Shown piece by piece: positions 1-64,000 of a DNA stretch of 64,000 nt (position 1 is the first letter of the stretch; the number at the start of each line of letters is the position of its first letter). The translations under genes were made by a program, and so were the position numbers. The notes below the pieces were generated by a model, which was given only the letters and a program-made list of their open reading frames with translations, had not been told where the DNA came from and did no database searches. Source of the stretch: Gallionella sp. (GTDB taxonomy: Bacteria; Pseudomonadota; Gammaproteobacteria; Burkholderiales; Gallionellaceae); contig DALYHV010000001.1 of NCBI GenBank assembly GCA_031970715.1, positions 9,251-73,250 on the forward strand, written 5' to 3'.

Positions 1-251
1 GTCAATTCTTCACGGTTGGCCTCGCACCAAGCCTGCACACCTTCTTGCAGATTGGCCGCCTGCTCGCGCAGCTTGTCGATTTCAGGCTGATAGTTTTCCG
101 TCACGTTGGCAATATCGTCATTCATCGCTGCCGTCATGCGGGCAATGTGGCGATTCACATCGCCCAGGGATTTGATGTTCTGTGCCGCTTCGTCACGGCT
201 TTGGCAGACATTACGCTTCGCCGCTGCCTTCACTTTGGTTTTCGGTGCCAT
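1..251 (-). CDS. gam: Mu Gam-like host-nuclease inhibitor, N-terminal part only (runs off the left window edge)
   Basis: Absent from the ORF track because there is no stop in the window. Reverse-strand ATG at 251-249 preceded by GGAGAG. Translation: MAPKTKVKAAAKRNVCQSRDEAAQNIKSLGDVNRHIARMTAAMNDDIANVTENYQPEIDKLREQAANLQEGVQAWCEANREELT. The GVQAWCEANREEL block matches my memory of phage Mu Gam (GVQGWCEANRDEL). Confidence 0.7.
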   Translation of the reverse strand, partial: MAPKTKVKAAAKRNVCQSRDEAAQNIKSLGDVNRHIARMTAAMNDDIANVTENYQPEIDKLREQAANLQEGVQAWCEANREEL

Positions 252-834
252 TTGGCTCTCCTTCATTGGGTTGAGTTGGTTTCTTCATTTTGTTCAGCAT
301 TTCCCGCACGCTCACCGGCATCTGGCTACGCTCAGTCGATTTCGTGGGGGGCGGTGGCGGTTCCCGGTTATGCTCGGTGCCGTGCGATGGGTGATACCCC
401 ACCTGCGTCTGCCCGCCGCGCTTGGCCTCACGGTCTTGCTCGGCCTTGGCCGCTGCCCGATTTCCGTAGCCTGCAATCACCTCTAGCAGATAGCCATGCG
501 ACTTGAGAGGTAGCGTCAGCGTGCCTGCATCCCGCCGTGCGATCACCTCGGTCAACCCGCTGATCCAGTATTCCTGCGGGGCGGGCCAACTGATGCCGTT
601 GCGCATCACTCGCGCCTCGTCAATCATTGGTTGCAACTCAGCCAGCAAGCTGGCCAGCCTGTCCATGCTCAGGTTGCGCCGCGCCGGGCGGAACAGCGCG
701 ATGTACTGCACCAGCAGTTTTCCAAGTGGCGAGGGCAGGCGCAGCGCCACCAGCACCGCCTCGCGGGCACCTTCATGGCCAAGGATCACGTCCAGGCTCA
801 TATCCGCACCGCAGGCTGGGCAGGTCAGTTTCAT
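211..834 (-). CDS. hypothetical Mu-like prophage early protein with N-terminal CxxC (zinc-ribbon-like) motif
   Basis: 207-aa ORF (MKLTCPACGADMSLDV...) co-oriented with and packed between the gam and B/A genes. No family recognised. Pro/Glu-rich C-terminus overlaps the gam start. Confidence 0.45.
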   Translation of the reverse strand: MKLTCPACGADMSLDVILGHEGAREAVLVALRLPSPLGKLLVQYIALFRPARRNLSMDRLASLLAELQPMIDEARVMRNGISWPAPQEYWISGLTEVIARRDAGTLTLPLKSHGYLLEVIAGYGNRAAAKAEQDREAKRGGQTQVGYHPSHGTEHNREPPPPPTKSTERSQMPVSVREMLNKMKKPTQPNEGEPNGTENQSEGSGEA

Positions 835-856
835 GGCTTCTTCCCGGAATACTCCA

Positions 857-1114
857 TCAGTAATTCCTCCCTCTCACTATCGTTCGCCACGGCTCATCAC
901 ATGGCTTGATGATTTGATACGACCCATCTCGTGTTGGCGGATCTCCCACCACTCCACGATGGCGCGGCTTGGACAACCCAAGTTTCTTTCTCCAGTACCA
1001 GCATTGCGGGAGACTTATTCCAAGATGGCTGGCGCAAGCGGCAATAGTCATCACCTTATGATTCGCCTTCAGCCATTCCTGCTCGTCGGTGCTCAGGTGC
1101 GTTTTAGCTGTCAT
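857..1114 (-). CDS. hypothetical small prophage protein (possible HTH)
   Basis: ORF-track 857..1150. I prefer the internal ATG at 1114, whose ATGA overlaps the stop of the upstream small ORF (translational coupling). MTAKTHLSTDEQEWLKANHKVMTIAACASHLGIS... Confidence 0.4.
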   Translation of the reverse strand: MTAKTHLSTDEQEWLKANHKVMTIAACASHLGISLPQCWYWRKKLGLSKPRHRGVVGDPPTRDGSYQIIKPCDEPWRTIVRGRNY

Positions 1115-1272
1115 ACGCCACCCCTTTGCGCCATCTTTGCGCTGCGACATGACGCCTTGAGTACAGCGTTCTCCTGTTCCAGCGCGTGCTGGTAATCAAT
1201 ACGACCCACAAGCCCCAAAAGCAGCATAAACATGAGAAAAAACACCAGCGCTTCCTTATTTTCGTCGTTCAT
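1111..1272 (-). CDS. 53-aa small membrane protein directly after the B gene (positional analogue of the Mu kil region)
   Basis: Below the ORF-track size cut-off. ATG at 1272-1270, one base after the B stop. MNDENKEALVFFLMFMLLLGLVGRIDYQHALEQENAVLKASCRSAKMAQRGGV has one clear hydrophobic helix. Its stop overlaps the next ATG. Confidence 0.3.
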   Translation of the reverse strand: MNDENKEALVFFLMFMLLLGLVGRIDYQHALEQENAVLKASCRSAKMAQRGGV

Positions 1273-1273
1273 G

Positions 1274-2437
1274 TCACACCTCCCGCACCACGTCGCCGGT
1301 AACTTGTGGAATTCCGATGTCTGCCGCGCTGTTCATGGCCGCCGTCAACAGGTTGCCAACCGCCAGCGGGTACAGCAGAGACACGTTTTCACGGCGATTG
1401 CGGTTGGTGGTCAAGGTCAGCTTGTCGCGCAGGGCATCCATGCCGGACTTGTCGATAATTTCCCCCACGTTCTTGCCAACGCGTGAAAATTTGAACTTCA
1501 AGAAATCTTCCAGCGTGGCATCCATCGGCGTCAGTTCGATGATTTCGCAGCGCTGCACCACCTCGCGCACTTCATGGTTGTTTTCCGCCAGCTTCATCTT
1601 CAGTTCTGGCTGGCCGATCAGCACGATGCCCAGCAATTTCTTGAAGCCGTCTTCCAGCTCGAAAAAGCGTTTCAAGTGCTTCAAGGTAGGCACGGGCAAA
1701 CTATGCGCCTCTTCAATCACCAGCAGGTGGCTATTCCCGGCGCGGGAACTATCGCGCAGAATGCGGTGCAGTTGGCGGAAGCGCGCTTCCGGGCTTTGTT
1801 TTGGGCGTTCCAACGGAGCCACGCTGTGGATAATCGCCTCGGCAATGTGCGCAGATTTCAGCGTCTTGCCCTTCTTGTCGTTGTCTTCCATCGCCAGCAC
1901 GTAGGGTTCAATCACCACCACCGGCAGGCTTTCGCGCTGAATGCGGTCATTCAGGTCGCGGCGCAGGGTCGATTTACCCGCGCCGGACTCACCCACCACC
2001 GCCACAAATCCGCCATGCCGGGCACACTGGTGCAACACCTCGCGCACCAGGCGCACGTCCGGGCTGAGAAAAACGTCCTCCGCCGAGCGGATTTCGTCGT
2101 TGAACACATCGCGGGTCAAGCCGAAATGGCGTTTGGCTTCTGGATGCAAACCTTGTTTTCGTAGTAACATAATGTCCTCCGTTGTTGATGTTGCTGCTGT
2201 CTGGATGCCCTCAACCGGGCCATCCGCCTTAAACAGGCCGGTCAAATCGTTTGCTCCGATCCCGGCCTCCTTCAAAAATCCCCGAATCCCGTCCTGCAAA
2301 TGCGCCTGATCCATCGAGCGCGGCCACTGGCCATGATTCAGCAACTGGGTAATCGCCGCAGGTGATACCCCTAAATGTTCTGCCAGTGCGCGCTGCGACT
2401 TCCCCGCCCGCGCCAGCAATGTCCTGATTTGTTTCAT
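1274..2437 (-). CDS. Mu B-like transposition ATPase (N-terminal HTH + AAA+ domain)
   Basis: 387 aa. N-terminal HTH-like KSQRALAEHLGVSPAAITQLL, Walker A GESGAGKST, Walker-B-like LLVIEEAH. Sits immediately downstream of, and overlaps by 4 nt, the DDE transposase as in the Mu A-B pair. Confidence 0.8.
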   Translation of the reverse strand: MKQIRTLLARAGKSQRALAEHLGVSPAAITQLLNHGQWPRSMDQAHLQDGIRGFLKEAGIGANDLTGLFKADGPVEGIQTAATSTTEDIMLLRKQGLHPEAKRHFGLTRDVFNDEIRSAEDVFLSPDVRLVREVLHQCARHGGFVAVVGESGAGKSTLRRDLNDRIQRESLPVVVIEPYVLAMEDNDKKGKTLKSAHIAEAIIHSVAPLERPKQSPEARFRQLHRILRDSSRAGNSHLLVIEEAHSLPVPTLKHLKRFFELEDGFKKLLGIVLIGQPELKMKLAENNHEVREVVQRCEIIELTPMDATLEDFLKFKFSRVGKNVGEIIDKSGMDALRDKLTLTTNRNRRENVSLLYPLAVGNLLTAAMNSAADIGIPQVTGDVVREV

Positions 2438-3969
2438 CGCGCACCTCCCGCCACCAGCTTGAGCTTCCCGCGTGCCAGCCAGCGCTCGGCAATCTCGCCC
2501 ACCTGATCTTCCGCCGCCCCGTCTGGGTAAGTTTCCACCAGCCAGCGGTAGCTATCTGCCGTCCAGTCCGCACCCAACCGCCCCTTCAACAGCTTGGCCA
2601 GCGCGACATGCGACAACTTGGGCATCTCCACCCGTGGCGCAGTCAAACTGTGCTCAGTCCCGCGCTTCGGCAGATACGTCGGCAACTTGTCCTCTTCGAT
2701 ATGCTTGTAGGGGTCGAGCTTGCCGCCAAAGGGCAGCGCCTTGCCCTTGCGCGCCGCCGCAGCAGCTTCCAGGCTGTCCGTACCAGTGACCAGCTTTTCG
2801 ATTTCCTTCAGGGCGGTTTGTGCGGGGGTATCGGCCACGCGTTTGTAGCCTTCTCCGAACATGACATCAGTGCTGGCATAGCCGCCGTCCACAATTTCAA
2901 CCAGTGGGCAAACGTGATACACCTCTTGACCATGCTCATCGGTCATCACCACCTGTGCGGTGTCGTCGCGCCATGGATTCCGTGTCACCAGGACTTTTTC
3001 TTTCACCATCACGCCCGGTACCTTGCTCACGTCGTATTCGTTGCCCTGGTAGCTCACGCGCAGCTTCGGCGATACCACCCGTTTATCTGGTGTGCGAACA
3101 GATAATTCCCGGCACACCTCAACCGAGGGAGCTTTAATCAACTGTTCCGGCTTGATGCTCAACCACATCTGCGTGCGCGTCATGCCGTGACGGCTGTGGA
3201 TCGCCGTGGCATTGAAGTGCGCACACCACTTGGTAGCCAGCTCATTCAAATGCGCTTCGTCGCGCACCGTCATAAAAGTCAATCCGGCCTCGAACTTACG
3301 CTCTACGATGTCCTGAGCCTTTTCCACCTGCCCAGTGGCGCGGGCATTTTTCGGCGCGTGCCATTTCATTTTGACGCCCAGCGCCCGGCACATGTTTTGC
3401 GTCATACCCGCCGTCATTGCCGCACCCGGATCTGTGTACAGCCATTCCGGCAATCCGTGCAGCACGTCCCCGTTGCCACGCTCCTGCATGGTGTCAATCA
3501 GGAAGTCGCACAAGTTCTGCCCGGACTCTGCCCCCATGTAGTACTGCACCCGAATCCAGCCAGAGTAATGCTCGGTGCAAACCCAGCGCCCCACCCGGTC
3601 AGCCATGATGCGATCCAGATTCTTCGGCTTGTTCTTATAGAACTCGTCCCGCTCCATAATGTGCAAACCGTTTTCAGATTTCTTCTGGGACGGCTTCAGG
3701 TAATACAACACGCACATACTCCAGTCCGCTTCCCACACATGATTCGGGTGTTTAGTCCGCACGCTCACCACCGGAGCCGGGGCCAGCAACTGTTGCGGAT
3801 GCAGACCGTGCGTTCGCAGGGCGCGAGTAATGGCCGACTCCGACAACTGGCGCACCTCCCCAGTGGCTTCATCCACATAATCCGCCTTGATAAAGCCATT
3901 GCTGCGCAACACCGCCACCGCATCCGCCACGGTGTAAAGCTGCTTGCCGTTTTTTCTGGCCGACTCCAT
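2434..3969 (-). CDS. DDE (rve-type) transposase, MuA-like but with a short N-terminal DNA-binding region
   Basis: ORF-track 2434..3999 starts at a TTG; the first ATG is at 3969 (MESARKNGKQLYTV...). Catalytic-core signatures HVWEADWS and LYTDPGAAM. 511 aa. Confidence 0.8.
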   Translation of the reverse strand: MESARKNGKQLYTVADAVAVLRSNGFIKADYVDEATGEVRQLSESAITRALRTHGLHPQQLLAPAPVVSVRTKHPNHVWEADWSMCVLYYLKPSQKKSENGLHIMERDEFYKNKPKNLDRIMADRVGRWVCTEHYSGWIRVQYYMGAESGQNLCDFLIDTMQERGNGDVLHGLPEWLYTDPGAAMTAGMTQNMCRALGVKMKWHAPKNARATGQVEKAQDIVERKFEAGLTFMTVRDEAHLNELATKWCAHFNATAIHSRHGMTRTQMWLSIKPEQLIKAPSVEVCRELSVRTPDKRVVSPKLRVSYQGNEYDVSKVPGVMVKEKVLVTRNPWRDDTAQVVMTDEHGQEVYHVCPLVEIVDGGYASTDVMFGEGYKRVADTPAQTALKEIEKLVTGTDSLEAAAAARKGKALPFGGKLDPYKHIEEDKLPTYLPKRGTEHSLTAPRVEMPKLSHVALAKLLKGRLGADWTADSYRWLVETYPDGAAEDQVGEIAERWLARGKLKLVAGGAR

Positions 3970-4000
3970 CAGCGCCGCCGAAACGAAATGATGGGGCAAT

Positions 4001-4036
4001 AAAAAAGGGAGACCGCTGGGGTCTCCCTTTTGTTTT
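4001..4036 (-). terminator. rho-independent (bidirectional) terminator after nuoN
   Basis: GGGAGACC (4007-4014) pairs with GGTCTCCC (4020-4027). Flanked by A6 on one side and TTTTGTTTT on the other. Starts 12 nt after the nuoN stop. Confidence 0.75.
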
Positions 4037-4047
4037 ACCGGGTCAAC

Positions 4048-5511
4048 TCAGTGTAGCAGTAAGGATTGTTTTACCGCCGCAGCGCATACGGTCATCAGTG
4101 TGCCTGGTGCGATGCCCAGGAACAGCACGCCCAAACCGTTCAGGCTGATCAACAGACCGGTATCGGAGCCGACGTTGATCGGTGCATGGGTTTCCGGGTT
4201 GTCGAAATACATCAGCTTGACGATGCGCAGGTAGTAGAAAGCGCCAATCAGCGACATCAGTACGGCGGCGATTGCCAACCAGGTATATCCGGCTTGTACC
4301 ACCGCGTTCAGCACCGAGAATTTGGCGTAGAAGCCCACGGTGGGCGGCACACCGGCCATGGAAAACATCAGCAGCAGCATCATGAAGGCCAACCAGGGGC
4401 TGCGTTGATTCAGACCCTTGAAGTCATCCAGATTGTCGGCTTCAAAACCAGCACGCGACAGCAGCATGATCATGCCGAAACCACCCAGCGACATCAGGAC
4501 ATAAATCACCGCGTAGAACATGGATGAGCCATAACCCTCAATGCCCCCGGCGATGAAACCGAGCAGCAGGAAGCCCATATGTGCGATGGTGGAGTAGGCG
4601 AACATGCGCTTCAGATTGGTCTGGGCAATCGCCGACAGGTTGCCGATGGCCATGGAAGCCAAGGCCAGAATGATCAGCATGCTGCTCCAGTCATGCACCA
4701 TGGCTTGCAGGCCTTCCACCAGAATGCGGGCGGTAAAGGCAAACGCAGCCAGCTTGGGGGCGGAGCCAATCAGCATGGTCATGGCAGTCGGTGCACCGTG
4801 ATACACGTCGGGAATCCACATGTGGAAGGGCACCACGCCCAGTTTGAACGCCAAGCCAGACAAAATGAATACCAGGCCAAACACAGCCAATGTCTTGTTG
4901 GCGGTGCCCGCCGTGAGCGCATTGGAGATGGTGGTCAATTCCAGCGAGCCAGTCGCGCCATACAACATGGACATGCCATACAGCAGCAAGCCGGAGGCCA
5001 AGGCACCCAGCACGAAATACTTCATGGCCGCTTCAGTGGCGACGGCGGAATCACGTTGCAGGGCGACCAGCGCGTACATGCTCAGGGACAGCAATTCCAA
5101 GCCAATGTACAGCGACAGGAAATGGTGTGCCGAAATCATCACGTCCATCCCCAGCAGCGCAAACAAGGTCAACACCATGAACTCGCCAGTCAGCAAACCG
5201 CGCGCCAGCAGGTATTCACGTGAATACACCAGCATCATCATCACCGACAGGCTGGAGAGCCATTTCAGGCTGTCCGACATGGCGTCATCCACAAACATGC
5301 CGTTGAAGGAGACCTGGGCATCATTCACATGGGTCAGACCGCTGAGTGCAGCGGCCCCCAGCAGGGTCATCAGTACTAGATAGTAGGTGAAAATCTTGCT
5401 GCTTTTGGTCAGCATCAAGTCTGCGATCAGAATGAAGCAGGCCATGACCAGCAGAAAAATTTCCACACTCGCGGGCATCAGCAGGGCTGTCAGTTCGTCT
5501 GTTAAGCTCAT
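4048..5511 (-). CDS. nuoN: NADH-quinone oxidoreductase subunit N
   Basis: 487-aa polytopic membrane ORF, last in the nuoA-N order. ND2-like block [15 protein letters not shown]. Confidence 0.95.
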
Positions 5512-5554
5512 ATCTACCTCAAAGGTCGTTGCGTTGTGTCATATACAGCATGAC

Positions 5555-7039
5555 TTACAGTTTGGAATGGGTGAGGTGCAGCAGCAAGTCGCTCACGGAC
5601 TCGTGCAGGATGTCCGCAAACGGCAGCGGATACAGCCCCATGCCCAGCACAGTGATGGCCAGAATGGCCAGAATCACGGTTTCGCGTGCGTTGATGTCGG
5701 TCAGCTCTGCGACGTGATGGTTGGCAATCTTGCCGAAAATCACGCGCTTGTACATCCACAGGGTGTATGCCGCACCGAAAATCAGCGTGGTCGCCGCCGC
5801 GAAGCCGTACCAGAAGTTCACCTTGATGGCGGCCATGATGACCATGAATTCACCGACGAAGGCGCTGGTGCCGGGCAAGCCGCTGTTGGCCATGGCAAAC
5901 AGCATGAAGAAGGCAGCAAACACGGGCATGCGATTGGCTACGCCACCGTAAGCGGAAATTTCACGCGAGTGAACGCGGTCATACAACACACCGATACACA
6001 GGAACAGCGCACCGGCGACGAAGCCATGGGAAATCATTTGCAACAGTGCGCCTTCGATGCCGTACTGATTGAAAATAAAGAAGCCCAGGGTGACAAAGCC
6101 CATGTGCGAAATGGAGGAGTAAGCCACCAGTTTCTTCATGTCCTTTTGCATCAGCGCCACCAGACCAATGTAGATCACCGCGATCAGCGACAGGGCAATC
6201 ATCACCCCAGCCAGTTTGTGGCTGGCATCCGGGGCAATCGGCATGGAGAAACGCAGGAAGCCGTAAGCACCCACTTTCAGCATGATGGCCGCCAGCACCA
6301 CGGAACCACCGGTAGGCGCTTCCACGTGGGCGTCTGGCAACCAGGTGTGTACCGGGAACATCGGCACTTTCACTGCGAAGGCCAAGAAGAAGGCGATGAA
6401 AATCAGGATCTGCGCCGTCATCGGGATGGGTAGATGGTGGAAGTCCTGAATCGAGAAGCTGCCGCCGGACAGGTTGTACAGATAAACCAGCGCCACCAGC
6501 ATCAACAGCGAACCCAGCAATGTGTACAGGAAGAACTTCACCGCCGCATACACGCGGTTCGGGCCACCCCACACGCCGATGATGATGAACATCGGGATCA
6601 GCATGGCTTCCCAGAACACGTAGAACAGCACCGCATCCAGTGCGGCGAACACGCCATTCACGATCCCCGACATAATCAGGAAGGCGGACATGTACTGTGC
6701 GACACGCTTTTCAATCACTTGCCAGCCAGCCAGCACCACGATGGGGGTGAAGAAGCTGTTGAGCAGGATAAATAGCATGGAAATGCCGTCTACCCCCAGA
6801 TGGTAATGAATGTTGAAGCGGGCAATCCAGCCGTGCAACTCGACGAATTGCATGGCGCTGGTGCCACGATCAAAGCCAGTGTACAGCGGCAAGGTCACCA
6901 AGAACCCCAGCACACCACCGACCAAGGCAATTTTGCGTGCCAAGGGTGCGTTTCGGTCATCACCAGTTGCCATGACCAAGATGCCGAAAATGATCGGCAG
7001 CCAAATTGCAACGCTGATTACGGGTAATCCAAAAATCAT
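5555..7039 (-). CDS. nuoM: NADH-quinone oxidoreductase subunit M
   Basis: 494 aa. ND4-like block PMFPVHTWLPDAHVEAPTGGSV. Confidence 0.95.
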   Translation of the reverse strand: MIFGLPVISVAIWLPIIFGILVMATGDDRNAPLARKIALVGGVLGFLVTLPLYTGFDRGTSAMQFVELHGWIARFNIHYHLGVDGISMLFILLNSFFTPIVVLAGWQVIEKRVAQYMSAFLIMSGIVNGVFAALDAVLFYVFWEAMLIPMFIIIGVWGGPNRVYAAVKFFLYTLLGSLLMLVALVYLYNLSGGSFSIQDFHHLPIPMTAQILIFIAFFLAFAVKVPMFPVHTWLPDAHVEAPTGGSVVLAAIMLKVGAYGFLRFSMPIAPDASHKLAGVMIALSLIAVIYIGLVALMQKDMKKLVAYSSISHMGFVTLGFFIFNQYGIEGALLQMISHGFVAGALFLCIGVLYDRVHSREISAYGGVANRMPVFAAFFMLFAMANSGLPGTSAFVGEFMVIMAAIKVNFWYGFAAATTLIFGAAYTLWMYKRVIFGKIANHHVAELTDINARETVILAILAITVLGMGLYPLPFADILHESVSDLLLHLTHSKL

Positions 7040-7079
7040 ACTGTCATTCCTTTTTCAGTTATGGCTGGCAGGCGAATCA

Positions 7080-9143
7080 TTATTCAAACCAAGTACGGAT
7101 GGTCAGCAGGATGAACACCCCCACGACCATGGTAAAGGCATAGTGGTAGATGTAACCGGATTGCAGGCGGCGTACCACGTAGGCCAGCTTGCCGACCAAG
7201 TTGGCGCTGCCGTTGACAATCAAACCGTCAATCAGCGTGCGATCACCGAATTTCCACAGCATGGTACTGGCACCGCGTGCACCACCAGCGAAGAACCAGT
7301 CGTTGAAACGGTCGAAGTAGTATTTGTTTTCCAGCAACGTGTGGATCCATTGGAACTTCTTCTGAATGGCAGCGGGAATGTCCGGGCGCTTCAGGTAGAA
7401 GAAGGCGGCCAGACCGACGCCAGCCAGTGCCAGCCAGAACGGCAGGGTGGTCAGGGCGTGCACGGCCATGGCGACGGGGCCGTGGAACTCTTCCTTCAGG
7501 TGGTGCATGGCTTCATGATGCTCGGCAATGAAAATCGCATCCTTGAAGTAGCCGCCGAACAGCATGGGTTCGATGGCGATGAAACCAATCAGCACCGACG
7601 GAATGGCCAGCAGCACCAGTGGCAGCCAAACTACCCAAGGGGTTTCGTGCGGCTTTTGACCGGGGGCCAGGCCATGATGGGCGTGGTCGTCATGATCGTC
7701 ATCGGCATGCGCGTCGTCATGGTGGTCATCCTCGGCAGCATGCGCAGCATGGGCATGGTCGTCGTGATGATGGGCCTTGCCGAAACGCTCTTCACCGTGG
7801 AACACCAGGAAGTACATGCGGAAGGAGTAGAAGGCCGTGACGAACACGCCTGCCACCACGGCAAAGTAGGCAAAACCAGCGACGGGCAGGTGCGACAGGG
7901 CCACCGCTTCGATGATGCTGTCCTTGGAGTAGAAGCCGGAGAAGAATGGCGTGCCAATCAGGGCCAAGGAGCCAATCAGCGAAGTGATCCAGGTAATCGG
8001 CATGTACTTGCGCAGGCCGCCCATGTTGCGGATGTCCTGATCGTGGTGCATGGCCATGATGACGCTACCGGCACCCAGGAACAACAGCGCCTTGAAGAAG
8101 GCGTGGGTCATCAGGTGGAAAATCGCCACGGAGTAAGCGGATGCGCCCAGTGCTACGGTCATGTAGCCCAGTTGCGACAGGGTGGAGTAGGCCACCACGC
8201 GCTTGATGTCGTTCTGGATGATGCCCAGGAAACCCATGAACAGCGCGGTAATCGAACCAATCACCATGATGAAGGACAGCGCGGTTTCAGACAGCTCGAA
8301 CATCGGCGACATACGCGCTACCATGAAAATCCCGGCGGTCACCATGGTCGCGGCGTGAATCAGTGCGGAAATCGGGGTGGGGCCTTCCATGGAATCTGGC
8401 AGCCAAACGTGCAGCGGGAACTGCGCCGATTTACCCATGGCACCGATAAACAGCAGGATGCAAATTGCCGTAATCAGGTTGACTTCCATCCCGGCGATGG
8501 GCGCGATGTCTTCCACGTGCTTGGCCACATTGGCGAACACGTCGCCGTAGTTCAGCGAACCGAACACCATCAGCACCAAGCCAATGCCCAGCAGGAAGCC
8601 AAAGTCACCAACACGGTTGACCAAAAAGGCTTTCAGGTTGGCGTAAATCGCGGTGGGGCGGGTGAACCAGAAACCAATCAGCAGGTAGGACACCAGGCCC
8701 ACGGCTTCCCAGCCGAAGAACAACTGCATGAAGTTGTTGGCCATCACCAGCATCAGCATGGAGAAGGTGAACAGCGAAATGTAGCTGAAGAAGCGTTGAT
8801 AGCCAGGGTCTTCGGACATGTAGCCGATGGTGTAGATGTGCACCATCAACGACACCGAGGTGACCACCAGCATCATGGTGGCGGACAGGCGGTCAATTAG
8901 GAAGCCGACTTGGAAAGTCGCCCCATCGGACACCAGCCAAGTGTAAACCGTGCCATCGAAAATGTGGCCTGCCATGACATCCTGAAAAATGCGCACGGCC
9001 TGGAAGAAGGCCACGGCGACCATGGTAATGGCGATACGGTGCGACCAAGTGCGGCCCAGTACCTTGCCAAACATGCCCGCAGCGATAGCACCCACCAAAG
9101 GCGCGAGCGGAACGACCAAGTAGTTTTGAATATCCATTTGCAT
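7080..9143 (-). CDS. nuoL: NADH-quinone oxidoreductase subunit L (with His/Asp-rich insert)
   Basis: 687 aa. ND5-like block QFPLHVWLPDSMEGPTPISALIHAATMVTAG. Confidence 0.95.
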   Translation of the reverse strand: MQMDIQNYLVVPLAPLVGAIAAGMFGKVLGRTWSHRIAITMVAVAFFQAVRIFQDVMAGHIFDGTVYTWLVSDGATFQVGFLIDRLSATMMLVVTSVSLMVHIYTIGYMSEDPGYQRFFSYISLFTFSMLMLVMANNFMQLFFGWEAVGLVSYLLIGFWFTRPTAIYANLKAFLVNRVGDFGFLLGIGLVLMVFGSLNYGDVFANVAKHVEDIAPIAGMEVNLITAICILLFIGAMGKSAQFPLHVWLPDSMEGPTPISALIHAATMVTAGIFMVARMSPMFELSETALSFIMVIGSITALFMGFLGIIQNDIKRVVAYSTLSQLGYMTVALGASAYSVAIFHLMTHAFFKALLFLGAGSVIMAMHHDQDIRNMGGLRKYMPITWITSLIGSLALIGTPFFSGFYSKDSIIEAVALSHLPVAGFAYFAVVAGVFVTAFYSFRMYFLVFHGEERFGKAHHHDDHAHAAHAAEDDHHDDAHADDDHDDHAHHGLAPGQKPHETPWVVWLPLVLLAIPSVLIGFIAIEPMLFGGYFKDAIFIAEHHEAMHHLKEEFHGPVAMAVHALTTLPFWLALAGVGLAAFFYLKRPDIPAAIQKKFQWIHTLLENKYYFDRFNDWFFAGGARGASTMLWKFGDRTLIDGLIVNGSANLVGKLAYVVRRLQSGYIYHYAFTMVVGVFILLTIRTWFE

Positions 9144-9448
9144 CAGCCTTTCAAACTGCCGAGATCATCAACGTTAATGGTGCGCAGGTTGCGGAACAAC
9201 ACCACCAGAATGGCCAGACCAATGGCAGCTTCAGCGGCGGCCACAGTCAGGATGAAGAACACGAAAATCTGTCCGGCAGTGTCGTTCAGATAGTGCGAGA
9301 ACGCCACAAAGTTGGTATTTACCGCCAGCAGCATCAATTCGATACACATCAGCAGCACGATGACATTTTTGCGATTCAGGAAAATGCCCACCACGCTAAC
9401 GGCAAACAGCACCGCGCTGAGGACAAGATAGTGTGACAGGGTCAACAT
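9143..9448 (-). CDS. nuoK: NADH-quinone oxidoreductase subunit K
   Basis: 101-aa three-helix membrane ORF in the nuoK position. Confidence 0.93.
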
Positions 9449-9450
9449 GT

Positions 9451-10080
9451 TTATTCCTTCCCTTCTTGAGCGTCAGCCACAGGTTTTTCCACGGCCATCT
9501 TTACGATGCGCACGCGATCCTTGGCCTTGACGGCAACCTGTTCGGCAATGTTTTGCGATTTCACGCCGGTGCGGCGACGCAGGGTCAGGGCAATGGCGGC
9601 CACCATGGCGACCAACAACAGCACCGCAGCCAACTCGAACGGATACACGTAATCGGTGTAAATCAAACGGCCCAATTCCTTGGTGTTGCTGTAACCCGCT
9701 GGGTGTGTCACCGCTGCGGTAATGGTGTCGGAGGTTTGACGAGAACCCAGTACCCATACCATTTCAAACACCATCAAACCCGCCAAGCCGGCCCCAAACG
9801 GAAACCAGCGCCAGAACCCTTCGCGCAGACGCACCAGATTGATGTCCAGCATCATCACCACGAACAGGAACAGCACCATCACCGCGCCGACATACACCAG
9901 CACCAAGGTGATCGCCAGGAACTCGGCTTCCAGGGTCATCCAGATGCCCGCCGCGCTACAGAACGCCAGCACTAGGAACAAGGCCGCATGCACGGGATTG
10001 CGCGACGTAATCACGCCCACCGACGCGAACACCGTCAGTGCCGCAAACAGGTAAAACACAACGCTCAGAAAACTCATCAT
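9451..10080 (-). CDS. nuoJ: NADH-quinone oxidoreductase subunit J
   Basis: 209-aa membrane ORF between nuoI and nuoK. Confidence 0.92.
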
Positions 10081-10106
10081 TTGCCCTTTTCTAATAGTGT
10101 GGGTGA

Positions 10107-10595
10107 TTAGCGGAACTTGGCGTCCGCTGCACGATCCTTGGCAATCTGCGCTTCGTGCTTGTCGCCCACCGCCAGCAGCATTTCCTTGGTGTAGTACAAG
10201 TCGCCGCGATTTTCACCGTGGTACTCGAACACGCGGGTTTCCACAATGGCATCCACCGGACAGGATTCTTCGCAGAAACCGCAGAAGATGCACTTGGTCA
10301 GGTCGATGTCATATTGTGTGGTGCGACGCGAACCATCTTCACGCTCGGCCACTTCAATCTTGATCGCCAACGCGGGGCAAACGGCTTCGCACAGTTTGCA
10401 ACCAATGCAACGCTCTTCGCCATTCGCATAACGACGCTGGGCATGCAGACCACGGAAGCGGTGGCTTTGTGGGGTCTTTTCTTCCGGGAACTGCACGGTG
10501 ATCTTGCGGGCGAACATGTAGCGCCCGGTCAGGGCCAAGCCCTTGACCAACTCGTACAGCAGGAAGGTTTTAAAGAAATTGGTAATCTTTTCCAT
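10107..10595 (-). CDS. nuoI: NADH-quinone oxidoreductase subunit I
   Basis: 162 aa with two 4Fe-4S ferredoxin motifs, [12 protein letters not shown] and [12 protein letters not shown]. Confidence 0.95.
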
Positions 10596-10610
10596 ATTGT
10601 TCTCCAGCCC

Positions 10611-11639
10611 TTACCAAATCCAGGCTTTTGTTTGCATCCAGGCACCCACCACCACCACCCAGACGATGGAAATGGGAATGAACACTTTCCAGCCCAAGCG
10701 CATCAACTGGTCGTAGCGATAACGGGGGAAAGTCGCCCGGAACCACAGGAACAGGAACAGTACGAAGGCCATCTTGCCCAGCAACCAGACGATGCTGTCC
10801 GGCAGGAAAGGGAAGGGGGATACCCAGCCGCCCAGGAACATGATGGCGGTCAGCGCGGCAATCAGAATCATGTTGGCGTATTCAGCCAGGAAGAACAGCG
10901 CGAACGCCATGCCGGAGTATTCCACGTGGAAACCCGCCACGATTTCGGACTCACCTTCGGCCAAGTCAAATGGGGCACGGTTGGTTTCGGCCACGCCTGA
11001 AATCAAATACACCAGAAACATGGGGAACAGCGGAATGAAATACCAGTGCCAGAAGCCGCCGCTTTGACCTTTCACAATGTCGCCCAGATTCAGGCTTTGC
11101 GCCGCCATCAACACCGTTACCAGCGCGAAACCCATGGCGATTTCGTAAGACACAATTTGTGCCGCCGAGCGCAGCGCACCGAGGAAGGCGTACTTGGAGT
11201 TGGAGGCCCAACCGGCGATGATCACGCCATACACGCCCAGCGAGGTCATGGCCAGAATGTACAGCAGACCGGCGTTGACATCCGCCAGCACCAGTTCGGC
11301 ATTGAACGGCAACACCGCCCAAGCCGCCAGCGCAGGCATCAGCGACATGATGGGGCCGATGATGAACAGCGCTTTGTTAGAGCCGGTGGGGATGATGATT
11401 TCCTTCATGAACAGCTTGACGCCGTCGGCCAGCGGTTGCAACAAGCCGAAATAACCCACGCGGTTCGGGCCAATCCGTACTTGCATCCAGCCGATCACCT
11501 TGCGTTCAGCCAAGGTCAAATAGGCCACGGCACCCATCAGTGGGCCGACAATCAGCACGATCTTCAGCAGATTCCACACCACGACCCACAGCGGGCCGAA
11601 CAAGCCTTGTCCGAAATGTTGAATTGTTTCCAGCATCAT
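10611..11639 (-). CDS. nuoH: NADH-quinone oxidoreductase subunit H
   Basis: 342-aa ND1-like membrane protein ([16 protein letters not shown] block). Confidence 0.95.
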
Positions 11640-13957
11640 GCACGCTCCACAGTAATCGTCCCCAACATTGCACCCAGGGCAGAAGTTGCTTCATGTCCAG
11701 CGGCTACGCGCACGGCTTGCAGCGGCAAACCTTCGTCGGCGACGGCGGTCAACACAGCTTGTCCATTACCTTGCGACACCTTGACCGCTTCACCGGCAGA
11801 CAGGCCCAGGCTGGCCAATGTTTGCGGATGCAGGCGGGCGGCGGGTGCTGCGCCATCCGGGGTTTTGTGCACGGCCACGGCGCGCCGTACCACGGCATCG
11901 GTGCTGTAAATCGGCACATCGCTGACACGTTCCAAGCCGTTGCTGGCGATGGTGGTGTCCACGGTGATGCCGCTGATGCGGTTGTTGAGGCGGGCGGCGA
12001 GGTCGCCATTGCCCAACACGTCATCACGCACGGCTTCGGAGCTGTTGTAGTCAAATCCGGCCACGTCCAGCAAATTGCCCAGCACGCGCAGTACCTTCCA
12101 GCCGGGGCGGGCTTCGCCCAGCGGCTTGACAGCGCCCTTGAAGGATTGTGCCCGGCCTTCGGTGTTGACGAAGGTGCCGGAGGTTTCGGTGAACGGCGCG
12201 ATGGGCAGCAGCACGTCGGCATAATCCACGGCGCGGTGTTTGTAAGCCGACATGGCCACCACCAGATCGGCTGCTTGCATGGCTTGCAGCGCGGCTTGTG
12301 GGTTGTGCATGTCCAGCTCTGGCTCGACATTCAGCAGCAGGTACGCCTTGCGTGGGCTGGCCAGCATTTGTGCGGCATTCAGGCCATCCTTGCCGGGCAC
12401 GGCACCGGCGATATAACCGCCGACGCTGTTGGCTGCTTCGCCCAGATAGCCGAAGGTGGCTCCGGTCAACTCGGCGATTTGCTGTGCCAAAGTGGCCAGT
12501 TGGGCGGCTTGGGGATGTTGTTGCGCCAAGTTGCCCAGTAACACCGCGCCTTTTTGTCCGCTCAACAGGCTGTTGGCAATCGCTAGTGCCGCAGGGGAAA
12601 CTTCCACGTTGACCGCGACATTCGCGCCCTTTGCCGAGGCAACGGCCTTCAGCACTTGCGCCAAGGTGTTGACCATGGCGGACGGTGCGACGATGGCTTG
12701 GTTGGCCACCGGCATCAGCAGGTCGTCGGCGCTGGCATGCAGCACGTTGGCTTGCGCGCCCTTCTTGACGGCAGCGCGGATGCGTTGCGCCAGCAGCGGA
12801 TGATCTTTACGCAAGAAACTACCCACCACCAAGAAGCGGTCGCGGCTGTTCAAATCGGCAATCGGCATGCCCAGCCAAGGTGCCCCGGCGGCTTGTGCGT
12901 CGGCACTGAAATCAGACTGGCGCAGGCGGAAATCGACGTTGTTGGAACCCAGTCCGCGCAGCAGTTTTTGCAGCAGAGCCAGTTCTTCCAGTGTGCTATG
13001 GGGGGTTGCCAGTGCGGCGATGTGTTCGGCACCGACGCCATTGGCGATTTGGCGCAGTGCGTTGGCGATGTATTCCAGCGCGGCGGCCCATTCAACTTCT
13101 ACCCATTGGCCATTTTGCTTCAGCATGGGTTTGGTCAGACGGTCAGCAGCGTTCAGGCCTTCGTAGCTGAAGCGGTCTTTGTCCGAAATCCAGCATTCGT
13201 TGACGGCCTCGTTTTCCACGGGTGTCACACGCAGCACTTGGTTGTTCTTGATGTGAATCGCCAGATTGGCCCCTACGCTGTCATGCGGGCTGACCGACTT
13301 GCGGCGGGACAATTCCCACGAGCGGGCGGTGTAGCGGAACGGCTTGCTGGTCAACGCGCCCACCGGGCACAAGTCGATCATGTTGCCGGATAGCTCGGAG
13401 GTAATCGAGCGATTAACGAAGCTGGTGATTTGAGCGTGTTCGGTGCGGAAGGCCATGCCCAGTTCCATGATGCCGGCCACTTCCTGGCCGAAACGCACGC
13501 AGCGGGTACATTGGATGCAGCGGCTCATTTCCAGGGTGGAAATTAGCTCGCCGACTTCCTTGGGCGAAATCACGCGTTTTTCTTCGGTGTAGCGCGCGGC
13601 GCTGGCACCGTAGCCCACGGCGATGTCTTGCAATTGGCATTCGCCACCTTGATCGCAAATCGGGCAATCCAGTGGGTGGTTAATCAGCAGGAATTCCATC
13701 ACGCCTTGCTGGGCCTTGACCGCCATATCGGAGCGGGTCTTGACCTTCATGCCTTCGGCCACGGGCGTAGCGCAAGCGGGCAAAGGCTTGGGGGCTTTTT
13801 CCACTTCCACCAGACACATGCGGCAACTGGCGGCGATGGAAAGTTTTTTGTGATAACAGAAGTGCGGGATATAAATCCCCGCTTGTTGGGCGGCATGGAT
13901 CACCATGGAACCACGCGCTGCCTCAACTGCCTTACCGTCAATTTCGAGTTTAATCAT
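11636..13957 (-). CDS. nuoG: NADH-quinone oxidoreductase subunit G
   Basis: 773 aa. N-terminal Fe-S motifs [36 protein letters not shown] and [10 protein letters not shown]. Confidence 0.95.
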
Positions 13958-13974
13958 GTTCGCTCACCTGTGCG

Positions 13975-15243
13975 TTACACCAAGCAACGCTTGTGTTCAA
14001 TGTGGTATTCAAACTCGTCGCGGAAATTACGCAACATCCCCTGTACTGGCCACACGGCGGCTTCGCCCAGCGCACAGATGGTGCGACCGGCGATATTGCC
14101 GCCTATGCTCAACAGCAGATCCAAATCTTCCGGGCGACCTTGGCCGTGTTCGATGCGATGCACGATGCGGTACAGCCAGCCGGTGCCTTCGCGGCAGGGC
14201 GTACACTGGCCGCAGGATTCTTCGTGGTAGAAGTAGGACAGGCGCTCCAGCGCACGCACCATACACACCGTGTCATCCATGACGATCACCGCGCCGCTAC
14301 CCAGACCGGAACCGGCCTTCTGGATGCTGTCATAGTCCATGGTCAAGTCCATCATGACTTCGCCACGCACCACTGGCATGGAGGAACCGCCGGGAATCAC
14401 CGCCTTCAGCTTGTGCCCGTTGCGCACGCCACCGGCCATTTCCAGCAATTCGGCAAATGGAGTACCCATCGGTACTTCAAAATTGCCGGGATTGTTGACA
14501 TGCCCGGACACGGAGAACAGCTTGGTGCCGCCGTTGTTGGGCTTGCCGATTTCCAGGAAATTTTGCCCGCCGTGCTTGATGATGTACGGGATACTGGCAA
14601 AGGTTTCGGTGTTGTTGATGGTGGTGGGCTTGCCGTACAGACCGAAGCTGGCGGGGAAGGGCGGCTTGAAACGTGGTTGGCCCTTCTTGCCTTCGATGGA
14701 TTCCAGCAAGGCGGTTTCTTCGCCGCACACGTAGGCACCGTAGCCCAGATGGTTATGCAGGTCGAACTCAAAGTCCGAACCCAGAATATTTTTGCCCAGA
14801 TAACCGGCTGCACGGGCCTCTTCGCAGGCCGCTTCCATGCGCTCGTAGGCTTCAAAAATTTCGCCGTGCACATAGTTATAGCCGACCTTCACATCCATGG
14901 TGTAAGCGGCGATCGCCATGCCTTCGATCAGGCTGTGCGGGTTGTAGCGCAGAATGTCCCAGTCCTTGCAGGTGCCAGGTTCGCCTTCGTCGGTGTTGCA
15001 GACGATGTAGCGGTCGCCAGTCAGATTGCGCGGCATGAAACTCCACTTCAGGCCGGTGGGAAAACCGGCACCACCGCGTCCGCGCAGGGCAGATAGTTTG
15101 ACTTCGGCGATGATGGCTTCGGGCGTCATTTTTTCGGTCAGCACCTTGCGCAGGGCTTGATAACCGCCCGCCTTCAAATAGGTTTCCAGCGTCCAAGGCT
15201 GGTCATATTCGCGGGTAAATTGGGTAACCTGTCCGTATTTCAT
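13975..15243 (-). CDS. nuoF: NADH-quinone oxidoreductase subunit F
   Basis: 422 aa. [17 protein letters not shown] site and [12 protein letters not shown] 4Fe-4S motif. Confidence 0.95.
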
Positions 15244-15716
15244 TTGTCCAACTCCGCCAGAATCTGGTCAATTTTTTCCGGGGTCAGATGACCGCATAGA
15301 CGTTTGTTGTTGATGGTGGCCACGGGTGCGTCGATACAAACGCCCATACACTCACCTTCACGCAAGCCGATCTTGCCGTCGGGGGTCACTTCGTTCAGGC
15401 CGATGCCTAACTTTTGCTCCAGATACTTGACGGTATCCAGCGCGCCGCACAGGGTGCAAGACAAGTTGGTACACACGGTCAGCGTGTACTTGCCCATCGG
15501 CTTGAGGTTGTACATGTGGTAGAAAGTGGCCACTTCGTACACGGCGATCGAGGTCATGCCCAGATAGGCTGCGACTTCATCAATGGCTTCGTTGGAAATC
15601 CAGCCACGCTCATCCTGTACAAAGCGCAGGGCGGCCATGACAGCGGATTGTTTTTGATCGGCGGGATACTTTTTCAGTTCGCGGTCGATCTGTTGTTGAA
15701 TGTTGGTGGATAACAT
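15240..15716 (-). CDS. nuoE: NADH-quinone oxidoreductase subunit E
   Basis: 158 aa. 2Fe-2S cysteines in [11 protein letters not shown] and [10 protein letters not shown]. Confidence 0.95.
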
Positions 15717-16969
15717 CAGCGGTCAATCTCCCCAAAAACGATGTCCTGTGTCCCGATAATGGTCACCACGTCGGCAATCATATGGCCGCGCGACATTTCG
15801 TCCAGACCGGACAGATGGGCGTAGCCCGGTGCACGAATCTTCAGGCGATAAGGCTTATTGGCGCCATCCGACATCAGATAAATGCCGAATTCACCCTTGG
15901 GATGCTCCACGGCGGCGTAGGCTTCGCCTGCTGGAATGTGCATGCCTTCGGTAAACAGCTTGAAGTGGTGAATCAGCTCTTCCATGTTTTCTTTCATGGA
16001 CACGCGGCTGGGCGGGCTGACTTTGTGGTTGCTGCTCATTACCGGGCCGGGATTGACACGCAGCCAGTCCACGCATTGCTTGATGATGCGGTTGGATTGG
16101 CGCATCTCTTCCACGCGTACCAAGTAGCGGTCGTAGCAGTCGCCGGTCTTACCCACCGGGATGTCGAAATCCATGAATTCGTAAGCGGCGTAGGGTTGCT
16201 TCTTGCGCAAATCCCATTCGATGCCGGAACCACGCAACATCGGGCCGGTAAAGCCCATGCCCAGTGCACGTTCGGGCGTCACCACACCGACGTTCACCAG
16301 ACGTTGTTTCCAAATGCGGTTGTCGGTCAGCAGGGTTTCGTATTCGTCCACACACGCGGGGAAGCGCTTGGTGAAATCGTCGATGAAGTCCAGCACGGAA
16401 CCACGGCGGTTTTCATTCAGCTTTTCAATCGCGGCGGCGTTGTGAATCTTGGAGACTTCGTACAGCGGCATGCTGTCCGGCAAATCGCGGTACACGCCAC
16501 CGGGCCGATAGTAAGCCGCATGCAGACGTGCGCCGGAAACGGCTTCGTACACGTCCATCAAGTCTTCGCGTTCGCGGAAGCAGTACAGGAACATGGTCAT
16601 CGCGCCCACGTCCAGACCGTGCGCACCCAGCCACAACAGGTGGTTCAGGATGCGGGTGATTTCGTCGAACATGGTGCGGATGTACTTGGCGCGCATCGGC
16701 ACTTCAATCCCGGCCAATTTTTCAATTGCCATCACGTAGGCATGTTCGTTGCTCATCATGGACACGTAGTCCAGACGATCCATGTAGGGCACAGATTGCA
16801 GGAAGGTCTTGTGTTCCGCCAGCTTTTCGGTGCCGCGATGCAGCAATCCGATATGCGGGTCAGCACGTTGCACCACTTCACCGTCCAACTCCAGCACCAG
16901 ACGCAGCACGCCGTGTGCAGCCGGGTGCTGAGGCCCGAAGTTCATGGTGTAGTTTTTGATTTCAGGCAT
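15716..16969 (-). CDS. nuoD: NADH-quinone oxidoreductase subunit D
   Basis: ORF-track 15716..17035. I prefer the ATG at 16969 ([31 protein letters not shown]), which gives 417 aa and an 8-nt overlap with nuoC. Confidence 0.93.
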
Positions 16970-17573
16970 AGGTGCATCCCTCATTCCCGTAGTTGTCTTC
17001 ACGCACGATGCGTGGGGTGACTTCGCGTGGTTCAACCGTCACCGGTTGATAGATCACGCGATTTTGTTGCGGATCAAAGCGCATCTCAACGTGGCCGGAC
17101 AATGGGAAATCCTTGCGGAAAGGATTGCCGACGAAACCATAGTCGGTCAGCAAGCGGCGCAGGTCGTTATGCCCGGTGAAGATAATGCCGTACAAGTCAA
17201 AGGCTTCTCGCTCAAACCAATTGGCACCTGACCACAGATCAGTGCAGGAGGGCAGCATGGGGAAGTCATCGTCTTCGGCAAAAATGCGCACGCGCAGGCG
17301 TTGATTGTGACGCACCGACAGCAAGTGATACACCACCGCAAAGCGCGGGCCTTCCCAAGCGCCATCGCCATAAGCGGAGTAATCCAGGCCGCACAGGTCG
17401 ATCAGTTGTTCAAAGTGCAACGGCTCGGCGTTGCGCAGGATCGCCAGCGCTTTCAGGGCATCCTCAGCCCGTACCACGATGGTCAATTCGTTCAGTTTTT
17501 CGTCGCTAGAGAGCAGTGCATCGCCCAGCAGGGCGCTGACGTGCTCACGCAACGCGGTCAAGTTGGCAGCCAT
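16962..17573 (-). CDS. nuoC: NADH-quinone oxidoreductase subunit C
   Basis: 203 aa, 30-kDa-subunit-like, between nuoB and nuoD. Confidence 0.93.
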
Positions 17574-17581
17574 AGTTCACC

Positions 17582-18058
17582 TTAGCGTGCGATGGTATTG
17601 GTACGTTTGATTTTGTTCTGGAGCTGAATCAGTCCATACAAAAGGGCTTCTGCGGTCGGTGGGCAGCCCGGAATGTAAATATCCACCGGCACGATGCGAT
17701 CGCAGCCGCGAACCACAGAGTAAGAGTAGTGATAGTAGCCGCCGCCATTGGCGCAGGAGCCCATCGAAACCACCCAGCGTGGCTCTGCCATCTGGTCATA
17801 CACTTTGCGCAGTGCGGGTGCCATTTTATTGGTCAGCGTACCAGCGACAATCATCACGTCAGATTGACGAGGGCTCGGACGGAACACGATACCGAAGCGA
17901 TCCAAGTCATAGCGTGATGCACCAGCTTGCATCATTTCGACCGCACAACAGGCCAAGCCAAAAGTCATCGGCCACAGCGAACCCGTGCGGGTGTAATTGA
18001 TAATGGTGTCCAGCGTGGTCGTGACGACGCTTTTTTCCAATACACCTTCTATTCCCAT
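17582..18058 (-). CDS. nuoB: NADH-quinone oxidoreductase subunit B
   Basis: Start moved to the ATG at 18058 (MGIEGVLEK...). N2-cluster motifs [20 protein letters not shown] and PGCPP. Confidence 0.93.
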
Positions 18059-18405
18059 TCCAACGCCCCTTTCATCCATTCATAGACAAAACCGACTACC
18101 AGAATTGCCAAGAAAATCATCATGGAAACAAAACCAAACATGCCAATTTCCTTCAGCACGATGGCCCAAGGGAAAAGGAATGCAATTTCAAGATCGAAAA
18201 GGATGAACAGAATGGCGACGAGGTAATAGCGCACGTCAAACTTCATACGCGCATCTTCAAAGGCCTCAAAGCCGCACTCGTAAGGCGATAATTTTTTGCT
18301 ATCAGGACGGTTGGGAGCAACTAAGCGCCCCAAGACGACAGGAATGACACCAACAGCCAATCCGACGCAGATAAACAGCAGCACCGGAAAATAGTTTTCC
18401 AACAT
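18049..18405 (-). CDS. nuoA: NADH-quinone oxidoreductase subunit A
   Basis: Start moved to the ATG at 18405 ([11 protein letters not shown]...). 118-aa ND3-like membrane protein. Confidence 0.9.
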
Positions 18406-18500
18406 TTTGCTTCCCCCTGTATGTTTTTGACGATGATTGCTGCATTGCACAGCATCCCGCTTAATTATTTGTGTCTTAAACTGGCGCTGGGCCAGATTAT

Positions 18501-18585
18501 TGGTGCCGATGAGCAGACTCGAACTGCTACGCCTTGCGGCACTACCCCCTCAAGATAGCGTGTCTACCAATTTCACCACATCGGC
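18501..18585 (-). tRNA. tRNA-Leu (anticodon GAG)
   Basis: Reverse complement: GCCGATGTGGTGAAATTGGTAGACACGCTATCTTGAGGGGGTAGTGCCGCAAGGCGTAGCAGTTCGAGTCTGCTCATCGGCACCA. Acceptor stem GCCGATG/CATCGGC. Anticodon stem CTATC/GGTAG with loop TTGAGGG. Long variable arm. T-arm AGCAG-TTCGAGT-CTGCT. Encoded CCA. Confidence 0.92.
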
Positions 18586-18598
18586 TAAAACTCAAATT

Positions 18599-18931
18599 TT
18601 ATTTTGGAATTTCCTTGGATTTGGAATTGTCCACGGGCGCAGGCACAGGTGCCGACTTCTTGATCGCGTTTACTTTGTCCATGACGCCTTGTTGCTGCGC
18701 AGGATGAGACGAAAAATAGGTCAGCGATAAACTGGTCACGAAAAAAACACCCGCAGCAACCGCAGTACTACGACTCAGGAAATTCGCCGAGCCACTGGAG
18801 CCAAACAGGCTGCCGGCAGATCCGGTGCCAAATGCGGCGCCCATGTCCGCACCTTTGCCATGTTGCATCAAAACTAACGCTACCAATACCACGGCGGTCA
18901 GAATATGTACCACCAAAACAATTGTTTCCAC
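18599..18931 (-). CDS. secG: preprotein translocase subunit SecG
   Basis: 110 aa. [34 protein letters not shown] is a typical SecG Gly-rich loop between two TM helices. Confidence 0.9.
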
Positions 18932-18945
18932 TCAAAACTCCAAAA

Positions 18946-19701
18946 TCAAACTTGACCTGCGCGACAAATCGCCAGGAACTCTTCAGCCACCAGCGAAGCG
19001 CCGCCTATCAGGCCGCCATCAATGTCCGGCATGGCAAACAATTCTGCTGCGTTACCTGCCTTGACACTACCGCCATACAGTATAACCAATTCTGCGGCAA
19101 TTTGCTGGTTTGCGGCAGCGATGCGCTGACGAATGAACGCATGCACGGCTTGGGCTTGTTCGGAAGTGGCGGTCTTGCCGGTGCCAATCGCCCAAACGGG
19201 TTCATAAGCCACGACCGCGCCTTGCAAGGCTTCAACGCCTGCCAACTGGGTTAGGGCGTCAATTTGTTCGGCGATCACCGCTTCGGTCACGCCAGCTTCA
19301 CGTTGCTCCAGTGTTTCGCCCACGCACAGGATGGGTACGAGGCCGCCTTGTTTGGCAGCGAGGAATTTTTCCGCCACCAAGTGGCTGCTTTCAGCGTAGT
19401 AAGTGCGACGTTCGGAGTGACCAACGATGGCGTAGGTGCAACCAAAGTCTTTCAGCATGGCGGCGGATACTTCGCCGGTGTAGGCGCCTTTGTCCAACTG
19501 GTGTACATCCTGCGAACCCCAAGCGACATTGCTGCCGGACAGGGTGGCTTGTGCTTGGGCCAGATAGGGGAAGGGGGCGCAGAGGGCGCAATCGACGTTG
19601 TTCAACGATGCGGCGCCCTCGCGCACGGCCTGTAACAGGGCGGCGTTTTGAGCCAAATTGCCGTGCATTTTCCAGTTGCCTGCTACCAGTTTGCGACGCA
19701 T
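18946..19701 (-). CDS. tpiA: triose-phosphate isomerase
   Basis: 251 aa. [17 protein letters not shown] and [10 protein letters not shown] signature blocks. Confidence 0.95.
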
Positions 19702-19942
19702 GGTGATCTGTCCGTTCAGTGTTGAAAAGTGCGCGAATCCTAACCGCTAACCGGAAAATAATCAATTTGAATGAGCAACTTTCTTGCCATGAATTGGAAA
19801 ATTTCCGGCGAGCGGTGGGGTGTGTTTTGTTTTTAATAAGCACCCTTGGAATTATTAAATATTCCGCGCCAAAAAGGTGGCAATTTACGTGTTACAACGG
19901 TGTTTTTTAACGCATGCGGACGCACGACGTCCGCATATCAGC

Positions 19943-20977
19943 TTAGCCGTTTTGCGCTGCCAGTTGCTGGGTCAGCACCACCAGTTGTTCCAAGCGCGCC
20001 TTGGCGGCACCGCTGGCAATGGCTTCGCGGGCCTGTTCCACCCCATCGGCCAGCGTGTCCGCTAGTCCGGCCAAATAGATGCTGGCCCCAGCGTTCAGCA
20101 GCACGATATCACGCGCCGGGCCGGGCTGGTTGTCCAGCACGCCCAGCAGCATGTCCCGCGAGGCTTCTACATCGCGGGCGTGCAAGGTCGATAATTCGGC
20201 GGTTTGCAGGCCGAACTGCTGCGGATGTAGGGTGTATTCGTGCACTTCGCCGTCCTTCAACTCTGCCACCAGCGTTTTGCCGCTCAGGGTAATTTCGTCC
20301 AGCCCGTCCTCGCCATGCACAATCAGTGCCCGGCGGCTGCCCAGACGATGCAGCACCCGCGCCTGTATCCCCACCAAATCGGGATGGAACACCCCCATCA
20401 GTTGCTGCTTGGCCCCGGCGGGATTGGTCAGCGGGCCGAGGATGTTGAACAGCGTGCGCACGCCCAACTCGCGTCGCACTGGCGCGGCATGTTTCATGGC
20501 GCTGTGATAATTCGGCGCGAACATAAAGCCGAAACCGACCTGCGCGATACACTGCGCCGTCTGCGCCGGGGTCAGGTTGATATGAATGCCCAGCGCCTCC
20601 AGCACATCCGCGCTGCCGGATTGCGACGACACCGAGCGCCCGCCGTGCTTGGCCACCTTGGCTCCCGCTGCTGCTGCCACAAACGCCGCCGCCGTGGAAA
20701 TGTTGAAAGTATGCGCCCCGTCGCCGCCCGTGCCGCAGGTATCCACCAGACGCGGATCATCCGCCAGCGCCACCTTGGTGGATAACTCGCGCATCACCGT
20801 CGCCGCCCCGGCGATTTCGCCGATGGTTTCCTTTTTGATGCGCAGCCCGGTAATAATCGCCGCAATCATCACCGCCGACACCTCGCCGCCCATGATCTGG
20901 CGCATCAGCGCCACCATTTCGTCGTGGAAAATTTCGCGGTGTTCGATGATGCGCTTCAAAGCCTCTTGTGGTGTCAT
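19943..20977 (-). CDS. trpD: anthranilate phosphoribosyltransferase
   Basis: 344 aa. [28 protein letters not shown] and GPLTNPAGA motifs. Confidence 0.95.
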
Positions 20978-21543
20978 GGTTTACCCTCCAGAAAATTTTT
21001 CAGCATGGCATGCCCATGCTCGGTCAGAATGGATTCCGGGTGAAACTGCACCCCGTGTACCGCCAGCGTCTTGTGCCGCACGCCCATGATTTCGCCGTCG
21101 TCCGTCCAGGCGGTGACTTCCAGACAATCCGGCATGGTCTCGCGCTCAATCACCAGCGAATGGTAGCGCGTGGCAGTAAAGGGACTGGGCAGCCCGGTAA
21201 ACACGCTGCTGCTGTGATGATGAATCGGCGAAGTCTTGCCGTGCATCAACTGCTTGGCATGAATAATCCGCCCGCCAAACGCCTGGCCGATACTCTGGTG
21301 CCCCAGACACACGCCCAGAATCGGAATTTCCCCGGCAAAACGCTGAATCGTCGGCACCGACACCCCCGCCTCATTCGGCGTACACGGCCCCGGCGACAGC
21401 ACAATCCGCGCCGGCCTCAGCGCCGCAATTTGTTCCAGCGAAATCTGGTCATTCCGATGCACCACCACCTCTTCCCCCAGCTCCGCAAAATACTGCACCA
21501 GGTTGTAAGTGAAGGAATCGTAATTGTCGATCATCAATAACAT
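20974..21543 (-). CDS. trpG: anthranilate synthase component II / aminodeoxychorismate synthase glutamine amidotransferase
   Basis: Start moved to the ATG at 21543 ([19 protein letters not shown]). Catalytic GVCLGHQ and FHPES blocks. 4-nt overlap with trpD. Confidence 0.93.
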
Positions 21544-21650
21544 AAACACTCCAAAGGGAAAGGTCGGCTCGAAAATGCCGTGTGCAGCTTTTCCAAGACT
21601 CCCAACAAACGGCAAACGGGCGCGATTATCGCAGCGAGTGGCGGGGGCGT

Positions 21651-22073
21651 CTAATTCATTTGCTGCTCATGCCGCAGCAGCGTACCGGTGAATTGCAGGA
21701 AATCTTCCAGATGCTCGGTAATCACGCTAACCACGATGGGGATGAGCAAACTTTGGTAGTCATGCACGGCCAGATTGCGGAAGCCGACCATTTTTTTCAG
21801 CGATTCCGCCAGTGGCAAGTTAATCCGTCCCGCCTGCGCCAGTAAGTCAAACACTTGGCGCGCACTTTGCGGCAAGCCCAACTTGTCGCGCCGAATCAGG
21901 TGATGTCCCAAATCCAGCGCCGCCTCGCATGCCCGCTGAATGTTCAAAATCGCCGCATCCTGGCGCGAATAATCGGTCGCAAAATTCGCCCCCGCAGCGG
22001 CATACTCCTCGTGCACCCGCGCCACGCAGCGTTCAATGCTCGCTACCTTGTTCAACACCACATCATCGACCAT
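21651..22073 (-). CDS. hepT: HepT-like (DUF86/HEPN) toxin
   Basis: Start moved to the ATG at 22073 ([16 protein letters not shown]...). RX4HXY motif present as RNLAVHDY. Overlaps the upstream nucleotidyltransferase gene by 11 nt. Confidence 0.8.
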
Positions 22074-22497
22074 ACACCCTCCCATTTTGCGCAATATCGG
22101 CCAGCAACGCCGCCCGCCCCGCATCCAGCCGGATTTTTTCGCCCAGCACAAAACACTCGAACAACCCGGCTGCGGGTTCGCTGGCCCACAAGCGCTGTCC
22201 TTGCGTTAGCACCTGGTACTGCATCACCGTGGTCGCGGCGCGCAAATCCAGCAAATCGACCTCGCAGCCCAACCGCTCCGCCAATTCGCTCGCCAACGTC
22301 CACAACTGCAACGGCTCGGCATACCCCGCCACCAGCACCGCCAAATCCAGATCGCTATCCGCCCGCGCCGTGCCCTGAATCCGGCTGCCAAAGGCGTAAA
22401 TCGCCAACACCTGCGGCAGGGCATGGCGCAAAACCTGCACCACCGCACCGTTGGTGGACAATGCAGATTCGATAATTTCGATTGTGCAGCGACTCAT
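22063..22497 (-). CDS. mntA: MntA-like minimal nucleotidyltransferase antitoxin
   Basis: Start moved to the ATG at 22497 (MSRCTIEIIESALS...). GS-x10-DxD motif as GSRIQGTARADSDLDL. Precedes hepT as in canonical pairs. Confidence 0.8.
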   Translation of the reverse strand: MSRCTIEIIESALSTNGAVVQVLRHALPQVLAIYAFGSRIQGTARADSDLDLAVLVAGYAEPLQLWTLASELAERLGCEVDLLDLRAATTVMQYQVLTQGQRLWASEPAAGLFECFVLGEKIRLDAGRAALLADIAQNGRVYGR

Positions 22498-22614
22498 TGG
22501 ACACCCCAAATTTTGAACCGGCGGTAATGTACTGCAATGTGCCGCATAAACCAAACCGCAGCGTCATCACATGGCAAATACTTGTCCGCATAAAGGTTGA
22601 TTGTCACCAGGTTG

Positions 22615-22666
22615 CATACCAGACCTGCCATATAATTCCACCGCGCAGCCAATTCAATCTGGTATG
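22615..22666 (+). promoter_or_regulatory. 9-bp perfect inverted repeat bracketing a TATAAT hexamer just upstream of the orphan gene
   Basis: CATACCAGA (22615-22623) and TCTGGTATG (22658-22666) are exact reverse complements. TATAAT lies at 22631-22636 between them, and the ATG of the large gene is at 22674. Function not established. Confidence 0.3.
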
Positions 22667-22673
22667 ACTACAA

Positions 22674-25600
22674 ATGGCCAAGAAGAAGAAATTAAGCAAT
22701 CCCTTTTCCACCGGCGGTGGCGGTGTTCATTTTGAAGCACATGTCCAAGCCAGTTTTGTTGCGTTAATGCTCACTGGTGGTCATGCTCCCTGCCTTCCCT
22801 GCTGGCCCATTCGGAAAGTCAAACTTCAGGGCAAGATTGACGGCTTCGATACAGATGACCTTGTTGTTTTCGTAGAAGATACGAACAGCAAGGAGCAACG
22901 GAAACTCCTCGGACAGATCAAACATTCTGTTGCTATCACTCAGGGCAGCACCTTGTTTGGCGAAGTGATACAAGCCGCTTGGAATGACTTAACAATCCCA
23001 AGGTATTCACGAGAGGTAAAGATGTTATTGCCCTGATTACAGGATCACTCGGCACGACCGATGCACACAACGTCCAATGGATACTGAGCCAAGCAAGACA
23101 TACCAAGAGCGTTGATGAATTTTTCAGAAACGTCCAGCAGGCAAATTTTAGTCCCGCCAAAAGTGCTGAAAAACTGGCGGTCATTCAGTACCACCTGAAA
23201 ACTGTAAACGGCGGTAACGATGTTTCAAGGGACGACCTTTATGAGTTCCTGAACCACTTCCATCTACTCGGCTATGATCTTGGCAACGAGTTCGGTGTTG
23301 TCCTGTCTCTGCTGCACTCCCACATTTCCCAGTTCCAGCAACAGTCTCCACAATGGGTTTGGTCTCGAATTGTCGATATTGTACAAACCTGGAATCAGGA
23401 CGCTGGCACGGTCACTCCTGACAAGTTGCCAGATGATCTTCTGGAAGCATTTAAACAAAAAACTGTGGCAAAAATGCCCGAAGAATTCAAGGTAGCACAG
23501 GAACAACCTAAAACCGATTGGACTCATCACCCGGATGCCACCCATCTGGCCTTGGCGATTCTGATTGGCGCTTGGCAAGACAATAGTCAAAGTGACCGTG
23601 AAGCGATAACCCAGTTTCTCGGCATCCGTTATGACGAATGGCTAACGAAGGCGCGGGAATTATTACACTGCCCTGATAGCCCGTTGTCCATCAATAATGG
23701 CACCTGGAAAGTTGTTAATCGCGCCGAGCTTTTCTCCCTGCTGGGATCGCGCATTCTGGATCAGAACCTTGATACGTTTAGATTGCTGGCTGTTTCCGTG
23801 CTAAAAGAGCCAGACCCCGCCTTTGAACTGCCCGCCGAAGAACGTTACGCAGCAAACATTCATGGCAAGGTGCTGAAATGTTCTCACGTGTTGCGAAATG
23901 GCATTGCCGAAGGTTTGGCTATCTTGGGTAGCCAGCCGGAATCAGGCACGAACTGTTCGCAGCGAAAAGCTGAAGCAACCTGCATATTGGTGATACGTGC
24001 ACTTTTGATGGATGCCGATTGGGTTTTGTGGGGCAGCCTGAGTAATTTACTGCCTACCTTGGCTGAAGCCGCGCCCGGTGAATTTCTTAATGCAGTCGAA
24101 AATGCGCTGCGCCTGACGCCCTGCCCCTTTGATACGCTTTTTTCTCAGGAAGGTAGTGGCATCACCGGCAACAATTATTTGACTGGCCTGCTTTGGGCGT
24201 TGGAAGGATTAGCTTGGGATGAGCAATATCTGGTTCATGCCTGCGTCATACTTGCCGAGCTTGCCAGCCATGACCCCGGTGGCAGATGGACTAATCGCCC
24301 ATCCAATTCGTTGAAAACCATTTTGCTACCTTGGCTGCCACAAACGCTGGCTCCTGTTGAAAAGCGCAAGGTGGCAGTGAGAACCATTCTTAATGAATGG
24401 CCAGATATCGCCTGGAATTTGATTATTCAGCTTCTCCCTAATCAGTTCCAAACCTCCACCGGGTCGTACAAATCCCGTTGGCGCAAAACCATCCCCAAAG
24501 ATTGGGAAAACGTTACACATCAGGAATACTGGCAGCAAATTTCTTTTTATGCAGAACTGGCCGTGGCTACCGCAGGCCAAGATGCCGTTCAACTTTCAAC
24601 ATTGATCGACCATTTTGATAGCCTGCCTGAACCTGCTGTTGAACAGCTTCTCCAAGTTCTCTCCTCCCAGTCCATTGCAGCACTGCCTGAAGAGCAACGA
24701 CGCTTGATTTGGAACCATCTCACGAAATTCACCAACAAATATCGGCGCTTCTCTGATGCAAAAGGGGTGTTGCCCGACGAGCTGATTACCCGCATTGAAC
24801 AAGTTGCCAAGAAACTCGCGCCTCTCAACCCGTTCCATTTATATCAACACCTTTTTACCGATCATGATGCGGATCTTTACGAAAAGGGGGAAAACTGGGA
24901 GGAGCGGCGAAACAAACTCGAAACAAAACGTGAAACGGCCATTACAACAATCTTTCAGCAACAAGGGGCGGAGAGAGTCATCCAGTTTGCCGAATCTGTC
25001 TCTTTACCTGGCCAGGCAGGCTACACACTTGGCGCTCTCCACGATTCAATCATTGAAAAAAATCTGCTGCCTCGCTTTCTGGATGCTGCGGAGAATAACC
25101 GGATGGCGTTGGTGAGCGGCTTTATCCGGCGACGTCACCACCTCAAAGGCTGGGAGTGGTGCGACGCCATCGATAAATCCGACTGGACACCGGAACAGAC
25201 CGCGCAATTCTTGGCTTATTTGCCGTTTACCAAGGAAGCCTGGGTACGTGCGCCTGAATGGTTACAAATACACGAAAAAGAATACTGGATCCGTACCCAC
25301 GCAAATGTTTGGACAGCAGAGGGTGACTATTCATTTGCGATTGAAAAACTCCTTGCCCATGGCAGGCCGCATGCTGCCATCAATTGCTTGTACAGAATGT
25401 GCTATGACAAGCAGCCAATCGATACGAATCAATGTGTTCGTGCATTGCTCACAGCACCTTCCTCCAGCGAACCCGGCTACGCCATGGACGGGTACCACAT
25501 TGTTGAACTGATCAAGTTCCTTCAGGCCGAGCCTTCGGTTAACCAGGACGACCTCTTTAGAGTCGAGTGGGCTTATGTCCCCTTGCTCGATCGTCATAGA

Positions 25601-26212
25601 GACGCTGCGCCCAAACTTCTTGAAAGCAGACTGGCCAATGACCCCGCATTCTTTTGCGAGGTAATTCGACTGATCTACCGATCCAAGAAAGAAAATCAGC
25701 CATCAAGAGAGCACACCGAGGAATCAAAGGCCATCGCAACAAATGCTTGGCGGCTGTTGCATGAATGGAAGACACCGCCTGGAACCCAAAAAGATGGGAC
25801 ATTCAGCGCAGCGCATTTCACCGCATGGTTGCAAAAGGTCAAAGAGGTCTGTGTGGAATCCGGCCACTTGGAAGTTGCACTCGGCAGTATCGGGGAAGTA
25901 TTGACACATGCCCCACCCGATCCTGGCGGATTATGGATACATCACGCTGTCGCTGCTGCATTGAACGATCGTGAGACTGATGACATGCGTAACGGGTTTA
26001 GAACCGGGATATACAACTCTCGCGGCACTTATTGGGTTGATCCAAGCGGCAAACCCGAAATGGCGTTGGCTGAACAGTTTCGACATAAAGCCGAAGAAAT
26101 TGAGAACGCTGGCTTTCAGCGCTTTGCCGTCACCTTGAAAAGTTTGGCGAGTAGCTTTGAACGAGAGGCGGAACAAGTAATCAGGGAACACCAAAATCGG
26201 GACGATGATTAG
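22674..26212 (+). pseudogene. large orphan gene (about 1,179 codons) interrupted by one frameshift; nuclease-like N-terminus plus long helical body
   Basis: The frame-3 ORF 22674..23036 and the frame-2 ORF ending at 26212 form one reading unit. Frame 2 is open from 22988, well upstream of the track's first Met at 23426, and reads LNNPKVFTRGKDVIALITGSLGTTDAHNVQWILSQARHTK... The two frames overlap only over 22988-23036. GC is visibly lower than the flanks. Confidence 0.65.
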
Positions 26213-26262
26213 CAAATGAAAATTCGACCGCCATTCACTACCGGCACGGTACTTGGCACCTG

Positions 26263-26313
26263 CTAACCATTCGCACCGAACATCATGCGCTTGGCGACGA
26301 AGCGTTTGGCCAG
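26263..26313 (-). other. orphan fragment: last 16 codons plus stop of a UbiH-family gene
   Basis: The reverse strand reads LAKRFVAKRMMFGANG*, identical to the C-terminus of the gene at 53437..54744. 44/51 nt are identical to 54694-54744 and all 7 differences are synonymous. There is no similarity upstream of the Leu codon. Confidence 0.8.
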
Positions 26314-26408
26314 CAGCGCGAAGTTTAATCTGAGGTGAAATTCAGGGTGCGCATGGCTGCCGGATTCGGGTTTGTCGCAGAAAGGGGTAAGTGAGTGTCG
26401 TTCTGTGG

Positions 26409-27341
26409 TTAAACCACGCCCGCCTTTTCCGCCTGTTCGTCGGCAAAGTAGCTGGAGCGCACCATGGGGGCGCAGGCGGCGTGGTCGAAGCCCATGTCTT
26501 TGGCCGCTTGTTCCAGCATGGCGAAGGTTTCCAGTGGGGCGTAGCGCAGCACCGGCATGTGGCCGTCGGAGGGTTGCAGGTATTGGCCGATGGTCAGCAT
26601 GTTGACGCCGTGGGCGCGCAAATCACGCATGACTTCCAACACTTCTTCATCGGTTTCGCCTAGGCCCAGCATCAGGCCGGATTTGGTGGGAACGTTGGGA
26701 AAGCGGGTTTTGAAGTCTTGCAACAGTTTCAGCGAATGGACGTAATCGGCACCGGGGCGGGCCAGTTTGTACAGACGCGGCACGGTTTCCAGATTGTGGT
26801 TCAGCACGTCGGGCAAGCCGGTGGCCAAGGCGTCCAAGGCTTCGTTCAAGCGGCCACGAAAATCCGGCACCAGAATTTCCAGCCGGGTGTCGGGCGAACT
26901 GGCGCGAATCGCGGACAAACAATCCACGAAATGTTGCGCGCCGCCGTCACGCAGGTCGTCCCGATCCACGCTGGTAATCACCACGTATTTCAAATTCAGC
27001 AAGCCAATGGAGCGCGCCAGATTGGCCGGTTCGTCTGGGTCGGGCGGCTGTGGTTTGCCGTGCGCCACGTCGCAAAACGGACAGCGCCGGGTGCAAATGT
27101 CGCCCAGGATCATGAAGCTGGCGGTGCCTTTGCTGAAACATTCGCCGATGTTAGGGCAGGAGGCTTCTTCGCACACGGTGTGCAACTGGTGCTCGCGCAG
27201 CAGGCGTTTCACGTCGTGGTAGCCGGTGCCGCTACCGGCTTTGACGCGAATCCATTGTGGCTTGCGCAGGCGCTCGGCCAGCGGGACGATTTTGATCGGG
27301 TTGCGCGCGGTTTTGGCCGCGCCAGTTTGTTTTTCGGACAT
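26409..27341 (-). CDS. lipA: lipoyl synthase
   Basis: Start moved to the ATG at 27341 ([10 protein letters not shown]...). Cysteine motifs [12 protein letters not shown] and [10 protein letters not shown]. 310 aa. Confidence 0.93.
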
Positions 27342-27360
27342 GGCGATGACGGTGCGGAAT

Positions 27361-28326
27361 TTAGGGGAAAGGCCGATGGTGGGCATACCATTCGGCGGTG
27401 AGTTCCAGTCCTTGCTGGCTGGTGTACGGCGGTTGCCAGCCCAGTTGCTGGCGAATCTTGCGGTCGTCGATACGTAGTGAGCCAAAAAGTCGCTCGGCGG
27501 TTTCCTGTTTGCCCAGCCAGTTGGCGACTCTTTTCATCAGCAGCGGTGAGATGCTCAGGCTGTGGTTGCGGCGGTGCATCACGGTGGATAGGGCGTTGAA
27601 CAATTGTGCTGTCGAAGGCGCGGTGCCGTCGCTGACCAGATACGTTTGTCCGGCGGCGGCAGGATGGGTGGCGCAGGTAATCAGCGCATCGACAAAGTTG
27701 CCCAGGTACAGCAGGCTGCGGGCATTGTCGGTGACGGCGCGTAGCGGCATGGGCCATTCCTGTTCGGCTGCATTCAACAGGCGCAGAAAATTGCCTTTCA
27801 CACCAGGGCCGTACATCAATGGGGGGCGCACGATCACCACTTCCAGGCCGGTTTCAGCGGACACGCGTTGCAACATTTGCTCGGCTTCCCATTTTGAGAC
27901 GCCGTAAGGGTCTTCGGGTGCCGGGGTATCTTGCTCGGTGTAGGCTTGGCCCGGTGCCGTGCCTTCGCCATTGACCTTGATGGAGCTGACAAACACCAGG
28001 CGCTGCACGCCAGCCTGAGCGGCTTGGCGGGCCAGATTTTCCGTGGCAGCGACATTGATGTGGCGAAATTCTGCCAGCGGGTTTAAGGCTTGGTCGCGCA
28101 TGATGTGTACCCGTGCGGCGCTATGTATTACCACGCCCACGTCTTTCAGGGCGGTACGCCAGTCGGTGTCCGGCCCCAGGTCGCCGATGGGCGCAATTTC
28201 TACCCGTGGCATGTGCCATTTACGATTGCGCACCGCCGCCCGCACGGTTTGACCGCGTTGCAGCAATTCACGACATAAATCAGTGCCAACAAAACCATTA
28301 GCACCCGTAATCAGAAAACGAGGCAT
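27361..28326 (-). CDS. NAD-dependent epimerase/dehydratase (SDR) family protein
   Basis: 321 aa. N-terminal ITGANGFVG Rossmann motif. Last sugar-related gene of the polysaccharide operon. Confidence 0.8.
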
Positions 28327-28334
28327 GACATCTC

Positions 28335-29075
28335 CTAGGGTAAGCGGCGAAATACATCCGAGGTGAAAAAGCGCAACATGCTGCCCAGGTGCATGCGCAG
28401 GTAACGCAGGTTGCGGTGGCTGCTGCGTTGGGCGGCATGAACGACCTTGACCTCATTGCAGCGGGCAATGCGCTCGCCCGCCAGCTTGAGGCGAGCGCAC
28501 AGATCCACGTCTTCGTAGTACAAAAAATAACGTTCGTCAAAACCATGCAGGCGGCGGAACAGCGTGCTGGGCAGGAGCAGGAACATGCCCGCCAACCAGT
28601 CGGGATAGGTTAACGGCCCCTTACCGGGGGGAATGGTGGCAGATTGACCACCAAATACCTTGGCAATGATTTCGCCCGGTCTGGGGAAACGCCGCGCGCT
28701 GTCTTCGCACGCGCCTTCCGGGCTGAGCACCATGGGGGCGATCAGGCCGAGGTTATGGTTGTCGAGGTAATGCAGCAGGGTGGGAAATGGGTTGTCATGC
28801 AGACGAATATCGGGATTCAGGATGCAAAAATGCGCGCCCTTGGCATAGGCAAAAGCGGCATTATGGTTTGCCCCGAAACCTTTTGGACTGATGTTGCGCA
28901 ACACGCGCAACTGGAAACTGAATTGCGCCGGGTCGAAAGGCAGGCTTTCTTCCAGATTGAGGGTGAGCAACACTTCCATGTCCTGCTGCGGGCAATGTTG
29001 TTGCAAGTCATTCAGTAAGTCGTGCACCAGTGCGGCTTGGCGGTGGCTGACGATGGAAACAGATAAGTCGGGCAT
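28335..29075 (-). CDS. glycosyltransferase family 2
   Basis: 246 aa. GT-A-type layout (VSIVSHRQ..., FDERYFLYYEDVDLCARL block). Confidence 0.75.
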   Translation of the reverse strand: MPDLSVSIVSHRQAALVHDLLNDLQQHCPQQDMEVLLTLNLEESLPFDPAQFSFQLRVLRNISPKGFGANHNAAFAYAKGAHFCILNPDIRLHDNPFPTLLHYLDNHNLGLIAPMVLSPEGACEDSARRFPRPGEIIAKVFGGQSATIPPGKGPLTYPDWLAGMFLLLPSTLFRRLHGFDERYFLYYEDVDLCARLKLAGERIARCNEVKVVHAAQRSSHRNLRYLRMHLGSMLRFFTSDVFRRLP

Positions 29076-29078
29076 GAT

Positions 29079-30101
29079 TTAAAGCAGGGTAATGAACGCA
29101 AACACCGCCCAGCGCGCAGCGGGCAGATGTGGACTAATCAAGTGCTGGCGCAGCAGGCTGACCCGCCGCCAGCGGGGTTGTTCGGCAATGTGGGCAAATA
29201 GCGTGATTTGCGTGCGCACCTCCGCCGCCAGCGGCGGTGTATCGAGTCGTTGCAGCAAGGATTGTGCTTGTTGCACATTGCGCCGCATGATGTCTTGATA
29301 ACGCCGCCAGGCCGCCACATTCAGGGCCTGACGCATACGTTGCAAACGCGACGACGCCCCCACGGCATTGCGACCATGCTGGCGGTAATTGACCAGCGCT
29401 TGTGGCAAGTAACCGATTTTGCCACAACTGGCGGCCAGTAATGCCAGCCACCAATCGTGCATGCGCACGCCAACCGGCAACGGGGCGGCCAGTTTGAGCA
29501 AAGCCTGGTTAATGAGTGTGGCACAGCCGGTGATCTGGTTTTGGCACAGCAAAACGCCCAAATCGGCCTGCGTCGGGAATAACCCGGAGGAGGCCACAAA
29601 GGAGGGTGCCAGCGGCTGTAAATCGGCGTCTACCAGGGCCAGGTCGCTGTGTACCAGCAACGGCGTTGTGCGGCCATGTTCTGCTTCCAGACGTTGCATG
29701 GCGGCCAGTTGGCAGGCCAGTTTGTGGTTGGGCCAATCGTCGTCCTGGTCGGCAAAAAACAGATAGTCCACGGCGTGTTGTGCTGCGTAGTGCAGCAGGG
29801 CGGCAAAGTTGCCGACGGCGCCAGGTTCGCCGGGGAGGTCTGGCAGCAAGTGGATGCGCGGATCCTGTGCGGCCATGGCTTGCACGCGCGCCACGGTGTC
29901 ATCACGCGAGTGGTCATCGCGCACGTATAACTGCCAGTCTGACCAGGTTTGCTGACAAATGCTGCGAATTTGGTGTTCGATATATGCGGCACCGTTGTAG
30001 CTGGCCAGAACGATCCACACTTGGCTGCCGGCACGCGGCATCTCGTCGCGGATGGGCAGGACAACGGGCTGTGTGAGCGAAGACAGTGTGCGCATTACCA
30101 C
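29079..30101 (-). CDS. glycosyltransferase family 2
   Basis: 340 aa. IVLASYNGAAYIEHQIRSICQQTW...YVRDDHSRDDT and FFADQDDDW (DxD-like) blocks. Confidence 0.75.
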   Translation of the reverse strand: MVMRTLSSLTQPVVLPIRDEMPRAGSQVWIVLASYNGAAYIEHQIRSICQQTWSDWQLYVRDDHSRDDTVARVQAMAAQDPRIHLLPDLPGEPGAVGNFAALLHYAAQHAVDYLFFADQDDDWPNHKLACQLAAMQRLEAEHGRTTPLLVHSDLALVDADLQPLAPSFVASSGLFPTQADLGVLLCQNQITGCATLINQALLKLAAPLPVGVRMHDWWLALLAASCGKIGYLPQALVNYRQHGRNAVGASSRLQRMRQALNVAAWRRYQDIMRRNVQQAQSLLQRLDTPPLAAEVRTQITLFAHIAEQPRWRRVSLLRQHLISPHLPAARWAVFAFITLL

Positions 30102-30985
30102 TCCCGCCGACTGCGGCCCATCTGGTTACATAGCGCGTCCCAAATACCCCCCAGCATGGCGCGGAACTTGCGTCCACGCTGTGCTTCCAGTAGCACCATC
30201 AGCAAGGTGCGCAGCAATTTGCTCAGGTAATGCCAGGCCCAGTCTGGCCGTCGCAGCAGCCAGCGCTTGGCCAGGTACAGGTTGTTGCGGGCGATGTAAT
30301 AACGTCGCAACGGGCTGTGTTGAGTCACGGTTTTGCGCACGCCCAGTACGTTGCGCGCGGCAGATTGGCCCAGTTGATGATCCAGACAAGTGGTTTGGAC
30401 TTCGATGATCCGATAGCCTTGCGCCCGGCAGCGCAGGCAGAAATCGGTGTCCACACCGTCGATAAACAGCCGCTCGTCAAAGTCACCCACCTGGGCGGCA
30501 GCATCCAGCCGAATCAGACTGCCGGAGGTAATCACTTCGGCGACGGCGCGCCAGCGCAAGTCCGGCCCGGCAGGATCAAGCAGGGGTTGATGCACGATCG
30601 CGCCGGTGGTTTGGTTGCGGAACAAGGGGGACAGGCTGGCAATTGTGTTGGCATCCGGGATGTCGGGTAGCACCGCCAGCAGGTTGTCGATGAGTGCTAC
30701 CGGGGCATGGCTATCCTGATCGAAGGTCGCCAGCCAAGTGTGACCAGCGGCGCGGGCGTGCTGTACCGCCACATTCAGTGCGGCGGCGATGCCGAGATTT
30801 TCCGGTAGGCGAATCAGGTGAGCGCCCAGCGCGACACAACGGCTTAACAGGGCATCGGCGTCTGTGCCGGAGCCATTATCGACCAGCAACAGCTCATCCA
30901 CTTGCGGCCGTAGCGCTTGTACGTGCGCCGCCAGGGCGGCGTCGGGGTGATACGCAACGATGGCAGCGCAGACGCGGTTACTCAC
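30095..30985 (-). CDS. glycosyltransferase family 2 (rhamnosyltransferase-like), paralogue of 31928..32824
   Basis: 296 aa. IVAYHPD...LLLVDNGS...TFDQDS. By eye about 60-65% identical over the N-terminal 100 aa to the 31928..32824 product. Confidence 0.78.
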   Translation of the reverse strand: MSNRVCAAIVAYHPDAALAAHVQALRPQVDELLLVDNGSGTDADALLSRCVALGAHLIRLPENLGIAAALNVAVQHARAAGHTWLATFDQDSHAPVALIDNLLAVLPDIPDANTIASLSPLFRNQTTGAIVHQPLLDPAGPDLRWRAVAEVITSGSLIRLDAAAQVGDFDERLFIDGVDTDFCLRCRAQGYRIIEVQTTCLDHQLGQSAARNVLGVRKTVTQHSPLRRYYIARNNLYLAKRWLLRRPDWAWHYLSKLLRTLLMVLLEAQRGRKFRAMLGGIWDALCNQMGRSRREW

Positions 30986-31857
30986 AAGCGATCACTCACA
31001 AATGGACTTTGTTGGTGATAGGACGCATCCGCACGCAGGAATGGTGCATTGTCCGGCGTGCTGCCGAGCGGCAATTTGCGCGCGACCAGCAGGATGTGCA
31101 TGGGACGCAGCGCTTCCACGGCCAGCAATTGCAGTCCCAAATGGTTGAGCAATTCCACCCCGGCGGCGGTGTTGAACACGTGGTGGTGGAAACAGCGATT
31201 GTCGGCATTGTGGGCGGAACGCGCCTTGAATGCCTCGAAGTCACCGGCTTCCGGGTCGCGTTGCAAGTCGTGCAAGGCCAAAATTTCCGCCATGTGCGTC
31301 AAATCGTCTTCACCCATTTGCTGCTCAAAGTCGGCTTGGATATGCGCCAGTGTGGTGACGGGGCGGCGATGATCGAAGGTGCCGTCCTTGTGCGGCAACA
31401 GCATGACCAAGGTGCCATCGGGTTTCAGAATGCGCAGCCACTCATGCAGGGCGCGCAGCGGGTTGGCGGTGTGTTCCAAGACATGCGACGACAGCACGAA
31501 ATCGTATTGCGCGTCGGCGATTTGGTGCATGTCGGTGGCTTCCAGCACATATTGCCGCCCGGCAGGTTTATCGGGGTTAAAGCGGAAGGTCTGGCCGGTT
31601 TGGATGTGGCCTTCCCACACCGTGGCATTGCCATAGTTGCAGTTGTCCAGTTGCCCGACGATGGTGTAGGCCGGGAAAATGCCCTTGGGGGAAAAGACTT
31701 GGCTATAGCCGCCGATTTCCAGGCCGGACTTGCCTTGCAACAGGGCGGCGGTGGTTGAAAATGCCTGCGCACGGAGGGGGCGCAGCTTGCCATACGCCGC
31801 ATGCAGCAGGCTGGCGAAGCCACGGGTTTGGGCAATGTGGACAATTTTTTGCAACAT
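30982..31857 (-). CDS. class I SAM-dependent methyltransferase
   Basis: 291 aa. SGLEIGG motif-I-like block, FDFVLSSHVLEH and LKPDGTLVML blocks. Confidence 0.75.
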   Translation of the reverse strand: MLQKIVHIAQTRGFASLLHAAYGKLRPLRAQAFSTTAALLQGKSGLEIGGYSQVFSPKGIFPAYTIVGQLDNCNYGNATVWEGHIQTGQTFRFNPDKPAGRQYVLEATDMHQIADAQYDFVLSSHVLEHTANPLRALHEWLRILKPDGTLVMLLPHKDGTFDHRRPVTTLAHIQADFEQQMGEDDLTHMAEILALHDLQRDPEAGDFEAFKARSAHNADNRCFHHHVFNTAAGVELLNHLGLQLLAVEALRPMHILLVARKLPLGSTPDNAPFLRADASYHQQSPFVSDRL

Positions 31858-31927
31858 GGAATAACTCCTGAATTTCTGAGCAGTTGCTCATTATTACAGA
31901 CTAGGGGGTATTTTGAAGGGTTCAGTG

Positions 31928-32824
31928 TTAGAAAGTTTGCCTGGCTTTGCCCAGCTTGCCGCGTAGTCCATCCCACAGACCATGCAAAATGGCCCGCAAT
32001 TTGCGGGGGGTTTCCGGTTCAAACCATACCATGGCCCAGGCACGCAACAAAATCAGGAAATTGCGGGTAATCCAGGCGGGAAAACGCCAGAAAAACGTGC
32101 GGTACATGTACAGGCTATTGCGCGTCAGGTAATAGCGGCGCAGCGCGCTGTGATTGCTGGTGTGTTTCAGGCGGTCAAAAATTTTCACCGGGGACGGTTC
32201 ACCAATGCAGTGCAACAGGCGCGCGGCTTTGATTTCCATGATTTTCAGGCCATGCGCATGGCAGCGCAGACAAAATTCGGTGTCCACATGGTCAATGAAG
32301 TAGGCTTCGTTGAACAAGCCCACCCGCTCGAAGGTGGACAGCTTTACCAGATTGCCAGAGGTCAGCACCACAAATACCTCCACCCACGGCAGCGCCGGAT
32401 CTTGTGGCAAGCGCATGGCCTCGCTGGTCAGGATCGCCCCGCTGCGTTGGTTGTGATAGCGCGGTGACAGGGCCGCGACGGTTTCGGGTTGCGGCATTTG
32501 CTGGTAAGTCGTCAGCAGGGTCGCCAGCATGTCCGGGCTGACCCGGCTGTCTTGATCGAAGGTGGCCAGCCAGGTGTGGCCTTGCTGGCGGGCATGTTCC
32601 ACCGCCAGATTCAGGGCGGCGGCGATGCCGATATTGTCTGGCAGGTGGCGCACTTGCGCCCCCAGGGCGGCGCAGCGTTGCAACAGGTCGGCACTGGCCG
32701 GGCCGGAGGCGTTGTCCATAATCAGCAATTCATCGACTTGTGGTCGCAAGGCGCGCACATTTGCCAGCAGCGCTTCGTTCGGGTGAAAGGACACAATGAC
32801 GGCACAAACGGTGGGCAAAGACAT
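31928..32824 (-). CDS. glycosyltransferase family 2 (rhamnosyltransferase-like), paralogue of 30095..30985
   Basis: 298 aa. IVSFHPN...LLIMDNAS...TFDQDS. Confidence 0.78.
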   Translation of the reverse strand: MSLPTVCAVIVSFHPNEALLANVRALRPQVDELLIMDNASGPASADLLQRCAALGAQVRHLPDNIGIAAALNLAVEHARQQGHTWLATFDQDSRVSPDMLATLLTTYQQMPQPETVAALSPRYHNQRSGAILTSEAMRLPQDPALPWVEVFVVLTSGNLVKLSTFERVGLFNEAYFIDHVDTEFCLRCHAHGLKIMEIKAARLLHCIGEPSPVKIFDRLKHTSNHSALRRYYLTRNSLYMYRTFFWRFPAWITRNFLILLRAWAMVWFEPETPRKLRAILHGLWDGLRGKLGKARQTF

Positions 32825-32839
32825 GAGTGGCTCCGGGAA

Positions 32840-33829
32840 TCAGCGGCTGAGTTGTTTCAAGCGGGTGTACAACTTGTGCAAGGGGCGGGGTGTCGATTGC
32901 AGCAGTCGCAGGCGCCATTTAAAGCCTAGGCTGCATGGCTGCAAGAAACCGGCAGACTGCATTTTGTCTTGTAGCGCACTGGCTAAGCGTGGGTAATCTG
33001 CCGGGTGATGTTTTTGTGCAATCAGCAGCAGGTTTTCATACAGCGGTTGCAGGTTGCGCTGTTGCCAGTCGTGCAACTCTGCGGGGCTGAGTACCTGTTG
33101 TGCCGCCGCGACGGTCAGCGCCTGGATGAAGGCATTCACGGCATTGACCAGATAGTGCTGATGGCGGCTCAGGCTGGCGACCAGATTGCCGGGATGATAG
33201 CGGTATAGTGCGGTGATTTCCGGCAGGCAGTACACATCTCCCAACAAACACATGCGCAAAAACAGTTCGGTATCCATGGCCAGCGACAGATCGTCCAGAA
33301 AAGCCCCTTGCTGGAGGGCTTCTGCCCGACGGAACAGGATGTTGCACAAGACAAAATCTTGCGGCAGCACCGTGCCACGCGACAGAAAGACTTCGCGCCC
33401 GGAGACCACGCCCCGGAACGGCAGATGCAATTCCACCTGTTTGCCGCTGTGTAGATGTTCGATGCAGGCATCGGCATAGGCCAGTACCACACGCGGGGTG
33501 AGATTTTCCATTACCGTGCGGATGTAATGCGGTGCCAGCAATTCGTCGTCGTCAGACAGCAGCATGAACCAGTCGCCGCTTGCGTATTCATACAGGCATT
33601 TGCGCCAGTTGCCACCCATGCCCAGATTTTCGGTCTGCTGGTAAAACTTCAGGCGCGGGTCACTGAGATAAGGGGCCAGCACCGGCAACAAACAGGTGCT
33701 GGATGCATTGTCCGAGACGATGACTTCCAGGTTCGGGTAATCCTGACGCAGTGCACTTTCCACCGCTTTGGGCAGAAAATCCGGGCGGTTGTAGGTGGGA
33801 ATGAGAATGGAAACTTTGGGGGTGGTCAC
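32840..33829 (-). CDS. glycosyltransferase family 2
   Basis: 329 aa. VSILIPTYNRPDFLPKAVESALRQDYPNLEVIVSDNAS and LLSDDDEL (DxD) blocks. Confidence 0.8.
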   Translation of the reverse strand: MTTPKVSILIPTYNRPDFLPKAVESALRQDYPNLEVIVSDNASSTCLLPVLAPYLSDPRLKFYQQTENLGMGGNWRKCLYEYASGDWFMLLSDDDELLAPHYIRTVMENLTPRVVLAYADACIEHLHSGKQVELHLPFRGVVSGREVFLSRGTVLPQDFVLCNILFRRAEALQQGAFLDDLSLAMDTELFLRMCLLGDVYCLPEITALYRYHPGNLVASLSRHQHYLVNAVNAFIQALTVAAAQQVLSPAELHDWQQRNLQPLYENLLLIAQKHHPADYPRLASALQDKMQSAGFLQPCSLGFKWRLRLLQSTPRPLHKLYTRLKQLSR

Positions 33830-33850
33830 GGAAAAATCCTGCGAAGTGCT

Positions 33851-35245
33851 TTAACGAAGGGGATGCAGTCCTTGCGACAGCAATTGGCCAAGGGAGCATT
33901 GCATCTGACGTAGGGCCAGGCGCGGCCACTGCCAGTTGTTGTAGGCCAATTGTACCAAGCCTTGTGCGCTAATCATGCCCAGTAGCCCCCATCCCAGCCA
34001 TTGAATACTGAGCAGTCCGCCGCTGACGATGGCCATCCCCGACAGCAGGGCGGCCTTGACGAAGGGGACTTGGTTCAGCGTGGTGAGGTAGGTGGCGAAC
34101 AGGCTGTGGTTGAGTTCCAGTAGCAGAATTGCGGCCAATAGCGCCAATTCCAGTGGCGCGAGCAAGTGGGTTTTGCTGCCCAACAGGTGCAGCAAGTCAT
34201 TGCCTAGCCACAGCAGCAACAAGGCGCTACCGCCGTAAATCAGCCAGCCGGCGATCAGTGCCACAGCGAAGTGATGCCGGGCGTGGTGGGCTTGTCCATG
34301 AATATGGCTGGCGCTGATCTGCGGCAATTTCAGCCCCAGTGCCACGTTGGCAAAGGCGGTGGCGGTCATCAAGACTTGCAGGGTCAGGCCATAGCTGGCG
34401 GCGACACCCAGTCCCAGCAGGCTACTGGCCAGCAGCATATTGGCGCGGTTGATGAGAAATGCGCCCAGACTGACCCAACCCAGTTTGCTGGCGTTGTGCC
34501 AGAGCACGGCCAGCAGCGGGTTATGGTCGGGTGTGTTGGCTTGGCGCAGCGGTTGGGTTTCTGGCGCTTGCCAGAAAAAATGCCGTGCCAGGACGCGGCT
34601 GATGAGGCAGGAAAACAGCGAGGCGATCCCCAAACCCGGCAACCCCCAGTCCAGCATGAGCAGCAGGCTGCCCAGGATGAGCATGCTGGCACGATTGGCG
34701 ACTTGCACCTGATTGGCGGCGGTGACCTGTCCGCGTCCTTGCAAAAAGCCGTTGAAATAGCCGTAGTAAAAGTTGAAGACATAGCCCAGCGCAAACGTCA
34801 CCCAAGCCCATAGCAGCGTACTGCTTGGCAGGTTGTCGGGGCGCAGGCTGAGGAGATAAAACGTGCCGGGGAGCAAAAACGCCAGTGCCGCCAGTGCCGC
34901 AATGTTGCGATAGACCTTGCGGGCCGCAAAAAATAGTTGTTGCAGCAAGGCCGGGTTGAGCTGGCCAGGGGAGGTGTTGGCGGCGTGACCACTGGCCACG
35001 AGCTGCTGTGCCCCGGCGTAGACATAGGCCACGTTGCGGCTAATGGTGGGTTGAAAGCCCAGTTCCAGCAATTGCACCAGACTGGACAGGGTGATGAAGA
35101 CGAACCACAGGCCAAGCTGTTCATTCGGCAGATAGCGCAAGGCGGCGGGCAGCAGAATCAGCCCGGCGGCCACGCTCAAGCCTTGTGCGGCCAGCCCCCA
35201 CAGCATGTCGCGGCGGAAGCGACCCGATGCAATGCGTTCAGTCAT
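33851..35245 (-). CDS. wzx: Wzx-like polysaccharide/O-antigen flippase (polytopic membrane protein)
   Basis: Start moved to the ATG at 35245 (MTERIASGRFRRDMLWGLAAQG...). 464 aa with many hydrophobic spans, located in a sugar operon. The assignment is by architecture and is tentative. Confidence 0.65.
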   Translation of the reverse strand: MTERIASGRFRRDMLWGLAAQGLSVAAGLILLPAALRYLPNEQLGLWFVFITLSSLVQLLELGFQPTISRNVAYVYAGAQQLVASGHAANTSPGQLNPALLQQLFFAARKVYRNIAALAALAFLLPGTFYLLSLRPDNLPSSTLLWAWVTFALGYVFNFYYGYFNGFLQGRGQVTAANQVQVANRASMLILGSLLLMLDWGLPGLGIASLFSCLISRVLARHFFWQAPETQPLRQANTPDHNPLLAVLWHNASKLGWVSLGAFLINRANMLLASSLLGLGVAASYGLTLQVLMTATAFANVALGLKLPQISASHIHGQAHHARHHFAVALIAGWLIYGGSALLLLWLGNDLLHLLGSKTHLLAPLELALLAAILLLELNHSLFATYLTTLNQVPFVKAALLSGMAIVSGGLLSIQWLGWGLLGMISAQGLVQLAYNNWQWPRLALRQMQCSLGQLLSQGLHPLR

Positions 35246-36146
35246 GTGTTGCGTGGACGCGGCGCATGCCTTCCGCCAGCGCAATGCGGGGTTGCCAGCC
35301 GGGTACGGGCTGGCCGCTGTGCCAAGGTTGCATGACTTCGCGTGGCCGATAGGGCCGTGCGCCCCAGTTGATTGGCACGTTTTGTCCGGTGACTTGGGCA
35401 TACAGCGCCACCAAGTCTTTTAGCGGCAACGGTTGGCCGGACGACACGGCGTAACTTTCGTGCCCTTGCGCCAAGTCATTCAGCAAGCGTTGCGCGGCCA
35501 ATTGGTAGGCGGCACATACGTCGTCAATGTGCACGATGTCGATCAACTGCTCTCCGGCAGACATGTCCAGCGGCTGCCCGGCCTGCGCGGTTTTTTGCAA
35601 CAGGTGAAACAGCTTGGGGCGCGGATCCGCCGGGCCGTAGGTGTCGAACAACTTCAGGGTAATCGCTCGCAATCCATGCGCTGCTACGTAGTACTGCAAC
35701 ACCGCTTCAAAGGCTTGCTTGGTGGCGGCATACAGGCAGACCGGGTTGTAGTCGGCATTCTGGTAATGCTGCCAGGAGGTGCCGGTATTCATCAGCCGCG
35801 TCACGCCATGTACTTGCATGGCTTCCAGCAATTGGCTGCCGAACAACACATTGCTGGCCATCAGCGGTGCGACATCGCGGCTTTGGTGCTGCGACAAAAA
35901 CAGCGAGGCCAAGTGAAACACCACCGTCGGGCGACTGTCCGCCACCGCCTGCAACACGCTGTCGGTGCTGCCGTCATAAGCGTGGCGCTGGCAGGGCACG
36001 TCGTTCAGTAGTGCGGGTAGCACCGAGTTAGGCCGGGTCAGCAGATGAATTTGCCAGCCCTGTTGTTGCAAATGGCGCGCCAGATGACTGCCGACAAAAC
36101 CGCTGGCACCGGTGATGAGCGCGATGGGGGCGGGATTATTCAGCAT
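35238..36146 (-). CDS. SDR-family NAD(P)-dependent sugar-nucleotide reductase (CDP-dideoxyhexose 4-reductase-like)
   Basis: Start moved to the ATG at 36146 (MLNNPAPIALITGASGFVGSHL...). YAATK (YxxxK) catalytic motif. Follows the RmlC-like gene. Confidence 0.7.
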   Translation of the reverse strand: MLNNPAPIALITGASGFVGSHLARHLQQQGWQIHLLTRPNSVLPALLNDVPCQRHAYDGSTDSVLQAVADSRPTVVFHLASLFLSQHQSRDVAPLMASNVLFGSQLLEAMQVHGVTRLMNTGTSWQHYQNADYNPVCLYAATKQAFEAVLQYYVAAHGLRAITLKLFDTYGPADPRPKLFHLLQKTAQAGQPLDMSAGEQLIDIVHIDDVCAAYQLAAQRLLNDLAQGHESYAVSSGQPLPLKDLVALYAQVTGQNVPINWGARPYRPREVMQPWHSGQPVPGWQPRIALAEGMRRVHATHD

Positions 36147-36690
36147 CACGGAACGGGCTGACAAACTCAGCCAAGGTGGGGAATTGTTGATCGCGTTCCG
36201 ACAAAATCGGCGCGGCATCCTCCGGCCAGGCAATCCCGGCGCTGTTCCACAAAATCCCGGCATCGTGCTGCGGGGCGTATACCGTGCTGACCTGATACAC
36301 CAAAGTGGCCTGCTCGCTGCGGGTGTAAAAGCCGTGTGCCATGCCCGCAGGAATGTACACGCTGTTACCTTGTTCGGCACTCAGCTCGAACAGTGCATGC
36401 TGGCCATACGTCGGTGAACCAACGCGCAAATCCACCACCACGTCCAATACAGCCCCGGCCACGCAGTACACCAGTTTGGTGTGCGCCATGGGGGGCGTCT
36501 GGAAATGCAAGCCGCGTATTACCCCGCGTTGTGACACGGAGTAATAGCTTTCGGCAAACTGGTCACACAGCCCCAGTTGCTGAAACGCCGCCGCGTGAAA
36601 GGTTTTGACAAAGCGCCCGCGCGCATCGCTGAGGACGCGCGGTTGGAGTTCAACGCAGCCGGGCAGGGCGCTGGGAAGGCGCTGGAACAC
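36136..36690 (-). CDS. RmlC-like cupin sugar-nucleotide 3,5-(or 5-)epimerase
   Basis: 184 aa. DARGRFVKTF...RGLHFQ...KLVYCVAGAVLDVVVDLR...IPAGMAHGF, typical of the dTDP-4-dehydrorhamnose 3,5-epimerase family. Confidence 0.82.
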   Translation of the reverse strand: MFQRLPSALPGCVELQPRVLSDARGRFVKTFHAAAFQQLGLCDQFAESYYSVSQRGVIRGLHFQTPPMAHTKLVYCVAGAVLDVVVDLRVGSPTYGQHALFELSAEQGNSVYIPAGMAHGFYTRSEQATLVYQVSTVYAPQHDAGILWNSAGIAWPEDAAPILSERDQQFPTLAEFVSPFRDAE

Positions 36691-36691
36691 G

Positions 36692-38011
36692 TTAGAAATT
36701 CACGCCGAAGAAGGTTTCGATTTTGTCCACCACGAAACTCAGCATCTCTTCGCTCAAGCCGGGGTAAACGCCGATCCAGAAGGTGTTGTTCATCACGTTG
36801 TCGGTGTGGCTCAACTCGCCGCTGATGCGATATTCGCGGTTGGCGAAATAGGGCTGACGGGTCAGGTTGCCAGCGAACAACAAACGGGTGCCGATTTTGT
36901 GTTGATCCAGGTATTGCAGCAATTCCACCCGTGCCACGCCCGCGTTGTCGCGCAGGGTCAGCGGGAAGCCGAACCAGGAGGGTTCGCTGTTGGGCGTGGC
37001 TTCTGGCAGCACCAGGAATTCGGCGCAGGTTTGCAGCCGTTCCTTGAGGAAGGCGAAATTGCGCTGGCGGGCCGCGATGAAGTCCGGCAAACGATCCATT
37101 TGCGCCAAGGCACAGGCAGCCTGCATGTCGGTGATCTTCAGGTTGTAGCCCAAGTGAGAATAGGTGTACTTGTGGTCATAACCCATGGGCAAGGAGCCGA
37201 GTTTCTGGCCGAAACGCTTGCCGCAGGTGTTGTCGCAGCCGGGGGCGCAATAGCAGTCACGGCCCCAGTCGCGGAAGGATTCGATGATGCCGCGCAGCTC
37301 GCGGTCGTTGGTAAACACCATGCCGCCTTCGCCCATGGTGATGTGGTGGGCGGGGTAGAAGCTACAGGTGGCGATGTGGCCAAAGGTGCCGACGTGCTGG
37401 CCGTTGTAGCGCGAACCCAGCGCGTCGCAGCAATCTTCAATCACCCACAGGTTGTGCTGCTTGGCGATGGCCATGACGGCATCCAGATCGAAGGGGTTGC
37501 CCAGGGTGTGGGCAATCATGATGGCGCGGGTTTTGTCGCTGACGGCGGCGGCGATTTTGGTCGGGTCGATGTTGTAGGTGGGAATGTCCACATCCACGAA
37601 CACCGGCACCATGCCGTTTTGTAGCATCGGGTTGACGGTGGTGGGGAAACCTGCGGCCACGGTAATTACTTCATCGCCGGGTTGCAGGGCGCGTGCGCCT
37701 AGCTTGTGCGAGGTCAGTGCGGTAAAGGCCAGCAGGTTGGCGGAAGAGCCGGAGGTGGTGGTCAGGGCGTAATCCACACCGACAAATTCGGCAAAGCGTT
37801 TTTCAAAGGCTTCGTTGAAGCGCCCGGTGGTCAGCCAGCCGTCCAGTGAGGCTTCCACCATGTGTTGCAGCTCGGCGGCACCGAGTACTTTGCCGGAAGG
37901 TGGAACGGTGGTTTTGCCACCCTCAAACGTGGTGGGGGCGTAGGCGAGTTCGGCGTATTGCGCCACCAGATCGGCGATCTGGCTGCGGAGTTGTTCTTTG
38001 CTGGCAGTCAT
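36692..38011 (-). CDS. rfbH: RfbH/DdhC-type PLP/PMP-dependent CDP-4-keto-6-deoxyglucose 3-dehydrase (DegT/DnrJ/EryC1 family)
   Basis: 439 aa. Long N-terminal extension, SGSSANLLA, and Cys-rich [15 protein letters not shown] segment characteristic of RfbH-type E1 enzymes (from memory). Confidence 0.82.
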
Positions 38012-38014
38012 GAT

Positions 38015-39079
38015 TCAGTTCGCGGTGTAGTGTTGGATTTGTTGCAGGGTGAAGGCGCGCATGTCGGCCCCCTTTTGATAAGTGCGTTGCCATTCGATGA
38101 TGGCGCGCAGGGCATCGGCCAGTGACCAGCGTGGTTGCCAGTGCAAACGCATTTTGGCCTTGGAGCAGTCCAGTTTGAGGTAATGCGCTTCATGCGGATG
38201 CTGGCCGGGATCGACTTGCCAACTGGCTCCGTCCCCCCAGCTTGCGGTTAGCTGTTCGACAATCCATTGCACGGGCTGGGCATCCTGTTCCGCCGGGCCA
38301 AAGTTCCAGCCTTCCGCCCAGGCCGCACCTTCGGCATACAGCTTTTCAGCCAGTTGCAAATAGCCGGACAGTGGCTCCAGTACGTGTTGCCAAGGGCGTA
38401 TGGCATGTGGGCTGCGGATGCGCACGGGTTGCCCGGCGCTGATGGCGCGCAGGATGTCGGGAATCAGGCGGTCTTCCGCCCAGTCACCGCCGCCAATCAC
38501 ATTCCCGGCGCGGGCCGAGGCAATCGCCACGCCGTGCTGGGCATACTGTTCGGGATGGAAAAAGGAGTTGCGATAGGCACTGGTCACCAATTCGGCGCAA
38601 CCCTTGCTGTTGCTATAGGGATCGTAGCCGCCCATGGCTTCGTTTTCGCGGTAGCCCCACACCCATTCGCGGTTTTCGTAGCATTTGTCGCTAGTCACAT
38701 TGACCACCGCTTTGACGCTGGGGGTGTGGCGTATCGCTTCCAGCAGATGCACCGAGCCCATGACGTTGGTGGCGTAGGTTTCCACCGGCGCGTGGTAGGA
38801 ATAGCGCACCAGCGCTTGGGCGGCCAAGTGCAGCACGATGTCCGGGCGGAAGTCCTGCATGGTTGCCTGCAAATGTGCCAAATCGCGCACATCGCCCATC
38901 ACGCTGGTCATGCCATCGGCCACACGGGCCACTTCAAATAAACTGGGCTGGCTGGGGGGCGGCAGGGCATAGCCCAATACCTCCGCACCCATGGATTGCA
39001 GCCACAGCGACAGCCAACTGCCCTTGAAACCGGTATGCCCGGTTAGAAATACCCGCTTGCCCTGCCAAAACGTATTCAT
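38015..39079 (-). CDS. rfbG: CDP-glucose 4,6-dehydratase
   Basis: Start moved to the ATG at 39079 ([27 protein letters not shown]). YSNSK catalytic motif. Confidence 0.88.
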
Positions 39080-39849
39080 GGCCACACCTTCCACGGCGCT
39101 TGGCCGGACTGCCACAATTCTTCCAGATGAATTTTGTCGCGCAGGGTGTCCATGGGTTGCCAGAAGCCGTGATGCTGGAAGGCGGCCAGTTGGCTTTCCT
39201 CGGCCAGTTTTTCCAGTGGTTCGCGTTCCCAGATGCTCATGTCATCAGAAATATAATCAATGACTTGTGGCGATAGAACAAAAAAACCGCCATTGATCAT
39301 GGCCCCGTCGCCTTGTGGTTTTTCGCGGAAACTGTTGACCTTGTTGCCGACCAAATCCAGTGCGCCAAAACGGCCTGGCGGAATGGTGGCAGTCAAGGTG
39401 GCCTTCACGCCTTGTGCCTTGTGAAAAGCCAGTGAAGCCGTAATGTCGATGTCGCCCACGCCGTCGCCGTAGGTAAAACAGAACGCCTCTTCATCCTTGA
39501 CATACTCGGCGACGCGCTTCAAACGACCACCGGTCAGGGTGTGTTCGCCGGTATCAATCAGGGTCACTTTCCACGGTTCTGCGTAACGTTGATGCACCTG
39601 CATTTCGTTGTTTTGCATGTCAAATGTGACATCCGAGGTGTGCAGGAAATAGTTGGCAAAGTATTCCTTGATGACATAGCCCTTGTAGCCGCAGCAGATG
39701 ATGAAATCATTCACGCCATGCGCGGAATAAATTTTCATGATGTGCCACAAAATCGGCTTGCCGCCAATCTCCACCATCGGTTTGGGACGGACGGAAGTTT
39801 CTTCACTGATGCGGGTGCCCAGACCTCCGGCAAGAATGACGGCTTTCAT
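39076..39849 (-). CDS. rfbF: glucose-1-phosphate cytidylyltransferase
   Basis: 257 aa. [41 protein letters not shown]. Confidence 0.9.
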
Positions 39850-39854
39850 ATGTT

Positions 39855-40808
39855 TTATCGCGCTTGATATTGAGCATAAACGGCAGCAATGCCGTCACGT
39901 AAGGAAATGCTGGCTTGCCAGCCAAGTTGACGCATTCTGGACACGTCCTGCAATTTGCGCAGCGTGCCATCGGGTTTGCTGGTGTCGAACACCAATTGGC
40001 CTTGGTAGCCGACGATGTCGCAAATCAAGGTTGCCAATTCACGGATGGTCAAATCTTCGCCGCAGCCGATATTGACTAAAGGCGGTGCGGTGTCGCTGAA
40101 CAGGCTTTGCAGGCGTGCTTCCGGTTGTTCCAGCAAATACAAACAGGCGGCGGCCATGTCATCGCTGTGCAGAAACTCGCGGCGTGGTTGTCCGGTGCCC
40201 CAGACCACCACCTCCGGCGCATCTGCCTGCTTGGCTTCGTGGATTTTACGAATCAGCGCGGGCAGGACGTGCGAATTGTTCAGATCGTAATTGTCGTTGG
40301 GGCCGTACAGGTTGGTGGGCATGGCGGCGACGTAGCGGGTGCCATATTGCCGGTTGTAAGCGTGACACATTTCAATACCCGCAATTTTAGCCAAGGCATA
40401 GGGGCTGTTGGTTGGCTCCAATGGGCCGGTCAGCAGATAGGCTTCCTGAATGGGTTGCGGGCAGTTTTTCGGGTAAATACAACTGGATCCCAAAAACAGC
40501 AAATTCTGCACGCCGTTGCGCCAGGCTTCGTGAATGACGTTGGTTTGAATCGCCAGATTGTCACGGATGAATTCCGCTGGGTAGGTGTTGTTGGCATGAA
40601 TGCCGCCCACCTTGGCCGCTGCCAGCAGCACGTAATCCGGTTTTTCCTGGGCAAAAAAGTCGCGCACCGCCGCCGCATCGGTCAGATCCAGTTCGGCATG
40701 GGTGCGGGTCAATAGGTTGTGATACCTCTTGTCTTGCAAGGCGCGTACCAGTGCCGAACCCACCAGTCCACGGTGCCCGGCGACGTAAATTTTGCTGTTG
40801 GGCTGCAT
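39855..40808 (-). CDS. fcl: GDP-L-fucose synthase
   Basis: 317 aa. [18 protein letters not shown] and NLYGPNDN blocks. Directly downstream of gmd. Confidence 0.9.
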
Positions 40809-40810
40809 GA

Positions 40811-41893
40811 TTATTCTTGATAGTTAGGGGCCGTGTAGCCGTGCTTTTTGACCAGCTCATCGCGCTCGGCAGACTTCAAATCCTCGCGCACCATTTCGCT
40901 GACCAACTCGTCGAAGCTGATTTTCGGTGTCCAGCCCAGCTTGATCTTGGCTTTAGTGGCATCGCCCAGCAGGGTTTCCACTTCAGTGGGGCGGAAATAA
41001 CGTGGGTCAACGGCGACCACGCATTTGCCGTGGCTGTCATAAGCCTTTTCATCCACGCCTTCGCCGTCCCAGCGCAAGGTCATGCCCAATTCCTTGGCCG
41101 CTGCGTTGACGAAATCGCGCACGCTGTATTGCACGCCGGTGGCGATCACGAAGTCTTCCGCTTGTTGCTGTTGCAACATCAGCCATTGCATTTCCACGTA
41201 GTCTTTGGCGTGGCCCCAGTCGCGCAACGCGTTCATGTTGCCCAAGAACAGACAGTCTTGCAGGCCCAGTTTGATGCGCGCCAAGGCGCGGGTGATTTTG
41301 CGCGTGACGAAGGTTTCGCCGCGCAGCGGGCTTTCGTGGTTGAACAAGATGCCGTTGCAGGCGTAAATGCCATACGCTTCTCGGTAGTTGACGGTAATCC
41401 AGTAGGCATACATCTTGGCCACGGCATACGGGCTGCGTGGATAGAAGGGCGTGGTTTCCTTTTGCGGGATTTCCTGCACCAGACCATACAGCTCGGAGGT
41501 CGAGGCTTGATAAAAGCGGGTTTTTTTGCTCAGACCGAGAATGCGAATCGCTTCCAGAATGCGCAGTGCGCCCAGTGCGTCGGAGTTGGCGGTGTATTCC
41601 GGCTCTTCAAACGACACGGCAACGTGGCTTTGCGCGGCCAGGTTGTAGATTTCGTCCGGCTGCACTTTTTGAATAATGTGCGTCAGGCTGGAAGAGTCGG
41701 TCATGTCGCCGTGATGCAAATGGAACGGGGCGTCTGGTTGCATCAGGTGGTCGATACGGGCGGTATTGAACAGCGAGCTGCGGCGCTTGATGCCGTGCAC
41801 TTCATAGCCCTTGTTCAACAGCAATTCAGCCAGATAAGCACCATCCTGACCGGTGGCACCGGTAATCAGGGCAACTTTGCGGGTTTGAGTCAT
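40811..41893 (-). CDS. gmd: GDP-mannose 4,6-dehydratase
   Basis: 360 aa. [29 protein letters not shown] and ILFNHESP blocks. Confidence 0.93.
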
Positions 41894-41920
41894 GCGAAAT
41901 TCCTTTTAATAGCGCTTTTG

Positions 41921-43321
41921 TTAACGACCATAGCCGTCTTCGTGACGGCAAATGTCGTCCTCACCCAGATACCGACCAACCTGAATTTCGACCAGATATA
42001 GGGGTTCGCTGCCTTTATTCTCCAGTTTATGTTGGTGACCCATGGGTATATAGGTGCTTTGATTGGGGTGCAGCTCACTGATCTGACCGTTATTGCTGAC
42101 GGTGGCAACGCCCGCGACCACCACCCAGTGTTCGGAACGATGCTGGTGGCTTTGCAGGCTCAGGCTGGCGCCCGGTGCGACTTCGATGCGTTTGACCTTG
42201 AAACCGGAGCTATCTTCTTCCAGAACGGTGTAGCTACCCCATGGTCGACGCACAGTGGTGTGGCAAACATGTTCCTGACTGCCGCGTTCTTGCAGGGCGG
42301 CGACCACGCTGCGTACTTCCTGACTTTGTGTGTTGCGGGTCACCAGCACGGCATCGGCTGTTTCGACAATGCACACATCTTCCATGCCAATGGCCGCGAC
42401 CAGGCGTTTTTCGGCACGAATCAGGCTGTTTTTGCAATTCACAGCAATCACGTCGCCTTGCAGGGCATTGCCAGCGGCGTCTTGTGTCGAGACTTCGTGC
42501 ACGGCTTGCCAACTGCCGACATCATTCCAGCCAATGTCACAGGGAATCAATGAGACGCGCGCTGATTTTTCCAGCACGCCGTAATCAATGGAAATGGATG
42601 GCATGCGGTGAAAGTGCATTTTGACCGCAGCTTCAAAATCGTCATGCGCGAGTATTTCCTGAATAATCTGATGGAGCTCCGGCAGGTACTGCGCGACTTC
42701 TTGCAGGATGACCGAGGCTTTCCAGACGAAAACCCCGGCGTTCCAGAAATAATCACCTTGCGTCAGAAACTGTTGCGCTGTCGCCAAGTCCGGCTTCTCG
42801 GTGAAGCGTTGTACTTTGTGATGGCGAGTGCCGCCCGGTGCGATTTGAATGTAACCAAACCCGGTATCGGGCCGGGTGGGTTGGATACCGAAGGTGATTA
42901 ACTGACCTTGCGCGGCAATCTCGATAGCGTCCGCCAGGTGTTGGCGAAAGGTTGCCGGTTGCTTGATGATGTGATCCGCAGGCAGCACTACCATGACGGG
43001 ATCTTCGCCTGTACGCAGCAGGTAGGCGGCAGCCAGCGCGATAGCCGGGGCGGTATTGCGCCCCACCGGTTCGTACAGATTTTGATAGGGGCGCAGGCAA
43101 TGATATGCCTCGCCTTTGGCATGGGTTTCCTGGGAAACGATCAACACATTTTCTGCGGCAATCAGTGGTTGCAGGCGATCAATGGTGGATTGCAGTAGGG
43201 AGGTGTTCCCTTCCAGTGCCAGAAATTGTTTAGGTAGATCCTGACGTGAGAGTGGCCACAAGCGGCTCCCGGAACCGCCGGCCAGAATCACTGCGTTGAC
43301 TTGTTGTATGGACAATTGCAT
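41921..43321 (-). CDS. manC: mannose-1-phosphate guanylyltransferase / mannose-6-phosphate isomerase
   Basis: 466 aa. AVILAGGSGSRLWPLSR N-terminus and a C-terminal cupin (LSLQSHQHRSEHWVVV). Confidence 0.9.
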   Translation of the reverse strand: MQLSIQQVNAVILAGGSGSRLWPLSRQDLPKQFLALEGNTSLLQSTIDRLQPLIAAENVLIVSQETHAKGEAYHCLRPYQNLYEPVGRNTAPAIALAAAYLLRTGEDPVMVVLPADHIIKQPATFRQHLADAIEIAAQGQLITFGIQPTRPDTGFGYIQIAPGGTRHHKVQRFTEKPDLATAQQFLTQGDYFWNAGVFVWKASVILQEVAQYLPELHQIIQEILAHDDFEAAVKMHFHRMPSISIDYGVLEKSARVSLIPCDIGWNDVGSWQAVHEVSTQDAAGNALQGDVIAVNCKNSLIRAEKRLVAAIGMEDVCIVETADAVLVTRNTQSQEVRSVVAALQERGSQEHVCHTTVRRPWGSYTVLEEDSSGFKVKRIEVAPGASLSLQSHQHRSEHWVVVAGVATVSNNGQISELHPNQSTYIPMGHQHKLENKGSEPLYLVEIQVGRYLGEDDICRHEDGYGR

Positions 43322-43391
43322 CCTCGGTAGGTTGTTAGAACGCGTTCAGTTCTGGTGAAAATAAACAATGATTGAGCTTGGGTAGAAAAGC

Positions 43392-43421
43392 AAATGCCCA
43401 GCCATAAAATGGGTGGGCATT
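43392..43421 (-). terminator. probable rho-independent terminator after tolC
   Basis: On the minus strand, AATGCCCACCC-ATTTTAT-GGCTGGGCATT (one mismatch) is followed by TGCTTTTCT. Starts 33 nt after the tolC stop. Confidence 0.5.
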
Positions 43422-43453
43422 AAAGTGGAATGTAAACTTCGTGTCAAGGCAAC

Positions 43454-44782
43454 TTAGTACAAGGCCTGGTTGATTTTGCCTAACTCGTCTTCATTCAGCG
43501 CGCCCACCGCAGCACGCAGACGTAGTTGGCTGAGGAGATAGTTGTATTGCGCTTGGTACAAATCGCGGCGGGTGGCATATAACTGTTGCTGGGCGTTGAG
43601 CACATCCAGGTTGGTGCGCACCCCAACTTCATGTCCGAGCTTGCTGGCTTCCAGTACGCTTTCGCTAGAGCGCAGCGCTTGTTGTAGTGCTTGCACTTGG
43701 GCCATGCCACTGACCACGCCCAGGTAGGCTAGACTGGTCTGGGTGGCGACCGTGCGGCGGGCATTTTCCAGTTCGGCTTGAGCGCGCTCACGATTCGCTT
43801 CGGCTTCACGCCATTTGGCACTGGTGGCGCCGCCTTGGAACAGGGGTACGTTCAGCACCACGCCAATATTGGCGTTGCGTGTGTCAGAGCCGATGCCAAA
43901 CGTGCCGCCATTGGCGTGGTTGCGGCCATAGTTGGCCACCAAGTCCAGTGTTGGGTAATGTCCGCCACGTGCCTTGTCCACTTCCTTTTCCGCCAGTTGC
44001 AGCCCGGCTTGGGCGACGGCCAGTTGCGGGCTGTTTTGTTGCGCTTGCTCCACCCAAGCGTCCATCTTGGCGGGTTGTGGTGCCAGCAACTTGAAGTTCT
44101 CGCCCAAGCGTTTCAGCACGCCGGGCTGGGCGTTGGTGAGTTGCCGCAACATGCTTTGCTTGATTTCCAGATTGTTCCGGGCGACTAACTCTTGTGCCAA
44201 GGTCAAATCAAAGCGGGCCTGAGCTTCCTGGCTATCGGTAATCGTGGCGCTGCCAACTTCAAAATTGCGTTTGGCTTGAGCGAGTTGTTCGGTGATGGCT
44301 TGCTTTTGCGCTTCCGCCAACTGCACATTGTCCTGCGCCATCAGTACGTCAAAATAGGCTTGGGCGGTGCGCAGTACCAAATCCTGTTCGGCCAGTTTGA
44401 ACTGGGCATCCGTTTGTGCCACTTGCAATTCAGCCTGATCGTATATCAGCCAGTTTTGCTGACGATACAACGGTTGGGCCAAGCTCAGGTTGTAGCCATT
44501 GTTGTTGTAGCGGTAGGTGCCGCTCTGAAAGGGGAGTGCACCCCGGTTGAGGTACTGCACATTGGTGTCGTTGAAAGTGCTATTGGCCGACAGGTTGACC
44601 GTCGGTAGCAGCAATGAACGCCCCTGTGGCAGCTTCTCCTGGCCTGCTTGTTGGGCGGCACGCGCGGAAGAAAAAACCGGGTCACTGGCTTGTGCGGCGT
44701 GGAATGTTTCCAGTAAGTCGGCAGCGTTTGCGCTGCCAATGCTGGCAAGGAGTGCGGCTAAAAGCAATGTTGTTGGTTTCAT
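43454..44782 (-). CDS. tolC: TolC-family outer-membrane channel
   Basis: Start moved to the ATG at 44782 (signal peptide MKPTTLLLAALLASIGSANA). Tandem coiled-coil/beta repeats typical of TolC. Confidence 0.88.
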   Translation of the reverse strand: MKPTTLLLAALLASIGSANAADLLETFHAAQASDPVFSSARAAQQAGQEKLPQGRSLLLPTVNLSANSTFNDTNVQYLNRGALPFQSGTYRYNNNGYNLSLAQPLYRQQNWLIYDQAELQVAQTDAQFKLAEQDLVLRTAQAYFDVLMAQDNVQLAEAQKQAITEQLAQAKRNFEVGSATITDSQEAQARFDLTLAQELVARNNLEIKQSMLRQLTNAQPGVLKRLGENFKLLAPQPAKMDAWVEQAQQNSPQLAVAQAGLQLAEKEVDKARGGHYPTLDLVANYGRNHANGGTFGIGSDTRNANIGVVLNVPLFQGGATSAKWREAEANRERAQAELENARRTVATQTSLAYLGVVSGMAQVQALQQALRSSESVLEASKLGHEVGVRTNLDVLNAQQQLYATRRDLYQAQYNYLLSQLRLRAAVGALNEDELGKINQALY

Positions 44783-44854
44783 GGAGATATCGTTATACCA
44801 ATATAAGCAAGTGCTAATGTTAGCGCAAACCGGCAATCCGTCGCAATCGCTGTC

Positions 44855-45508
44855 TCAGAAAATGAAGCGTTCTGGTTGCAGGGCATTGCGCAAGGGGGCG
44901 GTGCTGGTTTCCAGAATGTTGTTGGTGCTGTAAGCGTCGTCGCCGAGGCGGGTGATGAGTTGTGCGCGCATGGTGGGGGCGTCACCGACGACTGCGAACA
45001 GGCGGCCACCGATGGCCAATTGCTGTTTGAACGCGGCTGGCAGGACAGGGGTAGAACCGGTCAGCACGATCACGTCGTATTGTGCATTGCCCCAGCCTTG
45101 GGCACCGTCGCCGACGGCAAAGGTGATATTGTCATAGCCATAAGGCTTGAGATTTTCCTGCGCAAACTCGCTCAATGCAGGTTCAATTTCAACGGTGGTG
45201 ACGTGTTCTGCCATCGCTGCCAACAGCGCGGTGAAATAGCCGCTCCCCGTGCCGATTTCCAGTGCGCGATCGTGGTGCTTGACCTTCACTTCCTGCAAGG
45301 CACGACCTTCTTCCTTCGGGAACCACATCTTGGCACCGTGGCCAAGCGGGATTTCCACATCCATAAACGCCAGCGCACGTTGCGACGAGGGAACAAAATG
45401 CTCGCGGCGCACCTGTTTCAACAATTCCAGCACCCGACTATCCAGTACGTCGCAAGGACGGATTTGCTGTTCAATCATGTTGAAACGGGTTAATTCGATG
45501 TCGCGCAT
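44855..45508 (-). CDS. protein-L-isoaspartate O-methyltransferase family protein
   Basis: 217 aa. SAM motif LEIGTGSGYFTALLA. Confidence 0.8.
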   Translation of the reverse strand: MRDIELTRFNMIEQQIRPCDVLDSRVLELLKQVRREHFVPSSQRALAFMDVEIPLGHGAKMWFPKEEGRALQEVKVKHHDRALEIGTGSGYFTALLAAMAEHVTTVEIEPALSEFAQENLKPYGYDNITFAVGDGAQGWGNAQYDVIVLTGSTPVLPAAFKQQLAIGGRLFAVVGDAPTMRAQLITRLGDDAYSTNNILETSTAPLRNALQPERFIF

Positions 45509-45644
45509 GTTGTTTTCTCCTCAAATTTTGTCTGCATTGTTTGATTGCTGCCTAAGCGCGTCGAGTATATCAATTTTCCAGCGCCTTTGTTTTGCAGCAG
45601 ATGAATGTCGGTGTGGTGCGGGCTGGGTGTGGGCGGGGTTAAAG

Positions 45645-45673
45645 TTGACAATTTTGGTAGGAAAAAAGATAAT
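45645..45673 (+). promoter_or_regulatory. sigma70-type promoter for the peroxiredoxin gene
   Basis: TTGACA (45645-45650), a 17-nt spacer, then GATAAT (45668-45673). Lies about 80 nt upstream of the ATG at 45753. Confidence 0.5.
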
Positions 45674-45752
45674 TCAGATACGGTTGACGCTAGTAGGGGA
45701 AATCGCCTACATTGCGTCACCCTTAACCCCCCCATCTTATTAGGAGAACATC

Positions 45753-46355
45753 ATGGCTGTTTTGGTAGGCAAACCCGCTCCCGATTTCAATGCAGTTGCT
45801 GTTATGGGCAACAATGAGATCAATGAAAACTTCAACTTCAAGAGCTTCATCGCTGGCAAGCCCGCCGTGCTGTTCTTCTACCCGCTGGATTTCACCTTCG
45901 TTTGCCCCTCCGAGCTGATCGCCTTTGATCACCGCCTGGCCGAATTCCAGAACCGCAATGTGCAAGTGATCGGCGTGTCGATTGACTCCCAATTCACCCA
46001 CCTGGCCTGGAAAAACACCCCCGTCAATCAAGGCGGCATTGGTCAAGTTGGCTATCCGCTGGTGGCCGACATCAAGCACGAAATCTGCCAAGCCTACGAC
46101 GTGGAACACGCGGCTGGCGTGGCCCTGCGCGGCTCCTTCCTGATCGATGCCGCCGGTGTGGTGCGTCACCAAGTGGTGAATGATTTGCCACTGGGCCGTG
46201 ACATCGACGAAATGCTGCGCATGGTCGATGCCCTGCAATTCCACGAAACCCACGGCGAAGTCTGCCCCGCAGGCTGGAACAAGGGCAAGGCCGGCATGAA
46301 GGCCTCCACCGCTGGCGTGGCCGAATACCTGGCCGAAAACGCTTCCGCGCTGTAA
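45753..46355 (+). CDS. typical 2-Cys peroxiredoxin (AhpC/Prx1 subfamily)
   Basis: 200 aa. Peroxidatic Cys in DFTFVCPSE, resolving Cys in GEVCPAGW. RBS AGGAGA. Confidence 0.92.
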   Translation: MAVLVGKPAPDFNAVAVMGNNEINENFNFKSFIAGKPAVLFFYPLDFTFVCPSELIAFDHRLAEFQNRNVQVIGVSIDSQFTHLAWKNTPVNQGGIGQVGYPLVADIKHEICQAYDVEHAAGVALRGSFLIDAAGVVRHQVVNDLPLGRDIDEMLRMVDALQFHETHGEVCPAGWNKGKAGMKASTAGVAEYLAENASAL

Positions 46356-46376
46356 CTCTCTTCACTCCATCGGAGG

Positions 46377-46742
46377 ATGGCGATGCACGAATGGCTGGTT
46401 GAACTGGTGGCACACATCGTGCCCTGGACCGAAGCCGTCGGCATCGCCATTGTCCTGTGGGGCGCGCTGGAAGGGCTGTTCAAACTCTTGATGCGTTTGG
46501 GCAGCCTGTTTAATCCGGCCCACCGCCCCCTCCCCATCAGTCAAATCCGCCTCGCCATCGGCGAAAAAATCGCCCTCGGCCTGGACTTCTTCCTGGCGGG
46601 CGACATCATCCAAACCATCATCATCCCCAGTTGGCAATCCCTCGCCATCCTCGGCGGCATCGTCGTTATCCGCACCATCATCGCCTTCTTCCTCAACCGC
46701 GATTTGAAAGAATTTGCGGCGGAATCGGCAGCGCACAACTGA
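46377..46742 (+). CDS. DUF1622-like small membrane protein
   Basis: 121 aa with three hydrophobic helices (IALGLDFFLAGDIIQT block). Family name recalled from memory. Confidence 0.6.
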   Translation: MAMHEWLVELVAHIVPWTEAVGIAIVLWGALEGLFKLLMRLGSLFNPAHRPLPISQIRLAIGEKIALGLDFFLAGDIIQTIIIPSWQSLAILGGIVVIRTIIAFFLNRDLKEFAAESAAHN

Positions 46743-46761
46743 CCCGTTGCTTGCCTTTACC

Positions 46762-46792
46762 GTAGGGTGCAATAAGCGCAGCGCATTGCGCC
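46762..46792 (+). repeat. REP-like hairpin element GTAGGGTGCAATAAGCGCAGCGCATTGCGCC
   Basis: Near-identical copies at 61559-61590 (+), 61614-61644 (inverted) and 62827-62857 (+). Confidence 0.8.
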
Positions 46793-46810
46793 AAGGTCAC
46801 GGGAGGAAAT

Positions 46811-48016
46811 TTAATCCACCGTCACTTGGCCGTTCATCAGCAGGGGCAGGAGCCAGTCGCGTAGTTCGGTCAGATGTTGATTTTCCTCAATTCCGTGCCT
46901 GATTTTTAGATACCAACACTGTGCTATGGCCTCATAACTTAATGCGACACTTTCGGTCGGTAGCGTAATAACGGATTCTTTAAGAAACTTGAAGTGCCGT
47001 GCATATCCATAATTCGAGAGGTCTATGTCTTTCAGCATTTGGTACAAAAGGTGCGGAGGCGCATTTTTTTTGTTTGATATTAAAACCTGAGTTCCATCTG
47101 CCCCACGAGCGTAATCAAAATTCACTAGTTTAAATATGCGGGTGTGGTCACCAAATACTACATGCGCAGACTTAACAGCTAACCGTGCACTTTCATTTTT
47201 GGTAAAACCACATATAAAACTTGTACCTTGGTCAACAACGGGAATACGGCCATTTGCAAGTATTTCTTTGCTGGGTACGCTTTCACTTCGGGGTGCTGAA
47301 CCCAAAATCTCTTCTACCAGTTTGACCTCCCACCCCTCCGGCACTTCCCGTTTCAGGGTGGGGTTGTAAACCATTTTGCCACCGGAGCTGCGGTAGGGTT
47401 GGCCGTGCTGGTCGGGGAAGTCGAATTGGACGAACCAGTAGTCGTACAAGGTTTTCGCCATCGCCTCCAACTCGGCATTGATGCGGTTGTTGCAGTCAAT
47501 TTTCTGATTAAGTAAATACAGAAAGTCACCAGCCTTTACCTGCTCATCATATTCAAGTAGCAACAAATCAAGATAAGAAAATATATCTTCGTTCAAGCTC
47601 GCTCTGAGTGTTAGAACGGCATTGTTTGTCATCGTTTTTCTGAACAAAGAACTCCTCAAATAAAACGCCATAAATTTTGGATAGGCAGATTTTTCTCGTA
47701 CTGGCCGAAGTCTTTTAAGGAATCCGCTATAAGTTGCATGTGAATATGCTTTAAGCGCTACTGAACTCATGCCAAGTTCATCAACAACTTCGCTTGTCCT
47801 CGTTAAAAAAATATCTCCTTCTTTTATAGAGTATTTTTCTTGTTCTCGTTCGGATGAGTCCATCCGTTCAATTAGCTCATTCGGTAAAAAATAATTTTTG
47901 AATACAGTGGAAAACGATAGGAAGGGTGCCCCGTGTCCAGCCTGCTCTGGTTTGGATGAAATACCCGATGCCATTTGATACAAATCAGCAAATTTGTGAC
48001 GAGTTAATTTACTCAT
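46811..48016 (-). CDS. hsdS: type I restriction-modification specificity subunit
   Basis: 401 aa. Its ATG overlaps a copy of the hsdM-type tail (TATGAGTAA). Two variable AT-rich halves are separated by a conserved GC-rich spacer and followed by a conserved C-terminal region. Confidence 0.85.
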   Translation of the reverse strand: MSKLTRHKFADLYQMASGISSKPEQAGHGAPFLSFSTVFKNYFLPNELIERMDSSEREQEKYSIKEGDIFLTRTSEVVDELGMSSVALKAYSHATYSGFLKRLRPVREKSAYPKFMAFYLRSSLFRKTMTNNAVLTLRASLNEDIFSYLDLLLLEYDEQVKAGDFLYLLNQKIDCNNRINAELEAMAKTLYDYWFVQFDFPDQHGQPYRSSGGKMVYNPTLKREVPEGWEVKLVEEILGSAPRSESVPSKEILANGRIPVVDQGTSFICGFTKNESARLAVKSAHVVFGDHTRIFKLVNFDYARGADGTQVLISNKKNAPPHLLYQMLKDIDLSNYGYARHFKFLKESVITLPTESVALSYEAIAQCWYLKIRHGIEENQHLTELRDWLLPLLMNGQVTVD

Positions 48017-48413
48017 ACCTCAACCCCGCCAACTGTTTTTGAATCTCCTGCTCCAACCCCGCCTTCAAAATTTCAAAGTAATGACTCCAGGTCAATTTGT
48101 GAGACAGCGTCTCACTATTTTGGAAACTCAAGTACAGCTTGCGCATGTAGAACACATTGGAGCGACTGAAGCCCTTGCCATGCAAGGCGCTCAGGTCTTT
48201 GGACAGGCGATCCAGCAGGCCGCTGCCGTAGTCGGCTTTTTCTTTGCCGCCTTGTTCAAATTCCACAATGTGCTGGCCGATGTGCCAATAGGTTTGCACC
48301 AGCAAGGTGTTGACGGTCTGGGCGGCTTGTTGCCGGGCGGCGTGCAGGGCTTGCCCGATGTCGTGCAGCAAACTTTGATACGCCCCGGCCTGCGTGGAAA
48401 TTTCCTTATTCAT
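48009..48413 (-). pseudogene. truncated DUF1016 (YhcG-like) gene: N-terminal domain only, fused to a duplicated hsdM tail
   Basis: 134 codons from the ATG at 48413 (MNKEISTQAGAYQSLLHDIGQALHAARQQAAQTVNTLLVQTYWHIGQHIVEFEQGG...). There is no C-terminal PD-(D/E)xK nuclease domain. The last 17 aa (AGLEQEIQKQLAGLRYE) copy the hsdM C-terminus. Confidence 0.7.
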
Positions 48414-50040
48414 AGCGCAACCCCGCCAACTGTTTTTTAATCTCCTGCTCCAGCCCCGCCGATTCGGCAAACAGCGCGTCCAGCCGGGTGGTAAAGCCTT
48501 GCATCTTGTCGGTAAATTCTTGCGGGGTGAGGGCGCTGTATTCAATCCTGACCTCGAAATACTGCCCGGCGCTGAGGCTGTAATTTTTGGCGGCGATGTC
48601 GGCGTAGCTGACCAGCACGGAGAAATCTTCCACCGCTTGTTTGGCATTGAAGGTGGCGATGATGCGGTCTTCTTCGGCGCTGGAGAGCAGGGTTTTCTGG
48701 TTTTTGCCGTCCTTGACCTTGGTGCCGAGGTTGGAGGCGTCGATCAGCACCACGCCGTCCTGATTGGCGCGGTTGATAAACAGAATCGACACGTTGGTGC
48801 CGGTGGTGGCGAAGATGTTGCTGGGCATGGACACCACGCCCGCCAGCATTTTGTGCTCGACCAGATGCTCGCGGATTTTGCGGTCGATGCCGCTTTGCGC
48901 GGTGATAAAGCCGGTGGGCACCACGACTGCGGCTTGCCCGCCGGGTTTCAGGCTGTGGATGATGTGCTGGAGAAAGAGCTGGTAAATGGCCATTTTCTCC
49001 GTGGCCTGTTTGGGGATGTTGGGAATCCCGGCAAAGAAGCGCGCGCGGTTTTCCTCGCTGTCCAACTGGTTGCGAAAGTCGCTGAAGTCCATCTTGAACG
49101 GCGGGTTGGAGACGATGTAGTCAAATTTTTTCAGGCGTGTGCCGTCGCGGTGCGCCGGGTGCAGCAGGGTGTTGCCCTGGATGATGTTGGGGATGGAGTG
49201 CACCAGGTTGTTCAGAATCAGGTTCAGGCGCAGCAGGCCGGAGGATTTTTGCGAAATGTCCTGCGAATACAGGCTGCAACGCTGCTCACCGATGGCGTGG
49301 GCAATGTTCATCAGCAAAGTGCCGGAGCCTGCCGAGGGGTCGTAGCAACTGACATTGCGCACCAGACCGCGCTGGCTGTCCGGCACCAGAATGGCGGCCA
49401 TGATTTTGGCCACGGCGTGCGGGGTGTAGTACTCGGCGTATTTGCCGCCGCTGTCCTTGTTGTAGTCCTTGATGAGGTATTCAAACAGCCCGGCGTAAAA
49501 GTCGTATTTTTCGTTGAAGATGCGCTCGAAGCTGAATTCCACCAGCTTGTTGATGATGGCTTTGCAAAAAGCGTCACGGCGGTTGGGGTCGGTGATGTAT
49601 TCGCTGACGCGATCAAACAGCGTCACTTTCGCCCCGCCGTCGGTTTTGACGGCAAAAATTTCATTGTTGCTGCTGGCAATGTCGCGCAGGGTGTCGTCAA
49701 ACAGGCGGGCAAAACCGGCTTCGTTCTGACGGGCAAATAGGTGGGCGATAAAGTGCTCTGGCTTTAAACGGGCAGTGTCCGCACTCACCTGCATTTGCAA
49801 TAGCTCCAGCTCGTCCGCGCTGAGGGCGGCATAGGCGGCTTCCCATTTGTCGGCCTGGCGCAAGTTCTCATCCAGTTTTTTGATCTCAAAGGCGAATTTG
49901 TCATTGAGGAATTTGTACAGAAAAACCTGGGTGATGATTTTGAATTCGTTGCCGTCGTTGCCCAGTCCGTAGGTGGCGCAGATGGCTTTGAGGTTGTCGA
50001 TCAGTTGTCGGGTTTGTTGCGAAAAATCCAGTGTTACCAA
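48406..50040 (-). CDS. hsdM: type I restriction-modification DNA methyltransferase subunit
   Basis: 544 aa. SAM motif DPSAGSGTLL and catalytic NPPF (IVSNPPFKMDF). Confidence 0.93.
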   Translation of the reverse strand: MVTLDFSQQTRQLIDNLKAICATYGLGNDGNEFKIITQVFLYKFLNDKFAFEIKKLDENLRQADKWEAAYAALSADELELLQMQVSADTARLKPEHFIAHLFARQNEAGFARLFDDTLRDIASSNNEIFAVKTDGGAKVTLFDRVSEYITDPNRRDAFCKAIINKLVEFSFERIFNEKYDFYAGLFEYLIKDYNKDSGGKYAEYYTPHAVAKIMAAILVPDSQRGLVRNVSCYDPSAGSGTLLMNIAHAIGEQRCSLYSQDISQKSSGLLRLNLILNNLVHSIPNIIQGNTLLHPAHRDGTRLKKFDYIVSNPPFKMDFSDFRNQLDSEENRARFFAGIPNIPKQATEKMAIYQLFLQHIIHSLKPGGQAAVVVPTGFITAQSGIDRKIREHLVEHKMLAGVVSMPSNIFATTGTNVSILFINRANQDGVVLIDASNLGTKVKDGKNQKTLLSSAEEDRIIATFNAKQAVEDFSVLVSYADIAAKNYSLSAGQYFEVRIEYSALTPQEFTDKMQGFTTRLDALFAESAGLEQEIKKQLAGLRYE

Positions 50041-53000
50041 GGGGATACTCCTGTTCGGTTGCCCGATGAAAATTCATGCCGATATTCCGCCACCAGCAGT
50101 TGGTTGATGGTTTGGGCGGTGTGGGGGTTCAAGTGGTTGGGGAGGCGCATTTTGTATTCGCCAATGACAAACGGCAGGGTGGTTCGCTCAAAATAGCTTT
50201 CGTTGCCCAGTAGCTGGGTGTTTTGCAAAACCAGTTCGTCGGTTCGGGTTTTGATGCCGGTCAACACTTCAAACAGCCCGCGTTCGCTGCTGGCGAGTGT
50301 GCCGGTTTCCCACAGTCGCTTGTGGATGCGGGCGTATTTGGCATCGCCGTGGTATTTGGCGCGAATCAATTCGTTCTGTCGGTTTAACTCTTGCGCCCGT
50401 GCCTGAATGGCATTCAACGCGCCGATGTTGGCGTTCATTTCGTCTTGCGTCACTTCGTTGAGTTTTTTGTTTTTGAACAGCCGCTCCAACTCTTCTTTCA
50501 GGGTGATGAACTTGGGGTCTTGCGGGTCGAAGTTGCCCAGCAGGGTTTCGCGTGTCCTGCGCAGGGTGTCTTTTAGCTTGCCGGCCAACACCAGCTCGGT
50601 TTCCTTGAGCTTGGTGAAGGTGAACAGCACGTCCTCCAGCGCGAGGTTGAGCAATTTGCTGCTGTCCTCACCGGATTCCAGCCGTGCCTGCAAATTGAGC
50701 ATGTCGAGGTGCAGGCTGGTTTCCCGATAAAGTTGGTTCAGTTTCTGGAAATCCAGTTGTTCGAGGAAGGAATATGCACCTTGCAAACGAATCAGGTTAT
50801 ACAGGCTGCGCGCATCGGCAAGGGCTTTTTTAAGCGCCAACACCATGCTGCGGTCGTGCATTGCGCGGATTTGCTGCGAGAAAATTTCGCTGTTTTCCGT
50901 ATCGAAGCGACACAGCATGTCCTTGATGGCTTCGATTTCCTGCTGAATTTCGGCGGGCGATTTGAATAGCTTGGAATAATGCACCATTTCGTCGCCCAAT
51001 TCGTCTTGCAGCTCCCGGAGGTAGGCTTGGTTGGTTTTGTCGAATTCGGTACTGATGTCCGCAAAATCAACCACATAGCCATAGCGAAAATCCTTGTAGG
51101 GACGATTGACGCGGGTCAGGGCTTGCAACAAATTGTGGTTGCGGATGACGCGTCCCAGGTAGAGTTTTTTCAGCCGCTTGGCATCAAAACCGGTCAGCAG
51201 CATGTTGTTAACGAACAGCAGGTCAATTTTGCCCGCTTTGAAATCTTTGATCCATTGATCGCGTTCAGTTTTGCTGCCGACATCATGCAAAATCAGCGCG
51301 CCGGTTTTCACCGCGTGGTTGCGCTGAATGCGAGCGGCGTAACCCTCTATATCGCGCATGGCAAGCATGACTTGCGACCCATCTTGAATGGCGTTGCGTG
51401 GCTCGGCATAGCGGGCGTTGAAAATCTCGAACATCTGCTTGGCTTGTTCGTTGCTGTCGCAAATCACCATGCCGCCGATGCTTGAATCGCCCCATATCCT
51501 GCGGCTGTTTTCAAAATCCTGGATGATGTAATCCAGCATCGGCTCGACAAACTGCGGGTGGGCATAGAGTTGTCGGCGGTCAAAATCGCCCTGCTTGAGC
51601 GCAATCGCCGCAATGGCTTCCTGTAGCGAGAGTTTGTAATGGGTTTCAATTTCTTCGCGGATCAGGCGCAGGGTGTAGCCGTCGGCGATGGAGGCGTTGT
51701 AGTAATACTTGTGGATGTAGTCGCCGAACAGGGCGCGGGAGTTGTAGTCCTCGCCCAACAGCGGCGTGCCGGTCAAGCCGATTTGAATGGCGTTTGGGTC
51801 GGACGCTTGCAAATTGGCGAGGAAACTGCCCTTGGGGTTGTAACTGCGGTGCACTTCGTCCAGAAAATAAACACGTTGGATGCTGAGGTCGTAATCCTCG
51901 GCGCGCACCACTGCGGGGTCATCCTTGAATTTCTGGATATTGACCACGGTAATTTCCGGCTTGCCGCTGTGGTTGTGTACGGCTTGATTGGCCCGGATGT
52001 CGCGGACAAAGGCTTCGCGGCTGTCGATGGAATGCACGGTCAGGTCGCGGGCTTCAAACTCACGGCTGGCCTGGGTCAGCAAGTCGATGCGATCCACGAT
52101 GAAGTAGAACTTGGGCACCACGCCGCGCTGTTGAAAATAGTCGGTTAGAAAACGGGTGTTGTAATACGCCAAGGCCGTTTTGCCGCTGCCCTGGGTGTGC
52201 CAGATGATGCCCTTGCGCAATCCGGCATTGAGTTTGCGCTCAATGGCCTGCGTAGCAAAAATCTGCGGGTAGCGCATGACGTGCTTGTGCATGCCGTCGC
52301 TTTCCTTCACATACACCAGTGCAAAACGCAGCAAAAAGGCCAGCCGTTCTCGGCTGAACAGCGAGGTGCAAATGCGGTTGGTTGGGGTGTCGGGCGATTT
52401 GTTGGTTTGAAATTCCGGGCTGTGCTTGATGCCGCTGAGGTTGTTGTCGCGCAGCACGGCATTTTCCAGCGCGTCATCTGCCTCCGCCAGCAAGATGGAG
52501 GGTGCCGCTTCTTCGCGGAAAAAATTAAAAATGGGCGCGCTGTAGGACGAGCTGGCGTAGAACGCGCCTTCTATGGGCTGCGACGCATCCTCGGCATAGT
52601 CCATGTTGTTGGAAAACACCATCAACTGGGTGAGGTTGATAAAACGCCGGAAGCGCGGGTTGCGGCTGCGGGTGATGATGCGTTCACGTTCGGCCAGCAT
52701 GCCGTCACGGTTGTTGGGCTTTTTGACTTCGATAAACGCCAGCGGCAGGCCGTTAATCAACAGCGTGATGTCCGGGCGAAATTCGTCATCGCCATTCTTG
52801 CAGGGCAGCTCGGTGACAACGTGAAAGGTGTTGTTGTCGAAATTTTCAAAATCAATCAGGCGCTTGCCGGAGCGAGTGGTGAGCATTTCATAAAATGCCT
52901 GGCCGAGGTCTTCATTTTGCAACGACAGTTTTACGTCACTCAGCAAACGCTCGATGTCGGCGGACAGGATGTCGGGATTGATACGGGCGATGGCTGCATG

Positions 53001-53129
53001 AAACAGGTTGGAGAAGATGTTGCAGTCCTCATCCCATCTCGCATCCTTGAGCGACAAGTAGGTGTAGCCCAGCCGCATCAGATGCAGAATGCAGGGAATT
53101 TTTACCCGTGAATCTTCGTTGAAAATCAT
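50034..53129 (-). CDS. hsdR: type I restriction endonuclease subunit R
   Basis: Start moved to the ATG at 53129 (MIFNEDSRVKIPCILHLMRLGYTYL). Helicase motifs TQGSGKT and FLDEVH. 1031 aa. Overlaps hsdM by 7 nt. Confidence 0.92.
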   Translation of the reverse strand: MIFNEDSRVKIPCILHLMRLGYTYLSLKDARWDEDCNIFSNLFHAAIARINPDILSADIERLLSDVKLSLQNEDLGQAFYEMLTTRSGKRLIDFENFDNNTFHVVTELPCKNGDDEFRPDITLLINGLPLAFIEVKKPNNRDGMLAERERIITRSRNPRFRRFINLTQLMVFSNNMDYAEDASQPIEGAFYASSSYSAPIFNFFREEAAPSILLAEADDALENAVLRDNNLSGIKHSPEFQTNKSPDTPTNRICTSLFSRERLAFLLRFALVYVKESDGMHKHVMRYPQIFATQAIERKLNAGLRKGIIWHTQGSGKTALAYYNTRFLTDYFQQRGVVPKFYFIVDRIDLLTQASREFEARDLTVHSIDSREAFVRDIRANQAVHNHSGKPEITVVNIQKFKDDPAVVRAEDYDLSIQRVYFLDEVHRSYNPKGSFLANLQASDPNAIQIGLTGTPLLGEDYNSRALFGDYIHKYYYNASIADGYTLRLIREEIETHYKLSLQEAIAAIALKQGDFDRRQLYAHPQFVEPMLDYIIQDFENSRRIWGDSSIGGMVICDSNEQAKQMFEIFNARYAEPRNAIQDGSQVMLAMRDIEGYAARIQRNHAVKTGALILHDVGSKTERDQWIKDFKAGKIDLLFVNNMLLTGFDAKRLKKLYLGRVIRNHNLLQALTRVNRPYKDFRYGYVVDFADISTEFDKTNQAYLRELQDELGDEMVHYSKLFKSPAEIQQEIEAIKDMLCRFDTENSEIFSQQIRAMHDRSMVLALKKALADARSLYNLIRLQGAYSFLEQLDFQKLNQLYRETSLHLDMLNLQARLESGEDSSKLLNLALEDVLFTFTKLKETELVLAGKLKDTLRRTRETLLGNFDPQDPKFITLKEELERLFKNKKLNEVTQDEMNANIGALNAIQARAQELNRQNELIRAKYHGDAKYARIHKRLWETGTLASSERGLFEVLTGIKTRTDELVLQNTQLLGNESYFERTTLPFVIGEYKMRLPNHLNPHTAQTINQLLVAEYRHEFSSGNRTGVSPW

Positions 53130-53436
53130 CGCTCCGTCCTTGTGTACTGGCTTGCCAGGGCAGGCATCATAAGGGGTTTGCCGACATTGTGCCATCCGTG
53201 GGCAGGCATAAGGGGTAGCTGCTGCTGCGCCCGCCGGTTTCGGCTTTGCACTATAGGCCGTGGGCAATCAGGTCGCTGAGGTTGCAGCAAATTGGCCAAA
53301 CACGCTTTTCCCGGAAAAAATTTATTCTCCGCATTTTGCGCGGCGATTGCGCCGGATATTCGCCGCACGGAGCGGTGTGTCCCAACCCGGTAACCACCGC
53401 AGGTATAATGCGCCGACTTTTGTGCGAGGGGCGATC

Positions 53437-54744
53437 ATGCAGCAGACTCATTTTGATGTGGCCATTATCGGCGGCGGGCCGACGGGCGCGGCGTTGGCGC
53501 TGGCGTTGCGCGGCAGCGGTTTGCAAGTGGCGGTACTGGAGGCGCGGCCTGCCGGGGTGGCGAGTACCGATGTGCGGGCGCTGGCCTTGTCGTATGGCAG
53601 CCGCTTGTTGCTGGATCGGTTGGGGGTGTGGGACACGCTGCATCCGGTGTCGGCGATACGCACCATTCACATTTCGCAGCAGCGCAGTTTTGGCCGCGCC
53701 AAGTTGCGCGCTGCCGAAATGAAAGTGCCGGAGTTGGGCTATGTGTTGCCGTATGCCACGCTGCAAAACGGGCTGGATGCGGCGCTGCATGCCAGTGGGG
53801 GGGATGGTTTCAGCCCAAGCCACTTGTCCCCTCCCCCTTGCAGGGGGAGGGATAGGGAGGGGGTAGAAACATTGCAATCCGACGACTCTACCCCCATCCC
53901 AACCTTCCCCCTGCAAGGGGGAAGGAGCGGTTTGGCTGGGATTTCTATCTTCAATCAGGCGCAGGTGTCGGCCTTGCGCGGCGAAGATGGGCAGGCGGTG
54001 CTGACTTGGCAACAGGCGGGGGGCGAGGCGCAGACCTTGACCGCCAAGCTGGCCGTGGTGGCAGATGGCGGCAAGTTGCTGGCGCAGCAATTTCCGCCCA
54101 CTTTCCACGATTACGGCCAAAGTGCGGTGATTGCTCATTTGACCGTGGCTGCGCCACAGCCCGACACCGCCTTTGAGCGCTTTACGCCGCAAGGCCCGGT
54201 GGCGCTGTTGCCGTATCAGGATGGCTACGAGTTGGTGTGGACGGCCCCGCACGAGCAGGCGCAAGCCATGTTGCACTGGGACGAGGCGCACTTTTTGCAA
54301 ACTTTACACGCGCATTTTGGCGACCGGGTGGGCGCATTCCGCAGCGTCGGCGCGCGCAGTTGTTTCCCGCTGGGGCTGAAACGCGCCCCGACGCAAACCC
54401 CCATGCCGCACACCGTGTTGCTGGGCAATGCCGCGCAGACCTTGCACCCGGTGGCCGGGCAGGGCTTCAACATGGGCGTGCGCGATGCCTGGGAATTGGC
54501 ACAGGTGATTCTGGACAGCGACCCGGCGCAACTCGGCACGGCGGCCATGCTGGCGCGCTATGTCGAACAGCGCAAACTGGATCGCAGCGGCGGCATACGT
54601 TTTACCGACGGGTTGGTGCGGCTGTTCTCCAACGACCTGCCGCTGCTGAAACCGGCGCGTGCGGCGGCCTTGAGCGTGCTGGACTCGGTGCCGTTGGCCA
54701 AGCGTTTCGTCGCCAAACGCATGATGTTTGGGGCGAATGGTTAA
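53437..54744 (+). CDS. UbiH/UbiF/VisC/COQ6-family FAD-dependent hydroxylase (with in-frame repeat insertion)
   Basis: Start moved to the ATG at 53437 (MQQTHFDVAIIGGGPTGAALALAL, a GxGxxG motif). C-terminal GNAAQTLHPVAGQGFNMGVRD block. Confidence 0.88.
   Translation: MQQTHFDVAIIGGGPTGAALALALRGSGLQVAVLEARPAGVASTDVRALALSYGSRLLLDRLGVWDTLHPVSAIRTIHISQQRSFGRAKLRAAEMKVPELGYVLPYATLQNGLDAALHASGGDGFSPSHLSPPPCRGRDREGVETLQSDDSTPIPTFPLQGGRSGLAGISIFNQAQVSALRGEDGQAVLTWQQAGGEAQTLTAKLAVVADGGKLLAQQFPPTFHDYGQSAVIAHLTVAAPQPDTAFERFTPQGPVALLPYQDGYELVWTAPHEQAQAMLHWDEAHFLQTLHAHFGDRVGAFRSVGARSCFPLGLKRAPTQTPMPHTVLLGNAAQTLHPVAGQGFNMGVRDAWELAQVILDSDPAQLGTAAMLARYVEQRKLDRSGGIRFTDGLVRLFSNDLPLLKPARAAALSVLDSVPLAKRFVAKRMMFGANG
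53797..53940 (+). repeat. G/C-rich multi-hairpin palindromic element embedded in-frame in the hydroxylase gene (boundaries approximate)
   Basis: Perfect hairpins CCTCCCCCT-TGC-AGGGGGAGG (53830-53850) and CCTTCCCCCT-GCA-AGGGGGAAGG (53903-53925). A central imperfect pair GGGAGGGGGTAG / CTACCCCCATCCC lies between them. Confidence 0.75.
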
Positions 54745-54764
54745 CCTGTTGACGCCGCATCAAT

Positions 54765-54799
54765 AAAAAACCGGCCTGCGTGAGACAGGCCGGTTTTTT
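54765..54799 (+). terminator. rho-independent (bidirectional) terminator after the hydroxylase gene
   Basis: AAAAAA-CCGGCCTG-CGTGAGA-CAGGCCGG-TTTTTT. Confidence 0.8.
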
Positions 54800-54904
54800 G
54801 TACGTGCTTGGGCAGATTTTTTGGGAACCCCGATTAAACCCGTTCGCCCTGAGCTGGTCGAAGGGCGCTTGGCGTTGACTTCTCCGTTCATGGTTCGACA
54901 AGCT

Positions 54905-54987
54905 CACCACGAACGGAGACTAAATCCCACCACGAACGGAGACTAAATCCCACCATGAACGGAGACTAAATCCCACCATGAACGGAG
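54905..54987 (+). repeat. 23-bp tandem repeat, about 3.6 copies
   Basis: Unit CACCA(C/T)GAACGGAGACTAAATCC at 54905, 54928 and 54951, plus a partial copy at 54974. Confidence 0.9.
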
Positions 54988-54991
54988 GCGT

Positions 54992-55013
54992 AGCGCTTCC
55001 TTAAGGAAGCGCT
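54992..55013. repeat. perfect 22-bp palindrome AGCGCTTCCTTAAGGAAGCGCT
   Basis: Read directly. Followed at about 55034-55050 by a second small hairpin, TTTTGCC-AA-GGCAAAA, plus CGCTTTTTT. Confidence 0.85.
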
Positions 55014-55118
55014 GATTTATTCGGTTTTGTTGTTTTTGCCAAGGCAAAACGCTTTTTTAGCAAGGCGCTAGATTCCGGCCTTCGCCGGTATGACGAATCA
55101 ATCAGCGCCTCCCTAAAA

Positions 55119-55160
55119 CTCCAAACCTCCAACTCCAAACCTCCAACTCCAAACCCCCAA
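55119..55160. repeat. 14-bp tandem repeat x3 abutting the maeB stop codon
   Basis: CTCCAAACCTCCAA, CTCCAAACCTCCAA, CTCCAAACCCCCAA. The maeB stop is at 55164-55166. Confidence 0.9.
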
Positions 55161-55163
55161 CTT

Positions 55164-57434
<2,271 letters not shown>

Positions 57435-57457
57435 GGTGAGGTATGAGTTGGTGGTTG

Positions 57458-57555
57458 GTAGGGTGGGTTCGCGTAGCAACCCACCATTTCCCGGGTCGCG
57501 TACCGGCCTTGTTTTGGGAAAAAACGGTGGATTGCCTGCGGCGAATCCACCCTAC
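57458..57555. repeat. inverted pair of REP-like hairpins (GTAGGGTGGGTTCGCGTAGCAACCCACC ... GGTGGATTGCCTGCGGCGAATCCACCCTAC)
   Basis: Copies at 57458-57485 and 57526-57555 in opposite orientation. They share the GTAGGGTG head with the other REP family in the window. Confidence 0.75.
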
Positions 57556-57564
57556 GTCGGGGTT

Positions 57565-58557
57565 TTAACTGAAAAAGGCCGTGACGGCAGCAGCGGGCAA
57601 TTCCACCCCGGTCAAGCGTGCCTTGCGCAGCACGTCCCAGAAGTAGCGATAGGTGGCGCGGTCGTGCAATTCACCTTCGTACTGAATCGGGCCCCAATCG
57701 GCGGCTTGCGCAGCCAGCAGAATGTTGCTGGCGTCGGTCACTTCGTGATAGGCCGGTTTCATGGCATCCACGATGGCGGTGATTTGCGTGGGGTAAATGC
57801 TCCACATGCGCAAAAAGCCGAATTCGTTGCGCGCGCGGCTGGCGTCCGAGAAGGTGGTGGCGGTGTTCTTCAGATCCAGTGTCACGTTGTGCGCGGGCAC
57901 CACGCCATTGGCCAAGGCGGCGGCGACCACTTCGCTCTTGGCACGTGCCAACAGGCGATGGTCAAACTGGCCAGGGCTGCGCATGGCGACGGCGGGAATC
58001 GCGCCGTGGTGTGCGCTGACAAAATCCATTAGACCAAAGTCCAGCACTTGCAACCAAGGCAGCGCGGCGATTTCGTGCACATCGCGCAGCGCGCCGTGGG
58101 TTTCAATCAGGATGTGTACCGGAATTTCGCGCTCGATTTTGTTGGCCTGCGCCACTTGCTGGATGTAGGCAATCATCTCGGCAGCCTGTTCCTTTGCGGT
58201 GCACTTGGGGATGGTCAGGTAGGCCAGCACTTGCCCTGCGCCGCCGACCAGAATATCCACGTCCTGCCGCCAGGCGGGATGGGTGTAGTCATGCACCCGC
58301 GCCCCAGCCATCTGGTGTTTGTTTGCGTCGGAAGTCAGTACGCGCACGATCATCTCGGCGTGTTCGCGTTCCTGCCCGGCGGCGGCGCCGTCCTCGCAGT
58401 CGCAAGTAATATCAAAAATCGGCCCCAGCGTGTCTTGCAGCGCCAAGGCTTTCTGAATCAGTTTTTCGCTCCCGGCGAAATGTTCACAACCGGGGATGAT
58501 GGGAAAAGGCTTCTCGCCTCCGAACAGGGCTTGAGTTGGGTGAACGGCGGTGGTCAT
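57565..58557 (-). CDS. CitE/HpcH-superfamily CoA-ester lyase-like protein (paralogue 1)
   Basis: 330 aa. FDITCDCEDGAAAG, HILIETHGAL and VLDFGLMDF blocks resemble the metal/substrate motifs of citrate-lyase-beta/malyl-CoA-lyase proteins. Confidence 0.65.
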   Translation of the reverse strand: MTTAVHPTQALFGGEKPFPIIPGCEHFAGSEKLIQKALALQDTLGPIFDITCDCEDGAAAGQEREHAEMIVRVLTSDANKHQMAGARVHDYTHPAWRQDVDILVGGAGQVLAYLTIPKCTAKEQAAEMIAYIQQVAQANKIEREIPVHILIETHGALRDVHEIAALPWLQVLDFGLMDFVSAHHGAIPAVAMRSPGQFDHRLLARAKSEVVAAALANGVVPAHNVTLDLKNTATTFSDASRARNEFGFLRMWSIYPTQITAIVDAMKPAYHEVTDASNILLAAQAADWGPIQYEGELHDRATYRYFWDVLRKARLTGVELPAAAVTAFFS

Positions 58558-58570
58558 GGTGAACTCCTTA

Positions 58571-58703
58571 GTTGTTAGCGGCTAGTCGTTAGCTGTTAGT
58601 CGTTAGTCATTAGCGGCTAGTCGTTAGCTGTGAGTTGATTCAGTGTCGTGGCGTTGCAATCCACGGAACCAACCAGGCGCTAACGACTAGGTGCTAACGA
58701 CTA
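58571..58703. repeat. array of TAGTCGTTAG 10-mers: three direct copies, two inverted copies, and a perfect 21-nt direct repeat
   Basis: TAGTCGTTAG at 58583, 58597 and 58618. CTAACGACTA at 58680 and 58694. TAGCGGCTAGTCGTTAGCTGT at 58576-58596 and 58611-58631. Confidence 0.9.
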
Positions 58704-59783
58704 TTTTCGAGGCAAAAACACGGTGTAATCCAAGTCGAGTACGACATTGGGGTGATAGACCTGCTTGCCGTTCTTGTCGATATGGCTGCCAGCCAGGCTG
58801 GCGGCGGGTTGGTTTTTCACCCCGACCATGCGCAGGCGCAACGCGCCTACGTCTGGGTGGCCGGGCAGTTCCCAGCGTTCCAGCACTTCTGTCCAGGTGT
58901 AGAAGGTGTCGCCGCCAAAGCTGGGGTTGCAGTGCGTGCCGGCGTTGATCGCGGCGATACCCAGCACATTTTCCAGTCCGTCGTAGGACAGGGCGCGGCA
59001 GACAGAAATGACGTGACCGCCATACATCAACCGCCGCCCGAAGGGCGTCTGCTGCATCATCTGGGCATCAAAATGCAGTCGGGCGTTGTTTTGGTACAGC
59101 TTGGTCGCCAGGGTGTGGTCGCTGTCGTCCACGGTCATCCCCGCCGGATGGTTGATGCGCTCGCCCACGGCGTAGTCGTCCCACAGGCGTTGTCCGCCCG
59201 TCACCGCCGTTTCAAATTGTGCCGCATCCAGAAAGGCCGGAATGTGCAAATCCTCCAGCGGCACCACACGCGGCAAGTCGGGTACCACGGCTTCTGGCGC
59301 GGGGCAGCTCAAGTCCTGTTTATGCACCATCACCCAGCGCTTCCATTCCAGCACCGTTTGCTGATTCTGGTTTTGGCTGACCGAATGCACATACACCACG
59401 CCATTGCTGCCATTGGAATTCTGTTTCAAGCCAATCACGGTCGACGTGGTGCTGAGGGTGTCACCGGCATACACCGGGGCCAGGAATTTCACCTCGGCAT
59501 AGCCCAGATTGGCCACGGCGTTGACGGAAATATCCGGCACGGTTTTGCCGAAGGCGATGTGGAAGGCCAGCAAATCGTCGATGGTGCGGCTGCGATAGCC
59601 CAGCGCATGCGCCACTGGCTCGGCGCAGTGCAGAATGTGGCGGCTGCCGGTCAGCGCAATATACAGCGCGGCATCGCCTTCGCTAATGGTGCGCGGTGTG
59701 GCGTGGTGCAACACCTGACCCAGATGAAAATCTTCAAAAAAATTGCCGCGCCCCGGTGCGCGGACGGTGCTTTGCTCAGACAT
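58701..59783 (-). CDS. MaoC-family (double hot-dog) enoyl-CoA hydratase, mesaconyl/itaconyl-CoA hydratase-like
   Basis: Start moved to the ATG at 59783 (MSEQSTVRAPGRGNFFEDFHLGQVL...). 360 aa. Overlaps the upstream lyase gene by 8 nt. Confidence 0.7.
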   Translation of the reverse strand: MSEQSTVRAPGRGNFFEDFHLGQVLHHATPRTISEGDAALYIALTGSRHILHCAEPVAHALGYRSRTIDDLLAFHIAFGKTVPDISVNAVANLGYAEVKFLAPVYAGDTLSTTSTVIGLKQNSNGSNGVVYVHSVSQNQNQQTVLEWKRWVMVHKQDLSCPAPEAVVPDLPRVVPLEDLHIPAFLDAAQFETAVTGGQRLWDDYAVGERINHPAGMTVDDSDHTLATKLYQNNARLHFDAQMMQQTPFGRRLMYGGHVISVCRALSYDGLENVLGIAAINAGTHCNPSFGGDTFYTWTEVLERWELPGHPDVGALRLRMVGVKNQPAASLAGSHIDKNGKQVYHPNVVLDLDYTVFLPRK

Positions 59784-60657
59784 TGGCGGCCTCCAGTTTT
59801 GCAATCATTTCACTCAGGGCCAGCATGCGCTTGGCCGCTTTGACATGGTGGCGTTCCACCAGTCGGTCATTCACCACCACCGTGCCGCGCCCGGCGGCAT
59901 TGGCTTCCGACAGCGCGCTGATGATTTCACGCGCGGCCTTGACTTCGGTGGGCTTGGGTTTGAAGGCGTCGTTGGCATACGCCAATTGCATGGGGTGTAC
60001 CAGCGATTTGCCATCAAAGCCCAAATCGCGTCCTAAGCGGCAAGCGTATTCAAACGCGGCGATGTCCTTGATTTGATTGTTGTTGCCGTCCACCACATTG
60101 CGGTGATAGGCGCGCGCCGCTAGCACCACCAGTGACAAGCTGGTCAGAATGGGCATGCGGTCGGGCGTGACGCGGGCATTCATTTGCGAAATCAGTTGCG
60201 AGGTGGCGATCACCATGCAACTGATGCGCTCCGACGCGCTGGCGATTTCTTCCGCATGCAGTACCGCCAGCGGCGTTTCGATCATCACCATGATGGGCAA
60301 ATCCTGTCCGCCCGCCTGATCCAGTGCGGCCAGCGCGGACAGCACATCGGCGCGGCTTTCGATATTGCTGAACAGAATCGCATCGGCACCAATGTTGGCC
60401 ACCGCGCGGATGTCGTCATGTCCCCAAGGCGAATCCAGGTCGTTCACCCGCACCACCACTTCGCGCTGGCCGTAGCCGCCTTCCCGAATCGCGTTGACCA
60501 CGTTCTGGCGGGAAATTTCCTTGGCCGAGAACAGAATCGGGTCGCCCAGATCGAAAATCAGCGAATCCGCCGGCAGGCTGCGCGCTTTTTCCAGATAGCG
60601 CGTGTTGCATCCCGGCACGTACAGCATGGAGCGGCGGGGTCGGAAATGATGGTTCAT
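59776..60657 (-). CDS. CitE/HpcH-superfamily CoA-ester lyase-like protein (paralogue 2, divergent motifs)
   Basis: Start moved to the ATG at 60657 (MNHHFRPRRSMLYVPG...). LIFDLGDP replaces the usual DLED, and the IETP block is present. 293 aa. Confidence 0.7.
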   Translation of the reverse strand: MNHHFRPRRSMLYVPGCNTRYLEKARSLPADSLIFDLGDPILFSAKEISRQNVVNAIREGGYGQREVVVRVNDLDSPWGHDDIRAVANIGADAILFSNIESRADVLSALAALDQAGGQDLPIMVMIETPLAVLHAEEIASASERISCMVIATSQLISQMNARVTPDRMPILTSLSLVVLAARAYHRNVVDGNNNQIKDIAAFEYACRLGRDLGFDGKSLVHPMQLAYANDAFKPKPTEVKAAREIISALSEANAAGRGTVVVNDRLVERHHVKAAKRMLALSEMIAKLEAANV

Positions 60658-60726
60658 GGTGCTCTCCAGGGGGTTGATAAAGGGTGAAAGCATTCTATGC
60701 ACAGGCATTTGTGCTGTCAATAAATC

Positions 60727-60748
60727 TTATGTCTTATATAAGATATAA
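60727..60748. promoter_or_regulatory. 22-bp near-perfect palindrome (candidate GntR-type operator) in the divergent promoter region
   Basis: TTATGTCTTATATAAGATATAA is 20/22 self-complementary with a perfect 12-bp core TCTTATATAAGA. Lies between divergent genes starting at 60657 (-) and 60829 (+). Confidence 0.45.
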
Positions 60749-60828
60749 AATACTGGACATTAAGTTTTTGCCTGTGCTAAATTAAAACCGTCAACAAAAA
60801 AGCATTACTTGTTCTTGAGGGGGAACAC

Positions 60829-61551
60829 ATGACAACACCAAAATTTCAGCCGCTGTATCGGCAGATTAAAGCCTTGATTACCGACAGGCTGATTGCCGGG
60901 GAGTGGGTGCCGGGCGCGCCGATTCCCAGTGAAATGGATCTGGCGGCCAGTTTGGGCGTGAGCCAAGGCACGGTGCGCAAGGCCATCGACGAATTGGCTT
61001 CGGAGAATATTGTGGTGCGGCGGCAGGGCAAGGGCACCTTTGTGGCGACATATAGCGAAGAACGCGCCAAGTTGCGTTTTCTGCGCTTGACCGCCAGCGA
61101 TGGTAGCGCAGAAGCGCTGGAAAACCGCTTGCTGTCCTGTGAGCGCGGCAAGGCCACGGCGCAAATCGCTCGTATGTTGGACGTGGCGCGTGGTAGTTCG
61201 ATTATCGACATCAGTCGTGTGCTGTCCTTCGCGGGCACCCCGGTGATTCTGGATCGCATCGTGTTGCCCGCCGCACCGTTTGCCGGGGTGAGCGCCGAAT
61301 TGATTAACGAATACAGCGGCTCGATGTATCGCATGTATGAAACCCGCATGGGCATCAGCATGGTACGCGCCGAAGAACATCTGACCGCCGTGGGCGCGGA
61401 CGGTCCGGTGGCAACTGCGCTGGGGGTGGCGGAAGGCACGCCGCTCCTCAGCAATGAACGGGTGGCCTACACCTACGGCGACAAACCGATGGAATGGCGA
61501 CTGGGGCTGTGCCTGACGACGGCGCACCATTATGTGAATTTGCTGGATTAG
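60829..61551 (+). CDS. GntR-family transcriptional regulator (HutC/FarR-like, UTRA effector domain)
   Basis: 240 aa. N-terminal winged HTH PLYRQIKALITDRLIAGEWVPGAPIPSEMDLAASLGVSQGTVRKAIDELASENIVVRRQGKGTFV. Confidence 0.88.
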   Translation: MTTPKFQPLYRQIKALITDRLIAGEWVPGAPIPSEMDLAASLGVSQGTVRKAIDELASENIVVRRQGKGTFVATYSEERAKLRFLRLTASDGSAEALENRLLSCERGKATAQIARMLDVARGSSIIDISRVLSFAGTPVILDRIVLPAAPFAGVSAELINEYSGSMYRMYETRMGISMVRAEEHLTAVGADGPVATALGVAEGTPLLSNERVAYTYGDKPMEWRLGLCLTTAHHYVNLLD

Positions 61552-61558
61552 GGTTGGC

Positions 61559-61644
61559 GTAGGGTGCAATAAGCGAAAGCGCATTGCACCGATTTCTTGC
61601 CCAACCTGTTGATGGTGCAATGCGCTGCGCTTATTGCACCCTAC
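61559..61644. repeat. inverted pair of REP-like elements (GTAGGGTGCAATAAGCG...)
   Basis: 61559-61590 (+) and 61614-61644 (inverted) could form a long hairpin immediately after the gntR-family stop. Confidence 0.8.
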
Positions 61645-61664
61645 CGACTACAAAAGGAGCAACC

Positions 61665-62810
61665 ATGAACTACACCGATAAACAGCTCGGCAATGGCAGT
61701 AACAGCGGGGCAGCGGCGGACATCAGTACGCTGGGGGGGGCTTGGCCCGGCATTCAGTTGTATTACCCGCCGGTCAAGTACGCCCCGGCGCTGGGGATTT
61801 ATGAGGATTTGGAAGCGGCGTCGCTGCGTATGCAGAAGCACGCCCATCAAACCAATGCCCATACGCTGATTTTCGACTTGGAAGATGGTTGTCGGCAAAA
61901 GGCCATGAGCCGCGAGTTGCTGCGCATGGAGTTGCCCAAATTTACCCGCCACAGCGAAGTCAGCGTGGCCATCCGCGTTAACCCGTTCCGCACCGATGAA
62001 TATGAGCTGGACATGGCGCTGGTGCGCGACATGGCCGAGCACATCGACGTGATTATGCTGGCCAAAGCGGGCGAGGCGTATGGTTCGGCGGAGGTGCGCG
62101 ACTTGTCCAGTTTTCTGGTCAGCTTGAACCGCAACATCAGCATTCAGCCGATTATCGAACATCCCAAGTCGCTGAAAATCGCCCCGGATTTGATGCAGTA
62201 CAACACCGTCAAGCACGTGGTGTTCGGTATCCACGACTTTTCCAAAGCCATGGGGATTCAGATCACGCCGGAACATTGGACGGATGAGCTGAAATTTTTC
62301 CTGAACCAAATCATGTTCGAGGCGCGTATCGCCGGTAAGGGCGTGATTGGTGGCGTGGAAACGCTGATTGGCTCCAGCATCATGCCGAATGATTTTGTTG
62401 AACCGCATGACGTGCGGCGCTGGCTGGATCTGCACGGCGAGGAAGAGTCGCGCATCGTGTACAAACATGCGTGTCAGGAAGCCGCCATGGGCCTGACCGG
62501 CAAGCAGGTGATTCATCCCGGGCACATCCACCTGTGTAAAGTCGCCTACACCCCGTCGCCCACCGACGTGGCGCGCAAGGTGCGCATCCTCAAGGCAGCG
62601 ATTGAAGCCGACGCGCTGCTGGGCGGGGCGATTCGGATTGACGGCGAAATGCTGGATCCACCGATGTTCGGCAAGGCGCTGCAAACCTTGTTGCGTGCGC
62701 ATGCGCTGCGCGCGCTGACCCCGGAAGACACGGCATTCGCCATTCAAGTGTTACAACTGATGCCACCACAAGTGGTTCGTGAAAACTGGCCATACGGCAT
62801 TATTTTGTGA
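61665..62810 (+). CDS. CitE/HpcH-superfamily CoA-ester lyase-like protein (paralogue 3, long N-terminus)
   Basis: Start moved to the ATG at 61665 (RBS AAGGAG; MNYTDKQLGNGSNSG...). Canonical LIFDLEDG, IIEHP and FGIHDF blocks. 381 aa. Confidence 0.7.
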   Translation: MNYTDKQLGNGSNSGAAADISTLGGAWPGIQLYYPPVKYAPALGIYEDLEAASLRMQKHAHQTNAHTLIFDLEDGCRQKAMSRELLRMELPKFTRHSEVSVAIRVNPFRTDEYELDMALVRDMAEHIDVIMLAKAGEAYGSAEVRDLSSFLVSLNRNISIQPIIEHPKSLKIAPDLMQYNTVKHVVFGIHDFSKAMGIQITPEHWTDELKFFLNQIMFEARIAGKGVIGGVETLIGSSIMPNDFVEPHDVRRWLDLHGEEESRIVYKHACQEAAMGLTGKQVIHPGHIHLCKVAYTPSPTDVARKVRILKAAIEADALLGGAIRIDGEMLDPPMFGKALQTLLRAHALRALTPEDTAFAIQVLQLMPPQVVRENWPYGIIL

Positions 62811-62826
62811 TTTTTGGAGTCGAGCC

Positions 62827-62857
62827 GTAGGGTGCAATAAGCGCAGCGCATTGCACC
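62827..62857 (+). repeat. REP-like hairpin element GTAGGGTGCAATAAGCGCAGCGCATTGCACC
   Basis: Same family as 46762, 61559 and 61614. Confidence 0.8.
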
Positions 62858-62905
62858 AGATGTGCTAACGATTACCGACTAGCAGCTACCGACTAGGAGA
62901 ACAGC

Positions 62906-64000
62906 ATGTCCAACTTTGCCCCTTTCCCCGCCTGGCACTGGCAAGTACCGGCGCAATTCAACATCGGCGTGGCCTGTACCGACGCGCATCTCGGCACGCC
63001 GGTGGCGCAACATATCGCCATGATCGTCGAGGATGACAGCCTCGGCACCTCGCAAATTTCTTTCGCGCAATTGGCCGAGCGCACCAGCCGCTTCGCGCAG
63101 TTGCTGCGCAATCTGGGCTTGGGTACCGGCGAGCGGGTGTTGATTCGCCTGCCCAATTCGCTGGATTACCCCACGGCCTTTCTGGGTGCGATGAAGCGCG
63201 GCGCGATTTCCGTGCCGACTTCCACCTTGCTGACGGCGGAGGAAGTGGTGTATCTGGCGCAGGATTCCGGCGCGTCGGTGCTGGTGACGGACAAGGCTGC
63301 TTGGGCGACCTTGAAAGACAAACTGGGCCAAGCCGCCCATTTGCGCCACGTGCTGTTGTCCGGGCCGGGCGCGGTGGAAGCGGTGCCGGGGCTGGACGTG
63401 CAGGATTTGGACACGGCGCTGGCGGCGATTGCCGAATGCGAGCCGCCCCATCCCACCGCCGCCGATGATCCGGCCTATCTGGTTTATACCTCCGGCACCA
63501 CCGGCTACCCCAAAGGCGTGCTGCACGCCCACCGCGCCCTGATTGGTCGCACGCCCGCTTCGACCTATTGGTTTGATTTTGCCGACGGCGCGGATGACCG
63601 CATCATGCACTCCGGCAAGTTCAACTGGACGTATGTGCTGGGTTCCGGCCTGATGGATCCGCTGTATCGCGGCAAAACCGTCATCGTGCACGAAGGCAAA
63701 AACAACGTCGATACCTGGCCGCGCCTGATTAAAAAGCACAACGCCACCATTTTCATCGGCGTGCCGACCATTTACCGCCAAATCGTGCAAAAGAGCAGCT
63801 ACCGCCGTGCCGACGTGCCCAGCCTGCGTCACTGCATGAGCGCCGGGGAACACCTGTCGGATGAAGTGTTGAGCCAATGGCACGAACGCTTTGGCGTGGA
63901 TATTTATGAAGCGGTGGGCATGTCGGAATTTTCCTACTACCTCAGTCAGAGCAAATTCCGCCCCATCCGCCCCGGCTCTGCTGGGTTCCCGCAACCGGGG
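62906..64000 (+). CDS. AMP-forming acyl-CoA synthetase/ligase, N-terminal 365 codons (runs off the right edge)
   Basis: Absent from the ORF track because there is no stop in the window. ATG at 62906 after AGGAGA. MSNFAPFPAWHWQVPAQFNIGVAC... and the AMP-binding signature YTSGTTGYPKG at about 63490. The listed 62879..63994 minus ORF is its antisense shadow. Confidence 0.85.
   Translation, partial: MSNFAPFPAWHWQVPAQFNIGVACTDAHLGTPVAQHIAMIVEDDSLGTSQISFAQLAERTSRFAQLLRNLGLGTGERVLIRLPNSLDYPTAFLGAMKRGAISVPTSTLLTAEEVVYLAQDSGASVLVTDKAAWATLKDKLGQAAHLRHVLLSGPGAVEAVPGLDVQDLDTALAAIAECEPPHPTAADDPAYLVYTSGTTGYPKGVLHAHRALIGRTPASTYWFDFADGADDRIMHSGKFNWTYVLGSGLMDPLYRGKTVIVHEGKNNVDTWPRLIKKHNATIFIGVPTIYRQIVQKSSYRRADVPSLRHCMSAGEHLSDEVLSQWHERFGVDIYEAVGMSEFSYYLSQSKFRPIRPGSAGFPQPG

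Follow-up and report, generated by a model that had tools for sequence, protein, structure and literature searches.

On its forward strand the window, a stretch of 64,000 nt from Gallionella sp., carries a 120-aa ORF in frame 3 (22674..23036) followed by a 928-aa ORF, counted from a TTG, in frame 2 (23426..26212). In fact, frame 2 is open from 22988, directly after a TGA at 22985-22987, where its translation starts LNNPKVFTRGKDVIALITG..., and the two frames overlap only within 22988-23036, both as the original prediction had read them. That prediction took the two ORFs for one gene broken by a single indel, and comparison with relatives bears this out: the ORFs 22674..23036 and 22988..26212 are one gene of ~1,180 codons. 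The conceptually repaired product is covered 100% by intact homologues of 1,176-1,182 aa, and nucleotide similarity with the homologues begins at the ATG and stops at the stop codon. A DNA alignment with eight homologues places the lesion, a 1-nt deletion, at the third base of the Phe106 codon (GAC-TT[C]-AAC); an uninterrupted Phe codon (TTC/TTT) stands at this site in 8/8 of the aligned homologues, and in full-length homologues generally. The features of the locus are collected in Table 1.

Table 1. Features of the gene and its immediate surroundings, in window coordinates.
Feature	Position	Strand	Evidence
HepT toxin gene, neighbour outside the unit	21651..22073	-	PF01934 4.6e-26, NF047751 6e-45; 140 aa in L009; not recurrent
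MntA antitoxin gene, neighbour outside the unit	22063..22497	-	PF18765 2e-18, NF047752 1.4e-28; 144 aa in L009
9-bp inverted repeat (22615-22623 / 22658-22666) around TATAAT (22631-22636), candidate only	22615..22666	.	sequence
5' segment, codons 1-105 and first two bases of codon 106, frame 3	22674..22990	+	ORF list, sequence; aligns from the ATG with all homologues
Predicted Cap4/LmuA-type PD-(D/E)xK core, aa 1-125, interrupted by the deletion	22674..23047	+	AF2 topology, invariant residues, Foldseek 9hr5/6wan/8dgc
E21 (22734-22736), D61/D62 (22854-22859), Q81 (22914-22916), K83 (22920-22922)	within 22674..23047	+	
1-nt deletion site (third base of Phe106 codon), frame shifted -1	22990..22991	+	DNA alignment with 8 homologues; two independent assemblies
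3' segment, codons 107-1179 and stop, frame 2	22991..26212	+	open translation 22988-26212; similarity ends at stop codon
Helical adaptor half of the head, aa 126-285	23048..23527	+	head-only AF2 model; alignment with LmuA/Cap4; travels with the core
Alpha-solenoid body, aa ~300-1179, conserved portable putative sensor module	23570..26209	+	all-helical AF2 model; generic HEAT/ARM neighbours; 872-881-residue alignments

Is the missing base a sequencing or assembly error in a gene that is intact in the organism? A single base is missing from an otherwise well-kept ORF, and the dN/dS of the window copy against homologues (0.13-0.15) is the same as that of intact pairs, both of which speak for an error. 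However, the missing C is flanked by TT and AA, outside any homopolymer run, and disabling mutations recur in the family: W576 is changed to a stop in locus L014 and Q843 in L026, the head is lost in L047, and L063 is decayed. Moreover, the window is matched at 100.000% identity, deletion included, over the spans 20474-29212 and 22316-26990 by ERZ27299534 and ERZ5540423, two metagenome assemblies at ENA that are independent and come from different samples. Because these assemblies have identical DNA with the same deletion, we take it for a real mutation and an error for quite unlikely, which answers the question of error or real frameshift that the original prediction had posed for 22980-23040.

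The deletion in codon 106 cuts the predicted nuclease core between helix 2 and strand 4, and for this reason we consider the window copy a pseudogene. Could it still function, as a two-part system or through ribosomal frameshifting across 22988-23036? The copy is well preserved (14/15 invariant positions intact, and all near-invariant positions but one), its deletion-bearing allele is present in three assemblies, the window's own included, and a product of 912-928 aa starting near the linker between head and body could come from 23426. In addition, natural two-gene forms of the family are known, in which a stand-alone head of ~321 aa lies directly upstream of an 863-aa body gene that it overlaps. 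But these natural genes are split at ~aa 318, between modules, whereas the break at aa 106 lies inside the nuclease core and leaves the head without strand 4 or its adaptor. There is also no ATG, GTG or TTG start in frame 2 before 23426. Programmed -1 frameshifting was dropped as well, given that the overlap holds no X XXY YYZ slippery heptamer and that the homologues are uninterrupted. A functional copy thus seems scarcely likely, and we continue with the window gene as an inactivated member of its family.

What did the intact gene encode? With the frame repaired, AlphaFold2 and Foldseek show the N-terminal head as the PD-(D/E)xK nuclease fold that had been suspected from its residues. The core topology predicted by AF2, a(16-33), b(45-50), b(63-68), b(75-83), a(93-106), b(118-123), is the alpha-beta-beta-beta-alpha-beta arrangement of that fold and has pLDDT >90 there (full length, pLDDT 84.9; head alone, pLDDT 90.1 and pTM 0.85). 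Within it, strand 2 has D at its start and strand 3 carries (E/Q)xK. The suspected E...D...(E/Q)xK motif is also upheld by conservation: E21, Q52, D61, D62 and K83 are invariant and Q81 is conserved at >=90% among 86 diverse family members, so that D61, D62 and K83, the residues singled out earlier for mutation, are invariant family positions. E21, D61, D62, Q81 and K83 are all kept in the window copy.

The structural neighbours of the head in Foldseek are defence nucleases only, each matched at probability 1.00: LmuA (9hr5, E 5e-5, TM 0.47-0.50), Cap4 (6wan, E 1e-4; also 6wam and 6vm6), the N-terminus of Avs3 (8dgc, E 1.8e-4) and a Hachiman complex structure (8zue), with TM 0.42-0.50 across 9hr5, 6wan and 8dgc. 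The entire head, core and adaptor, aligns with LmuA and Cap4 over ~240-300 columns. In the repaired protein the Pfam model of the Cap4 nuclease, DUF4297, finds no match and neither does any Pfam family at E<=0.1, so the Cap4/LmuA-type assignment is made on structure and motif only. Thus, aa 1-285 is a predicted Cap4/LmuA/Avs3-type PD-(D/E)xK nuclease. Its second half (aa 126-285), modelled mainly as helices when the head is folded alone, moves together with the core, both in stand-alone head genes and in fusions to nSTAND3 NTPases such as a 1,720-aa Clostridia protein.

The rest of the protein is a very different module. AF2 models the body as all-helical, and its structural neighbours are generic HEAT/ARM solenoids only. 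As the original prediction had it, the body is helical and free of NTPase signatures. Pfam finds no NTPase, HNH or HEPN domain in the repaired protein and NCBIfam no NTPase either; GK[ST] is not conserved as a motif, for an A/Gx4GK[ST] string turns up by chance in only 9/86 members, at places that are not conserved. The body is nearly free of indels and constant in length, with invariant polar residues D308, R408, E465, E511 and E966. This conservation is unlike that of fast-evolving protein-recognition sensors, and the body could hold a catalytic or small-ligand site instead of a sensor for phage proteins.

The body, too, is portable. It matches 6,853 clusters at 50% identity (E<=1e-3), and between proteins whose N-terminal effectors differ, 872-881 of its residues align at 40-53% identity. 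The same ~880-aa body is preceded by heads of the types GT4-conflict, Metallophos, SIR2_2, PNP_UDP_1, FRG, DUF4145, SLFN_AlbA_2, DUF4062, TIR_2 and HTH_3, and one of the exchangeable types is probably a HEPN domain. Four of the eight proteins scanned match PADLOC through their SIR2, TIR-like, PNP or metallophosphatase heads; the models matched are mostly of effectors or effector-associated proteins (pAgo-associated SIR2, bSEFIR, CBASS effectors). A large subfamily carries an XRE-type HTH head (HTH_3) and is annotated as a transcriptional regulator.

The gene had been described as an orphan, which it is not: more than 1,500 homologues of the same length, at 73-79% identity, are found in many bacterial phyla and in archaea, and the superfamily as a whole extends over many bacterial phyla and three archaeal lineages. 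The repaired protein has no usable match in Pfam, NCBIfam or PADLOC-DB 2.0.0, the homologues have none in Pfam, NCBIfam or PADLOC, PDB sequences return nothing by sequence or profile search, and wherever the nuclease-headed form is named, it is as a "hypothetical protein". We found no description of the nuclease-solenoid family in the literature, the E. coli homologue WP_044867624.1 included; the domain-centric NAR 2026 screen leaves out single-gene systems. Since the full model has no Foldseek match at E<=1e-3 among viral structures and tblastn finds none in INPHARED phages, we take the gene not to be phage-encoded.

Horizontal acquisition, proposed from the low GC content of the gene, is strongly supported. 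The gene has a GC of 0.498 against 0.572 for the remaining window, and the ORF stays at ~50% GC across hosts whose flanks range from 36% to 67%. Copies from different phyla are 75-90% identical, and a Chlorobium copy differs from a Victivallales one by a dS of only 0.20. Such closeness is striking in a gene of 3.5 kb and hints at a very recent global spread. The family is under dN/dS of 0.13-0.19, and in E. coli it is present in 8 of 5,426 genomes, with one copy per genome.

Where do the homologues reside? Some lie between hsdS and hsdR and others between a BREX PglX-like methyltransferase and a PglZ-like gene (a weak Pfam match), in both cases with overlapping start and stop codons at the junctions. 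One follows Abi and SieB genes on a conjugative plasmid, another is carried as ICE cargo, and an E. coli homologue sits at the end of a lambdoid prophage. Among 135 neighbouring ORFs the most recurrent belong to R-M families. Many homologues stand alone among housekeeping genes (HSP70, ribonucleotide reductase, tRNA synthetases), so the association with defence rests on a minority of loci together with domain logic. A conserved partner gene was considered and dropped: in all-against-all clustering of the flanking ORFs a neighbour recurs in 3 of 46 loci at most, and no recurrent neighbour is SMC-like. The ORFs downstream of two homologues, L004 (196 aa, HTH_24) and L007 (176 aa), have no Pfam family in common, and neither belongs to a neighbour cluster that spans several loci.

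In the window itself, a type VII toxin-antitoxin pair lies divergently upstream of the gene. The identity and divergent adjacency of MntA and HepT, noted before, are confirmed by Pfam and by NCBIfam equivalogs, which with a cut-off of 60 bits score 152 for the HepT RNase (NF047751) and 98.8 for the MntA nucleotidyltransferase (NF047752). But the adjacency is specific to the window genome, and the pair does not belong to the family unit of the gene. Likewise, the inverted repeat and TATAAT in front of the gene are present in the sequence but are not beyond chance, by our own estimate of ~10 such repeats per 64 kb, and a consensus promoter scan places no plus-strand promoter at 22615..22666. A mobile element with terminal repeats was also rejected, as similarity stops at the ORF ends and flanking repeats, such as a pair of 16-nt arms (21655 and 26205, 2 mismatches), do not exceed chance level. 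Rfam finds nothing in the window, and a tRNA scan only a tRNA-Leu at 18501-18585.

The exact fit of conservation to the ORF, from ATG to stop, with no shared flanks and diverse insertion sites, is what might be expected of a selfish mobile gene, a free-standing homing-type nuclease. We regard this as very improbable: terminal repeats and target duplications are lacking, the nuclease head can be swapped for non-nuclease effectors on the same body, copies ride as cargo on ICEs, plasmids and prophage ends, and each genome holds one copy.

How does the family compare with known systems? Accessory genes can be embedded in type I R-M or BREX operons, as are the anticodon nuclease PrrC, between hsd genes, and BrxU. 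Some homologues likewise sit inside hsd or Pgl operons, but PrrC and BrxU have no sequence or fold relation to the family, and most copies, the window's included, stand alone. The head finds its best structural matches in Cap4 of CBASS and LmuA of Lamassu, with a common E...D...(E/Q)xK layout. However, Cap4 is controlled by a SAVED domain and a cyclic oligonucleotide, and here there is no SAVED domain and no CD-NTase; LmuA is controlled by the LmuB/C SMC complex, and here there is neither an SMC partner nor a conserved neighbour.

Avs proteins with an N-terminal Cap4-type nuclease (SeAvs3, PDB 8dgc; SeAvs7) share the PD-(D/E)xK effector and a large helical-repeat C-terminus, and in a relative the same head module is fused to an nSTAND3 NTPase. 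Avs3 is the top Foldseek match of the full-length model, but at a global TM of only 0.13, and the central STAND NTPase of Avs, with its Walker A/B motifs, has no counterpart here, where Pfam finds no NTPase. Homology of the body to the C-terminus of the nSTAND3 relative was rejected, since hhalign aligns the head only and shows no body similarity. The likeness to Avs, an N-terminal effector with a C-terminal repeat sensor, is thus one of architecture only.

Similar in layout are DSR2, which joins SIR2 to an alpha-solenoid and senses the tail tube with no NTPase (PMC11850899), and the Avs7/Dsr1 capsid-sensor superfamily, of bilobed TPR architecture (EcDsr1, WP_029488749.1), in which many effectors occur on one sensor with extensive HGT (PMC13581612). 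DSR2 and Dsr1 are likewise single polypeptides with an N-terminal effector, a large helical sensor and no NTPase, and the effector variety and HGT of the Avs7/Dsr1 sensor are both paralleled here. In contrast, DSR1/DSR2 have an N-terminal SIR2 NADase where the window gene has a nuclease head, SIR2_2 occurring only in sister proteins such as P0190, and DSR2 is absent from the top 50 structural neighbours of the full model. No model of PADLOC-DB 2.0.0, those of DSR included, matches the window protein, and P0190 is matched through its SIR2 head only. We therefore dropped the idea that the SIR2-headed relatives are DSR1, as PADLOC matches their SIR2 head and never the body.

Tentatively, and at somewhat less than even odds, we propose that the body is an undescribed NTPase-less recognition module of bacteria and archaea, unrelated to the sensors of DSR2 and Avs7/Dsr1 (the latter compared by description only). 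Its constant length and the invariant D308, R408, E465, E511 and E966 would point to a ligand-binding or catalytic site under conservation, and the heads that it controls would be of ten types or more (HTH and nine effector-like domains), also as a two-gene split.

Taken as a whole, the locus would be a copy, inactivated not long ago, of a single-gene conflict protein of ~1,180 aa that moves horizontally and is most likely anti-phage or anti-MGE (a probability of about 0.7). The window gene most likely belongs to an uncatalogued family of NTPase-less single-protein immune sensor-effectors. The suggestion of a defence protein had been made before; domain swapping and the contexts of the homologues (R-M, BREX, Abi/SieB, ICE, prophage end) argue for it. 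For the trigger, oligomerisation, DNA cleavage and defence phenotype, we infer the following scheme. The ~880-aa body would act as both sensor and autoinhibitory scaffold. On recognising a conserved, invader-derived trigger it would oligomerise, and the nuclease heads, thus brought together, would be licensed for non-specific DNA cleavage. We favour activation by assembly because Cap4, LmuA and Avs nucleases are activated in this way, and a solenoid sensor because in DSR2 and Dsr1, which lack an NTPase as well, the effector is coupled to a sensor that is an alpha-solenoid.

Might the family instead have no part in immunity? It could be an enzyme, or a scaffold for regulation or general signal transduction, in which a cellular ligand bound by the body sets off one of several outputs, transcription among them where the head is an HTH. 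The high conservation of the body, with its constant length and invariant polar residues, the large HTH_3-headed subfamily annotated as XRE regulators and the many loci in housekeeping surroundings would fit such a role. Against it, the heads are classic cell-killing defence effectors (Cap4-type nuclease, SIR2, TIR, PNP, probable HEPN, Schlafen, metallophosphatase, GT4-conflict), homologues lie inside type I R-M and BREX operons and adjoin Abi/SieB, and the distribution is patchy, with recent transfer between phyla and recurrent pseudogenisation. We consider a non-immune function unlikely and retain the immune sensor-effector as the preferred reading.

The window copy is dead, yet it points to a very large superfamily for which Pfam, NCBIfam and PADLOC-DB 2.0.0 have no entry and whose only annotation at present is "hypothetical" or, for one subclass, "XRE regulator". 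A single conserved solenoid body on which the head can be a Cap4-type nuclease, SIR2, TIR, PNP, probable HEPN, Schlafen, FRG, metallophosphatase or glycosyltransferase bears the hallmark of a modular immune receptor. If this reading is true, the superfamily would add to the innate immune receptors of prokaryotes a major class that is new, widespread and in no need of an NTPase; should the body turn out to be a homologue of the Avs7/Dsr1 capsid sensor, the outcome would rather be a great extension of that class. An immune role would also explain solitary islets of atypical GC like the one in the window, and would provide a compact sensor-nuclease pair for mechanistic study.

The two ORFs in the window are one gene, and this gene is broken. 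The conceptually repaired product, searched against 5.8 billion proteins, retrieved more than 1,500 matches; the best 120 of these are nearly all 1,173-1,196 aa long and share 73-79% identity over 99-100% of the query, the exception being P0024, a 912-aa ORF called from the window's own genome. Because homologues span the full repaired product at the same length, the two ORFs form a single gene, and a DNA alignment with eight homologues supports the original prediction that one indel splits it: the Phe106 codon has lost its third base (GAC-TT[C]-AAC), between window positions 22990 and 22991 and outside any homopolymer. Whether this was a sequencing error had been asked. In fact, P0024 also occurs on contigs of two other ENA assemblies, ERZ27299534 and ERZ5540423. 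These contigs match window 20474-29212 and 22316-26990 at 100.000% DNA identity and carry the same deletion, and thus the frameshift is a real mutation of the lineage. Since the deletion, at codon 106, cuts the nuclease between helix 2 and strand 4 and there is no start codon in frame 2 ahead of the second ORF, the window copy is an inactivated pseudogene. The inactivation is recent, because the repaired protein retains 14 of the 15 invariant family positions and has lost a single near-invariant one (the departures being Y1163F and P601S), and because its dN/dS against homologues (0.13-0.15) equals that of intact pairs. One codon is also missing after 24508 (DWENVTHQEY, where homologues read DWEKGVTHQEY); together with the two substitutions, this may be an early sign of relaxed constraint.

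What does the intact protein look like? AlphaFold2 was run on the full protein with an 86-sequence alignment (pLDDT 84.9, pTM 0.67) and on the head only (aa 1-285; pLDDT 90.1, pTM 0.85). In the full model, aa 16-123 adopt the alpha-beta-beta-beta-alpha-beta core of PD-(D/E)xK nucleases, with E21 on helix 1, D61/D62 just ahead of strand 2 and Q81-x-K83 on strand 3. All five are invariant or nearly so in the family, and the E...D...(E/Q)xK spacing read from the sequence falls where the fold would have it. The significant PDB neighbours of the head model (E<=1e-3) are all defence nucleases, each with probability 1.00: Lamassu LmuA (9hr5, E 5e-5, TM 0.47-0.50; also 9nxx), CBASS Cap4 (6wan, 6wam, 6vm6), the Avs3 N-terminus (8dgc) and a Hachiman complex structure (8zue). 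By these models the predicted nuclease N-terminus is upheld, and the head is a Cap4/LmuA-type nuclease with an intact catalytic signature.

Behind the head, aa ~300-1180 are all-helical in the model and the family has no conserved Walker A, as anticipated for a body with no catalytic NTPase signature. Avs3 comes first among the structural matches of the full model (E 9e-5, TM 0.13), after which the body matches only generic solenoids (karyopherins, CAND1, CRM1, cohesin SA2; all TM <0.2). The repaired protein has no match in Pfam, NCBIfam or PADLOC, and PDB sequences gave no hit either to it or to the family profile.

The body is also found behind other heads. An exhaustive phmmer search of 1.84 billion cluster representatives (E<=1e-3) matched 6,853 clusters, many of them over aa ~280-1175 only, with a different N-terminus: GT4-conflict (Pfam, 2.6e-81), Metallophos, SIR2_2, PNP_UDP_1, FRG, SLFN_AlbA_2, DUF4062, TIR_2 (all Pfam) or, by a weak Pfam match, DUF4145, where an RNxxxH motif, spotted by eye, points to a HEPN domain. 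PADLOC matched four of eight such proteins scanned, through their heads only (pAgo-associated SIR2, bSEFIR and CBASS effectors), and never the body. When 35 proteins representing every head class are compared, 872-881 residues of the body align, at 40-53% identity across classes (27-30% for the HTH class), with invariant residues that include W301, D308, W345, S404, R408, E465, E511, W515, T558 and E966. A large subfamily of ~1,353 aa carries an XRE-type HTH_3 N-terminus, ~380 unannotated residues and then the same body at 25-30% identity, in Rhizobiales, Bradyrhizobium, Rhodanobacter and Shewanella plasmids; its annotations, 'helix-turn-helix transcriptional regulator' or 'HigA antitoxin', probably misdescribe these proteins. 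Six further proteins (P0211, P0212, P0217, P0233, P0263, P0270) share an N-terminal type of ~370 aa with no Pfam or PADLOC match. This module shows the motifs PGWDG...FWEIGTG...KATDDY...FVFVTPR, and its second half, common to the metallophosphatase-headed P0238, looks like a degenerate nucleotide-binding-type domain. The body is thus a conserved, portable alpha-solenoid with no NTPase, joined here to a nuclease head.

Like the body, the head is portable. In a 1,720-aa Clostridia MAG protein (L065) it precedes an nSTAND3 NTPase with the Walker A GERGCGKSS, followed by an unrelated helical C-terminus of ~1,100 aa; the head is 46% identical over aa 4-264, the only part that aligns in a profile comparison. 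This protein is an Avs-like relative with the same effector module. At another locus (L067), flanked by PIN and ParDE toxin-antitoxin modules, the head is a stand-alone gene of 321 aa, 5' of an 863-aa gene that it overlaps by 11 nt. The product of this second gene has 53% identity with the fused protein over body residues 318-1170. The pair is a natural split form, and databases hold many stand-alone heads (~303-330 aa) and bodies (~860 aa).

Coordinates of the window features and homologue loci
Feature	Position	Strand	Remark
First ORF	window 22674..23036	+	120 aa
Second ORF	window 23426..26212	+	frame open from 22988, directly past TGA at 22985-22987
Substituted conserved codons	window 24509-24511 (P601S), 26156-26158 (Y1163F)	+	comparison with homologues
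tRNA-Leu(GAG)	window 18501-18585	-	just upstream of tpiA-like ORF
HTH_3-headed loci	L072:3663-7733; L073:152-4264
Head with nSTAND3	L065:9977-15139
Split head/body pair	L067:7001-10547
Disrupted copy	L014:10001-13540		W576->TGA
Disrupted copy	L026:10001-13546		Q843->stop
Legionella copy	L047:10001-12935		aa ~26-215 gone, removing nuclease
Halotalea copy	L063:10001-11132		decayed 5' remnant
Polysaccharide-cluster copy	L004:9275-14130		RIFOXY Gammaproteobacteria MAG

The gene had been taken for an orphan, which its more than 1,500 homologues do not bear out; 56 loci turned up in a scan that took one genome per species. Bacterial hosts include Chlorobium, Desulfobacterota, many Gammaproteobacteria, Synechococcus, Planctomycetota, Verrucomicrobia, Victivallales, Acidobacteriota, Spirochaetaceae, Paenibacillus, Clostridia and Roseiflexaceae, and archaeal hosts Methanoperedens, Methanoregula and Methanomassiliicoccales. 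Nucleotide similarity to the window runs from the ATG (22674), or within a few bases of it, to the stop (26211) or just before, with no shared flank. Family genes have ~50% GC (mostly 0.44-0.54) against host flanks of 0.36-0.67, and the low-GC islet of the window is the gene's own composition. Horizontal acquisition, proposed from that islet, is further backed by a dS of only 0.20 between a Chlorobium copy and one from Victivallales. The gene is highly mobile; among the 5,426 complete genomes of E. coli, only 8 have it. Pseudogenisation is recurrent in the family, with four damaged copies in the table and a further remnant at L064. A second GC dip (0.46-0.51) lies at window 18000-18999, around a tRNA gene.

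In the window, the gene neighbours HepT and MntA, then trpG and lipA. The MntA/HepT adjacency does not extend to the family: across 46 loci, no family of neighbours is found at more than 3, and thus the gene is a single-gene unit. Where informative, contexts point to defence or mobile elements. At two loci (L035, L042) the gene sits between hsdS and hsdR with overlapping start and stop codons, and two more (L040, L053) have related neighbours. In Arenicellales it is flanked on one side by a PglX-like BREX methyltransferase and on the other by a PglZ-like gene, named from a weak Pfam match, at L033, the locus scanned against Pfam; by clustering, L050 and L032 have these neighbours too. On the conjugative Shewanella plasmid pSBAL11702 an intact homologue, WP_014620926.1, directly follows an 'Abi family protein' and a 'super-infection exclusion protein B', and in Lonsdalea the gene is ICE cargo. 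Another intact homologue, WP_044867624.1 of E. coli A28, sits at a lambdoid prophage's tail-fibre end, next to an IS3. Of the families represented in the 135 ORFs immediately next to the gene (36 loci), those of R-M recur most often; many of the other ORFs are housekeeping genes. One copy (L004) lies within a polysaccharide-biosynthesis cluster, preceded by two short genes without annotation, of 137 and 76 aa (parallel assemblies call a 30-aa ORF between them), and followed by a 196-aa winged-helix (HTH_24) ORF that overlaps its stop codon.

The family departs from each of the known systems it resembles: from Avs in having no NTPase, from DSR1/DSR2 in being nuclease-headed and lacking both a SIR2 domain and any PADLOC match, from Lamassu in having no SMC partner and from CBASS Cap4 in having no SAVED domain. 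Activation of the Cap4, LmuA and Avs nucleases depends on assembly. For Avs7, nuclease activation by assembly has been described, and Dsr1, although it has no NTPase, carries the Avs7 sensor, which detects the phage major capsid protein (PMC13581612). DSR2 binds the tail tube protein through its C-terminal domain, an alpha-solenoid (PMC11850899). The Avs7/Dsr1 capsid-sensor superfamily has 9,097 members, which carry no fewer than 20 effector types and show extensive HGT (PMC13581612). The body described here may be a distant member, and here lies the main uncertainty over novelty. That the body is so strongly conserved speaks for either a conserved target or a small ligand. Building on the precedents of Cap4/LmuA/Avs nuclease assembly, DSR2 and Dsr1, we envision that the body would sense a conserved trigger and keep the effector inactive, and that trigger recognition would lead to assembly and, in turn, to nuclease activation. 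By analogy, the family would work in the manner of the sensor-effector proteins of the Avs or Dsr type.

Follow-up and report, generated by a model that had tools for sequence, protein, structure and literature searches.

How does a 51-nt copy of the end of a conserved ubiquinone biosynthesis gene come to lie alone, inverted and 28.4 kb away from the intact gene? This question is raised by a stretch of 64,000 nt of Gallionella sp. DNA (the window), in which the last codons of a UbiH-family gene are repeated beside lipA, at the border of a low-GC islet. We asked what the orphan copy is, which allele it comes from and what kind of event could have left it there.

The orphan copy and its counterpart

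The orphan lies at 26263-26313 on the minus strand and corresponds to the final 16 codons of ubiH and its stop codon; the 3' end of ubiH itself occupies 54694-54744 on the plus strand. The reverse complement of 26263-26313 reads CTGGCCAAACGCTTCGTCGCCAAGCGCATGATGTTCGGTGCGAATGGTTAG, and 54694-54744 reads TTGGCCAAGCGTTTCGTCGCCAAACGCATGATGTTTGGGGCGAATGGTTAA; both encode LAKRFVAKRMMFGANG followed by a stop. The two copies are inverted relative to each other, 28,358 nt apart, and agree at 44 of 51 positions. All seven mismatches are synonymous: one first-position change in a Leu codon (TTG/CTG), five third-position changes and the exchange of stop codons (TAA/TAG). Direct comparison thus bears out the original prediction of an inverted copy of the ubiH end that differs at synonymous sites only, stop codon included. 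The chance of a 44/51 match somewhere in 128,000 positions is about 7e-15, which excludes chance similarity. For seven random substitutions, the probability that none is nonsynonymous lies between 2e-5 (without transition bias) and 1e-4 (at kappa 4), and random decay of a local duplicate is likewise excluded.

Perfect identity between the orphan and the ubiH tail extends over 11 nt at most, and the three identical runs of this length are the residue expected from codon constraint alone. The two copies belong to the longest inverted repeat in the window (I1, 26264-26324 / 54683-54743, 61 nt, 84% identity), so weak similarity reaches approximately 10 nt past the Leu codon, to 26324, and then ends. 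No trace of ubiH-like sequence is found upstream of the Leu codon past these ~10 nt. The similarity had been described as stopping abruptly upstream of the Leu codon; the end is indeed abrupt, though some 10 weakly similar nucleotides come before it. Read upstream, the frame of the orphan (26263-26463, minus strand) runs on without a stop for 67 codons or more, into the 3' end of lipA, which is read in a different frame; the ORF list of the window contains no ORF of 60 aa or more at 26263-26463 on the minus strand. This open frame is probably a chance occurrence in GC-rich DNA.

Three contigs of the same strain, from two ENA samples, repeat the junctions: on the orphan side L071 and L072, which come from different samples, and on the gene side L001, which shares its sample with L071. 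An assembly artefact is therefore unlikely, and we take the orphan to be real. The position in the lipA 3' region might suggest a functional non-coding element (an RNA, a terminator or a regulatory site), or the resemblance to ubiH might be accidental. Both ideas are vanishingly improbable given the chance value above, the lack of an Rfam match and of terminator or promoter matches, an ordinary folding energy (z = -1.24) and the restriction of the motif in relatives, almost without exception, to the ends of full-length ubiH genes.

The intact ubiH-family gene

The intact gene (53437-54744, plus strand) codes for a UbiH-family FAD monooxygenase of 435 aa with Pfam FAD_binding_3/DAO matches, and its 3' end is unbroken with the gene body. 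The product passes the NCBIfam UbiH/UbiF/VisC/COQ6 subfamily model TIGR01988 with 318 bits (cut-off 224.65). It scores 350 bits with the UbiH equivalog TIGR01984, under the cut-off of 392, because a 47-aa insert splits the match. The underlying DNA is an in-frame, palindromic, G/C-rich insert of 97 nt at 53829-53925 (arms 53829-53867 / 53887-53925), which adds about 47 aa to UbiH (...SPSHLSPPPCRGRDREGV...PLQGGRS...). It is common to L081, a Logan contig from a strain with 92% DNA identity, and missing from other relatives; ubiH of the related locus L065 has a different insert roughly 10 residues further along. The arm motif has no other occurrence in the window.

Just 3' of the ubiH stop codon, a terminator-like hairpin followed by a T run can be discerned by eye, and maeB comes next. 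Downstream of ubiH, 54830-54990 comprises a REP-like motif, GTTCGCCCTGAGCTGGTCGAAGGGC, and after it tandem repeats of 23 nt (…CCACCACGAACGGAGACTAAATC…). In another related locus, L027, a similar motif, CGTTCGCCCTGA, comes after an orphan ubiH tail.

Source of the orphan allele

A degenerate pattern for the shared peptide matches 45 loci in genomes of species representatives, a single one in each genome and all in Gallionellaceae or Nitrosomonadales MAGs, as well as 24 metagenome contigs. Viral contigs scanned with the same pattern contain no copy of the ubiH tail. Apart from 13 matches truncated by contig ends, all matches end long ubiH frames, the one exception being the orphan in L027. The original prediction had allowed that the 51-mer might prove to be a multi-copy dispersed repeat unrelated to UbiH-family genes. 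The peptide-pattern searches lead us to reject this, given single copies in the 45 species representatives, matches that end ubiH frames and empty viral contigs. No second intact ubiH paralogue is seen among the 45 species representatives and 24 metagenome contigs.

The ubiH tails of other species match either window copy at 33-46 of 51 positions. The closest comparison is provided by L081, a 4.3-kb contig that ends 8 nt past ubiH and represents the sole close strain compared. Its tail is intermediate between the two window copies: 48/51 positions agree with the gene tail and 47/51 with the orphan, and of the variant sites three are common to L081 and the orphan and four to L081 and the gene. 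All four changes specific to the orphan relative to the L081 tail are synonymous. Judging from the intermediate position of L081 and these four synonymous changes, the allele behind the orphan is about as diverged as a sister strain; the orphan carries no nonsynonymous change and so has been orphaned only briefly. These alignments indicate that the orphan evolved in a closely related Gallionellaceae lineage, where it ended a working ubiH. The earlier suggestion that the fragment once terminated a functional homologue is supported by both the non-random, synonymous-only pattern and the intermediate L081 tail. The first 6 nt after the ubiH stop (CCTGTT) are identical in the window and L081, so the junction of gene body, tail and downstream sequence looks native in the intact gene.

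Islet and lipA breakpoint

On its left side, the orphan is preceded by nuo genes, secG, tpiA, trpD and trpG, which are all on the minus strand, then by a HepT/MNT toxin-antitoxin pair and lastly by an 1180-aa gene. The toxin-antitoxin pair (21651-22497, minus strand; Pfam HepT-like and Polbeta/NTP_transf_2, L071 gene table) forms the trpG side of the islet. The low-GC core is a frameshifted copy of the widely transferred 1180-aa gene (22674-26212, plus strand, GC 0.50), which converges on the orphan and stops at 26212, 50 nt from it. Of its two ORFs, 22674-23036 corresponds to residues 1-119 of P0002/P0003 and 23426-26212 to residues 252-1180 approximately. The protein has more than 2000 homologues, with 73-78% amino acid identity in Chlorobium, Planctomycetes and Gammaproteobacteria. 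Pfam, NCBIfam and PADLOC yield no match for it. At the DNA level, other copies resemble the gene precisely from start codon to stop codon. At the loci inspected (L073-L077), the homologue is always a single gene in unrelated contexts, some of them defence-like. The islet was considered as an element targeting ubiH and rejected, since these contexts have no ubiH tail nearby.

To the right, a 95-nt spacer with an abrupt junction (26314-26408, minus strand) separates the orphan from the lipA stop codon (26409-26411), which confirms the predicted geometry of an inverted copy at the islet border, 95 bp from lipA. The spacer resembles neither ubiH nor the downstream regions of lipA in relatives, and has no terminator or promoter match and no fold signal (z = -1.24). 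The lipA gene (lipoyl synthase by Pfam; 26409-27341, minus strand) is followed by a polysaccharide cluster of 16 kb, a tolC-like gene, pcm, ahpC, a type I R-M system, ubiH (plus strand) and maeB. Within the window, no duplicated ends of lipA, of trpG or of the ubiH flanks are found.

The 3' flank of lipA is a synteny breakpoint. Its neighbours differ from those in the window in all relatives fetched: lipB-lipA in L079, queC-lipA-toxin/antitoxin genes in L078, ybeY-lipA-glyQ in L083 and lipA-DUF302-cytochrome genes in L084 and L085. Given that the lipA flanks differ in every relative and that the spacer has no detectable similarity to the flanks examined, the orphan sits at a lineage-specific breakpoint; that it marks a rearrangement breakpoint had been proposed.

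The surroundings of ubiH are variable on one side. In relatives, a conserved block, read from sequence as amgK-murU-pepP-ubiH, precedes downstream genes that vary (xthA, dusB, prlC, fba, pyk or a cyclase-FHA gene); the window has no amgK-murU-pepP block. As the genes vary after a conserved block, the ubiH 3' end is a synteny boundary rather than a classical island site, and accessory DNA beside ubiH is to be expected in donors. The stretch between ahpC and ubiH holds the type I R-M system in the window (45753-53436) and a DUF1622 gene plus a 499-aa gene of unknown function in L081 (275-3023). This difference in content identifies it as a variable cassette site. A 32-nt REP-like palindromic repeat (GTAGGGTGCAATAAGCGCAGCGCATTGCACCA) occurs at 46762-46793, 61613-61644 and 62827-62858, and two perfect inverted copies of it bracket an HpcH/HpaI-type lyase ORF (61584-62810).

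Inversion of the intervening segment

The original prediction also offered the orphan as one arm of an inversion. Flipping 26314-54693 would rejoin the ubiH gene body to the orphan in frame, and the UbiH protein would be identical either way, so the tails could be the arms of an invertible 28.4-kb segment that is still flipping, whether by site-specific or by homologous recombination. In E. coli, RecA needs roughly 23-27 bp of identity to recombine DNA efficiently. The longest perfect identity between the arms, 11 nt, is below this and counts against such a segment. There is no recombinase adjacent to either arm, and the match of the 6 nt downstream of the intact gene with L081 marks that junction as native. 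The three same-strain contigs (L001, L071 and L072, from two ENA samples), a small contig-level sample, show the present junctions only. On these grounds an actively flipping segment is not supported and is highly improbable. Inversion also cannot explain where the tails came from, because both must exist beforehand.

Strand composition was examined at four-fold sites. The trpD-trpG-HepT-MNT block has a plus-strand G/C skew of -0.34, and the 1180-aa gene has one of -0.20; the flanks show +0.14 and +0.16 (10-20 kb and 26-55 kb), and the first 10 kb have -0.21. The contrast between 19943-26212 and its flanks may reflect rearranged blocks or codon bias. The skew of 26.4-54.8 kb matches the flanks and does not indicate a recent flip of that segment, a reading confounded by codon bias; with nearly all genes on one strand, codon bias and strand bias are inseparable here. 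The sequence downstream of lipA in L084 and L085 was sought on either side of the putative inversion, with no significant similarity.

Other orphan gene ends

The orphan is not the only one of its type. In L065, an orphan ubiH end of 93 nt lies 1.06 kb downstream of the gene (1668-1757 / 2730-2819), with a cyclase-FHA gene as cargo and eight synonymous and two nonsynonymous changes. In L062, the orphan ubiH end is 283 nt long and 2.4 kb downstream (1148-1439 / 3548-3839), with two ORFs (393 aa and 130 aa) as cargo and a synonymous/nonsynonymous count of 15/10; it continues into 43 nt of duplicated downstream sequence. A 17-nt tandem repeat precedes it. Both of these orphans are from metagenome contigs. 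The orphan ubiH tail in L027 (contig CAVRDK010000004.1, 1.5 Mb; 6031-6145) spans about 115 nt, the intact gene being outside the 8 kb examined; the usual downstream cyclase-FHA gene is found inverted on the other side of this orphan.

Gene ends other than that of ubiH are also affected. The Gallionella MAG L078 has a 70-nt orphan lipA end (7363-7432 vs 8261-8330), 0.9 kb downstream of lipA and separated from it by an antitoxin gene, with seven synonymous and two nonsynonymous changes. This orphan is 88.6% identical to lipA of MAG L083 and 84% to the lipA of its own genome. The window itself contains a 54-nt orphan hsdM end (48009-48063, minus strand), consisting of the last 17 codons plus stop. 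It is 91% identical to 48406-48460 (repeat D13), lies 397 bp downstream and differs by three synonymous changes and one nonsynonymous change. It is fused in frame, across an abrupt boundary, to a truncated DUF1016/PDC-S02 ORF (48009-48413, minus strand) and directly precedes a low-GC hsdS (GC 0.43).

In all four cases with both copies visible (L062, L065, L078 and hsdM of the window), the copies are direct repeats, with the orphan 0.4-2.4 kb from the intact gene, an abrupt boundary and most changed codons synonymous. The inserts between the duplicated tails of L062, L065 and L078 contain only a lipoprotein-like gene, a cyclase-FHA gene or an antitoxin. No recombinase is found near any of the four duplicated ends, and footprints of this type thus recur in the clade without integrases.

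These cases bear on the idea that the orphan is what remains of a complete second ubiH (a duplicate or xenologue) beside lipA, eroded by deletion to its last 51 nt. Such a gene would explain the selected allele, with the abrupt 5' boundary as the end point of the deletion, and would suit the heavy genome rearrangement around lipA. Yet none of the 45 species representatives with the peptide has a second copy, no trace of ubiH is left more than ~10 nt upstream of the Leu codon, and the other orphans of the clade are clearly displaced ends, not eroded paralogues. We regard erosion as unlikely, and note that it overlaps with the explanation preferred below and is hard to separate from it.

Recombinases and att sites

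Pfam scans of the window ORFs, which provide the coverage of serine recombinases, reveal no integrase domain. A jackhmmer search seeded with XerC, run on all six-frame ORFs of the window and loci L001-L082, finds no tyrosine recombinase in the window and none beside ubiH or the orphan ends in these loci. Among the 69 related ubiH loci, it gives a single further match, to an XerC/D-like ORF in L011 that lies about 4 kb away from ubiH. Just downstream of nuoN, the region 1274-3999 (minus strand) encodes a 521-aa ORF with a weak match to rve (DDE integrase core; E 1.8e-5, below the Pfam cut-off), and next after it a 387-aa AAA_22 ATPase. The region may represent a TniA/TniB-like or Tn7-like transposition module. 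DDE transposase-like enzymes are not known to generate 51-nt gene-end copies. The expectation that no annotated recombinase explains the breakpoint is borne out for integrases, and needs qualification for this weakly DDE transposase-like ORF, 22 kb off.

Partial duplicates of tRNA genes or protein genes flank genomic islands, where they are the att sites of tyrosine recombinases. The orphan is similar in that a duplicated gene end marks a border; it differs in the absence of a tyrosine recombinase. A well-described example is the e14 prophage at icd in E. coli K-12, which leaves the orphan gene end icdC (Hill et al. 1989, as related in PMC13626634). The icd/icdC pair resembles our case in being a short copy of a housekeeping-gene 3' end at the border of foreign DNA, with mainly synonymous differences and an intact working gene. 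Unlike the orphan, e14 has its own integrase and is flanked by direct repeats (PMC13626634). In the window, searches find no integrase, and the two copies face opposite ways across 28.4 kb that contain housekeeping and polysaccharide genes.

The orphan might accordingly be the att-site relic of an integrase-driven island that targeted the ubiH 3' end and brought a replacement end, the island itself having later decayed and undergone rearrangement. The signature of such an element is a copy of the gene end that differs synonymously and restores the reading frame (PMC13626634). The duplicate in the window does encode the same gene end with differences that are mostly synonymous, it sits at the edge of foreign DNA, and orphan ubiH tails recur. 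Against this, neither a tyrosine recombinase nor a Pfam integrase domain is found in the window, and the XerC/D-like ORF in L011 is the only other match among the 69 loci. The small inserts of L062, L065 and L078 hold no more than the three kinds of gene listed above, and the viral contigs scanned lack the tail. The window copies are also inverted rather than direct, and in place of direct repeats bracketing a foreign element, lipA, the polysaccharide cluster, the tolC-like gene, pcm, ahpC and the type I R-M system intervene. We therefore judge an att-site relic decidedly unlikely.

Gene-end displacement

Closer parallels come from systems in which gene ends are displaced by recombination. In the sequential displacement model for T6SS effector-immunity arrays of Vibrio cholerae, orphaned 3' ends are left behind (PMC5361080), and C-terminal displacement with orphaned 3' ends is attributed to rhs loci in work cited there. 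As proposed for the orphan, displacement in these systems would need no integrase, only a homology anchor in a conserved gene and an illegitimate far joint; the old 3' end would be stranded by accessory genes, and such footprints turn up repeatedly at one locus (PMC5361080). The orphan allele offers homology for such an anchor, matching the L081 tail more closely than the tails of other species match either window copy (33-46/51). It is a 3' fragment of a conserved gene that adjoins accessory DNA across an abrupt, homology-free boundary. The T6SS and rhs genes are polymorphic toxins with variable 3' ends under diversifying selection (PMC5361080). The window differs in involving a conserved biosynthetic enzyme gene, both ends of which encode the same peptide, and in that the orphan is not directly downstream.

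Homology-facilitated illegitimate recombination (de Vries and Wackernagel 2002, as cited in PMC5361080) likewise gives one abrupt, homology-free joint beside the allelic sequence of a related donor (PMC3240628). It has been demonstrated experimentally in transformation and conjugation of other bacteria (PMC3240628), and for the window it is an inferred route.

Taken together, the orphan is probably a non-functional relic of a second ubiH allele, stranded by recombination-driven gene-end displacement, or hitch-hiking, that accompanied a gain of accessory DNA. The recombination route is inferred from the footprints described above. The 51 nt would be the last 16 codons of that second allele, derived from the working gene of a closely related Gallionellaceae lineage. 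Accessory DNA would have been gained by recombination and the orphan left at its border, with the incoming fragment carrying, or displacing, the end of the conserved gene beside its cargo, in the manner of homology-facilitated illegitimate recombination. One of the two joints would be illegitimate, which would produce the abrupt boundary at the Leu codon. As now placed, the orphan would have no function.

The orphan is not located just downstream of ubiH in the same orientation, as the duplicated ends of L062, L065, L078 and hsdM are. An inverted copy at 28.4 kb, compared with direct repeats at 0.4-2.4 kb, means that an extra step, either an inversion or a distant import, must be assumed. In the first route, a displaced tail would form as a direct repeat just downstream of ubiH, and an inversion of ~28 kb would then separate the tails, one of its breakpoints lying between them and the second after lipA. 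The closeness of the two copies would be explained in this way. In the second, the islet would be imported directly at the trpG-lipA junction together with 51-61 nt of the donor's ubiH. No donor configuration, with ubiH followed by the islet, is found among the loci fetched. Of the earlier proposal that the orphan is the displaced or imported end of a gene invaded at its 3' end, the displaced or imported end is retained, and the integrating element with a recombinase of its own is not.

A bolder reading is that gene ends such as those of ubiH, lipA and hsdM are recurrent entry points in Gallionellaceae for a distinct, integrase-free mode of insertion that preserves the target gene. Such insertion would supply or duplicate the last 50-300 nt of its target; candidates would be Campbell-type integration of circularised donor fragments or an unrecognised recombinase that reads gene ends. 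We consider this distinctly improbable. Were it true, the inverted 28-kb arrangement would be one of its products. The orphan is a footprint of a known kind and does not reveal a new kind of element.

The orphan can be regarded as a dated footprint: as it shows no nonsynonymous decay, accessory DNA beside ubiH was exchanged recently between sister lineages. It also marks the lipA-trpG junction as a rearrangement breakpoint. Together with the four similar ends, the orphan suggests that recombination at conserved gene ends, and not integrases, is the main way in which Gallionellaceae gain small defence or toxin-antitoxin islets, and footprints of this type help to reconstruct island turnover in these uncultured iron oxidisers.
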